Source of the DNA: Mycolicibacterium smegmatis
Lineage (GTDB): Bacteria; Actinomycetota; Actinomycetes; Mycobacteriales; Mycobacteriaceae
DNA length: 32,000 nt
Direction of reading: 5' to 3'
Assembly: GCF_001457595.1 (NCBI RefSeq)
Contig: NZ_LN831039.1
Location: forward strand, 5,100,001-5,132,000
The notes beneath the pieces are model-generated. The model was not told the origin of the DNA and did no database searches. It worked only from the letters and a program-made list of their open reading frames with translations. Shown here one piece after another: positions 1 through 32,000 of the stretch. How positions within the stretch are numbered: the first letter of the stretch is position 1; every line of letters starts with the position of its first letter. The translations under genes and the position numbers were made by a program.

Positions 1-158
1 TGTCACTGCAGTACCTGGCGCCGGCCCGCGCGACCGATCTCATCGGCGTGGGACACGTGCTGCGCCGCGGACATTCGCTGGTGCACTGCGACGTCGACGT
101 CCTCACCCCCGACGACACACCCGTGGCGAAGGCCGTCGCGACCTACAAGCTCGGGTGA
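1..158 (+). CDS. Hotdog-fold (PaaI-type) thioesterase, C-terminal fragment; 5' end lies outside the window
   Basis: Frame 3 is open from the window edge to TGA at 156-158. The translation ...DLIGVGHVLRRGHSLVHCDVDVLTPDDTPVAKAVATYKLG resembles the C-terminal strands of PaaI/4HBT thioesterases. The short fragment limits certainty. Confidence 0.45.
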   Translation, partial: SLQYLAPARATDLIGVGHVLRRGHSLVHCDVDVLTPDDTPVAKAVATYKLG

Positions 159-246
159 TCACTCGCGAATGTGAAACGTCAGCGAGAAAACTGCCCAAAA
201 ATCGCTGAGGATTCACACTCGCGGAGGAGATTTCGGCCCAGCGAGC

Positions 247-738
247 TCAGAGCGTGACCTCGGCGAGCTTGCCCGTCGCGACGTCGAAGATGAAGCCGCG
301 CAGGGATTCGTGCTTGGTGACGAACGGGCTGGCCTCGATGCGGCGCAGCGACTGCCGGACATCCTCTTCGAGGTCGGTGAACGACTCGGCGGCCCACTCG
401 GGTTTGATGCCGGTCTCGTCCTGGATACTGCGCTTGAACTCGTCGTCGGTGAACGTCAGCATGCCGCAGTCGGTGTGGTGGATGAGGATGATCTCCTTGG
501 TGCCCAGCAGGCGCTGGCTGATGGCCAGGGACCGGATCTCGTCGTCGGTGATCACGCCGCCCGCGTTGCGGATCACGTGGGCCTCACCGTCGCCGAGGCC
601 CAGGATGCGGTAGACGTCGAGCCGGGCGTCCATGCAGGCCACCACCGCCACGTGCTTGCTGGGCGGCAGCGGAAGTGGCCCGCTGAACGTCTTCGCGTAT
701 TCCTCGTTGTTCGCCAGGTACTGATCAGTGACAGACAT
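247..738 (-). CDS. canA: Beta-class carbonic anhydrase (Rv1284 CanA-like, 163 aa)
   Basis: MSVTDQYLANNEEYAKTF... with beta-CA zinc-ligand motifs (VVACMDARL, HHTDCGM). I chose the ATG at 738, which gives the MSVTDQY N-terminus typical of mycobacterial CanA, over the TTG at 786 used by the ORF track. Confidence 0.9.
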   Translation of the reverse strand: MSVTDQYLANNEEYAKTFSGPLPLPPSKHVAVVACMDARLDVYRILGLGDGEAHVIRNAGGVITDDEIRSLAISQRLLGTKEIILIHHTDCGMLTFTDDEFKRSIQDETGIKPEWAAESFTDLEEDVRQSLRRIEASPFVTKHESLRGFIFDVATGKLAEVTL

Positions 739-782
739 GTGCGGCAGGCTAGGCCATACTCCGTTTTCGTCACGCATCTGGA

Positions 783-2687
783 TCAACGGGATTGCAAGTC
801 GTACACCGTGACCCCGCCGACCTCGGTCTTGGGGAAGTTCTCCTTGACCCAGTTGGTGATGTCTCCGGCGCTGCCGTGGCGGAAGCCACCGGGGCCGCGC
901 CTGCCCTCGGCGGGTGCGAGGAAGTACCGGACGTCTCCGCGTTCGACGTACTGCTGGAACTGTTCGAGGGTCGGTGAATCGTCTGCGCCCATGAACCCAC
1001 CGATCGCCATGAGCGACTCACCGGTCTTGAGTTCCAGGTCACTGACCATCCACGAGCCCACACTCGCTGCCGCCCACCGGTTGTCGGTGTCGGAGATCAG
1101 CTCGCGAAGCGCCGTGTCGTCGTCTCGTTCGCCGCGGTGCGGCCCTCCGAACCCGAAACCGCCTCCGCGCTGCGGGCCCGCCATGGGGAGCGGCCCGCCG
1201 CTCTGCCCGTTGGCCACGGTCTCCACCGAGTACGCCAGCGTCGAACCCAGGCCCAGCACCACCGCCGCCAACGCCAGCGCCGCGGTGACCTGACCCGGCC
1301 GGTGTGCGCGCAGCGCGAGCAGCACCGCGACGACGACCGATCCGATCAGCACGACCCACCGCAGGGCGGGCCACCAGTCGGGCGTGCGGTTCAGCAGCAC
1401 GAACGCCCACACCCCGGTCAGGCCCATCATGGCGGCCAGCAGCAGCCGGATGCCGACGTGAGAACGCCTGCGCCACAACTCGACCACCGAGATGCCCGCG
1501 AGCGCCGCGACGGCCGGGGCCAGCGCCACGGTGTAGTACGGGTGGATCGTGCCGTCCATGAAACTGAACACCACACCGGTCACCGCCAGCCAACCGCCCC
1601 ACACCAGCAGACCGGCCCGCGTGGCCGAAGTGCGGACAGTGTGCCGGGTCAGCCACAGCAACACGACCAGACCGATCAGTGCCACCGGCAGCAGCCACGC
1701 GACCTCGGTGCCCAAGGCGTCGTTGAACAACCGGCCGATACCGGGGTCGCCGCTGTGGAAGATGCCTCGCGAGCCGCCCCCACCCGGGCCGGGGCCACCT
1801 CCACCAGGGCCGGGGCCACCGCCGAAGCCGGGACCGCCACCGCGGCCGACAATGCGCTCGATGCCGTTGTAGCCGAACGCCAACTGCAGCAGGCTGTTGT
1901 CGGTCGAACCGGCGATGTACGGCCGCGATCCGGCGGGCCACAGCGCCACCAGGGCCAGATACCACCCGGCCGAAACCGCCATGGCGACACCGCCGGCCAG
2001 CAGTATGCCCACGCGCTTGGCCACCGACGCCACGGGCGCGGCGACCAGGAACGCCAGCGCCAGGCCCGGCACGATCAGAAAAGCCTGCAACATCTTGGTG
2101 AGAAACGCGAAACCCAGTGCGCACCCGCACAGCACGACCCATCCCGTCGCGGCGCGGGCCCCGGACGCACCGATGGCGCGCACCATGAAGTAGGCCGCCA
2201 CCACGAGCAGCAGCACCAGCAACGCATCGGGGTTGTTGTAGCGGAACATCACGGTCGCGACGGGCGTGAGCGCGAGCGCGGTGCCCGCCACCAGACCGGC
2301 CACCGGCCCGCTGGTGCGCCGCACCGTCGCGTACAGCACGGCCACGGCCGCGACGCCCATGAGCGCCTCGGGCAGCAGCGTGGTGAACTCGTTGAACCCG
2401 AACAACCTGCCGGACAGGCCCATCGCCCACATCGCGGCGGGCGGCTTGTCGACGGTGATGGCATTGCCCGCGTCAAGGGAACCGAACAGCCAGGCCTTCC
2501 ACGACTGTGTCGCGGCCTGCGCCGCGGCGGCGTAGTAGCTGTTGGCCCAGCCCTTGGACCCCAGGCCCCACAGGTAGAGCACCGCGGTGCCCACCAGCAT
2601 CGCCCAGTAGGCCGGCCGGATCCAGCGCGCCTGGGGCGCCGGGGTTTCGAGGGCCGCCGACGGGCGGGCCTGTTCGACGGTGGTCAT
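783..2687 (-). CDS. Polytopic GT-C glycosyltransferase, PMT_2/ArnT-like (GT39/GT83-like), paralogue A, 634 aa
   Basis: The N-terminal periplasmic-loop motif is ...GWANSYYAAAAQAATQSW...DAGNAITVDKPPAAMW..., followed by about 10 or more hydrophobic helices and a soluble C-terminal domain ending ...GGVTVYDLQSR. It shows strong similarity to the ORF at 4045-5907. The ATG at 2687 lies 3 nt after the upstream gene's stop. Confidence 0.8.
   Translation of the reverse strand: MTTVEQARPSAALETPAPQARWIRPAYWAMLVGTAVLYLWGLGSKGWANSYYAAAAQAATQSWKAWLFGSLDAGNAITVDKPPAAMWAMGLSGRLFGFNEFTTLLPEALMGVAAVAVLYATVRRTSGPVAGLVAGTALALTPVATVMFRYNNPDALLVLLLVVAAYFMVRAIGASGARAATGWVVLCGCALGFAFLTKMLQAFLIVPGLALAFLVAAPVASVAKRVGILLAGGVAMAVSAGWYLALVALWPAGSRPYIAGSTDNSLLQLAFGYNGIERIVGRGGGPGFGGGPGPGGGGPGPGGGGSRGIFHSGDPGIGRLFNDALGTEVAWLLPVALIGLVVLLWLTRHTVRTSATRAGLLVWGGWLAVTGVVFSFMDGTIHPYYTVALAPAVAALAGISVVELWRRRSHVGIRLLLAAMMGLTGVWAFVLLNRTPDWWPALRWVVLIGSVVVAVLLALRAHRPGQVTAALALAAVVLGLGSTLAYSVETVANGQSGGPLPMAGPQRGGGFGFGGPHRGERDDDTALRELISDTDNRWAAASVGSWMVSDLELKTGESLMAIGGFMGADDSPTLEQFQQYVERGDVRYFLAPAEGRRGPGGFRHGSAGDITNWVKENFPKTEVGGVTVYDLQSR
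1764..1847 (-). repeat. Gly/Pro low-complexity tract inside GT-C paralogue A, with two copies of a 21-bp unit
   Basis: Encodes GRGGGPGFGGGPGPGGGGPGPGGGGSRG. The 14-mer gggccggggccacc occurs at 1786-1799 and 1807-1820, a period of 21 nt or 7 codons (unit PGPGGGG). Paralogue B has a shorter, non-repetitive loop at the same position. Confidence 0.85.
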
Positions 2688-2690
2688 GTT

Positions 2691-3989
2691 TCAGTCCTCG
2701 ATCTGTGACGGGGCTTGTGACGGGCGCCGCGTCCGGGCCGGGTGGAACACCCAGCCGCGCAACAGGACGAAGCGGACGACGGTCGCGATCAGGTTGGCCA
2801 CCACCAGGACACCCAGTTCGACCGCGCGGTGCGGCTGCGGCGTCATGATGTGCAGCAGGTAGAGCGACCCGCTCGTGATGGTGAGCGCGATCCCGAAGAC
2901 CGTCAGGCCCTCGAGGTGGTGACGCGCCACGTTGCCGGTTCCCGCGATGCCGAACGTGAAGCGGCGGTTGGCCGCGGTGTTGCCGATCGCGGTGAGCAGC
3001 AGCGCGATCAGGTTGGCGGCCTGTGCGCCGAGCCCGGCGCGCATGAGCGAGAACAGCAACAGGTAGGCCAGCGTGGACACCACACCGATGGCGCCGAACC
3101 GCACGACCTGACGCAGCAGCGATCCCGGTGGCGCGGTGTGGCGCGTGGAACCGAGTTGCGCGGCGATGGTGTTGACGGGGATGGATCCGTTGGCGAAACC
3201 ACGCAGCAGCCGGCCGATGCCCTTGAGGTCGGCGGCCGCGGTGGCGACGATGTCCACCCGGCTGTCCGGATCGTCGACCCAGTCGACGGGCACCTCGTGG
3301 ATGCGCAGACCGCTGCGCTCGGCGAGCACCAGCAGTTCGGTGTCGAAGAACCACCCGGTGTCGACGACATGCGGCAGCAGGCTCTTGGCCACGTCGGCCC
3401 GGATCGCCTTGAACCCGCACTGCGCATCCGAGAATTTCGCGGCCAGAGTGGATTTCAGGATCAGGTTGTAGCAGCGCGAGATGAACTCGCGCTTGGCGCC
3501 GCGGATCACGCGCGAACCGCGGCCCAGCCGCGTGCCGATCGCGAGATCGGAGTGACCCGAGATCAACGGCGCCACAAGCGGTGCGAGCGCCGCGAGATCG
3601 GTGGACAGGTCGACGTCCATGTACGCCAGCACCGGGGCGTCCGACGTCGACCACACGGCGTGCAGCGCACGGCCGCGGCCCTTCTCCTCCAGTCGCACGA
3701 CCCGCACGCCGGGCAGTTCCTCGGCCAGGCGCGCCGCGATCTGCGGCGTGGCGTCGGTGCTCGCGTTGTCGGCGATCGTGATGCGCGTCGGCAGCGCGAA
3801 GTTCTCCTGCAGGTAGCCGTGCAACCGCCGTACCGAATGCGCCAGTGCGGCCTGCTCGTTGAACACCGGCACCACCACGTCGAGCACCGGAACCCCGGCG
3901 GCGCGGGCGACCTGTGCGGCATTGGGGCGCGAGGCGAACCGGAACCGCTGCTCCACCGGTGTCTCGGGATCTACGGCCAACTCTGTCAT
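2691..3989 (-). CDS. Bifunctional GT2 polyprenyl-phosphate glycosyltransferase fused to a C-terminal GtrA-like membrane domain (432 aa)
   Basis: GT2 motifs are present: VVVPVFNEQ, ADNASTD, YMDVDLSTD, QCGFK. The C-terminal roughly 130 aa have four hydrophobic helices and GtrA-type ends (LRQVVRFGAIGVVSTLAYLLLF ... VVRFVLLRGWVF). I chose the ATG at 3989 (MTELAVD) because GGAG lies 5 nt upstream. The track start at 4061 would overlap the upstream gene. Confidence 0.85.
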   Translation of the reverse strand: MTELAVDPETPVEQRFRFASRPNAAQVARAAGVPVLDVVVPVFNEQAALAHSVRRLHGYLQENFALPTRITIADNASTDATPQIAARLAEELPGVRVVRLEEKGRGRALHAVWSTSDAPVLAYMDVDLSTDLAALAPLVAPLISGHSDLAIGTRLGRGSRVIRGAKREFISRCYNLILKSTLAAKFSDAQCGFKAIRADVAKSLLPHVVDTGWFFDTELLVLAERSGLRIHEVPVDWVDDPDSRVDIVATAAADLKGIGRLLRGFANGSIPVNTIAAQLGSTRHTAPPGSLLRQVVRFGAIGVVSTLAYLLLFSLMRAGLGAQAANLIALLLTAIGNTAANRRFTFGIAGTGNVARHHLEGLTVFGIALTITSGSLYLLHIMTPQPHRAVELGVLVVANLIATVVRFVLLRGWVFHPARTRRPSQAPSQIED

Positions 3990-4044
3990 GTCTCCAGATT
4001 TCTGCCGCGGGTTGTGCGGCGCGTGGGGCGAAGCTATGTGCCGG

Positions 4045-5907
4045 CTATGAGTTCGGCGCACGCTGCGTCAGGTCGTAGATGGTGACGTTGTCGATCGTGA
4101 TGGGCGTGAAGTGGGCCTGCACCCACCGCGCGATCTCGGCTGCCTCCTGGCTGCCGGTGGGCGTGTGCCCGGGCCGGGCCCCCATGATGCGGCTGCGGAT
4201 GAAGTAGTGGATCTGCCGTCCGGCCACCAGCTCCTCGAACTCGGCGAGGGTGGGCGCCGGATCGGTGCCGTTGAAGCCGCCGACGGCCATGACCGGTGCA
4301 CCGGTGGCCAACTGGTAACCCGCGGCGTTGCTCGATCCCACGACCGCGGCGGCCCATGTGTAGTTGTCGGCGTCGGCGGCCAGCGTCGCGGTCAGTGCCT
4401 CCCCCGGCGTCGGCGCCGAGAACGGGCCACCGCCGAATCCGCGGGACGGGCCGACCGACGGTATGGCCCCGGTGTGCGGCGCGGCAGCGGTGGCCACGGC
4501 GTACGCGCCCGGTCCGGCGAGGCAGATCAGTACGGTCAGCGCCGCGAGCGGTCGCACCAGACGCGTGTGGACGAGATCGACCACGAGCAGCAGTACCGCG
4601 ACGGCCACGCCCACCACCGCGACCGTGGCACGCAGCCACGGCATCGGGTCGTTGTGGCGCGCCAGCAGCACCGCGGCCAGGATCACGGTCACAGCCACCG
4701 CGGCCGCCATCGCGGTCGCGACACGAATGTCGTTGCGGTGGCGCCACATCGACGTCGCACCGATGCCGATCACGGCGCCGATCGCCGGCGCGAGCGCGAC
4801 CGTGTAGTACGGATGCACGATGCCGTTCATGTAGCTGAACACCACCGCGGTCACCACAAGCCAACCGCCCCAGATGATCAACGCCGCGCGTATGCGGTCG
4901 GTGCGTGGCGCGCGGCGCGTGACGATCAGGCCGGCCACCAGGCACACCAGCGCCGCGGGCAGCAGCCATGCGATGTCGGCGCCCATCTGCCAGCCGAACA
5001 ACCGGCCCGCACCGACGTCGAAGTTGGAGTTGCCCAGCCCGCCGACCTCGGCACCGGTGAGCCGGCCGAAACCGTTGTAGCCCAGCGCCAGTTCGACGAT
5101 GCTGTTGTTCTGAGATCCGCCGATGTAGGGCCGAGAGGCGGCCGGCCACAGTTCGACGAGCACCAGATACCAGCCGCCGCTGACCACCATGGCCGTCCCG
5201 GCCGCGGCGAGGTCGGCGATGCGCGCGCGCAGCGGGCGGTCACCCGCGAGAAGCGCCGCGGCGCAGAACGCCGGCAGGACCAGGAACGCCTGCAACATCT
5301 TGGCGAGGAACCCGAACCCCACCGCGGCGCCCGCGGCGACGAACCACCAACGGGAGGCGTCTTTCTCGATGCCGCGCTGTACGCAGTACGCGGCCACCAC
5401 GAGCAACAGGACCAGCAGGGCATCGGGGTTGTTGAACCGGAAGATCAGCGCGGCCACGGGTGTGAGCGCCAGCACGGCACCAGCCAGCACGGCCGCGTGC
5501 CAACCCGCGGCGCGGCGCACCGCGGCGTAGAGCACCGCGACGGCGGCGATGCCTTCGAGCGCCTGCGGTAGCAGCACGCTCCACGAACTCAGGCCGAACA
5601 ACCGCACCGACAGGTCGATCACCCACAGCGCGGCGGGGGTCTTGTCGACCGTGATCGCGTTGGCCGGGTCGCTCGACCCGAACAGCATCGCGATCCAGTC
5701 ACTGGCGCCGGCCTGGGCCGCGGCGGAGTAGAACGGGTTGGCCCATCCGCTGATCGACAGGTTCCACAGGTACAGCAGTGCCGTCCCGGCCAGCAGCAGG
5801 GGCAGCGCGACGCGTTCGGCCCGGGACCGTGGCCGCACGGATTCAGACGTGCGGGAATCAGGTGCCTCGACCTCGGCGCGTGCGGGATCGCGGGCAACCA
5901 GTGTCAC
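4045..5907 (-). CDS. Polytopic GT-C glycosyltransferase, PMT_2/ArnT-like, paralogue B (about 620 aa)
   Basis: ...GWANPFYSAAAQAGASDW...DPANAITVDKTPAALW...FRFNNPDALLVLLLVVAAY... is colinear with paralogue A, including the C-terminal domain (...IDNVTIYDLTQR). GTG at 5907 follows GAGGA at 6-nt spacing; TTG at 5910 is an alternative start. Confidence 0.8.
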   Translation of the reverse strand: MTLVARDPARAEVEAPDSRTSESVRPRSRAERVALPLLLAGTALLYLWNLSISGWANPFYSAAAQAGASDWIAMLFGSSDPANAITVDKTPAALWVIDLSVRLFGLSSWSVLLPQALEGIAAVAVLYAAVRRAAGWHAAVLAGAVLALTPVAALIFRFNNPDALLVLLLVVAAYCVQRGIEKDASRWWFVAAGAAVGFGFLAKMLQAFLVLPAFCAAALLAGDRPLRARIADLAAAGTAMVVSGGWYLVLVELWPAASRPYIGGSQNNSIVELALGYNGFGRLTGAEVGGLGNSNFDVGAGRLFGWQMGADIAWLLPAALVCLVAGLIVTRRAPRTDRIRAALIIWGGWLVVTAVVFSYMNGIVHPYYTVALAPAIGAVIGIGATSMWRHRNDIRVATAMAAAVAVTVILAAVLLARHNDPMPWLRATVAVVGVAVAVLLLVVDLVHTRLVRPLAALTVLICLAGPGAYAVATAAAPHTGAIPSVGPSRGFGGGPFSAPTPGEALTATLAADADNYTWAAAVVGSSNAAGYQLATGAPVMAVGGFNGTDPAPTLAEFEELVAGRQIHYFIRSRIMGARPGHTPTGSQEAAEIARWVQAHFTPITIDNVTIYDLTQRAPNS

Positions 5908-5958
5908 CAAGTCATCCTCGCGGCGGCAGCTAGGTGTCTCATTGGCCCGCCCTGTGGG

Positions 5959-7542
5959 TCAGCTGTGAGCTGCGCCGGGAAGCCGTACGACGAACCGCGT
6001 CTCACCGGGCCGACTGGTGACGTCGATGACGCCGCCGTGGGCCTTGACCACGGCCGCGACGATCGCGAGACCCAGGCCCGTGCTGCCCTCGCGGCGTGAG
6101 CGCGACGAGTCGCCGCGCGCGAACCGTTCGAACACGTCAGGCAGCAGTTCCGGCGCGATACCGGGTCCGTCGTCGGTGACCGCGACGGTGACCCAGCCCT
6201 CGGCGTCGGCGCTGAGCGCCACGGTGACCGACGTGCCGGGCGGGGTGTGGGTGCGCGCGTTGGCCAGCAGGTTCGCCATGACCTGGTGCAGACGCGCCTC
6301 GTCACCGTCGATCACCACGGCATCCTCGGGCAGGTCGAGCGACCACTTGTGCTGCGGACCGGCGACATGTGCGTCGCTGACGGTGTCGACGACCAACCGG
6401 GACAGCTCGACCCGGTCGCGCTCCAGCGGACGGCCCGCGTCCAGGCGCGCGAGCAGCAGCATGTCCTCGACGAGTTGTGTCATGCGGGACGTCTCGGATT
6501 CGACTCGGCTCATCGCATGCGCGACGTCGTCGGGCAGTTCGCCGCGTTTGCGTTGTGCGAGTTCGGTGTAGCCGCGGATCGCGGCGAGCGGGGTGCGCAG
6601 TTCGTGGCTCGCGTCGGCGACGAACTGGCGCACGCGCGTCTCGCTGGCGTGGCGGGCCGACAGCGCGCTGGCGATGCGGTCGAGCATGCGGTTGAGCGAC
6701 GTGCCGAGCTGGCCGACCTCGGTGTGGGCGACCGCGGGGTCCACCGGCACGATCGGCGTCGGCAACCGCACCTCGCCGCGTTCGAGCTCGAGATCGGCGA
6801 CCTCCCGCGCGGTCGCGGAAACCCTTGCCAGCGGCGCGAACTGACGTCTGATGAGCAGCGTGCCCGCGGTGATCGCGGCGATCAGCGCGACCGCGGCGAT
6901 CACGCAGAACATGCCGAGCACCCACAGCAGCGTGTCGTCGACCACCGAGTTGGGCAGTCCGGTGACGATGGTCTGCGGACCGCCGTGGCGCGGATGCAGG
7001 CCGATGAGGCGGTAGCGTCCGAGGCCGTCGAGGTCGATGGTCTGCGGTTCACGCGTCGCGGGGATCGCGGCCAACTGCCGGGCCGCCGCGGCGCTGACCT
7101 CCTGCCGGTCGCCGTCGGAGGTGATCACGCCTGCGTCGACCGAGCCGTCCGGTGAGACCACGGCACCCACGGTGCGGGCCGCCTGCCCGGGGGCGTTGAG
7201 AAAGCCCGGACCAGGGCCCTGCTCAGGGTCGAACACGCGCAGGTGCCGACCGGGCGGGCCCATCCCCGGCGGGAATAACGGCAGGAAACCTCTTGGTGGT
7301 GGCGGCAATTCGTAGATGGCCGCCGAGCGTCTGCCCGCCTCGAGCAGCTGTTCGTCGAGCTGGTGCATCAGGAAGCGTTGCAACGCGAACTCGGTCGCCA
7401 GGCCGATGCTCAAGCACACCACGGCGAGCAGCGCGACCTGGGTGCCGACGAGCCTGGCACGCAACGGCCAGGTGCGCGGCGACCACCACCGGGTTCCGCC
7501 GACGGCCGCTCGCGGTGCGTCAGCGCGGGGGACGAAGAACAT
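5959..7542 (-). CDS. Sensor histidine kinase (two TM segments flanking a roughly 170-aa extracytoplasmic domain, then HAMP, HisKA, HATPase_c)
   Basis: H-box FVADASHELRTPLAAIRGY. N, G1 and G2 boxes are present (MANLLANARTHT, DDGPGI, GSTGLGLAIV). The hydrophobic segments are LLAVVCLSIGLATEFAL and LLWVLGMFCVIAAVALIAAITAG. The ATG at 7542 overlaps the 3' end of the regulator gene by 23 nt; GTG at 7551 is an alternative. Confidence 0.9.
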   Translation of the reverse strand: MFFVPRADAPRAAVGGTRWWSPRTWPLRARLVGTQVALLAVVCLSIGLATEFALQRFLMHQLDEQLLEAGRRSAAIYELPPPPRGFLPLFPPGMGPPGRHLRVFDPEQGPGPGFLNAPGQAARTVGAVVSPDGSVDAGVITSDGDRQEVSAAAARQLAAIPATREPQTIDLDGLGRYRLIGLHPRHGGPQTIVTGLPNSVVDDTLLWVLGMFCVIAAVALIAAITAGTLLIRRQFAPLARVSATAREVADLELERGEVRLPTPIVPVDPAVAHTEVGQLGTSLNRMLDRIASALSARHASETRVRQFVADASHELRTPLAAIRGYTELAQRKRGELPDDVAHAMSRVESETSRMTQLVEDMLLLARLDAGRPLERDRVELSRLVVDTVSDAHVAGPQHKWSLDLPEDAVVIDGDEARLHQVMANLLANARTHTPPGTSVTVALSADAEGWVTVAVTDDGPGIAPELLPDVFERFARGDSSRSRREGSTGLGLAIVAAVVKAHGGVIDVTSRPGETRFVVRLPGAAHS

Positions 7543-8269
7543 ATCCCGCACCGCGCAGCGTGTGGATCATGGGTTCGCGCCCGCTGTCGATCTTCTTACG
7601 CAGATACGAGACGTACAGTTCGACGATGTTGGAGCGGCCACCGAAGTCATAGCTCCACACCCGGTCGAGGATCTGGGCCTTGCTCAGCACGCGCTTGGCG
7701 TTGCGCATCATGAAGCGCAGCAGTTCGAACTCGGTGGCGGTCAACGCGATCGGATCGCCTCCGCGCGTCACCTCGTGGCTGTCCTCGTCGAGCACCAGAT
7801 CTCCGACGACAATCTTGGCGCCGCCGTCCTCACTGGTCACGCCGGTGCGGCGCAGCAGCGCCCGCAGCCGCAGCACGACCTCTTCGAGGCTGAACGGCTT
7901 GGTGACGTAGTCGTCGCCGCCCGCGGTCAGACCCGCGATGCGGTCCTCCACGGAATCCTTGGCGGTGAGCAGCAGAAGCGGCAGCCCCGGGATCTGCTCG
8001 CGCAGCTTGCGCAACACGTCCAGGCCGCTCATGTCGGGCAGCATGACGTCGAGCACCACGACGTCCGGCGGCGTCTCCCGCGCCGCCGCGATCGCACTCG
8101 CACCGTCGCCCGCGGTGGTGATGTCCCAGCCCTCGTACCGCAGCGCCATGGACACCAGTTCGGCGAGCACGGGTTCGTCGTCGACGACCAGCACCCGGAT
8201 CGGGTTGCCGTCGGCCCGACGCATCACTGCCCGCCCGGTCTCGATCTCGGTGCCGTTCGCCGTTCCCAT
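7520..8269 (-). CDS. OmpR/PhoB-family response regulator
   Basis: The receiver domain has VLVVDDEP, DVVVLDVMLPDMSG and LLLTAKD. The winged-helix output domain has LTATEFELLRFMM...IHTLRGAGYVL. The start is either the ATG at 8269 (MGTANG...) or the ATG at 8224 (MRRADG...). Confidence 0.92.
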   Translation of the reverse strand: MGTANGTEIETGRAVMRRADGNPIRVLVVDDEPVLAELVSMALRYEGWDITTAGDGASAIAAARETPPDVVVLDVMLPDMSGLDVLRKLREQIPGLPLLLLTAKDSVEDRIAGLTAGGDDYVTKPFSLEEVVLRLRALLRRTGVTSEDGGAKIVVGDLVLDEDSHEVTRGGDPIALTATEFELLRFMMRNAKRVLSKAQILDRVWSYDFGGRSNIVELYVSYLRKKIDSGREPMIHTLRGAGYVLRPPR

Positions 8270-8327
8270 TGCACCTATTATTCGCGCGCCCTATGGGGCA
8301 AAACTGTGCGCTTTCTATGTCCCGGCT

Positions 8328-8346
8328 GTGAAACTGCAGGTGCGGT
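8328..8346. promoter_or_regulatory. Direct-repeat element GTGAAAC-TGCAG-GTGCGGT in the regulator / secreted-protein divergent region
   Basis: Read from the sequence. In the first 15 nt it differs at only two positions from the element at 9803-9821 (GTGAAGC-TCCAG-GTGAAAC). A protein-binding function is inferred only. Confidence 0.35.
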
Positions 8347-8386
8347 ACACAGGTCGCTCATAGTCCGCGGTTGCATCCTTGTGGAC

Positions 8387-8845
8387 ATGAGCATGCGACG
8401 TACCGCCGCCGCGGTGGGTATCGCGGTGGCCATCGGCGGCCTGGGCGGCGCGGCGATCTACGCCGCGACCGACGCGGGCAGCTCGGGACCTTTTCGTGGC
8501 GGGCCGGGCGGGCCACCCCGCGCCGCGGGCGTGTGGGGGCCACAACACCGCGAGCATGCCGATCCCGCGACCGTGCGCAGCGAGACCGTCCTCGTCGACA
8601 GCAAAGGCGGCTTCACCACAACGGTCACGCAGACCGGCACCATCACGGCGCTGTCACCGACCACGGTGACCGTCCGCAGCAGCGACGGTTTCACGCAGTC
8701 CTACACGCTGCCGGACCCAGCGCGACCTGGCGCCGCGCCGCCGTTCGGGATCGACGACACCGTGGAGGTGCGCGCGACCCGCGACGGCGAAACGCTCACG
8801 GTCACCAGTATCGGCGAACCGCCTGCTCAGCCGGCAGCGCCGTAA
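8387..8845 (+). CDS. Secreted or membrane-anchored protein of unknown function with a Gly/Pro linker and two beta-strand repeats (152 aa)
   Basis: MSMRRTAAAVGIAVAIGGLGGAAIYAA is a signal or anchor segment. It is followed by GPFRGGPGGPPRAAG and then GTITALSPTTVTVRSSDG and TVEVRATRDGETLTVTSIG. The gene is divergent from the response regulator. The 509-aa track ORF is an upstream GC artefact. Confidence 0.65.
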   Translation: MSMRRTAAAVGIAVAIGGLGGAAIYAATDAGSSGPFRGGPGGPPRAAGVWGPQHREHADPATVRSETVLVDSKGGFTTTVTQTGTITALSPTTVTVRSSDGFTQSYTLPDPARPGAAPPFGIDDTVEVRATRDGETLTVTSIGEPPAQPAAP

Positions 8846-9060
8846 CCGTCGGGCAACTCAACCTCGATGGGCGGCGTCGCAATCGAGGTCTCCAACTCGG
8901 TGGGAGCCCCGGTCTGCGTTGAAGTTTCACCCATTGTCGGCCCAAGGGCCTCATCGAACTGAGCCGAACCGGACAGGCCAGAGCCCCCGAGTACGCCGAA
9001 CGCACCCATGCTCACCGCAGCCGCGGCACCGAGCCCTGCCAATGTGTATTTGATCTTCAT
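8827..9060 (-). CDS. Small secreted Thr/Pro/Glu-rich peptide, paralogue 1 (77 aa)
   Basis: MKIKYTLAGLGAAAAVSMGAFGVLGG is a signal-peptide-like N-terminus. The mature part contains GETSTQTGAPTELETSIATP...PDGY. AGGTGG lies upstream of the ATG. This part is homologous to paralogue 2. Confidence 0.55.
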   Translation of the reverse strand: MKIKYTLAGLGAAAAVSMGAFGVLGGSGLSGSAQFDEALGPTMGETSTQTGAPTELETSIATPPIEVELPDGYGAAG

Positions 9061-9088
9061 CCTGACCACCTGTAGCGATTTTTGGTCA

Positions 9089-9111
9089 GGCCTCCCGTTC
9101 AGCGGGAGGCC
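9089..9111 (-). terminator. GC-rich stem-loop (9-bp stem, 5-nt loop) between small-peptide genes 2 and 1
   Basis: ggcctcccg (9089-9097) pairs perfectly with cgggaggcc (9103-9111). There is no U-tract on the minus-strand RNA, so it would be an I-shaped terminator or attenuator at best. A second copy of cctcccg at 9162-9168 offers an alternative pairing. Confidence 0.35.
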
Positions 9112-9187
9112 CGTCGAACGATCGGCGGCCACCATAAGCAGGGCTCAGCGGGGCTGTCCACCCTCCCGGTCGGCGCGCACGTCTGGA

Positions 9188-9451
9188 TCAGTGCGGTTCA
9201 GCAAACCCTGAAGGCGTGGTCGCGCTCACCGACGGCGTGGCAACGGACGTCTCGGGCGATGTCGGCGCCGTGGTCTCGGTGATGGTCTCACCGGTGGTGA
9301 TGGCGGGTTCGGGCGGCAGCGTTCCGGTGTGGTCAGGTTCGGCGAGCCCCTGGGCAGCGCCGAGACCGACGACCGCCATGGCAAGCGCGCCTGCTGCACC
9401 GAAACTCGCTGCGGCGATCTTGAAACCTCGGCGGTTCTTGGCTGAACTCAC
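9188..9451 (-). CDS. Small secreted Thr/Pro/Glu-rich peptide, paralogue 2 (87 aa)
   Basis: A GTG start at 9451 is preceded by GGAGG with an 8-nt spacer. The protein begins VSSAKNRRGFKIAAASFGAAGALAMAVVGLGAAQG (signal-like) and continues GETITETTAPTSPETSVATP...PSGF. Confidence 0.6.
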   Translation of the reverse strand: MSSAKNRRGFKIAAASFGAAGALAMAVVGLGAAQGLAEPDHTGTLPPEPAITTGETITETTAPTSPETSVATPSVSATTPSGFAEPH

Positions 9452-9502
9452 GTGGTTCACCTCCGATATCTCGGCTTTGACTCCTCGTGCAGGAGTAGCC
9501 GG

Positions 9503-9530
9503 ATGAACCGGAGGCGAAACCGTCGTGAGC
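9503..9530. promoter_or_regulatory. Triple direct repeat ATGAACC-N4-GCGAAAC-N4-GTGAGC upstream of small-peptide gene 2
   Basis: The period is 11 + 11 nt, and it lies 52-79 nt upstream of the GTG at 9451. It is a degenerate version of the element at 9803-9830. Confidence 0.3.
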
Positions 9531-9541
9531 ACAGCGGCGGG

Positions 9542-9775
9542 CTACTTGGCGGCCTCTTCTTCCGAAGGCAACGGAGCCGGGCCCTTGATCGCCGGCACCG
9601 CCATCGGCACTCCGGGCGCCGTGGGCGGCGTCGTCTCGGTGCTCGTCGAACCCATGTTCATCTTCGCTCCGTGTGCCGACGCGGTGCCCTCGGCCAGCAC
9701 GCCTGCGACCCCGAAAACCAACAATGCGGCGCCGCCGGCGCTTGCCGCGAGCAACTTCAGCCTGTTTGTCCCCAT
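9542..9775 (-). CDS. Small secreted Thr/Pro-rich peptide, paralogue 3 (77 aa)
   Basis: The ATG at 9775 is preceded by GGAGGAACTGTC. The protein begins MGTNRLKLLAASAGGAALLVFGVAGVLAEGTASA (signal-like) and continues GSTSTETTPPTAPGVPMAVP. Confidence 0.6.
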   Translation of the reverse strand: MGTNRLKLLAASAGGAALLVFGVAGVLAEGTASAHGAKMNMGSTSTETTPPTAPGVPMAVPAIKGPAPLPSEEEAAK

Positions 9776-9802
9776 GACAGTTCCTCCACTGATCGAGCCT
9801 CG

Positions 9803-9830
9803 GTGAAGCTCCAGGTGAAACCAGTGAATC
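9803..9830. promoter_or_regulatory. Triple direct repeat GTGAAGC-TCCAG-GTGAAAC-CA-GTGAATC upstream of small-peptide gene 3 (shared intergenic region with oppB)
   Basis: Three GTGAA units start at 9803, 9815 and 9824. The element lies 28-55 nt upstream of the ATG at 9775. This architecture is typical of OmpR-family binding sites, but the assignment is inference. Confidence 0.4.
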
Positions 9831-9973
9831 CGGCATTTCTATGACCAGGCTGTACACCCGCTGGCAATTGCCCACACGGCACGGGGAACGCCACACACGG
9901 TGCGTCGTGGCCCGCATCACGGCCTCATGGCGCCACCTCTTCTACCCTTGGCACCCATGGCAGGACGGACGAC

Positions 9974-10951
9974 ATGACGCGGTTTCTCGCGCGCCGGCTG
10001 CTCAATTACGTGATCCTGCTGGCACTGGCCTCGGTCCTGACGTTCACGCTCACGTCGTTGTCGTTCGATCCGCTCGACAGCCTGCTGCAGCGCAACCCGC
10101 GTCCACCGCAGTCCACGATCGACGCGAAGGCCGCCGAACTGGGCCTCGACAAGCCCATCCCGCTGCGTTATCTGCACTGGGCCTCAGGAGCGGTGCGCGG
10201 CGACTTCGGCACGACGGTGACGGGCCAGCCGGTCTCCGAGGAGTTGTGGCGCCGGATCGGGGTGAGCCTGCGCCTGCTGCTGCTCGGCTCGATCCTTGGC
10301 ACCGTGATCGGTGTGGTGGTGGGCGCGTGGGGAGCCATCCGCCAGTACCGGCTGTCGGACCGTGTGGTGACCGTGGTGTCGCTGCTGATCCTGAGCACGC
10401 CGACGTTCGTGGTCGCCAACCTGCTGATCCTGGGCGCGCTCGACGTGAACTCGGTGCTGGGGTTCCGGCTGTTCGAGTACACCGGCGAGACCTCACCGGA
10501 CGCGGTGGGCGGTTCCTGGGCGCAGTTCGTCGACCGGCTACAGCATCTGGTGTTGCCGACGCTGACGCTGGCGCTCGGCGGGATCGCGGGTTTCAGCCGC
10601 TACCAGCGCAACGCGATGCTCGACGTGCTGAGCCAGGACTACATCCGCACCGCTCGGGCCAAGGGGCTGACCCGCAGGCGCGCGCTGTTCAAACACGGCC
10701 TGCGCACCGCACTGATCCCCATGGCGACGCTGTTCGCCTACACCGTCGCGGGACTGGTCACGGGCGCGGTGTTCGTGGAGAAGATCTTCGGCTGGCACGG
10801 CATGGGTGAATGGGTGGTGCAGGGCATCGCCACGCAGGACACCAACATCATCGCGGCGATCACGGTGTTCACCGGCACCGTGGTGCTGCTGGCGGGTCTG
10901 CTGAGCGACGTCATCTACGCGATGCTCGATCCGAGGGTGCGGGTGACATGA
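9974..10951 (+). CDS. oppB: Oligopeptide ABC transporter permease
   Basis: MTRFLARRLLNYVILL... is a characteristic OppB/DppB N-terminus. The protein has six hydrophobic segments and an EAA-type loop (YIRTARAKGL). It overlaps the next gene by ATGA. Synteny matches Rv1283c. Confidence 0.9.
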   Translation: MTRFLARRLLNYVILLALASVLTFTLTSLSFDPLDSLLQRNPRPPQSTIDAKAAELGLDKPIPLRYLHWASGAVRGDFGTTVTGQPVSEELWRRIGVSLRLLLLGSILGTVIGVVVGAWGAIRQYRLSDRVVTVVSLLILSTPTFVVANLLILGALDVNSVLGFRLFEYTGETSPDAVGGSWAQFVDRLQHLVLPTLTLALGGIAGFSRYQRNAMLDVLSQDYIRTARAKGLTRRRALFKHGLRTALIPMATLFAYTVAGLVTGAVFVEKIFGWHGMGEWVVQGIATQDTNIIAAITVFTGTVVLLAGLLSDVIYAMLDPRVRVT

Positions 10952-11880
10952 CCGACACCTCAGCCGAATCGGCGCGCTCGGGCCTGCACACCGAGGAGTT
11001 CGCGACGCGGCGCACGCTGGTGTTCCGCCGCTTCGTGCGCAACAAGCCCGCGGTGGTGTCGCTCGCGGTGCTCGTGCTGATGTTCGTGGGCTGCTACGCG
11101 CTGCCACCGCTGCTGCCCTACAGCTACACCGACCTCGACTACTACGCGCTGCAGCAACCGCCCTCACCTGAACACTGGTTCGGCACCACGGCTCTGGGGC
11201 AGGACATCCTGGCGCAGGTGTTGCGCGGCATGCAGAAATCCATGCTGATCGGCGTGTGCGTGGCGTTCATCTCGACGATCATCGCGGCCACGGTCGGATC
11301 GATCGCCGGGTACTTCGGCGGATGGCGCGACCGCACGCTCATGTGGATCGTCGACGTGCTGCTGGTGGTCCCGAGCTTCATCCTGATCGCGATCGTGACA
11401 CCGCGTCTCAACGATGCCGACCGGGTGTTCTGGTTGATAGTCCTGCTGTCTCTGTTCAGCTGGATGATCAGCTCACGCATCGTGCGCGGTATGACGATGA
11501 GCCTGCGCTCGCGCGAATTCGTCGTCGCCGCACGGTACATGGGCGTGCGCAGCGGACGGATCATCGTGCGCCACATCCTGCCCAACGTGGCGTCACTGCT
11601 GATCATCGACACCGCGCTCAACGTCGGCACCGCGATCCTGGCCGAAACCGGTTTGAGCTTCCTCGGTTTCGGTATCCAGCCACCCGACGTGTCGCTGGGC
11701 ACGCTGATCGCCGACGGCACGGGTTCGGCGACCACGTTCCCGTGGGTGTTCCTGTTCCCGGCCGGGGTGCTGGTGCTGATCATCCTGTGCTCCAACCTGG
11801 TCGGTGACGGACTGCGTGACGCGCTCGACCCCGGCAGCGGGGGCCTGCGCCGCAAGTCCCGCAGGAAGGGCCGCCGATGA
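10948..11880 (+). CDS. oppC: Oligopeptide ABC transporter permease
   Basis: The ATG at 10948 overlaps the oppB stop. The protein has OppC/DppC-type features ([23 protein letters not shown]). It overlaps oppD by ATGA. Confidence 0.9.
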
Positions 11881-13721
11881 GCCGCCTGCTGGAAGTGCGC
11901 GATCTGACCGTGGCCTTCCCCACCGACACCGACGCGGTGCACGCCGTGCGCGGCGTGAGTTTCGACATCGACGCCCGCGAGGTCGTCGCGCTGGTCGGAG
12001 AATCGGGCGCAGGCAAATCGGCCACCGCCATGGCCGTGGCGGGCCTGCTGCCCGAGTTCGCCGAGGTGTCCGGATCGGTGCTGCTGCGCGGCGACGAACT
12101 GCTCGGGCGATCAGATCAGGACATGTCGCGGATCCGGGGCAACGTCATCGGCACGGTGTTCCAGGACCCCATGTCGGCGCTGACGCCGGTCTACACCGTC
12201 GGCGACCAGATCGCCGAGGCGCTGCAGGTGCACAACCGCGACATGGGCCGCCGCGCCGCGCGTGCCCGCGCCGTGGAACTGCTCGACCTCGTCGGCATCG
12301 CGCAGCCCGAGCGGCGCGCCAGGTCGTTCCCGCACGAACTGTCCGGCGGCGAACGGCAACGCGTCGTGATCGCGATCGCCATCGCCAACGACCCCGACCT
12401 GTTGATCTGTGACGAGCCGACCACCGCGCTCGACGTCACGGTGCAGGCCCAGATCCTCGACGTGCTCAAGACCGCGCGTGACGTGACCGGCGCGGCCGTG
12501 CTGATCATCACGCACGATCTCGGCGTGGTCGCCGAGTTCGCCGACCGCGCCCTGGTGATGTACGCGGGCCGCACGGTCGAGCAGGCGGCCGTGGGTGAGC
12601 TGTACCGCAACGCCCGAATGCCCTACACCGTGGGACTTCTCGGCTCGGTGCCGCGTCTGGGCGCACCGCAGGGCACCCGCCTGATCCCGATCCCCGGCGC
12701 TCCCCCGGCGCTGACCGCGATACCGCACGGGTGCCCGTTCGCCCCGCGCTGCCCGCTCGCGATCGACGAGTGCACGGCCGCCGAGCCGGAACTGGTCGCG
12801 GTGTCGACGAATTCGCGCGACCACCGTGCGGCCTGCATCCGCACCGACGAGGTCGCCGAACGCTCGGCGTCCGAGATCTACCACGTCGAGGCGCGACCGC
12901 AGGCTCCCGAACCCACCGGCGACGCACCCGTGGTGCTGCGCGTGCAGGGCCTGGCCAAGACCTACAAGCTGACCAAGGGTGCGGTGTTCCGCCGCCAGGT
13001 CGGCGAGGTCAAGGCCGTCGACGACATCAGTTTCGAACTGCGCCAGGGCCGCACGCTCGGCATCGTCGGCGAATCCGGCTCGGGCAAGTCCACCACCTTG
13101 CACCAGATCCTGGATCTCGCGGCGCCGCAGTCCGGTTCGATCGAGGTGCTCGGCACCGACGTCGCGACACTCGACCGCGCCGCACGACGCACGCTGCGCA
13201 CCGATCTGCAGGTGGTGTTCCAAGACCCCGTGGCCAGCCTGGACCCGCGCCTGCCGGTGTTCGACGTGTTGGCAGAACCGTTGATCGCCAACGGTTTCGA
13301 CAAGTCCGCGCGCTCTGAGCGGGTGGCCGAACTGCTCGAGGTCGTGGGCCTGCGCCGCACCGACGCCGCGCGGTACCCCACCGAGTTCTCGGGCGGGCAG
13401 AAACAGCGCATCGGCATCGCCCGCGCGCTGGCGCTGCGCCCCAAGATCATCGCGCTCGACGAACCGGTGTCCGCACTCGACGTGTCGATCCAGGCCGGCA
13501 TCATCAACCTGCTGCTCGACCTGCAGGACAGATTCGGGTTGTCCTATCTGTTCGTCTCCCACGACCTGTCCGTGGTCAAACACCTGGCCCACGACGTCGC
13601 GGTCATGTACAAGGGTTCGATCGTCGAGCAGGGACCCAGCGATGACGTCTTCGCCCATCCCCGGCACGAGTACACCCGGCGCTTGCTGGCCGCCGTACCG
13701 CAACCCGACCCCGGCGGGTAA
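11877..13721 (+). CDS. oppD: Fused double-ATPase subunit of the oligopeptide ABC transporter (OppD/OppF fusion, 614 aa)
   Basis: Two complete NBDs are present: GESGAGKSA / LSGGERQRV / [12 protein letters not shown] and GESGSGKST / [14 protein letters not shown] / [13 protein letters not shown] Cys-rich linker ([14 protein letters not shown]...C) sits after NBD1. The size and fusion match Rv1281c. Confidence 0.92.
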
Positions 13722-13760
13722 TGCCGTCACCTAAGCGCAGTTACCTCTAGCATCGGCGGG

Positions 13761-15467
13761 GTGAAGCCGATCAGCGGGAAGACCACCTCGATTCTGCGAC
13801 GCCTCGCCGCCGCCGCATGCGTCGGCGCCGTCACGATGGCCATGACCTCGTGCACGAGCGACGAGCGCGACATACCGTCGGCCGGCGGAACCGCCGAGGT
13901 CGGCGCCACCAACGACATCAACCCGCAGGACGTGGCCAACCTGCGCCAGGGCGGCAACCTGCGACTGGCGCTCCCCGGCTTCCCGTCGAACTTCAACACG
14001 CTGCACATCGACGGCAACGAGGCGAGCCTGGGCGGCCTGATGCGCGCGACGCTGCCGCGCGCCTACCGCGTGGGTCCCGACGGTTCGACCACGGTCAACA
14101 CCGACTACTTCACCAGCGTCGAACTCACCAGCACCGATCCGCAGGTGGTGACCTACACCATCAACCCCGAGGCCGTGTGGACCGACGGCACACCCATCAC
14201 GTGGGAGGACATCGCGGCGCAGATCCACGCCACGAGCGGCAAGGACAAGGCGTTCCAGATCGCGTCGCTCAACGGCTCCGACCGGGTCGCCTCGGTCACC
14301 CGCGGCGTCGACGACCGGCAGGCCGTCGTGACGTTCGCCGAGCCGTTCTCGGAGTGGCAGGGCATGTTCGCGGGCAACACCATGCTGCTGCCCAAGAGCA
14401 GCACGTCCGATCCCGAGGTGTTCAACAAGGGCCAGCTGAACGGTCCCGGACCGTCGGCCGGTCCGTTCATGGTCTCCAACGTCGACCGCGGCGCGCAGCG
14501 GATCACGTTGACCCGCAACCCGAAATGGTGGGGCGAACCGCCCGTGCTCGACAGCATCACCTACACCGTGCTCGACGACGCGGCCCGGATCCCCGCACTG
14601 CAGAACAACGCACTCGACGCCACGGGCGTCGCATCGCTCGACGAGCTGGAAATCGCGCGCAGAACCCCCGGCATCTCGATCCGCCGGGCGCCATCGCCCA
14701 GCTGGTACCACTTCACGTTCAACGGCGCGCCCGGTTCGATCCTGGCCGACAAGGCGCTACGGCAGGCGGTCGCCAAGGGCATCGACCGCAACATCATCAC
14801 GACCGTGGCGCAGCGCGGGCTCGCCGACGATCCCAAGCCGCTGAACAACCACATCTTCGTGGCCGGTCAGGAGGGCTACCAGGACAACAGCGAGGTGGTG
14901 GCGTTCGACCCGGAGAAGGCCAAGGCCGAACTGGACGCACTGGGCTGGACGCTCAAGCCCGGTGCGCAGTTCCGCGAGAAGGACGGCAAGCGCCTGACCA
15001 TCCGCGACGTGCTCTACGACTCGCAGAGCACCAGGCAGATCGCCACGATCGCGCAGAACTCCCTGGCGCAGATCGGCGTCGAGCTGCGTATCGAGGCCAA
15101 GCCCGGCAGCGGGTTCTTCACCGACTGGATCATCCCGGGCAACTTCGACATCGCGCAGTTCTCGTGGGTGGGCGACGCGTTCTCGCTGTGCTGCCTCAAC
15201 CAGATCTACACGACCGACGCCGACAGCAACTTCGGCAGGATCAGCAGCCCGGAGGTCGACACCAAGGCGATCGCCACCATGGGCGAGCTGGATCCGGAGA
15301 AGGCCAGGACGATGGCCAACGAACTCGACAAGCTGATCTGGGAAGAGGTGTTCAGCCTGCCGTTGTTCCAGAGCCCGGGCAACGTCGCGGTGCGCAGCAA
15401 CCTGGCCAACTACGGGCCCGCGGGCATCGGTGACATCGACATCACCAAGGTCGGTTTCATGAAGTAG
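13761..15467 (+). CDS. oppA: Family-5 solute-binding lipoprotein of the oligopeptide transporter
   Basis: GTG start. The signal peptide carries a lipobox-like ...AVTMAMTSC. The 568-aa body has SBP_bac_5 character (NPKWWGEPP, GYQDNS). Confidence 0.88.
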   Translation: MKPISGKTTSILRRLAAAACVGAVTMAMTSCTSDERDIPSAGGTAEVGATNDINPQDVANLRQGGNLRLALPGFPSNFNTLHIDGNEASLGGLMRATLPRAYRVGPDGSTTVNTDYFTSVELTSTDPQVVTYTINPEAVWTDGTPITWEDIAAQIHATSGKDKAFQIASLNGSDRVASVTRGVDDRQAVVTFAEPFSEWQGMFAGNTMLLPKSSTSDPEVFNKGQLNGPGPSAGPFMVSNVDRGAQRITLTRNPKWWGEPPVLDSITYTVLDDAARIPALQNNALDATGVASLDELEIARRTPGISIRRAPSPSWYHFTFNGAPGSILADKALRQAVAKGIDRNIITTVAQRGLADDPKPLNNHIFVAGQEGYQDNSEVVAFDPEKAKAELDALGWTLKPGAQFREKDGKRLTIRDVLYDSQSTRQIATIAQNSLAQIGVELRIEAKPGSGFFTDWIIPGNFDIAQFSWVGDAFSLCCLNQIYTTDADSNFGRISSPEVDTKAIATMGELDPEKARTMANELDKLIWEEVFSLPLFQSPGNVAVRSNLANYGPAGIGDIDITKVGFMK

Positions 15468-16686
15468 CGGGCAGCACGCTGTCGGCCATGCCCTCTGCTG
15501 CGACCGCGGCCGAGATCGCGGCCACCAGCAGCCGGATCGGCATGCGCGGCGGCAACGCGTCGAGCTCGTCGGCGGTGTGCGGAAGCTGTTCGGCCGCACC
15601 GTTGCACACCGCCTGCATGATCGCGATCGCGGCGCGCTCGCGGGTGTCGACGATGCTGTGCGCGGCGGTCGCCATGCACACCGGTGTCGCGCCGGGAATC
15701 AGGGACGCCACCCGCTGGGCCAGCGCGGGCGGGGTGATCAGATCTCGCCCGCCCGACACCACGACCGTGGGCCAGGTGAACTTCGGCATCTCGGCCGTCA
15801 GATCGTAGGGTTCGGCCTCGAACGGTTCGTGGAATTTGGTGGCGCGGGCCATCTCCGCCATCTCGAGGGCGGGATCGAGCGGCAGGCCGTCGGGTACGCC
15901 CGCGTAGTTCAACTCGCGGAACGCGATACGTCCCACCAGATCGATCTCGTTGCGGTACGGCGCCTTCCGCGTCGACACGCGACCGAGCCGGCCCAGCGTC
16001 CGCCACAACAGCGTGTGCCCGTCGAGCAGCAGGTCGAGTTGGCGGTCGAGCAACCGCGCGCCGCCGTAGCCGTACAGCAGGCCCGCGAGCTGACCGCCCG
16101 TGAGCCTCCCGGTCTCGACGAGTTTGCGCACCTTGGGCGCCAGCGCGGCGGTGTCCGGACCGGTACCTTCCCACAGCAGGTTGCGGATGGCGGTGCGCAT
16201 CTCGTCGAGGTCGTGGGCCGAGAGCACCGGGGAGTCGAGCACCATGGCCGCGACGCGACCCGGGTGACGCACGCCCACCCCGGACGCGAGATAGGAACCG
16301 TACGACGTGCCGTAGACGACGGCCGTGCCGACGCCCGCATCGTCGAGGACCGCGGCGATGTCGTCGAGCACCTGCTCCACCGTGATGGCCTCGGCCGGCA
16401 GATCGGCGCCGGCATCGGTGCGCCGCGACATCCCGATCCCGCGGTGTTCGACCATGATCACGTCGAGACCAGAGGTTGCGAGACGCCGCCGCAGGCCGCG
16501 GTACTGCTGGATCGACGCGACACCGGGTCCGCCCGGGATGAGCACCACCGGATGGCGCGATTTGCGGCCCGCGCGCACGTAGAACACGTCGAACTGCTCG
16601 TCGGCGCCGGGGGCCACGGGTCTGCGGACCGCCCGCACCCCGGGTAACGCGGCAAGCGTGGCGTGCTTGCGACCGTGGTTTGCCAT
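15457..16686 (-). CDS. Alpha/beta-hydrolase, prolyl-aminopeptidase-like (409 aa)
   Basis: It has HPVVLIPGGPG, the nucleophile elbow GTSYGS, and a cap-domain-sized insertion. I chose the ATG at 16686 (MANHGRK); the longer track ORF runs antisense into the neighbouring gene. Confidence 0.75.
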   Translation of the reverse strand: MANHGRKHATLAALPGVRAVRRPVAPGADEQFDVFYVRAGRKSRHPVVLIPGGPGVASIQQYRGLRRRLATSGLDVIMVEHRGIGMSRRTDAGADLPAEAITVEQVLDDIAAVLDDAGVGTAVVYGTSYGSYLASGVGVRHPGRVAAMVLDSPVLSAHDLDEMRTAIRNLLWEGTGPDTAALAPKVRKLVETGRLTGGQLAGLLYGYGGARLLDRQLDLLLDGHTLLWRTLGRLGRVSTRKAPYRNEIDLVGRIAFRELNYAGVPDGLPLDPALEMAEMARATKFHEPFEAEPYDLTAEMPKFTWPTVVVSGGRDLITPPALAQRVASLIPGATPVCMATAAHSIVDTRERAAIAIMQAVCNGAAEQLPHTADELDALPPRMPIRLLVAAISAAVAAEGMADSVLPATS

Positions 16687-16768
16687 CGGGAACCATTCTG
16701 CCCGCACGTTTTGGTTCGGGCTGATCCAAAGCAGTGCCCGTGGGGTGCGGCCCCGATACAACGAAGGC

Positions 16769-17989
16769 ATGACGACCGTCGAGAACGCCAAACGCATCAT
16801 CCCGGGCAGCCCGCAGTGGTCGGCGCTGCTGGCCAAGATCGCCGCGGGCGCCAAGGACCGAGACCTGGGTGACGAGAACCCCTTCGACGAGGTCAATGCG
16901 CTCAAACGCGCCGGCTTCGGCACACTGCGGCTGCCGGAGTCACTGGGCGGTGCGGGATTCACCGTGCCGCAACTGTTCTCCGCGGTCATCGACGTGGCAC
17001 AGGCGGATCCCATTGTCGCCCACATCTTCCGGACCCACTTCTGGTTCACCGAGGAGCGATTGCGCACCTCCTCGGATCCGGTGTCGCAGCGCTGGCTGCG
17101 CGAGATCGCCGACGGCAAGATCTTCGGCAACGCGTTCAGCGAGAAGGGATCGCTGGCCGTCGGCAGCCTGGTGTTCAACACGCGCCTGCTGCCCGACCCG
17201 GCCAACCCGGGCGCGCTGCGTCTTTCCGGCGAGAAGTTCTACAGCACCGGCACCCTGTTCGCCGACTACCTGACCGTGACCGCGACCACCGACCACGATT
17301 CGGTGGCCAACGTGGTGATCCCGGCCGATCGTGAGGGCGTGCGCCTGGTCGACGACTGGGACGGTTTCGGCCAGCGCCGCACCGGGACCGGGACCACCGT
17401 GCTGACCGACGTCGCCGTGTCACCCGACGAGGTGCTCACCGATGCGCCGTACGACGCCGACCCGGCGCCCACCGTGCAGTACGCGTCGCTGCAGTTGTTC
17501 ATCCACGCGGTGGTGGCGGGCATCCTGGCCAATGTGGTCGACGACGGTGTGGCGCTGCTGCGTTCACGCGAGCGGAACTTCAGCCACGCGGTCGCCGAGC
17601 GGCCCACCGACGATCCGCTGCTGCAACGCCAACTCGGCGTACTCGCCAGCACGGCCTACGTGGCGCGTGCGGCCGTGCTGGACGCGGCCGCGGCGATCGG
17701 CGCGGCGACCGACTCCGCGAAAGACGGGGTGCCCGACGCCGACCTGGCCGCCGAGGCGCAACTCAAGGTCGCCAAGGTCAAGGTGCATCTCGACGACATC
17801 GCACCCGAGGCCGCCACGCGGCTGCTGGAACTCGGTGGCGCGAGCGCCGCGAGTCGTCAGCGTGGCCTGGACCGGCACTGGCGCAACATCCGCACCATCA
17901 CGCTGCACAACCCGGTGGCCTACAAGGCCCGCGTGATCGGCCAGAACCTGTTGCACGGCACGCCGGTTCCGGCCAACGCCTACTTCTGA
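16769..17989 (+). CDS. Acyl-CoA-dehydrogenase-fold flavoprotein (SfnB/DszC-like oxidoreductase or monooxygenase), 406 aa
   Basis: MTTVENAK...ALKRAGFGTLRLPESLGGAGF...GEKFYSTG...LDRHWRNIRTITLHNP has the ACAD three-domain layout. It lacks an obvious acyl-CoA catalytic-base context, so the specific function is uncertain. Confidence 0.7.
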   Translation: MTTVENAKRIIPGSPQWSALLAKIAAGAKDRDLGDENPFDEVNALKRAGFGTLRLPESLGGAGFTVPQLFSAVIDVAQADPIVAHIFRTHFWFTEERLRTSSDPVSQRWLREIADGKIFGNAFSEKGSLAVGSLVFNTRLLPDPANPGALRLSGEKFYSTGTLFADYLTVTATTDHDSVANVVIPADREGVRLVDDWDGFGQRRTGTGTTVLTDVAVSPDEVLTDAPYDADPAPTVQYASLQLFIHAVVAGILANVVDDGVALLRSRERNFSHAVAERPTDDPLLQRQLGVLASTAYVARAAVLDAAAAIGAATDSAKDGVPDADLAAEAQLKVAKVKVHLDDIAPEAATRLLELGGASAASRQRGLDRHWRNIRTITLHNPVAYKARVIGQNLLHGTPVPANAYF

Positions 17990-18885
17990 GGTTCGCGCAC
18001 CGCGGAGCGCACACAGTCACGCAGCCAGCGGTGCGCTCCGTCGGCGTCGAAGCGGGGATGCCACGCCATGCCGATCACGAGCGGCGGCAGCTCGAGCGGG
18101 ATCGTGAAGGTCTGCAGGGCGAACGTGGCGATGGCCTGCGCGCCGATACCCGCGGGCAGCATGCCGACCAGATCGCTGTTCTGGATCAGGAACAGACCAC
18201 CGGCCGGGCTGGGCGCACACGCCACGACGCGTCTGCGCAACCCGTGTTCGGCCAGCAGGTCGTCCACCGGGCCGCGCAGCCGGCCGCGGCGCGAGAACAC
18301 CACGTGCTCGGCATCGGCGAAGCGCTTGAGTGTGATCCGCTTGCCGGTCAGTTCGTGGCCGGCCCGCGCGACGCCCACCCAGTTCTCCTCGACGAGCGGT
18401 TCGATGATGGTCTCCGGCTCGGTGCGCCGAACCTGGCCGATCTCGATGTCCACCGATCCGTCGCGCAGCGAGTGGGTGTCCTCGTGGCTCTCGCCCACGA
18501 ATTTGAGCGTGACGTTGGGTGCTTCGGCGTGGACACGCGCCAGCAGACGGGGCCCACAGTGGCTGAACAGACCGTCGCCGATCTGAACCGAGAAGGTGCG
18601 CCGCAGGTTCGGCAGATCCGGCACCTCCGGCGGCGTGAACACCGCCCTGGCCTGCTGCACGACGTCGTGCACACGGCCCTGTAGCGCCAGCGCCCTCGGT
18701 GTCGGCACCATCTCCCGGCCCGCACGCACCAGCACAGGATCGTCCAGCACCCGCCGCAGCCGCGCGAGGGTGCGGCTCATCGCCGGGGCGGACGTGTGCA
18801 GCCGCTCGGCCGCCCCACCGACGCTGCGCTCATCGAGCAGGGCGTCGAGTGCGAGCAGCAGGTTGAGGTCCAGCTGAGGGTCCAC
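17980..18885 (-). CDS. LysR-family transcriptional regulator
   Basis: The N-terminal wHTH is LNLLLALDALLDERSVGGAAERLHTSAPAMSRTLARLR. It is followed by a substrate-binding domain. GTG start at 18885. Confidence 0.9.
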   Translation of the reverse strand: MDPQLDLNLLLALDALLDERSVGGAAERLHTSAPAMSRTLARLRRVLDDPVLVRAGREMVPTPRALALQGRVHDVVQQARAVFTPPEVPDLPNLRRTFSVQIGDGLFSHCGPRLLARVHAEAPNVTLKFVGESHEDTHSLRDGSVDIEIGQVRRTEPETIIEPLVEENWVGVARAGHELTGKRITLKRFADAEHVVFSRRGRLRGPVDDLLAEHGLRRRVVACAPSPAGGLFLIQNSDLVGMLPAGIGAQAIATFALQTFTIPLELPPLVIGMAWHPRFDADGAHRWLRDCVRSAVREPQK

Positions 18886-18899
18886 ACTGATTCCATTCC

Positions 18900-18915
18900 T
18901 AATAACTATCGATTA
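18900..18915. promoter_or_regulatory. Candidate LysR box (TAAT-N8-ATTA, contains T-N11-A) in the AT-rich divergent region
   Basis: TAATAACTATCGATTA lies in the 77-bp region between the LysR gene and the methyltransferase gene. This is the most AT-rich stretch of the window. Confidence 0.35.
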
Positions 18916-18962
18916 CCAAACTTGCACTGGAACGCAACTGGCTGTGAGCATAGCGTGAAGTC

Positions 18963-19640
18963 ATGACGACCACACTGACTTCCGATCCGGTTTCCACTGT
19001 GCTGCACGGCCTTCTGCGCGCCGAACAGGACGGCGATGCGGCAGCGTTCGCCGAAGTGGGTGAATTCCCCCTCGACGCAGCTCCGGCCGAGCGGGCCGAA
19101 CTGCTCAAGAACGTGTACATGTCGGTCTCACAGACCGGCGGCGAACTGCTGTACCTGCTCGCCCGCGCCACCGGCGCACGCACCGTCGTGGAGTACGGCA
19201 CGTCGTTCGGGGTATCGACGATCTACCTGGCGAGCGCGGTGCGCGACAACGGTGGCGGCACCGTGATCACGACCGAACTGCAACCCGGCAAAGCCGCTGC
19301 GGCACAACACAGTTTTGACGCCGCCGGCCTCGGCGACCTGATCGACCTGCGCATCGGCGACGCGAGGGACACCCTGGCACAGGTGCCGCGACCGGTGGAC
19401 CTGGTGCTCCTCGACGGCTGGCCGGACCTGGCGCTGCCAGTGCTCGAGGTTCTCGAACCACACCTGCGTGCGGGCACGCTGATCCTGGTGGACGACGTCA
19501 ACCTCGACTTCGGCGGCCGCGATCTGCACGGCGCACTGCTCGACCATCTGGCGACATGCGGGCACTACCGGACGCTGACACTGCCGATCGGTGACGGCAT
19601 CGAGGCGTGCGTGCGCCTCACCGACGGCGCGAAAGGCTAA
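18963..19640 (+). CDS. Class I SAM-dependent O-methyltransferase (family 3, CCoAOMT-like)
   Basis: It has VVEYGTSFGVSTIYLA (a motif I variant), ELQPGKAAAA, IGDARDTL and DLVLLDGW. Confidence 0.8.
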   Translation: MTTTLTSDPVSTVLHGLLRAEQDGDAAAFAEVGEFPLDAAPAERAELLKNVYMSVSQTGGELLYLLARATGARTVVEYGTSFGVSTIYLASAVRDNGGGTVITTELQPGKAAAAQHSFDAAGLGDLIDLRIGDARDTLAQVPRPVDLVLLDGWPDLALPVLEVLEPHLRAGTLILVDDVNLDFGGRDLHGALLDHLATCGHYRTLTLPIGDGIEACVRLTDGAKG

Positions 19641-22270
19641 CCGGTCAAGGCGATGTGGTGGGCGCCGTGCACGCTGGCGTACCGGTCCGGGCTGCAGGTC
19701 AGCACGATCACCTGCCCGTCACCACCCACCGCATCGAACACCGCACCCATCTTGGTCAACCGGTCGGCGTCGGTGAAGCCCAGCGCATCGTCGATGATCA
19801 CCGGCACGGTGTCCTCCTTGGCCACCAGAGAGGCCCCGGCCAGACGCGCGACGATCGCGAGTTGTTCTTTGGCACCGCCCGACAGCGACTCGTACGGCAC
19901 GGTGCGGCCCGACACCGTGCGCGTCGAGATGCGCAGCTTGCTGTCGACGTCGACCTCGAAGTCCTCGCCGAACACCAGGCGACCCAGGCGCTGCACCTCG
20001 TTGCGGAACGGGTCGACGTAGCGCTGACGCGTGGCGTCACGGTGCCGCGTCATCACCGACCGCAGCAGTTCGGCCGCGCGGGCACGCCGGTGCACCCGCA
20101 GGTACTCGGCGTTGGCGTGTTCGCGTTCGGTCTCGGCCTCGTCGAGTTGCCCCTTGCGCCCCTCGGTGCCGTACACCTTGAGTTGCGCGGACACCTCACG
20201 CAGGCCCTCCGTGGCAGCGTCGTGGCGGGTTTGCACACTCTGGGCGTGGCGCTGGGCGTCGGCGAGTTCGGCGAGCACCGAATCCGGTGCGCTGCGGTCC
20301 AATTCGTCGCACAGGGTCGCCACGCGCGCCGCGGTGGCCTTGGCCTGCTCGTCGTCGGCCTGCACCTTGAGCGCCAGCGCCTCGTCGGGAGTGCCGGCAC
20401 GCTGCGCCTCGAGGCGCGCACTGCACGTGGTCAACTCGGTCTGCGCGGCGGCGAGCTTCTCACGCAGCACACTCAGGCGCGTCGACTTCTCGGTGTCGCG
20501 CGCCGCGGCCACGGCCACGGCCTTGCGTGCGGTCTCGCAGTGTGCGACCGCTTCGCGGTGCGCGGCCACGTCCGCCGCGAGTTGGGCTCTGGCAGTATCG
20601 ATGTCGGCGGGACCCTCGACATCGAACAGTCCGCCGTCGTCGGTTTGGCCGGCACGCAGCGCGGCGAGGCGGTCGCGCAACCGCGCGATGTCGTCGTCAC
20701 CGACCAGCGCGTCGAGCGTCGCGCGCAACCGGTCACGGCTGCCGAGCAGTTCGCGCCTGCGCGCATCGAGTGCGCGGGCCGCGTCCACGCTCTCGGCGCC
20801 CACGGCCTGCAGCGCCGCGGTGAGCACGGCCTGCGCGTCGTCGAGGCGGGCCTGGGTCTCGGCCGCGGGCGTTCCCGGCACGACGCGCACGCTCAGCACA
20901 CCGGGCACGTCGATCTCGGTGCGGGTGGTGGTGCTGACCGACCACTCGGCGCCTGCCTGCAGCGCGACGGTGTCGTCGTCCACGCGAACGTCGAGACCGT
21001 TCTGGGCGACCAGTTCGATTCGCGCCGAGGCGAGTTCGGCCTGCCCGGCAGCGCGCTCGACCGCCAGCGCCGCCTTCTCGATGGCACGCATCGCGGTGTC
21101 GTCGAGCGTGATGGTCTTCAGCTCGCCGGTGACGGCCTGCAGCTCGCGCGTCGCGGTGTCGATCTTGGCCAGGCGCAGGTCGAGGCGGTCGGCCTCGTCG
21201 CGGTCGGACAGTCGCTCGACGGCCGCACGTGCCGCATCGACGCGGGCCTCGTGGTCGGCGACCGCGGCCTTGGCGCGCTCGGCCTCTTCCTCGGCGGCAG
21301 TGACCACCTCACGCGCGGTCTCGGCCTCCTCGGCAGCGGTGACCAGTGCGGCCTGTAACTCGGTGATGGTGGCGGCACGCTCATCGATCTCGGCGCGCAT
21401 GCGGCGGCGCTCGGTGAGCGCGGCGACCGACGCCGCGTGCGTGACGTGGGCGGCCTCGGCGACCACCTGGGCCTCTTTGAGCTGTTGGCGCAGCGCGTCC
21501 ACCGCATCGGCCGCGGTGCGCGCGGCGGTCAGCCGCTGCGTGGCCTGCTCGCACTCACCTGCGAGCCGCGACACCTCGGCGCTCAACTCCTGGTGCCGGT
21601 GCACCGCGTCGTCGACCTCGGCGACCGCGGCCGCGCACCGCGCCACCTCTGCGTCGGCGGCCTGCAGGCGTTTGACCGCCGCGGCCCACTCCCCCGTCGG
21701 CCTGCCCGTCGCGGTGAAGAACCGCTGATACTCGCCCTCGATGCGCTCGATGAGCAGCGGCTCGTCACCTGAGAGCGAAACCGCCTCGCCCGCAGCGACA
21801 TCGAGCGCCCGTGCGAGCGCGTCGGAACCCGACAGGTCGACCGGCGCGGTGGAGGAGGCCTGCAGCACACGCTGCGCCTGCCACAGATCGGTGTCGACGG
21901 TCTCGGCGAGCATCGCGAGCACGCGCTCGTGTGCCTCGTCACCGCTGAGCTGCTCACGCACCGGCGACAGGATGGTCAGCTGCGTCTCGGCGCGCTTGTG
22001 GAACCGCTTGCGGTACAGGAAACGATATGGGCCCGTGGAGATCTCGGCGGACACCTCGGCGCCCACATCGGCGTGCGTGGGCTTGACCTGCTTGACCTCC
22101 TTCTTCGACGACCGGTCCTTGGCCTCGATCAGCAGGTCCAGCGCCTCGATCATCGACGACTTGCCGATCTCGTTGGCGCCGCTGACCACCACCACACCGT
22201 GATCGGGAAACTCGATCTCGCGGTGGGTGATCCCGCGGTAGTTGGTCAGGACGAGACGATGCAGTTTCAC
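19637..22270 (-). CDS. SbcC/Rad50-like SMC-type ATPase with long coiled coil (877 aa; Rv1278-like)
   Basis: The GTG at 22270 overlaps the upstream stop (GTGA). Walker A is GANEIGKSS. About 650 aa are Ala/Glu/Arg-rich heptad-like sequence. The signature LSGGAKEQLAIVARLA and Walker B VPVIIDDALGFTD sit at the C-terminus. The 1131-aa track ORF is an artefactual 5' extension through the SbcD-like gene. Confidence 0.88.
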   Translation of the reverse strand: MKLHRLVLTNYRGITHREIEFPDHGVVVVSGANEIGKSSMIEALDLLIEAKDRSSKKEVKQVKPTHADVGAEVSAEISTGPYRFLYRKRFHKRAETQLTILSPVREQLSGDEAHERVLAMLAETVDTDLWQAQRVLQASSTAPVDLSGSDALARALDVAAGEAVSLSGDEPLLIERIEGEYQRFFTATGRPTGEWAAAVKRLQAADAEVARCAAAVAEVDDAVHRHQELSAEVSRLAGECEQATQRLTAARTAADAVDALRQQLKEAQVVAEAAHVTHAASVAALTERRRMRAEIDERAATITELQAALVTAAEEAETAREVVTAAEEEAERAKAAVADHEARVDAARAAVERLSDRDEADRLDLRLAKIDTATRELQAVTGELKTITLDDTAMRAIEKAALAVERAAGQAELASARIELVAQNGLDVRVDDDTVALQAGAEWSVSTTTRTEIDVPGVLSVRVVPGTPAAETQARLDDAQAVLTAALQAVGAESVDAARALDARRRELLGSRDRLRATLDALVGDDDIARLRDRLAALRAGQTDDGGLFDVEGPADIDTARAQLAADVAAHREAVAHCETARKAVAVAAARDTEKSTRLSVLREKLAAAQTELTTCSARLEAQRAGTPDEALALKVQADDEQAKATAARVATLCDELDRSAPDSVLAELADAQRHAQSVQTRHDAATEGLREVSAQLKVYGTEGRKGQLDEAETEREHANAEYLRVHRRARAAELLRSVMTRHRDATRQRYVDPFRNEVQRLGRLVFGEDFEVDVDSKLRISTRTVSGRTVPYESLSGGAKEQLAIVARLAGASLVAKEDTVPVIIDDALGFTDADRLTKMGAVFDAVGGDGQVIVLTCSPDRYASVHGAHHIALTG

Positions 22271-23421
22271 GCGGCCCCCTTGTCGCGGTCGACCAGACGC
22301 AGCAACAACCCCAGCGCGGCACGCGCATCCTCGGCCTCGGCGGCCTCCGAGCGTGCCGTGGCCACGAGCTCGTCGACTGCGGCGGCGGCGAATCCGCCGA
22401 TCCCCAGGTCGTCGAACTCCCCGTCGGCCGGGATGACCGCGATGTCGGTGTGCCGCTCCCACGTGGTGAGCGCGGCGAAAAGCCGGGCGTAGCGGTCCAG
22501 GCACTCGTCGAGCTTGGCCTTGTCGGTCACGGTCAGTGAGCCCGTCAGGGCCAGGCGCACCACGGTGCGTTCCTTGTCGTCCAGCAGGTCCAGGTTGAGG
22601 TCCAGGTCGGCGATGTCGCGGTCGGTGTCGACCGAACGGCGCAGCGTCACGAACCGCCAGCGCCCCACCTTCTCGGACTCCACGCGCACCGCACGGCGCG
22701 CGTCGTTCTCGTCGATGTCGACCACCAGGACGTGACCGGGATCGGATTCGATGTCGTCGTAGTTGGTGACCTCGGGCGAGCCCGAGTACCACACCCGCCC
22801 GCTGCTGCCGACCTCGGTGCGGGAGTGCTTGTCCCCCAACGCCACGTAGTGCACCGCGCCGCGCGCCAGCGCGTCCTCGACGGCGGCCATGCGGATCAGC
22901 GACGGCTTGTTCTTGTCGGGATCGAGGATGTCCACGCCCCCATGCCCCACCAGCACGCGCGTGACGCCGTCGGCGGGCAGATCGGCCAGCACGTCGCCGA
23001 TGAGGTCGGAGGTGGGCGCCTTGGACCGCCACGGCGCCGCGACGATCTGCACGCCCGGGCGGACCTCGTGCACACCCGCGCGGTCGAGCACGACGACGTT
23101 GTCGGGGCGTTCGGCGACGAACAACGCGCTGGTGTACACCGACGACGCGTCGAGCGGATCGTGGTTGCCGGGCAGCAGGTACACCGGTACGCCGATGGCG
23201 CGCATGGCCTCAAGCGACTGGCTGACATCGCGCGGCGCGAGTTGGTTGTGCTCGAACACGTCACCGGACACCACCACGAACTCGGCACCCGTGCGCTTCG
23301 CGATCTCGCCGAGGCGCGCGACGGCCTCACGGCGCGAGGCCGAATACCGTGGCTGCGCCTCACCGTTGAGGAAGTGACGGGTCATCCCGAGCTGCCAGTC
23401 GGCGGTGTGCAGAAAACGCAT
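22267..23421 (-). CDS. SbcD/Mre11-like metallophosphoesterase nuclease (384 aa; Rv1277-like)
   Basis: Calcineurin-fold motifs are present: FLHTADWQLG, VVVSGDVFE, LLPGNHD, LVGHGGV. AAGGAG lies upstream of the ATG at 23421. Confidence 0.88.
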   Translation of the reverse strand: MRFLHTADWQLGMTRHFLNGEAQPRYSASRREAVARLGEIAKRTGAEFVVVSGDVFEHNQLAPRDVSQSLEAMRAIGVPVYLLPGNHDPLDASSVYTSALFVAERPDNVVVLDRAGVHEVRPGVQIVAAPWRSKAPTSDLIGDVLADLPADGVTRVLVGHGGVDILDPDKNKPSLIRMAAVEDALARGAVHYVALGDKHSRTEVGSSGRVWYSGSPEVTNYDDIESDPGHVLVVDIDENDARRAVRVESEKVGRWRFVTLRRSVDTDRDIADLDLNLDLLDDKERTVVRLALTGSLTVTDKAKLDECLDRYARLFAALTTWERHTDIAVIPADGEFDDLGIGGFAAAAVDELVATARSEAAEAEDARAALGLLLRLVDRDKGAA

Positions 23422-23475
23422 CGGCCCCGTCCCCTCTCCTTGCTTGTCGATCGGGCTTCTCGATCAGGCAAGGCG

Positions 23476-23498
23476 AGTGTATGGCCGGGGACCGACAA
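23476..23498 (-). promoter_or_regulatory. RecA-NDp (PafBC-type) DNA-damage promoter motif upstream of the SbcD-like gene
   Basis: The minus strand reads TTGTCGGTC-CCCGGCCA-TACACT. The published consensus is tTGTCRgtg-N8-TAnnnT: 8 of 9 upstream positions match, the spacer is exactly 8 nt, and the -10 fits TAnnnT. It ends 54 nt before the ATG. Confidence 0.6.
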
Positions 23499-23535
23499 GT
23501 ACCGGGACCTGCGTCGGCATGGCATCGTGATCCCC

Positions 23536-24036
23536 ATGGCAACCCTGCTGCTGATGCGTCACGCCAAGTCGGACTATCCCGACGGTGTCGTCGACCATGA
23601 GCGTCCCCTCGCACCACGCGGTGTCCGGGAGGCGGCGCTGGCCGGCGACTGGATCCGTGCCAACGCACCGGGAATCGACGCGGTGCTGTGCTCGACGGCC
23701 ACCAGGACGCGCCAGACACTGGCGCGCACGGGAATCGACGCGCCCACCGAATACGTCGAGAAGATCTACGACGCGGTGCCGGGAACGGTGATCGGCGAGA
23801 TCAACGACGTGGTGTCACGCTTCGGCACGCAACCCGACACGGTGCTGGTGGTCGGGCACGAGCCCGCGATGTCGTCGGTCGCGCTCGGCCTCGACGACGG
23901 TTCGAACGTCGCGGTGGCCGAGGAGATCTCGCAGAAGTTCCCCACGTCGGCGATCGCGGTGCTGCGGTTCGACGGGCCGTGGGACGAATTGGCGCTGGGC
24001 GGCGCGCAACTCGTGACCTTCCACGTACCCCGCTAG
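23536..24036 (+). CDS. Histidine-phosphatase superfamily protein, SixA-like (166 aa; Rv1276c-like)
   Basis: LLLMRHAKS is the RHG-type catalytic motif. The sequence also has PLAPRG and VVGHEP. Confidence 0.85.
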   Translation: MATLLLMRHAKSDYPDGVVDHERPLAPRGVREAALAGDWIRANAPGIDAVLCSTATRTRQTLARTGIDAPTEYVEKIYDAVPGTVIGEINDVVSRFGTQPDTVLVVGHEPAMSSVALGLDDGSNVAVAEEISQKFPTSAIAVLRFDGPWDELALGGAQLVTFHVPR

Positions 24037-24593
24037 CTGTTGGTCGCGAGCGTGAGCTCCATGAGCTTGATGGCCATGCCGCACGCGTCGAGACCCGGCG
24101 CCTGCGGGTTGACCCACCAGCCGACCACGCCCGCGGCGTCGCTGGCCACTCCGCACGCGCCGTTGAGGCCGTTGGGTTTCATGACGATCGAATCGACGCC
24201 CGCGATGCGGCGCGACTCGATGGCGTACTGCAGCTGCTGGGCGACCTGACGCTCGTTGTCCAGGCTGCCCTGCTCGTACCAGAAGCGGGTGATGTCCACC
24301 AGGCCCGCGGGATTCGCGGCCTGCCACCGGCACACCGCGCCCACGAACGTGCTCTGGATGTCGAGCGGATCGGCACCGACCGTCTCGGCCAGGATGTCCT
24401 CGGTGAGCACCTCGCACTCCTTGAGCAGGTTGGGGTACTGCCGCTCGGAGTTGTTGTTGCTCGGCCCGCCGCCGGAGCCCTCCTTGGCGGCGGTTCCCTC
24501 GATCGTGCGGCTGCAGCCGGTCAACCCGGCGAGCACCGCCAGGCCGGTGGCGAGCGCAGCGACACTTCTGCGCAGCGTGGTTGGGCGACTCAT
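24033..24593 (-). CDS. lprC: Lipoprotein LprC-like (DUF3558-type, 186 aa)
   Basis: The signal peptide has the lipobox LAGLTGC. Conserved Cys pairs are present. The ATG overlaps the lprB stop (ATGA). Synteny matches Rv1275. Confidence 0.75.
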   Translation of the reverse strand: MSRPTTLRRSVAALATGLAVLAGLTGCSRTIEGTAAKEGSGGGPSNNNSERQYPNLLKECEVLTEDILAETVGADPLDIQSTFVGAVCRWQAANPAGLVDITRFWYEQGSLDNERQVAQQLQYAIESRRIAGVDSIVMKPNGLNGACGVASDAAGVVGWWVNPQAPGLDACGMAIKLMELTLATNS

Positions 24594-25171
24594 TTGGAAT
24601 TCACAATCGACTGGCGGGTGAGCTCCTTGGCCACCTCACACGGATCCGGGAAAGGCTTCTGGCTGTAGCTGACCGACCATTCGATGAAGTCGTCGTCGAA
24701 CTGGATGCCGATCTCGCACAGCGTGACGTCACCGGGCTTCAGCGGATCCTCGCCGACCGCGATGAAACCGCCGTGCCCCTCGATGTTGATGTCCTCGACG
24801 CTGGCGCGGGACAGTTCCTCGGTCTTGCGCTCACGGCCGATCGGGCTGCCCCGGAACCACGTGAACGAGAAGTGCGGGCCCAGGATGCTGCCACCTTGGA
24901 GCCACTGGCAGCCCGACGAGTTGGTGGCAGTGTTGACCAGTCCGGGCACCTGCGTCAGCTCGGACACGGTCTGGTCGCTGATGCCGCCGCACTGCGGGAA
25001 GAACGGGCCGTGCGTGGGTGCGCCTGCGCTCGGCGATTCGCTCTGCGGTACCTCGGGGGATGCGGGTTCGTCGGTGGAGCACGCGGCGAACACCGGAACC
25101 ATTGCGGCCGCCAGAACCGCCAACGTTCTGGCGCTGCGGGCTTTCGGCGAAGCGGCCGTACGGACTGTCAC
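24590..25171 (-). CDS. lprB: Lipoprotein LprB-like (about 193 aa)
   Basis: VTVRTAASPKARSARTLAVLAAAMVPVFAAC is a signal peptide with a lipobox. The protein is paralogous in layout to LprC. The start is uncertain: GTG at 25171 or at 25180. The 416-aa track ORF is an artefactual extension. Confidence 0.7.
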   Translation of the reverse strand: MTVRTAASPKARSARTLAVLAAAMVPVFAACSTDEPASPEVPQSESPSAGAPTHGPFFPQCGGISDQTVSELTQVPGLVNTATNSSGCQWLQGGSILGPHFSFTWFRGSPIGRERKTEELSRASVEDINIEGHGGFIAVGEDPLKPGDVTLCEIGIQFDDDFIEWSVSYSQKPFPDPCEVAKELTRQSIVNSK

Positions 25172-25235
25172 GCCATGCACTGTAGCGGCAGCCGTGGGCA
25201 CCAACCACCGACAGGCCGATTGACCAGCACTTTCC

Positions 25236-25260
25236 ACGTCACAGCAATCGCCTGTGACGT
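25236..25260. promoter_or_regulatory. Perfect 9-bp inverted repeat ACGTCACAG-N7-CTGTGACGT in the lprB / ABC divergent intergenic region
   Basis: Read directly from the sequence. It lies 65 nt from the lprB start and 47 nt from the ABC gene start. It is operator-like, and the cognate regulator is unknown. Confidence 0.45.
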
Positions 25261-25306
25261 ACCGAGGGTGCGCGGTGAACTCAGGATCGTGTGCGAGAGT
25301 AGCGGG

Positions 25307-27043
25307 ATGCTCTGGGCGCTGCTGCGACAGTACGTGCGGCCGTACCGGTGGCTTTTGGCCGTCGTCGCCGTGTTGCAGGTCATCAGCAACATGGCGTCGC
25401 TGTACCTGCCGACGGTGAACGCCGCGATCATCGACGACGGCGTCGCCAAGGGCGACACGGCCCGCATCGTCGAACTCGGCGCGGTGATGCTCGGGGTCAC
25501 CGCACTGCAGGTGGTGTGCGCGGTCGGTGCGGTGTTCTTCGGGGCCCGCGCGGCGACGGGCTTCGGCCACGACCTGCGGGCCGCGGTCTTCACGCATGTC
25601 ACCACGTTTTCGGCCGAGGAGGCCGGGCGCTTCGGCGCGGCGTCGCTGCTGACCCGCACCACCAACGACGTCGGGCACATCCAGCAGTTGGTGCAGTTGA
25701 CCGTGACCATGCTGATCACCGCGCCCATCATGTCGATCGGCGGCATCTTCATGGCGCTGCACCAGGACGCCGGGCTGTCGTGGCTGCTGCTGGTGAGTGT
25801 GCCGGTGCTGGGCCTGGCGAACTACTGGATCATCCGCCACCTCATGCCGGTGTTCACCCGCATGCAGTCGCTCATCGACGGCATCAACCGCGTGCTGCGT
25901 GACCAGTTGTCGGGCATCCGGGTGATCCGGGCGTTCGCGCGTGAACCGCTGGAACGCGTGCGCTTCGCCGAGGCCAACCAGACGCTGTCGGACTCCGCGC
26001 TGGAGGCCGGCCGCTGGCAGGCGCTAATGCTCCCGGTGACCACGCTGGTGATCAACGTCTCCAGCGTCGCGCTGATCTGGTTCGGCGGCCTGCGCATCGA
26101 CGCGGGCCAGATGCAGGTGGGATCGCTCATCGCGTTCCTGGCCTACTTCATGCAGATCCTCATGGCCGTGCTGATGGCCACGTTCATGCTGGTGATCTTC
26201 CCGCGTGCGGCCGTGTGCGCCGACCGCATCGGCGAGGTGCTCTCGACGCAGACCGCGATCACCAACCCGGCCGATCCCGTTCGGCCCGCGGCCATCGCCG
26301 GTGACATCGGCGTGCACGACGCCACGTTCTGCTATCCGGGCGCCGACCGGCCCGTACTGCAGGACGTGTCGTTCACCGTGCCGCGCGGCACCACGACCGC
26401 GGTGGTCGGTTCGACCGGTTCGGGCAAGTCGACGCTGATCTCGCTGATCTGCCGGCTCTACGACGTCACCTCGGGATCGCTGCGCATCGACGGTGTCGAC
26501 GTGCGCGACCTGGACATCGAGCAACTGTGGTCGGCGATCGGCCTGGTGCCGCAGCGCGGATACCTGTTCTCGGGCACCGTCGCCGAGAACCTGCGCTACG
26601 GCAGGGCCGACGCGACCGACGACGAGATGTGGGAAGCACTGCGCGTCGCGGCCGCCGCGGACTTCGTGCGCGCACACCCGCAGGGCCTGGACATGCCGGT
26701 GGCGCAGGGCGGCATCAACTTCTCGGGTGGGCAGCGGCAGCGTCTCGCGATCGCGCGTGCGGTGATCCGCCGTCCGGCGATCTACCTGTTCGACGACGCG
26801 TTCTCGGCGCTCGACGTGCACACCGACGCCCGCGTGCGCGACGCGCTGCGCGAGGTGGCCGCCGACGCGACGGTCGTGATCGTGTCGCAGCGCATATCGA
26901 CCGTCATCGAGGCCGATCAGGTGGTCGTGATCGACGACGGCCGCGTCGTCGGCATCGGCACCCACGACACGCTGCTGGCGGACTGCCCCATCTACGCCGA
27001 GTTCGCCGAATCCCAGGCGCTCACCGCCGGAGAACCACGGTGA
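25307..27043 (+). CDS. ABC exporter half-transporter (TMD-NBD), Rv1273c-like, 578 aa
   Basis: It has six TM helices. The NBD motifs are [23 protein letters not shown] and [12 protein letters not shown], the last being a Walker B with Asp in place of the catalytic Glu. It overlaps the partner gene by GTGA. Confidence 0.9.
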
Positions 27044-28932
27044 GCGGGCCGCTGATGCGCCGCGGCGCGCTGCCGCAGGCCCCGCTCGAGCGCACCCGCG
27101 ACTTCAAGGGTTCGGCGATCCGGCTCGCGAGACGTCTGCTGCCGCAACGTGCGCTGACACTCGCGGTGATCCTGCTGGGCGTCGGTGGCATCGCGATCGG
27201 CGTGATCGGTCCGCGGATCCTGGGCCACGCCACCGATCTGCTGTTCAACGGTGTGATCGGGCGTGAACTGCCCGCGGGGCTCACCAAGGAGCAGGCCGTC
27301 GAGGCCGCGCGCGCCCGCGGCGACGGGACGTTCGCGGATCTGCTGTCGGGCATGGACATCGTGCCCGGTCAAGGCGTGGACTTCGGCGCCGTGGGCCGCA
27401 CGCTGGCGCTCGCACTGGGCCTGTATCTCGTTGCCGCGCTGCTGGTCTGGGTGCAGGCGCGGCTGCTCAACGTCACGGTGCAGCGCACCATGGTGGCACT
27501 GCGCGCCGAGGTGCAGGAGAAGATCCACCGGTTGCCGTTGTCCTACTTCGACTCCCGCCAGCGCGGCGAGGTGCTCAGCCGCGTCACCAACGACGTCGAC
27601 AACATCCAGAACTCGGTGGCGATGACCATCAGCCAGTTGCTCACCTCGGTGCTGACGGTGTTCGCGGTGCTGGTCATGATGCTGACCATCTCACCGCTGC
27701 TCACCCTGTTCACCGTGGTCACGGTGCCCGCGTCGCTGTGGGTGACGCGGTGGATCACGCGTCGTTCGCAACCGCTGTTCGTCGCGCAGTGGCGCAACAC
27801 CGGACGCCTGGCCGCGCACCTCGAAGAGACCTACAGCGGTTTCACGATCGTCAAGACGTTCGGGCACCGCGAGGCCGCGGCAGGCAAGTTCGCGGAACTG
27901 AACTCCGAGACGCAGCAGTCGAGTTTCGGCGCGCAGTTCTTCTCGGGTCTCGTGTCGCCCGCGACGATGTTCATCGGCAACCTCAGCTACGTGGCCGTCG
28001 CGGTCGTCGGCGGCCTGCAGGTGGCCACCGGGCAGATCACGCTCGGCAGCATCCAGGCGTTCATCCAGTACGTGCGGCAGTTCAACCAGCCGCTCACGCA
28101 GGTCGCGGGCATGTACAACACGCTGCAGTCCGGGATCGCCAGCGCCGAGCGGGTTTTCGACCTGCTCGACACCGAGGAGGAATCCGCCGACTCACCTCGT
28201 CGCGCCGACGTGCGCACGGGCCGCGTGGAATTCGAGCACGTGAGCTTCTCCTATGTGCCGGGCACCCCGGTGATCGAGGATCTGTCGCTCGTGGCCGAAC
28301 CGGGCAACACGGTCGCGATCGTGGGGCCGACCGGCGCGGGCAAGACCACGCTGGTGAATCTGTTGATGCGGTTCTACGACGTGGATTCCGGCCGCATCAC
28401 GATCGACGGCGTCGACATCGCCTCGGTGAGCCGCGAATCGCTGCGCGCGTCGATCGGCATGGTCCTGCAGGACACGTGGCTGTTTGCGGGCACGATCTAC
28501 GACAACATCGCCTACGGCAGGCCCGACGCCGACGAGGACGAGGTGATCGAGGCGGCCACCGCGGCGTACGTCGACCGGTTCGTGCACACCCTGCCCAATG
28601 GTTACGACACCCGCGTCGACGACGACGGCGGCGCGATCAGCGCAGGCGAGAAGCAGTTGATCACGATCGCGCGCGCGGTGCTGGCCCGGCCGAAACTGCT
28701 GGTGCTCGACGAGGCCACGAGTTCGGTGGACACGCGCACCGAACTGCTGATCGCGCATGCCATGGCCGAACTGCGCCGCGACCGCACGAGTTTCATCATC
28801 GCGCACCGGCTCTCGACGATCCGTGACGCGGATCTGATCCTCGTGATGGATTCCGGGCGGATCATCGAGCGCGGCACACACGAGGAACTGCTCGCGCGCC
28901 ACGGCAGGTACTGGGAGATGACCCGGGTCTGA
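27040..28932 (+). CDS. ABC exporter half-transporter (TMD-NBD), Rv1272c-like, 630 aa
   Basis: GTG at 27040; the ATG at 27055 is an alternative. The NBD motifs are GPTGAGKTT, the non-canonical signature [14 protein letters not shown], and [12 protein letters not shown] (a canonical Walker B-Glu). Confidence 0.9.
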
Positions 28933-28938
28933 GCTCCC

Positions 28939-29460
28939 CTAGACGCCGGGACCTTCGGCGCGCAGGTCGTCGACGGTCTTCATGGCCTCACGCAGCTTGG
29001 CCAGCCACTCGTCGGCGTGCTGACCGACCAGGCGCACCGACCAGGCCAGCGCGTCCGAACGTGACCGGGCCACGCCCGCGTCGACCAGGGTGTCGAGCAC
29101 CTGGCGTTCGGGTTGTTTGAGCCGCGTCATGACAGGCACGGCGATGTGGGTGAACATGATTCGCTCGGTTTTGTCGCCCGACCGGACCTCCACACCCCAG
29201 GAGACCTTGCGGCCGAACCGGTCCTGGGCCTCGTCGGCGATGCGCATGCGCTCGCCGCGGGTCTCCTCGCGGAACTTGGCCGCGCGGCCGGATGCTCTGG
29301 CCTCGCTCTCCCCTTCGACGTCGGGAAGGGTTCCGATGACCGTGATCTCCTCGCGGTCGACGATGACGGTGGGATCGCCGGTGAACCACCCATCGGGCAG
29401 GCGCCCGGCGAACCACTCTGCTGCTTCGCTCGCGTCGCGGCGGTGGTGTTGATGCCTCAT
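28939..29460 (-). CDS. Conserved hypothetical protein with a C-terminal ribbon-helix-helix-like segment (173 aa)
   Basis: The N-terminus is His-rich (MRHQHHRRD). The C-terminal part VMTRLKQPERQVLDTLVDAGVARSRSDALAWSVRLV fits a strand-helix-helix pattern. No family was recognised with certainty. Confidence 0.55.
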   Translation of the reverse strand: MRHQHHRRDASEAAEWFAGRLPDGWFTGDPTVIVDREEITVIGTLPDVEGESEARASGRAAKFREETRGERMRIADEAQDRFGRKVSWGVEVRSGDKTERIMFTHIAVPVMTRLKQPERQVLDTLVDAGVARSRSDALAWSVRLVGQHADEWLAKLREAMKTVDDLRAEGPGV

Positions 29461-29485
29461 GATTACATGATTACACCGTTACATC
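29461..29485 (-). repeat. Three tandem (A)TGTAA(C/T) repeats abutting the start codon of the RHH-like gene
   Basis: The minus strand reads CG-ATGTAAC-GG-TGTAATC-ATGTAATC-ATG(start). It is AT-rich and contains two ATG-TAA start-stop pairs. Confidence 0.6.
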
Positions 29486-29527
29486 GCTGGTAGGGCAGTG
29501 TTCACCCAGGGCGAACCACTCGCCGGA

Positions 29528-29725
29528 TCAGCGCATGAGCAGCGCGGCACCACCCACGAGGACCAGGGCCACGAGCAGCAGAGCCGCCCAGCCGGCACCG
29601 AACACCCACCACACGACACCCAGCGCCACGAGCACCGGCGACAGGGCGAACAGCACCATGCCCGGATGCTGCCTGATGACCGCCACCGCGCCCCGTGCGC
29701 GCGTGCGGTCGATTTCCTTTGCCAT
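29528..29725 (-). CDS. Small membrane protein, two predicted TM helices (65 aa)
   Basis: MAKEIDRTRARGAVAVIRQHPGMVLFALSPVLVALGVVWWVFGAGWAALLLVALVLVGGAALLMR has a basic N-terminus followed by a hydrophobic hairpin. Confidence 0.5.
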   Translation of the reverse strand: MAKEIDRTRARGAVAVIRQHPGMVLFALSPVLVALGVVWWVFGAGWAALLLVALVLVGGAALLMR

Positions 29726-29793
29726 GTCACCAGGATGCCACCGGTGACCTACTCTCGTGGTCGGTCCTGTACCCCGAGCCGAGGAGCAAAACC

Positions 29794-30633
29794 ATGAACG
29801 GTCAGTGGTTGCCCGATCCGGAAGGCCGCTACGAATACCGGTGGTGGGACGGGCAGTCGTGGACCGACCAGGTGTCCCACCAGGGTCAGTTGCACCGCGC
29901 GCCGCTCGGGCCCCCGCCGGGTCCGGGGCCCGCACAGGCCCAGCCTCAGCCCCAGGGTGACGGGTTCGCCGGTATCAGCGGCGAACTGGTCGACGGGCGG
30001 TTCAGCGAGAAGGAGGCGACCGCGATCGCCAACCAGAACCGCAAGATGCTGCGCGTGCGCCTCGGCGAGCCTTTCATGGCGCGGCAGGGTTCGATGGTGG
30101 CCTACCAGGGCAACGTCGACTTCGCGTTCGAAGGTGGCGGCGCGTCGAAGTTCATCAAGAAGGCGCTGACGGGTGAAGGGCTGCCGCTCATGCGGTGCCA
30201 GGGCCAGGGTGACGTGTTCCTCGCCGACCGCTCGTTCGACGTGCACCTGCTGCAACTGACCAACACAGCACTTTCGGTCAGCGGCAAGAACGTGCTGGCG
30301 TTCTCGTCGAGCCTCGACTGGAACATCGAACGCGTCCGCGGCGGCAGCATGGTCGCAGGCGGCCTGTTCAACACCATGCTGCGCGGTACCGGCTGGGTCG
30401 CGCTCACCACCGACGGTCCGCCGGTGGTGCTCGACGCGTCCGAGGCGCCGACGTTCGCCGACACCAATGCCGTCGTGGCGTGGTCGGCCAACCTGCAGAC
30501 CCAGCTCAAGATGAGCTTCAAGGCCGGTGCGCTGATCGGCCGCGGCTCCGGTGAGGCCATGCAGGTGGCGTTCCACGGCAACGGCTTCGTGATAGTCCAG
30601 CCGTCCGAGGGCGTCACCTACCCGGTGCAGTGA
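29794..30633 (+). CDS. DUF2510-like N-terminal domain fused to an AIM24/DUF124 (TIGR00266-like) domain (279 aa)
   Basis: GAGGAG lies upstream of the ATG at 29794. WLPDPEGRYEYRWWDGQSWTD is the DUF2510 signature. A Pro/Gln linker follows, then the AIM24-type body (MLRVRLGEPFMARQGSMVAYQGNV...GEGLPLMRCQGQGDVFLA...GNGFVIVQP). Confidence 0.7.
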   Translation: MNGQWLPDPEGRYEYRWWDGQSWTDQVSHQGQLHRAPLGPPPGPGPAQAQPQPQGDGFAGISGELVDGRFSEKEATAIANQNRKMLRVRLGEPFMARQGSMVAYQGNVDFAFEGGGASKFIKKALTGEGLPLMRCQGQGDVFLADRSFDVHLLQLTNTALSVSGKNVLAFSSSLDWNIERVRGGSMVAGGLFNTMLRGTGWVALTTDGPPVVLDASEAPTFADTNAVVAWSANLQTQLKMSFKAGALIGRGSGEAMQVAFHGNGFVIVQPSEGVTYPVQ

Positions 30634-30636
30634 CGG

Positions 30637-32000
30637 TCAGCGAAAACGCTTCAGCCGCAAGCTGTTGCTGACCACGAACACCGACGAGAACGCCATGGCC
30701 GCACCCGCGAGCATCGGGTTCAGCAGGCCCGCGGCAGCGAGCGGAAGTGCCGCCACGTTGTAGGCGAACGCCCAGAACAGGTTGCCCTTGATGGTCGCCA
30801 ATGTCCTGCGGGACAAGCGGATCGCATCGGCGGCCGTACGCAGGTCGCCACGCACCAGGGTCAGGTCGCCTGCCTCGATCGCGACGTCGGTACCCGTGCC
30901 CATCGACAGCCCCAGATCGGCCTGCGCGAGCGCCGCGGCGTCGTTGACACCGTCGCCGACCATCGCGACCACCCTGCCCTCGGCCTGCAGTCGTTTGATC
31001 ACGTCGGCCTTGTCCTGCGGCAGCACCTCGGCGTAGACGTCGTCGATGCCCACCTGATCGGCGATGGCGCGTGCCGCCGCGCCGTTGTCACCGGTCAGCA
31101 TGATGGGCTGCAGACCGAGTTTCCTCAGCTGTCCGATCGCCTCGGCCGACGTGGCCTTGACCGCGTCGGCGACCACGAGCACACCGCGCGCGGTGCCGTC
31201 CCAGCCCACGACGACCGCGGTGCGTCCCTGCGCCTGCGCGGCCTCCATCGCGTCGGCGAGCTTGCGCGGCAGGGATTTCTCGGGGTCCCCGAACAAGCGG
31301 GGCCTGCCGACGACGACGGCGCGGCCCTCGACGGTGCCCTGGACGCCCAGGCCCTCGATGTTGGCGAAACCCTCGACGGCGGGCAGTTCACCCGTCCGCT
31401 CCCTCGCACCCGCGGCGATGGCACGCGCGATCGGATGCTCCGAGGCGTCCTCGACGGCCGCGGCCACACGCAGCACGTCGTCGCGGTCCTCGCCGTCGGC
31501 GACCACGACGTCGAGCAGCGTCATCGATCCGGTGGTGATGGTGCCGGTCTTGTCGAGCACGATGGTGTCGACGCGCCGCGTGGATTCGAGCACCTCGGGC
31601 CCCTTGATGAGGATGCCGAGCTGCGCGCCGCGGCCCGTACCGACCAGCAGGGCCGTGGGGGTGGCCAGCCCCAGCGCACACGGGCACGCGATGATCAGCA
31701 CGGCGACCGCGGCGGTGAACGCCGCCGCCACCGATCCGCCTGTGCCGAGCCAGAATCCGAGGGTGGCCACCGCGAGCGCGATGACGATCGGCACGAACAC
31801 CGCCGACACCCGGTCGGCCAGGCGTTGCGCCTGCGCCTTGCCGCTCTGCGCGTCCTCGACGAGGCGGGCCATCTGCGCGAGCTGCGTGTCGGACCCGATC
31901 CGGTTGGCGCGCACCACCAGTCGTCCGCCGACGTTGACCGTGGCCCCGACCACCTGATCGCCCGGCCCGACCTCGACGGGCACCGATTCACCCGTGAGCA
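30637..32000 (-). CDS. Copper-translocating P1B-type ATPase, C-terminal roughly 450 aa (N-terminus outside the window)
   Basis: It has the CPC motif ([13 protein letters not shown]), the phosphorylation site [11 protein letters not shown], the hinge [13 protein letters not shown], and the C-terminal TM pair. The ORF is open to the window edge. Confidence 0.9.

What the first reader, a model, noticed from the sequence alone, without database searches (positions are those of the whole stretch)
783..8269. Two-component-system-linked Arn/Gtr-like polyprenyl-phosphate glycosylation module with duplicated GT-C transferases
Five same-strand genes are tightly packed. An OmpR-type regulator (7520-8269) is followed by a HAMP/HisKA kinase (5959-7542) that overlaps the regulator's 3' end. 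Next come GT-C transferase B (4045-5907) and a GT2 enzyme fused to a GtrA-like 4-TM domain (2691-3989). GT-C paralogue A (783-2687) starts 3 nt after the GT2 stop. This parts list matches known lipid-carrier glycosylation systems: a GT2 loads polyprenyl-P-sugar, a GtrA-type protein is implicated in flipping, and a GT-C transfers the sugar outside the membrane. Examples are PmrAB-controlled ArnC/ArnEF/ArnT in enterobacteria, phage GtrABC, mycobacterial PpgS/Rv3632/Rv3779 (GalN on arabinogalactan) and Ppm1/Pmt (protein O-mannosylation). Three things are unusual here. Two diverged GT-C paralogues share a single donor synthase. The module is directly linked to a sensor kinase with a large extracytoplasmic domain. 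From my memory of the M. tuberculosis order (canA Rv1284 adjacent to oppB Rv1283c), the whole block is an insertion between core genes. The sugar, the acceptor and the inducing signal cannot be read from the sequence.
Basis: partly seen in the sequence, partly recalled or inferred. Interest (0 to 1): 0.78.

Follow-up and report, generated by a model that had tools for sequence, protein, structure and literature searches.

The report
PhoP-like regulator controlling envelope glycosylation genes
This is an unstudied Mycolicibacterium smegmatis gene block (MSMEG_4986-4990), conserved across Actinomycetota, in which a sensor/regulator pair related to the tuberculosis virulence regulator PhoP appears to switch on enzymes that load a sugar onto a lipid carrier and attach it to an unknown target outside the cell membrane.

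Summary
The genes are an OmpR-type regulator, a HAMP/HisKA kinase, a GT2 fused to a GtrA/DPMS membrane domain, and two ArnT-like GT-C paralogues (46% identical).

The window is M. smegmatis (99.3% nucleotide identity). The block is MSMEG_4986-4990, and no paper in the searchable library discusses it.

New findings:
1. The module is not a local island. Regulator-kinase-(GT-C)-GT2::GtrA-(GT-C) recurs from Mycobacterium to Streptomyces, Actinoplanes, Frankia and Kineococcus. The GT-C duplication is old.
2. The regulator's closest solved relative is M. tuberculosis PhoP (about 58% identity).
3. PhoP-type TCACAG direct repeats with an 11-bp period sit immediately upstream of the regulator, GT-C B, GT2::GtrA and a divergent membrane-anchored OB-fold protein. 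All six hits in the 32 kb window lie within 4034-9854: five immediately upstream of these four genes, the sixth before a neighbouring small secreted-protein gene. The same placement holds in most of 83 related loci.

This indicates direct control of the glycosylation genes by the two-component system.

Sugar, acceptor and signal remain unknown. The "insertion" reading is not supported; loss in the M. tuberculosis lineage is more likely.

I rate it a new variant of a known kind, of moderate to high interest.

The parts
783..2687 (-). GT-C glycosyltransferase A (MSMEG_4986, 634 aa), ArnT/PMT_2-type with a YkcB_C C-terminal domain. It starts 3 nt after the GT2::GtrA stop.
   Evidence: Pfam PMT_2 100.3 bits and YkcB_C 80 bits. 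It is 46% identical to GT-C B. It keeps all 91 family-wide conserved columns. Locus tag.
2691..3989 (-). GT2 polyprenyl-phosphate sugar synthase fused to a 4-TM GtrA/DPMS domain (MSMEG_4987, 432 aa).
   Evidence: Pfam Glycos_transf_2 and GtrA_DPMS_TM. Best solved relatives are Pyrococcus DPMS 5MLZ (E = 9.3e-10) and ArnC. It is 429/432 identical to the M. smegmatis mc2 155 protein. Start codon fixed by homologues.
4034..4049 (-). PhoP-type direct-repeat box (TCATAGCCGGCACATAG) 45 nt upstream of the GT2::GtrA start. It overlaps the GT-C B stop codon.
   Evidence: Motif scan. A box stands at the equivalent place in 64 hits across 83 loci. Class consensus.
4045..5907 (-). GT-C glycosyltransferase B (MSMEG_4988, 620 aa), ArnT/PMT_2-type with a YkcB_C domain.
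   Evidence: Pfam PMT_2 106.6, YkcB_C 97.2 and PMT 29.4 bits. ArnT is the only solved sequence relative. AF2 model has pLDDT 64.6 and pTM 0.67. Best Foldseek match is ArnT 5F15, E = 2.6e-10.
5952..5967 (-). PhoP-type direct-repeat box (TCACAGCTGACCCACAG) 45 nt upstream of the GT-C B start. It overlaps the last codons and stop of the kinase gene.
   Evidence: Conserved upstream of the first GT-C in 24 hits across loci. Consensus.
5959..7542 (-). Sensor histidine kinase (MSMEG_4989, 527 aa): TM1, a sensor domain of about 150 aa, TM2, HAMP, HisKA, HATPase_c.
   Evidence: Pfam and hydropathy. Outside Mycobacteriales the sensor part is 19-30% identical and the cytoplasmic part 58-65%.
7520..8269 (-). 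OmpR/PhoB-family response regulator (MSMEG_4990, 249 aa), a paralogue of M. tuberculosis PhoP.
   Evidence: Pfam. Best solved hit is M. tuberculosis PhoP at 276.9 bits, against PrrA at 190.4. It is 58% identical to PhoP residues 24-250. The recognition helix is conserved.
8304..8330 (-). Three tandem TCACAG-type boxes with an 11-bp period (CACAGCCGGGACATAGAAAGCGCACAG). They lie upstream of a -10-like AATAAT (8277-8282), 7 nt before the regulator's ATG. This is the probable autoregulated, possibly leaderless, promoter.
   Evidence: It is the only match to the three-box pattern in 32 kb. The architecture is conserved upstream of the regulator in most loci. Sequence.
8348..8363 (+). Oppositely oriented box pair (CACAGGTCGCTCATAG) 24 nt upstream of the divergent OB-fold protein gene.
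   Evidence: Minus-oriented boxes between this gene and the regulator recur in mycobacteria, Pseudonocardiales and Frankia.
8387..8845 (+). Divergent gene for a membrane-anchored exported protein (MSMEG_4991, 152 aa; DUF5666-like) with a C-terminal OB-fold-like beta barrel. It is a probable sixth component.
   Evidence: One N-terminal TM segment. Weak DUF5666/Big_2 hits. UniRef names relatives DUF5666. In the AF2 model residues 60-145 are all-beta, mostly with pLDDT above 90. Weak Foldseek hits to the OB folds CusF, RPA14/32, SilF and YgiW. It lies divergent to the regulator in 24 loci.
8827..9775 (-). Three tandem paralogous genes for small secreted Thr/Pro-rich proteins: MSMEG_4992-4994 at 8827-9060, 9188-9451 and 9542-9775. 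Their association with the module is possible but weak.
   Evidence: ORFs and sequences. They are mutually paralogous and conserved at this position only in mycobacterial loci. No Pfam family. Gene calls.
9839..9854 (-). Sixth box pair (TACAGCCTGGTCATAG), about 65 nt upstream of the first small Thr/Pro-rich gene. It is not seen at this place in other species.
   Evidence: Its absence in other mycobacterial loci follows.

Best explanation
The block is an inducible envelope glycosylation module that uses a lipid carrier. It is controlled by its own two-component system, which is a paralogue of M. tuberculosis PhoPR.

Proposed steps:
1. The kinase (MSMEG_4989) senses an unknown extracytoplasmic cue and phosphorylates the regulator (MSMEG_4990).
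2. The regulator binds tandem TCACAG-type repeats with an 11-bp period. These replace the -35 region of at least four promoters: its own (probably leaderless), GT-C B, GT2::GtrA with the translationally coupled GT-C A, and the divergent membrane-anchored OB-fold protein.
3. The GT2::GtrA enzyme transfers a sugar from a nucleotide sugar to polyprenyl phosphate at the inner face of the membrane.
4. After translocation, the two ArnT-like GT-C paralogues transfer that sugar to extracytoplasmic acceptors. The two probably have different acceptors or sites.

Status of the steps:
- Shown here: gene content, family membership, paralogy, phylum-wide linkage, and box placement.
- Inferred: who binds the boxes, activation rather than repression, the lipid carrier, and the transfer step.
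- Unknown: sugar, acceptor and signal.
For: Family membership:
- All domains score above the Pfam cut-offs.
- The GT2 domain is nearest to DPMS and ArnC.
- The GT-C is nearest to ArnT by sequence and by fold.
- Both GT-C paralogues keep all 91 family-conserved columns, including the first-loop D...VDK that aligns with ArnT's EK.

Linkage:
- Regulator-kinase-(GT-C)-GT2::GtrA-(GT-C) recurs in about 60 of 83 loci, from Mycobacteriaceae to Streptomyces, Actinoplanes, Frankia and Kineococcus. Regulators there are 69-95% identical to the window's; two Thermoleophilia loci carry a different regulator, 42-45% identical.
- Natural single-polypeptide fusions GT2+GtrA+PMT_2+YkcB_C exist.

Regulation:
- The regulator's best solved relative is M. 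tuberculosis PhoP.
- PhoP binds TCACAG(N5)TCACAG (PMC4832192; PMC4620462).
- Base-contacting residues N, E, Y and Y are conserved in all GT-linked regulators.
- The two-box pattern occurs 6 times in the 32 kb window against 0.54 expected. All six lie within 4034-9854, five of them immediately upstream of the regulator, GT-C B, GT2::GtrA and the OB-fold gene, and one before the Thr/Pro-rich genes.
- In 1.59 Mb of related loci, 180 of 235 hits lie within 250 nt upstream of these same genes.
- A third box that the search did not impose appears in the consensus of each promoter class.
Against: - No experiment on this locus was found.
- In published M. smegmatis arrays, slow growth raised the regulator 2.26-fold and the OB-fold gene 4.52-fold. 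The three GT genes stayed at 0.98-1.26 (PMC2799521 Dataset S1). No co-induction was therefore seen under that condition. MSMEG_4991 and 4993 also depend on SigF (PMC4694148).
- The box equals the PhoP motif and resembles the MtrA motif (the latter from my memory). Another regulator could occupy it.
- The first box of two promoters overlaps the end of the upstream coding sequence.
- The GT-C model is only of medium confidence (pLDDT 64.6).
- No neighbouring gene in any of the 83 loci points to the sugar.
Confidence: 0.7

Rival explanations
1. Protein O-glycosylation system. The two GT-C enzymes glycosylate secreted or membrane-anchored proteins. Candidate acceptors are the co-located Thr/Pro-rich small secreted proteins (MSMEG_4992-4994) and/or the OB-fold protein (MSMEG_4991). 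This would make it a second, inducible Pmt-like pathway. It refines the acceptor within the main model rather than replacing the model.
For: - The GT-C proteins belong to PMT_2, and B also passes the PMT model (29.4 bits against a cut-off of 22.7).
- Three tandem secreted proteins with Thr/Pro-rich tails lie next to the module in mycobacteria.
- A box pair precedes the first of them in the window.
- The module is conserved in lineages with very different wall polymers. That favours an acceptor class common to all of them, such as proteins.
Against: - The Thr/Pro-rich genes occur only in mycobacterial loci, and the box before them is not conserved.
- ArnT, a lipid-modifying enzyme, matches far better than yeast Pmt1/2/4 (E = 2.6e-10 against 0.03-0.07, with partial alignments).
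- GT-C A does not hit the PMT model.
Confidence: 0.25
2. The neighbouring two-component system does not control the GT genes. The boxes would be bound by another regulator with the same specificity, either the bona fide PhoP or MtrA. The adjacency would then be conserved synteny without a regulatory meaning.
For: - The box is indistinguishable from the published PhoP motif.
- The arrays show regulator induction without GT induction.
- Some loci keep the box before GT2::GtrA with no two-component system within 10 kb (L013, L038, L039, L074).
- In Amycolatopsis the regulator gene is not adjacent, yet the boxes remain.
Against: - The boxes stand in front of the regulator gene itself in nearly every locus (82 hits). 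That is the usual signature of autoregulation.
- The recognition helix of the GT-linked regulators is almost invariant across the phylum, in parallel with the box.
- GT2::GtrA paralogues in Streptomyces that lack the two-component system and sit in a different context also lack the boxes (L041, L044, L045, L059, L076, L078).
Confidence: 0.12
3. Arn-like charge modification. The module would add an amino sugar (as with Ara4N, or GalN via PpgS/Rv3779) to an anionic envelope component, giving resistance to cationic antimicrobials, by analogy with PmrAB-Arn.
For: - ArnT is the closest solved GT-C, and ArnC is among the closest GT2 enzymes.
- Control by an OmpR-type two-component system parallels PmrAB.
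Against: - The equivalog models are far below cut-off: ArnC 26.9 against 529 bits, and PpgS 29.3 against 370 bits.
- No ArnA/B/D-type sugar-tailoring gene or deacetylase lies in the window or recurs in the 83 loci.
Confidence: 0.07
4. A recently acquired genomic island inserted between oppB and canA.
For: - From my memory of M. tuberculosis H37Rv, Rv1283c (oppB) and Rv1284 (canA) are adjacent.
- The module is not listed among the top hits from slow-growing species.
Against: - It occupies the same opp-module-canA position in many Mycolicibacterium species.
- Identity falls with taxonomic distance across Actinomycetota.
- GC content is 0.69-0.72 against 0.65-0.73 elsewhere in the window.
- There are no tRNA genes, integrase or mobility genes.
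- The "plasmid" hits are megabase replicons or mislabelled chromosome pieces; the one inspected carries ruvABC.
Confidence: 0.05

Closest known systems
PmrAB (BasRS)-controlled ArnC/ArnEF/ArnT lipid A modification in enterobacteria
   Same: An OmpR-family two-component system sits next to and controls a GT2 that charges a polyprenyl phosphate and a GT-C that transfers the sugar outside the membrane. ArnT is the closest solved structure to GT-C B. ArnC is among the closest solved GT2 enzymes.
   Different: There are no sugar-tailoring genes (ArnA/B/D) and no separate ArnE/F. The host has no lipid A. The GT2 is fused to a GtrA/DPMS membrane domain. There are two GT-C paralogues. The regulator is PhoP(Mtb)-like, not PmrA-like. 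The ArnC equivalog model scores 26.9 against a cut-off of 529.
M. tuberculosis PhoPR (Rv0757/Rv0758)
   Same: PhoP is the regulator's best solved relative (276.9 bits). The base-contacting residues N212, E215, Y217 and Y220 and the wing T-x-R-G are conserved. The DNA motif is the same: TCACAG direct repeats with an 11-bp period.
   Different: Identity is only about 58%, and every GT-linked regulator in the phylum is equally distant at 52-60%. It is therefore a paralogue, not the orthologue. From my knowledge, PhoPR is not adjacent to glycosyltransferase genes and controls lipid and ESX-1 genes. Ser216 is replaced by Leu.
Three-component lipid-carrier glycosylation systems (phage GtrABC; CsbB/GtcA/YfhO and YkcC/YkcB of Bacillus)
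   Same: The logic is the same: GT2 synthase, GtrA-family membrane protein, GT-C transferase. The C-terminal domain of both GT-C proteins is the YkcB_C family. The acceptor of YkcB is likewise unknown (papers listed).
   Different: Here the GT2 and GtrA parts are one polypeptide. The GT-C is PMT_2/ArnT-like rather than GtrC or YfhO-like. There is no phage context. It has a dedicated two-component system with its boxes.
Mycobacterial PpgS/Rv3632/Rv3779 (GalN on arabinogalactan), Ppm1/Pmt, and Rv0539-Rv0541c (methylthioxylose on LAM)
   Same: The same host family and the same two-step chemistry through polyprenyl-phosphate sugars, with GT-C transferases.
   Different: The PpgS equivalog model scores 29.3 against a cut-off of 370. 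None of those systems is linked to a two-component system or has paired GT-C paralogues (my knowledge). The present module extends to lineages without arabinogalactan or LAM.
Pyrococcus furiosus dolichyl-phosphate mannose synthase (PDB 5MLZ)
   Same: It is the best solved hit of the GT2 part (E = 9.3e-10). The architecture matches: a cytoplasmic GT2 domain followed by four TM helices of Pfam family GtrA_DPMS_TM.
   Different: The similarity is distant. The sugar specificity cannot be transferred from it.
Two-component systems with a divergent periplasmic OB-fold partner (ygiW next to qseBC; cusF with cusRS)
   Same: A small exported OB-fold protein gene lies divergent to the regulator gene and carries its boxes.
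   Different: The fold matches are weak (E about 1e-2, TM 0.3-0.6 on the target). The protein is membrane-anchored, and no metal-binding motif was tested.

Membership tests
GT-C glycosyltransferases of the ArnT/PMT_2 type (CAZy GT39/GT83 neighbourhood) | Match to the PMT_2 profile above the curated cut-off | tested here: met
   A scores 100.3 bits and B 106.6 bits against a cut-off of 26.1.
GT-C glycosyltransferases of the ArnT/PMT_2 type (CAZy GT39/GT83 neighbourhood) | Multi-pass membrane domain with conserved acidic residue(s) in the first extracytoplasmic loop | tested here: met
   About 12-13 predicted TM helices. D72/D80 and D80-K81/D88-K89 (A/B numbering) are at least 95% conserved in 70 sequences. 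VDK aligns with ArnT's F-E-K.
GT-C glycosyltransferases of the ArnT/PMT_2 type (CAZy GT39/GT83 neighbourhood) | Fold similar to a solved GT-C enzyme | tested here: met
   Foldseek finds ArnT 5F15 at E = 2.6e-10 with TM 0.50/0.56, followed by OST/AglB, AftA, AftD and EmbB. The model is of medium confidence only (pLDDT 64.6).
GT-C glycosyltransferases of the ArnT/PMT_2 type (CAZy GT39/GT83 neighbourhood) | Uses a polyprenyl-phosphate sugar donor | not testable with these tools
   Needs an enzyme assay.
Polyprenyl-phosphate glycosyltransferases (GT2; DPMS/GtrB/ArnC type) | GT2 domain with a DxD motif and the D-A-Q-C-G-F-K acceptor-loop motif, followed by membrane helices | tested here: met
   PF00535 scores 79.7 bits. 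YMDVDLS and FSDAQCGFKA are invariant in 10 homologues. There are 4 TM helices of PF04138. The best solved relatives are DPMS and ArnC.
Arn (Ara4N) pathway | ArnC/ArnT orthology plus ArnA/B/D sugar-tailoring genes and a lipid A acceptor | tested here: not met
   The ArnC equivalog scores 26.9 against 529 bits. GT-C B is only 18% identical to ArnT. No tailoring genes occur in the window or in the 83 loci.
PpgS/Rv3632/Rv3779 GalN system | PpgS equivalog score | tested here: not met
   NF058614 scores 29.3 against a cut-off of 370.
Protein O-mannosyltransferase (Pmt, GT39) | Match to the PMT profile and a Pmt-like fold | tested here: inconclusive
   B scores 29.4 bits (cut-off 22.7) and A has no hit. 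Yeast Pmt1/2/4 match only about 265-278 alignment columns at E = 0.03-0.07.
OmpR/PhoB-type two-component system | Receiver plus winged-helix regulator; HAMP-HisKA-HATPase_c kinase; adjacent, overlapping genes | tested here: met
   The genes overlap by 23 nt.
M. tuberculosis PhoP orthologue | Orthologue-level identity and shared genomic context | tested here: not met
   The window's regulator is 58% identical to PhoP; GT-linked regulators from all taxa are 52-60% identical to it. The context differs. No NCBIfam equivalog cut-off is reached.
M. tuberculosis PhoP-type DNA recognition | Conserved base-contacting residues and TCACAG direct repeats with an 11-bp period at target promoters | tested here: met
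   N, E, Y and Y are conserved, with V to I and S to L changes. Boxes are documented. Actual binding was not tested.
Phage Gtr serotype-conversion cassette or mobile island | Phage or mobility genes, a tRNA attachment site, atypical composition | tested here: not met
   No tRNA genes. Composition is ordinary. The neighbours are opp, canA and cysDN.

The most novel reading that the evidence does not exclude
This module is the ancestral, phylum-wide partner of the PhoP-type regulator lineage. It would be a stress-inducible pathway that glycosylates an extracytoplasmic acceptor common to all Actinomycetota. Candidates are secreted or membrane-anchored proteins (such as the co-regulated OB-fold protein), peptidoglycan, or a shared membrane lipid.

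On this reading, M. tuberculosis PhoPR is a paralogue of this regulator lineage in an organism whose genome lacks the module. It was rewired to virulence lipids and kept the same DNA motif. In species that hold both systems, the two would cross-talk at TCACAG boxes.
Probability: 0.25. Interest if true: 0.8.

Novelty: new variant of a known kind. Interest (0 to 1): 0.6.

Why it matters
- It would add an unknown, regulated glycosylation pathway to the envelope biology of mycobacteria, Streptomyces and many other actinomycetes.
- It sits in a genetically tractable model organism (M. smegmatis MSMEG_4986-4991), so every step proposed here can be tested directly.
- It gives the PhoP virulence regulator of M. 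tuberculosis a close, widely conserved relative with a compact and readable regulon. That helps in studying how PhoP-type specificity and signalling evolved.
- It raises the possibility of cross-regulation in non-tuberculous pathogens of the M. fortuitum group, which carry the module.
- Its apparent absence from M. tuberculosis would mark an envelope difference between fast-growing and pathogenic species.

Tried and rejected
**Literature**
- No paper in the library mentions MSMEG_4986-4990 in its main text.
- My first guess of neighbouring locus tags, MSMEG_4966-4971, was wrong. Those are a LuxR-type system.
- The correct tags came from Dataset S1 of PMC2799521.
- The held supplements of the transcription-start-site paper (PMC6448022) contain none of these tags.

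**Sugar identity**
- NCBIfam equivalogs (AglJ, PpgS, ArnC and others) are all far below cut-off.
- No sugar-nucleotide gene recurs near the module in 83 loci.

**Generic scans**
- The promoter and terminator scans were uninformative.
- Rfam and tRNA scans found nothing.

**Mobility**
- The plasmid hits are megabase replicons or mislabelled chromosome pieces.

**Further regulon members**
- Boxes elsewhere in the loci lead only to lineage-specific genes. Examples are a PP2C-like phosphatase in Amycolatopsis and a small protein in Actinomycetospora.

**Sensor domain**
- It is too divergent to suggest a ligand.
- Both structure-prediction jobs had already gone to GT-C B and the OB-fold protein, so the sensor was not modelled.

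**Distribution**
- The genome scan stopped at 600 candidate stretches, so presence or absence in slow-growing mycobacteria could not be settled.

Full report
**1. Observation**

Start codons are fixed by near-identical gene calls on public contigs. Pfam gives hits well above the curated cut-offs:
- Regulator 7520-8269: Response_reg + Trans_reg_C.
- Kinase 5959-7542: HAMP + HisKA + HATPase_c.
- GT-C B 4045-5907 and GT-C A 783-2687: PMT_2 + YkcB_C.
- 2691-3989: Glycos_transf_2 + GtrA_DPMS_TM.

The junctions are as described:
- Regulator/kinase overlap: 23 nt.
- Kinase to GT-C B gap: 51 nt.
- GT-C B to GT2::GtrA gap: 55 nt.
- GT2::GtrA to GT-C A gap: 3 nt.

GT-C A and B are 46% identical end to end. 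Hydropathy puts about 150 residues of the kinase outside the membrane, which is an ordinary size.

**2. Source and locus tags**

- The window is 99.3% identical in DNA to Mycolicibacterium smegmatis genomes over the 14 kb compared.
- GT2::GtrA is 429/432 identical to the mc2 155 protein.
- Dataset S1 of PMC2799521 gives the tags:

| Tag | Gene |
|---|---|
| MSMEG_4985 | canA |
| MSMEG_4986 | GT-C A |
| MSMEG_4987 | GT2::GtrA |
| MSMEG_4988 | GT-C B |
| MSMEG_4989 | kinase |
| MSMEG_4990 | regulator |
| MSMEG_4991-4994 | hypothetical proteins |
| MSMEG_4995 | oppB |

- A full-text search for MSMEG_4986-4991 found only two papers, both mentioning only 4991. Other searches found no characterised orthologue.

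**3. The enzymes**

- GT2 part: the best solved relatives are Pyrococcus dolichyl-phosphate mannose synthase and ArnC. Its C-terminal four helices belong to the same Pfam family as the DPMS membrane domain and GtrA. A flippase role is therefore possible but not implied.
- Sugar: no NCBIfam equivalog cut-off is approached (AglJ 56.6/325, PpgS 29.3/370, ArnC 26.9/529). The sugar cannot be named.
- GT-C B: its only solved sequence relative is ArnT. A medium-confidence AlphaFold model (pLDDT 64.6, pTM 0.67) matches ArnT best (E = 2.6e-10). Oligosaccharyltransferases and mycobacterial arabinosyltransferases follow. Yeast Pmt enzymes match only partially.
- Both paralogues keep all 91 columns that are at least 95% conserved in 70 family members. 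These include the first-loop D...VDK that aligns with ArnT's E-K. Both therefore look catalytically competent.

**4. Distribution**

- A scan of one genome per species returned at least 594 relatives of GT2::GtrA, and the best 80 were kept.
- tblastn with the window's proteins shows regulator-kinase-(GT-C)-GT2::GtrA-(GT-C) across many lineages: Mycobacteriaceae, Nocardia, many Pseudonocardiales, Streptomyces, Actinoplanes and relatives, Frankia, Kineococcus, Jatrophihabitans and Thermoleophilia.
- Outside Mycobacteriales, regulators are 69-78% and GT2::GtrA 59-70% identical to the window's. The two Thermoleophilia loci carry a more distant regulator (42-45%).
- Streptomyces has one GT-C, downstream. 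Mycobacteria and Pseudonocardiales have two.
- A neighbour-joining tree places the upstream and downstream copies in separate clades. Each clade holds both mycobacteria and Pseudonocardiales, so the duplication is old (no bootstrap was done).
- At 50% clustering, 1,338 representative proteins match GT2::GtrA at E <= 1e-30. Those I could name are all Actinomycetota.
- Several representatives are single polypeptides joining GT2(+GtrA) to PMT_2+YkcB_C. This supports functional coupling, although read-through artefacts cannot be excluded.

**5. The "insertion" claim**

- Many Mycolicibacterium species have the same opp-module-canA order.
- Composition is ordinary.
- There are no tRNA or mobility genes.
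- "Plasmid" hits are megabase replicons or mislabelled chromosome pieces.
- The adjacency of oppB and canA in M. tuberculosis rests on my memory. If correct, loss there is more economical than gain here.

**6. Regulation, the main new result**

*Relationship to PhoP*
- The regulator's best solved relative by a wide margin is M. tuberculosis PhoP (276.9 bits, against 190.4 for PrrA).
- Identity is 58%. All GT-linked regulators in the phylum are similarly distant at 52-60%. They form a paralogous lineage.
- PhoP binds TCACAGC direct repeats with a 4-bp spacer through N212, V213, E215, S216, Y217 and Y220 (PMC4832192; ChIP consensus TCACAG(N5)TCACAG, PMC4620462).
- The GT-linked regulators carry N-[VI]-V-E-L-Y-[IV]-S-Y almost invariantly.

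*Boxes in the window*
- Aligning regulator-upstream regions showed tandem TCACAG-like boxes with an 11-bp period in all lineages.
- A loose two-box pattern derived from those regions occurs six times in the 32 kb window against 0.54 expected from shuffles.
- All six lie between 4034 and 9854:
  - three overlapping boxes before the regulator (8304-8330);
  - one pair 45 nt before GT-C B (5952-5967);
  - one pair 45 nt before GT2::GtrA (4034-4049);
  - one pair in opposite orientation before the divergent gene at 8387 (8348-8363);
  - one pair at 9839-9854.

*Boxes in related loci*
- In 1.59 Mb of related loci, 180 of 235 hits lie just upstream of the regulator (82), GT2::GtrA (64), the first GT-C (24), the kinase (6) or the divergent gene (4).
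- Each promoter class shows a third box that the search did not impose.
- Streptomyces GT2::GtrA paralogues in another context, without the two-component system, have no boxes.

*Promoter reading*
- The regulator's promoter has a -10-like AATAAT 7 nt before the ATG, which suggests a leaderless transcript (inference).
- I read this as direct control of three or four transcription units by the neighbouring regulator.

**7. Extra parts**

- The divergent gene (8387-8845, MSMEG_4991) encodes a membrane-anchored protein. Its C-terminal 85 residues fold confidently into a beta barrel that weakly resembles OB folds such as CusF, RPA14/32, SilF and YgiW.
- It lies divergent to the regulator in 24 loci from mycobacteria, Pseudonocardiales and Frankia.
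- Three small paralogous secreted Thr/Pro-rich proteins (MSMEG_4992-4994) follow. They are confined to mycobacteria, and their box is not conserved.

**8. Published expression data**

- Slow against fast growth raised the regulator 2.26-fold, MSMEG_4991 4.52-fold and MSMEG_4993 3.98-fold. The GT genes stayed at 0.98-1.26.
- MSMEG_4991 and 4993 fall in a sigF mutant.
- The inducing condition for the GT genes has therefore not been met in those experiments, or control is more complex than proposed.

**9. Mechanism and verdict**

- The best reading is lipid-carrier glycosylation of an extracytoplasmic target, switched by a PhoP-paralogue two-component system (confidence 0.7).
- Shown: parts, families, linkage and box placement.
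- Inferred: who binds the boxes, the direction of control, and the chemistry.
- Unknown: sugar, acceptor and signal.
- The module works like PmrAB-Arn and like the Gtr/CsbB-YfhO/PpgS-Rv3779 systems. It fails the membership tests for each of those specific pathways.
- It is a new variant of a known kind. It is ancient, widespread and unstudied, and it sits in a model organism.

Noticed in passing
window 8827-9060, 9188-9451, 9542-9775 (minus strand): Three tandem paralogous genes encode 77-87 aa secreted proteins with Thr/Pro-rich tails (MSMEG_4992-4994; 4994 is annotated "flagella membrane glycoprotein 1B, putative"). They are conserved at this position only in mycobacteria. They have the composition typical of O-glycosylated mycobacterial proteins.
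   Followed up: partly
window 5952-5967 and 4034-4049: The first box of the GT-C B promoter covers the kinase's last two codons and stop (CAC AGC TGA). The first box of the GT2::GtrA promoter covers the GT-C B stop (TCA TAG). Regulatory and coding constraints therefore overlap.
   Followed up: partly
window about 1735-1820 (GT-C A residues about 290-318); also GT-C A residues about 505-520, GT-C B about 483-494, MSMEG_4991 residues about 33-47, kinase residues about 83-120: Gly/Pro-rich stretches recur in every extracytoplasmic part of the system. One is a 28-residue GRGGGPGFGGGPGPGGGGPGPGGGGSRG insertion specific to GT-C A. Another is a conserved G-P-x-R-G-(G)-F-G-G-G segment between the last TM helix and the YkcB_C domain of both GT-C proteins. 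This may be only a high-GC compositional effect.
   Followed up: no
P0422, P0518, P0530, P0486 (metagenome proteins): Single polypeptides join GT2 (with or without GtrA) to PMT_2+YkcB_C. They are either natural fusions of the synthase and the transferase or read-through gene calls across the 3-nt junction.
   Followed up: partly
L013, L014, L018, L019 (Mycobacterium/Mycolicibacterium): Some mycobacteria carry a second type of module: GT2::GtrA (69-76% identical) plus one GT-C from a different clade. Where present, the regulator and kinase are divergent or downstream. Boxes still precede GT2::GtrA in L013 and L014.
   Followed up: partly
L028, L030, L034, L035 (Amycolatopsis): The regulator gene is missing from its usual place, so the OB-fold gene abuts the kinase. 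The boxes before the kinase, GT-C B and GT2::GtrA remain. In L028 and L034 a further box precedes a PP2C-like phosphatase gene downstream.
   Followed up: partly
L041, L044, L045, L059, L076, L078 (Streptomyces): A GT2::GtrA paralogue lies in a different context, with a sigma/anti-sigma-like gene upstream and an unrelated multi-pass membrane protein downstream. It has no two-component system and no boxes.
   Followed up: no
L086 (Tsukamurella tyrosinosolvens "plasmid 21", NZ_LR134463.1): A record labelled as a plasmid carries ruvABC and other housekeeping genes beside a GT2::GtrA + GT39 pair. It is probably a chromosome fragment.
   Followed up: no
window 19637-23421 (minus strand): A large AAA/SMC-like ATPase ORF (the listed 1131-aa frame probably starts too far upstream and overlaps its neighbour) lies beside a calcineurin-like phosphoesterase (384 aa). 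They look like an SbcCD-type pair.
   Followed up: no
window 24581-28932 (plus), 29695-30633 (plus), 30637-31983 (minus): Two adjacent ABC exporter genes with fused membrane and ATPase domains, an AIM24/DUF2510 protein, and a P-type ATPase cut by the window end. These are ordinary neighbours, unrelated to the finding.
   Followed up: no

Follow-up and report, generated by a model that had tools for sequence, protein, structure and literature searches.

The window analyzed here is a stretch of 32,000 nucleotides from Mycolicibacterium smegmatis, in which we identified three small minus-strand genes between oppB and a two-component system. The first, orf1 (MSMEG_4991/MSMEI_4865; 8827..9060), encodes 77 residues with the tail ...MGETSTQTGAPTELETSIATPPIEVELPDGYGAAG and is annotated as a 102-residue protein under MSMEI_4865. 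The second, orf2 (MSMEG_4993/MSMEI_4866; 9188..9451), encodes 87 residues from a GTG start (tail ...ITTGETITETTAPTSPETSVATPSVSATTPSGFAEPH), and orf3 (9542..9775) again encodes 77 residues (tail ...IKGPAPLPSEEEAAK). GenBank also holds an alternative 90-residue model of orf2 that starts at 9460. The 87-residue model is favoured because the Shine-Dalgarno sequence GGAGG (9460..9464, minus strand), which has the GTG at 9451 lying 8 nt downstream, overlaps the alternative GTG at 9460. The same GGAGG motif precedes orf3 at 9783..9787 (minus strand; ATG 7 nt downstream), while orf1 has the ribosome-binding site AGGTGG at 9066..9071 (minus strand), with its start 5 nt downstream. This AGGTGG is part of a conserved GG(A/G)GTGGTCAG(A/G)-start element present before many family members. 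The GC content at third codon positions is 0.70, 0.72, and 0.83 for the three ORFs, compared to 0.87-0.91 for the flanking genes. The coordinates and lengths of the ORFs, the properly spaced GGAGG before two of them, and their more A/T-rich third positions had been reported in the initial annotation and were all confirmed. A plus-strand ORF of 93 residues (9525-9806), called as a gene on CP000480 and overlapping orf3, is probably spurious. Comparison of the DNA of the region with plasmids gave no match.

The 3′ end of orf1 overlaps by 19 bp that of the convergent MSMEG_4992 (8387..8845, plus strand), which encodes a secreted protein of 152 residues from a leaderless start. Beyond it lie, all on the minus strand, the response regulator MSMEG_4990 (7520-8269), a histidine kinase (5959-7551), a GT-C glycosyltransferase (PMT_2+YkcB_C; 4045-5910), a GT2::GtrA gene (2691-4061), and a second GT-C (PMT_2+YkcB_C; 783-2687); the two GT-C genes carry the tags MSMEG_4986 and MSMEG_4988. 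Because Arthrobacter has a homologue of MSMEG_4992, this gene is regarded as part of the ancestral two-component/GT module.

Paralogy and selection

In pairwise BLASTP comparisons among the three ORFs, only the orf1-orf2 relationship was supported (E = 2e-5), and orf3 gave no significant match. The relationship was also assessed with profiles built solely from the orthologues of other species. The orf2-type profile scored 62.8 bits against orf1 and 33.7 bits against orf3, and the orf3-type profile scored 31.9 bits against orf1 and 29.5 bits against orf2, while the top score in 900 region-preserving shuffles was 17-18 bits. None of the other ORFs of the 32-kb window scored above 10 bits with these profiles. 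The earlier proposal of tandem paralogues is thus upheld by cross-profile scores of 30-63 bits, compared to at most 18 bits for the shuffles. The shared motif G-[ES]-T-x-T-[EQ]-T-x-[AP]-P-T is present in all three proteins, as is the C-terminal P-x-G-[YF] in the two paralogues for which it had been claimed.

Whether alternative frames are open is not informative in high-GC DNA, and coding was therefore assessed with codon-position statistics. In the conserved core, differences at codon positions 1, 2, and 3 amounted to 0.21, 0.13, and 0.54, and pN was 0.05-0.28 against a pS of 0.4-0.7 (0.05-0.2 against 0.5-0.66 in the core of orf2). Orthologues of orf3 were found in seven other loci and are likewise under purifying selection. 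All three genes are under protein-level purifying selection, which is strongest on the Thr/Pro-rich core or tail. A non-coding or antisense artefact was rejected on the basis of the codon periodicity and dN/dS.

Protein architecture and family

Each protein consists of a short positively charged N-terminus, an apolar run of 21-29 residues rich in Ala, Gly, Val, and Leu, and a tail of ~45-55 residues. The tail is extended, acidic, Cys-free, and rich in Thr and Pro; it carries the conserved motif M-T-x-G-x-T-x-T-x-T-T-P-P-x-x-P-x-T-S-x-A-x-P, of which G-x-T-x-T and A-x-P are nearly invariant across the family, and ends in a variable C-terminal tag. Across the family, the median apolar run is 22 residues, with a best 19-residue Kyte-Doolittle window of ~2.0, and the charge is +2 in the n-region and -2 to -8 in the tail. 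Thr, Ser, and Pro together make up 32-50% of the tail residues, and family-wide Thr and Pro contents are 17.6% and 14.9%. In the AlphaFold model of orf2 (pLDDT 59), residues 5-33 are helical and only coil follows.

The charged n-region and the apolar run agree with the Sec-type signal peptides that had been proposed. Secretion of the proteins is not established, because no AxA site is conserved in the apolar run and its length would suit an uncleaved signal-anchor just as well as a Sec signal peptide that is cleaved off. A lipoprotein was rejected, as none of the three proteins contains Cys, and a RiPP precursor was rejected for lack of both Cys and nearby maturation genes. A Tat substrate was also rejected; R-R-x-F-K is restricted to orf2-type proteins, with K, Q, or N in its place elsewhere in the family. 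The tails of orf1 and orf2 contain neither Lys nor Arg and are therefore invisible to tryptic proteomics. Neither the genes nor their peptides are listed in two proteogenomic data sets and one Ribo-seq supplement (PMC4633059, PMC4821088, and PMC9597629).

Searches at E < 1e-3 recovered ~200 clusters of homologues, nearly all 70-90 residues long and matching over their full length. As the 40-sequence family alignment was too diverse for the metagenome scan, an orf3-type sub-alignment was used for that purpose. Members were found only in Mycolicibacterium and in soil metagenomes, and all named members belong to Mycolicibacterium or Mycobacterium sp. Neither the three ORFs nor 40 further sequences of the family could be assigned to a known family by Pfam and NCBIfam scans; in Pfam, no match at E ≤ 0.01 was obtained for the ORFs and none recurred at E ≤ 1 among the 40 members. 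A PDB profile search returned chance matches to the hydrophobic helix only. Pfam and NCBIfam did not reproduce the names "Fibronectin attachment protein", "Apa", or "DUF2613 family protein" given in databases, and the UniProt name "Fibronectin attachment protein"/"Apa" for MSMEG_4993 and its relatives reflects composition only, not homology to FAP/Apa. In the literature, the locus tags occur in main text only twice, both times within expression tables. The three ORFs are bona fide tandem duplicates belonging to an undescribed, Mycolicibacterium-restricted family of 70-90-residue proteins; neither MSMEG_4993 nor its family of ~200 clusters has so far been named, given a domain model, or studied in its own right.

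The closest resemblance in composition is to the Pmt (GT39) substrates Apa/FAP, the LpqH N-terminus, and PstS-1, which likewise combine an export-type N-terminus with Thr clusters in an extended, Cys-free segment rich in Pro and Ala. The small proteins differ from these in having no homology to them, a length of only 70-90 residues, and no folded domain, and in a motif that is conserved position by position and not merely in composition.

SigF promoter and expression

A SigF-type promoter, GGTTTC-N15-GGCTAC, lies at 9495..9521 on the minus strand, 9 nt before the published transcription start of orf2 (window position 9486, mc2155 coordinate 5089355). Compared with the published SigF consensus GTTT-N14-19-GGGTA, it has one mismatch, in the -10 element (9495-9500), and in eight species or MAGs the orf2 orthologue is preceded by the conserved pattern GGTTTC...GG(C/T)TAC. 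In published data for a sigF mutant, MSMEG_4993 changed by log2 -1.52/-4.00 and MSMEG_4991 by -1.66/-6.01, the second value of each pair being that for stationary phase, where the drop is thus 16-fold and 64-fold, respectively; these data do not include orf3. The published RPKM of MSMEG_4993 rose from 78/44 at 16 h through 862/3290 to 11544/11524 at 39 h. Hence orf2 has a SigF-type promoter of its own, both it and orf1 depend on SigF, and its mRNA ranks among the most abundant of M. smegmatis in stationary phase. Both MSMEG_4991 and MSMEG_4993 were also mildly induced by pre-drying stress. A SigF-type promoter, strong SigF dependence, and a 100- to 400-fold rise from 16 h to 39 h are shared with regulon members such as MSMEG_3022, MSMEG_3255, and MSMEG_5543, small stress proteins of membrane or hydrophilic type, from which the small genes differ as a separate unannotated family that is tandemly amplified and lineage-restricted.

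MSMEG_4993 and MSMEG_4991 have been called an operon. We found, in addition, a sigma-70-like promoter candidate upstream of orf1, TGGACA-N18-TATGGT (9131..9160, minus strand; one site against 0.1 expected); M. wolinskyi and Mycobacterium sp. 21AC1 share its -10 element. The sequence of a GC-rich hairpin between orf2 and orf1, GGGCCTCCCG-CTGAA-CGGGAGGCC (9087..9114, minus strand; region z = -2.8), is kept in the same two organisms, and the hairpin may be a partial terminator or a 5′-UTR element of orf1. The regulator gene MSMEG_4990 has a separate leaderless start, and the SigF tables list neither the neighboring GT genes nor the kinase gene.

The arrangement raises the question of an RNA-level role, in which strong SigF transcription of orf2-orf1 would run antisense into MSMEG_4992 and perhaps read through into the regulator/kinase/GT operon, the ORFs being secondary. 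The 19-bp overlap, the position of the regulator operon downstream on the same strand, and the extreme stationary-phase mRNA level are consistent with this, as is our finding of no intrinsic terminator-like site within 8700-10000. Purifying selection at the protein level and codon periodicity nevertheless mean that the peptides themselves are selected, and singletons of the family have no convergent partner. An RNA-level role is thus very unlikely as the explanation and would be an added effect at most.

Genomic context of the family

The small genes adjoin the two-component/GT module in all 45 Mycolicibacterium-type loci examined, which comprise 36 metagenome contigs and nine genomes or assemblies (M. 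smegmatis, four loci found by starting from the peptides, and five by starting from the GT-C). They share the strand of the regulator operon and immediately precede it in loci that lack MSMEG_4992 (M. houstonense and sp. 21AC1). In syntenic loci, they always lie between oppB and the two-component system. Outside this lineage the module occurs without them. In Arthrobacter it includes the divergent secreted protein, the kinase, and the regulator, with no family member within ~10 kb; the GT2::GtrA and GT-C pair likewise stands without a family member in Nocardia and Tsukamurella, and the module without the family was also found in Nonomuraea. Mycolicibacterium has two GT-C paralogues, compared to one in Arthrobacter, Nocardia, and Tsukamurella.

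Conversely, 44 of the 80 metagenomic relatives are singletons that have no opp, kinase, or GT gene nearby, and half of these (22/44) have at least 1 kb of upstream sequence. Genomic copies in unrelated contexts were observed in M. flavescens and Mycobacterium sp. 141, and genomic singletons adjoin PadR/argS, an esterase/MOSC pair, or MscS/STAS genes. A shared-neighbor search with EEQGLPG-type singletons revealed a common context only in two contigs of one organism. At the level of gene neighborhoods, the co-occurrence with the module that the initial annotation had put forward as a check does not hold generally: the family is linked to the module in all Mycolicibacterium loci, but both the module without the family and the family without a nearby module occur. 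Within Mycolicibacterium the linkage is conserved; in our reading it would be inherited synteny, and a functional link is putative. One MAG carries a family member immediately upstream of a GT-C that belongs to another family, GT87.

The constant position between oppB and the two-component system could also point to regulatory peptides. As bitopic proteins, they would contact the adjacent kinase in the manner of MgrB or SafA and couple SigF to the two-component system, or their C-terminal tags would be exported signals re-imported by the divergent Opp permease, as for Phr peptides. In agreement with this, the transmembrane segment K-x-L-x-A-x-x-G-x-S-A-x-V-A-M-G-A-L shows more conservation than is usual for a signal peptide and contains many small residues, as for helix-helix packing, and the conserved tags PSGFATPH, ELPDGYGNG, and EEQGLPG look like the ends of mature peptides. 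Like MgrB, SafA, and the Phr peptides, the proteins are small, have one hydrophobic segment at the N-terminus ahead of a short tail predicted to be extracytoplasmic, and are encoded next to a two-component system and an opp operon. They differ in that they are not, as far as known, controlled by the adjacent two-component system, and in that family members also occur far from kinase and opp genes. In Arthrobacter, the module works without the family, singletons are far from any kinase or opp genes, no RRNPP-type cytoplasmic receptor was found among the neighbors, and a level of ~11,500 RPKM far exceeds the need of a stoichiometric kinase modulator. We consider a regulatory role unlikely. Given the gene order of M. 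tuberculosis, where oppB adjoins canA, the neighboring opp genes are most simply explained by the site at which the block was inserted.

The neighboring glycosyltransferases and their acceptors

In the initial annotation, the neighbors were described as two PMT-like GT-C enzymes. This description did not hold. The GT-C has a strong PMT_2 match (E = 2e-30) and a weak PMT match (E = 7.6e-7); its only solved sequence relative is ArnT (5ezm, E = 4e-8), and no PMT structure was matched at E ≤ 0.01. The enzymes are thus ArnT-like instead. Judged by sequence, they would not be of the GT39 PMT type, which would still be compatible with a protein acceptor. In make-up, the neighbors match exactly the multi-component transmembrane glycosylation systems (CsbB/GtrB GT2 with GtrA/GtcA and a PMT_2 or YfhO GT-C; YkcC/YkcB of B. 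subtilis; ArnC/ArnT). The likeness is that of the neighbors and not of the small proteins, and the known acceptors of these systems are LTA, WTA, cell-wall polysaccharides, or lipid A. All characterized PMT_2-type enzymes of three-component systems act on glycopolymers (LTA, WTA, and polysaccharides).

It had further been proposed that enzyme, donor, substrate, and sensor form a self-contained locus, with the three proteins as dedicated acceptors of the adjacent module. The GT2::GtrA protein would make and flip a polyprenyl-phosphate-hexose, one or both of the ArnT-like GT-C enzymes would transfer the sugar to the Thr cluster of G-x-T-x-T outside the membrane, and the two-component system would tune the process. 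Several observations argue for such a role: the adjacency is kept in every Mycolicibacterium locus examined, including all five reached from the GT-C side; the genes share the strand of the regulator/kinase/GT operon and lie directly upstream of it in two species; and the motif Thr residues are nearly invariant and sequon-like. With two GT-C paralogues where other genera have one, one copy could have gained a new acceptor.

A precedent is found in Pseudomonas aeruginosa, where the GT-C TfpW arabinosylates Thr/Ser of the pilin encoded beside it. The group IV pilin PilA with TfpW thus exemplifies a polyprenyl-phosphate-sugar GT-C modifying several Thr/Ser of an adjacent small exported protein; there is no homology to the proteins described here, whose linkage is not universal. 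Against the proposal stand the occurrence of the module without the family in other Actinobacteria, the many family members unlinked to any such module, and the separate regulons, with SigF and a promoter of their own for the small genes and a leaderless regulator start for the module. The kinship of the GT-C with the lipid A transferase ArnT, with no PMT match among solved structures, and the glycopolymer acceptors of characterized PMT_2 enzymes weigh in the same direction. Dedicated acceptors are therefore a weak, minority reading, which we regard as doubtful.

The more specific possibility that a duplicated ArnT-like GT-C was recruited in Mycolicibacterium to O-glycosylate G-x-T-x-T with a polyprenyl-phosphate-hexose made by GT2::GtrA seems equally doubtful to us. 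If true, it would amount to a second, Pmt-independent pathway of mycobacterial protein O-glycosylation, with substrates supplied by the SigF stress response and enzymes under two-component control.

Possible function of the small proteins

Taken together, the SigF dependence, the architecture, and the distribution of the family make it somewhat probable that the three genes encode stress-induced small envelope proteins that are either exported or anchored in the membrane. The helix would drive Sec insertion with the N-terminus inside, and the tail would be exposed at the outer side of the plasma membrane, or set free upon cleavage of the helix. There it would form a hydrated, acidic envelope component induced by stress and possibly O-glycosylated, and the conserved motif may be a recognition site for an as yet unnamed partner. 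We infer that the tail could serve as an envelope "brush" or as a ligand. Any O-glycosylation would be more likely to be carried out by the general Sec-coupled protein mannosyltransferase Pmt (MSMEG_5447) than by the neighboring ArnT-like GT-C enzymes, and the adjacency to the two-component/GT module would be a lineage-specific arrangement and not a substrate-enzyme cassette. Three points speak against this reading. The near-invariant G-x-T-x-T and A-x-P resemble a site for specific recognition, of which Pmt, with its loose specificity, would have no need. The linkage to the module is seen in all 45 loci, and in one MAG the GT87 GT-C adjoins a family member.

Naming the family would provide a handle on what non-growing mycobacteria place on the outer face of the membrane. 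The glycosylation state of the tails could expose a second O-glycosylation route, or could equally turn attention to cell-wall glycans as candidate acceptors of the two-component/GT2::GtrA/GT-C module, which is widespread in actinobacteria. The conserved SigF promoter, for its part, is a compact stationary-phase promoter.

Gene content and arrangement of the locus

Positions are given as window coordinates (genome coordinate minus 5,079,869), the window having the same orientation as mc2155 CP000480.1. Three small Thr/Pro-rich genes, orf1 (MSMEG_4991, 8827–9060), orf2 (MSMEG_4993, 9188–9451), and orf3 (9542–9775), lie on the minus strand between oppBCDA (9974–15467, plus strand) and the plus-strand gene MSMEG_4992 (8387–8845), which encodes a 152-aa secreted protein. 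orf1 and MSMEG_4992 converge, and their 3′ ends share 19 bp (8827–8845). Next follow, all on the minus strand, the response regulator MSMEG_4990 (7520–8269), a histidine kinase (5959–7551), a GT2::GtrA gene (2691–4061) between two GT-C genes of PMT_2+YkcB_C type (4045–5910 and 783–2687), and the carbonic anhydrase gene canA (247–786). Stop and start codons overlap or abut at 7520–7551 (regulator/kinase), 4045–4061 (GT-C/GT2::GtrA), and 783–786 (GT-C/carbonic anhydrase), which suggests that the genes from regulator to carbonic anhydrase form one long operon. In M. tuberculosis, oppB (Rv1283c) adjoins canA (Rv1284); compared with that gene order, the block 783–9900 looks inserted. Leaderless transcription starts have been mapped for the regulator, MSMEG_4992, and carbonic anhydrase genes in published data.

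The three ORFs are real, protein-coding genes. Their lengths and strands, the GGAGG preceding orf3 and orf2, the common motif, and the C-terminal P-x-G-[YF] described in the initial annotation were all recovered from the sequence, as was the lower GC3 (0.70, 0.72, and 0.83 vs. 0.87–0.91). Orthologues of each gene, in conserved order, were identified in M. wolinskyi, M. houstonense, Mycobacterium sp. 21AC1, sp. 141, sp. MMS18-G62, M. moriokaense, and several MAGs. Between orthologues, synonymous change approaches saturation (pS 0.4–0.7), and nonsynonymous differences amount to 0.05–0.28 in the core and C-terminal part vs. 0.36–0.56 in the N-terminal part. Differences at codon positions 1, 2, and 3 were 0.21/0.13/0.55 for the orf1 type, 0.21/0.13/0.54 for the orf2 type, and 0.26/0.20/0.39 for the orf3 type. 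The openness of alternative frames was uninformative either way, as open frames are common in GC-rich DNA. A 93-aa plus-strand ORF (9525–9806) called as a gene on CP000480 runs antisense to orf3 with third codon positions common to both, and is probably a spurious annotation artefact.

BLASTP supported only the orf1–orf2 pair (E = 2e-5), with no significant match of orf3 to the other two; paralogy was therefore assessed by a non-circular test using profiles built solely from orthologues of other species. With the orf2-type profile, orf1 scored 62.8 bits and orf3 33.7 bits; with the orf3-type profile, orf1 scored 31.9 bits and orf2 29.5 bits. The best of 900 shuffled sequences retaining N- and C-terminal composition reached 17–18 bits, and none of the other ORFs in the window exceeded 10 bits. 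The proposed paralogy of the three genes thus holds beyond a common composition.

A new family of small proteins

The three ORFs belong to a new family of small proteins in fast-growing mycobacteria, which we would place as a new member in the class of small stress-induced envelope proteins. A word-indexed search recovered close relatives only, and the family was therefore defined by an exhaustive profile search, which yielded 200 clusters (50% identity) at E<1e-3 and 41 at E<1e-10, nearly all of 70–90 aa and matched end to end. All named members are from Mycolicibacterium or Mycobacterium sp., the others from soil and rhizosphere metagenomes. No relative of the family was found in Pfam, NCBIfam, or PDB, and the labels "Fibronectin attachment protein", "Apa", and "DUF2613" that databases attach to members were not reproducible.

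The family alignment comprises a conserved apolar segment (K-x-L-x-A-x-x-G-x-x-A-x-V-A-M-G-A-L), a variable linker, and a core (M-T-x-G-x-T-x-T-x-T-T-P-P-x-x-P-x-T-S-x-A-x-P-x-x-K) in which one Thr, the Ala, and the Pro never vary and the Gly and another Thr are almost invariant. Beyond the core, members end in alternative tails, for example PSGFATPH, ELPDGYGNG, KGPAPLPSEE..., APPYGGG, or RPNGF. A ribosome-binding element, GG(A/G)GTGGTCAG(A/G), is conserved before the start codon of many members. Hybrid genes joining an orf3-type N-terminus and core to an orf2-type C-terminus (PSGFATTH/PEGFATTH) occur in M. houstonense and Mycobacterium sp. 141 (comparison loci L014, 9493–9936, and L022, 6843–7085), and their sequences suggest recombination or gene conversion between paralogues. 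Given these hybrids and a copy number of 1 to 4, the array evolves through duplication and recombination.

Predicted export and topology

The apolar run comprises 21–29 residues in orf1–orf3 (family median 22), with a mean Kyte–Doolittle value of about 2.0 in the best 19-residue window. The residues before it carry a net charge of +2, and the tail behind it is acidic, with a charge of −2 to −8. The tails lack Cys, and those of orf1 (8827–8960) and orf2 (9188–9350) also lack Lys and Arg. AlphaFold predicts a helix at residues 5–33 and coil for the remainder (mean pLDDT 59). From run length, charge pattern, and predicted helix, an N-in/C-out signal-anchor appears no less probable than cleavage of a signal peptide; the charged N-terminus and apolar run behind the earlier designation as secreted are present but fit both alternatives, and the proteins are at most putatively secreted. 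Lipoproteins, Tat substrates, and RiPP precursors were also considered and rejected, as the lipobox, conserved Tat motif, and RiPP features, respectively, are absent. We infer that the proteins are exported or anchored in the membrane such that the tail, possibly O-glycosylated, lies outside, and that they act as stress-induced envelope components; that they are instead regulatory peptides seems quite improbable.

Expression and promoters

Published data show that MSMEG_4991 and MSMEG_4993 are SigF-dependent and that stationary-phase expression of MSMEG_4993 is extreme; the same probably holds for orf3. Log2 ratios (sigF mutant/wild type) in exponential and stationary phase were −1.66 and −6.01 for MSMEG_4991, and −1.52 and −4.00 for MSMEG_4993 (PMC4694148). 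MSMEG_4993, among genes selected for high promoter activity, had RPKM values of 78/44, 862/3290, and 11544/11524 at 16, 26, and 39 h, respectively; its transcription start was mapped at 5,089,355 (window 9486), and an operon MSMEG_4993–MSMEG_4991 was called (PMC5741613). Nine bases upstream of this start we identified GGTTTC-N15-GGCTAC (9521–9495), one mismatch from the published consensus GTTT-N14-19-GGGTA; eight species or MAGs keep it 5′ of their orf2 orthologue. In addition, orf1 has a candidate sigma-70-like site (9160–9131), the −10 element of which is conserved. Neither the GT nor the kinase genes are listed in the published SigF tables.

No terminator-like site was found within 8700–10000, and transcripts initiated by SigF could extend antisense across MSMEG_4992 as far as the same-strand regulator operon. 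Transcriptional interference as a side effect of small-gene transcription is nevertheless a very unlikely explanation. A GC-rich minus-strand hairpin without a U-tract, GGGCCTCCCG-CTGAA-CGGGAGGCC, lies between orf2 and orf1 (9087–9114) and is retained, slightly altered, in M. wolinskyi and sp. 21AC1; other species have a different hairpin in a long 5′ UTR of the orf2-type gene.

No record of orf1–orf3 was found in two proteogenomic data sets and one Ribo-seq supplement. Lacking Lys and Arg, the orf1 and orf2 tails are invisible to tryptic workflows, which may account for their absence from the M. smegmatis proteogenomic tables.

Linkage to the putative glycosylation module

The Mycolicibacterium-type order, oppB / one to four family genes / (MSMEG_4992-like) / regulator, kinase, GT-C, GT2::GtrA, GT-C / canA, was seen in four loci approached from the peptide side, in 5/5 from the GT-C side, and in 36 of 80 metagenome contigs. 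This linkage, kept across all Mycolicibacterium-type loci, favors the proposal that the small proteins and the adjacent module form a self-contained enzyme–substrate cassette, as do the sequon-like invariant core residues and the M. houstonense and sp. 21AC1 loci, where the small genes immediately precede the regulator on its own strand. Likewise, in an uncultured Actinomycetota MAG (L018, 9713–11668), an apparently frameshifted member lies directly 5′ of a GT87-family GT-C, with a polysaccharide deacetylase nearby and two more family copies within the same 20 kb.

However, module and family each occur without the other, and the cassette is therefore a minority reading, which we regard as unlikely. 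Outside Mycolicibacterium, no family member was found within 9–10 kb of close module homologues (family HMM E>0.5): Arthrobacter sp. ERGS1:01 has a MSMEG_4992-like gene divergent from regulator–kinase–GT2::GtrA–GT-C, Nocardia farcinica and Tsukamurella tyrosinosolvens have GT2::GtrA and GT-C, and Nonomuraea has GT-C. Conversely, 44 of the 80 metagenomic relatives, all of the EEQGLPG tail type, are singletons without an opp, kinase, or GT neighbor (22 of these 44 with at least 1 kb of upstream sequence). Genomic copies in unrelated contexts include one in sp. 141 that lies about 13.6 kb past the module, flanked by PadR and argS, one in M. flavescens adjoining an esterase and a MOSC gene, and the soil-contig copy described below. 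The enzymes point the same way: contrary to their earlier description as PMT-like, the GT-C proteins are strong matches to PMT_2 but weak ones to PMT, and the only solved structure among their sequence relatives is that of the lipid A transferase ArnT. A review of multi-component systems lists PMT_2 enzymes with glycopolymer acceptors only, and the YkcBC acceptor as "unknown".

A role of the family in general stress fits the surroundings of one EEQGLPG-type singleton on a soil contig (L093, 1940–5544), which lies beside stress-signalling-type genes for a STAS anti-sigma-antagonist-like protein, DUF6328, an MscS-type channel, and a cNMP-binding GNAT acetyltransferase.

A gene for a small secreted beta-rich protein (MSMEG_4992-like), transcribed divergently to a response regulator–histidine kinase–GT2::GtrA–PMT_2/YkcB_C GT-C series, is conserved from Mycolicibacterium to Arthrobacter (Micrococcales) (window 783–8845; comparison locus L110, 5205–11791). 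This unit is apparently a widespread, uncharacterised actinobacterial module for envelope glycosylation under two-component control, to which Mycolicibacterium adds a second GT-C paralogue (46% identity).
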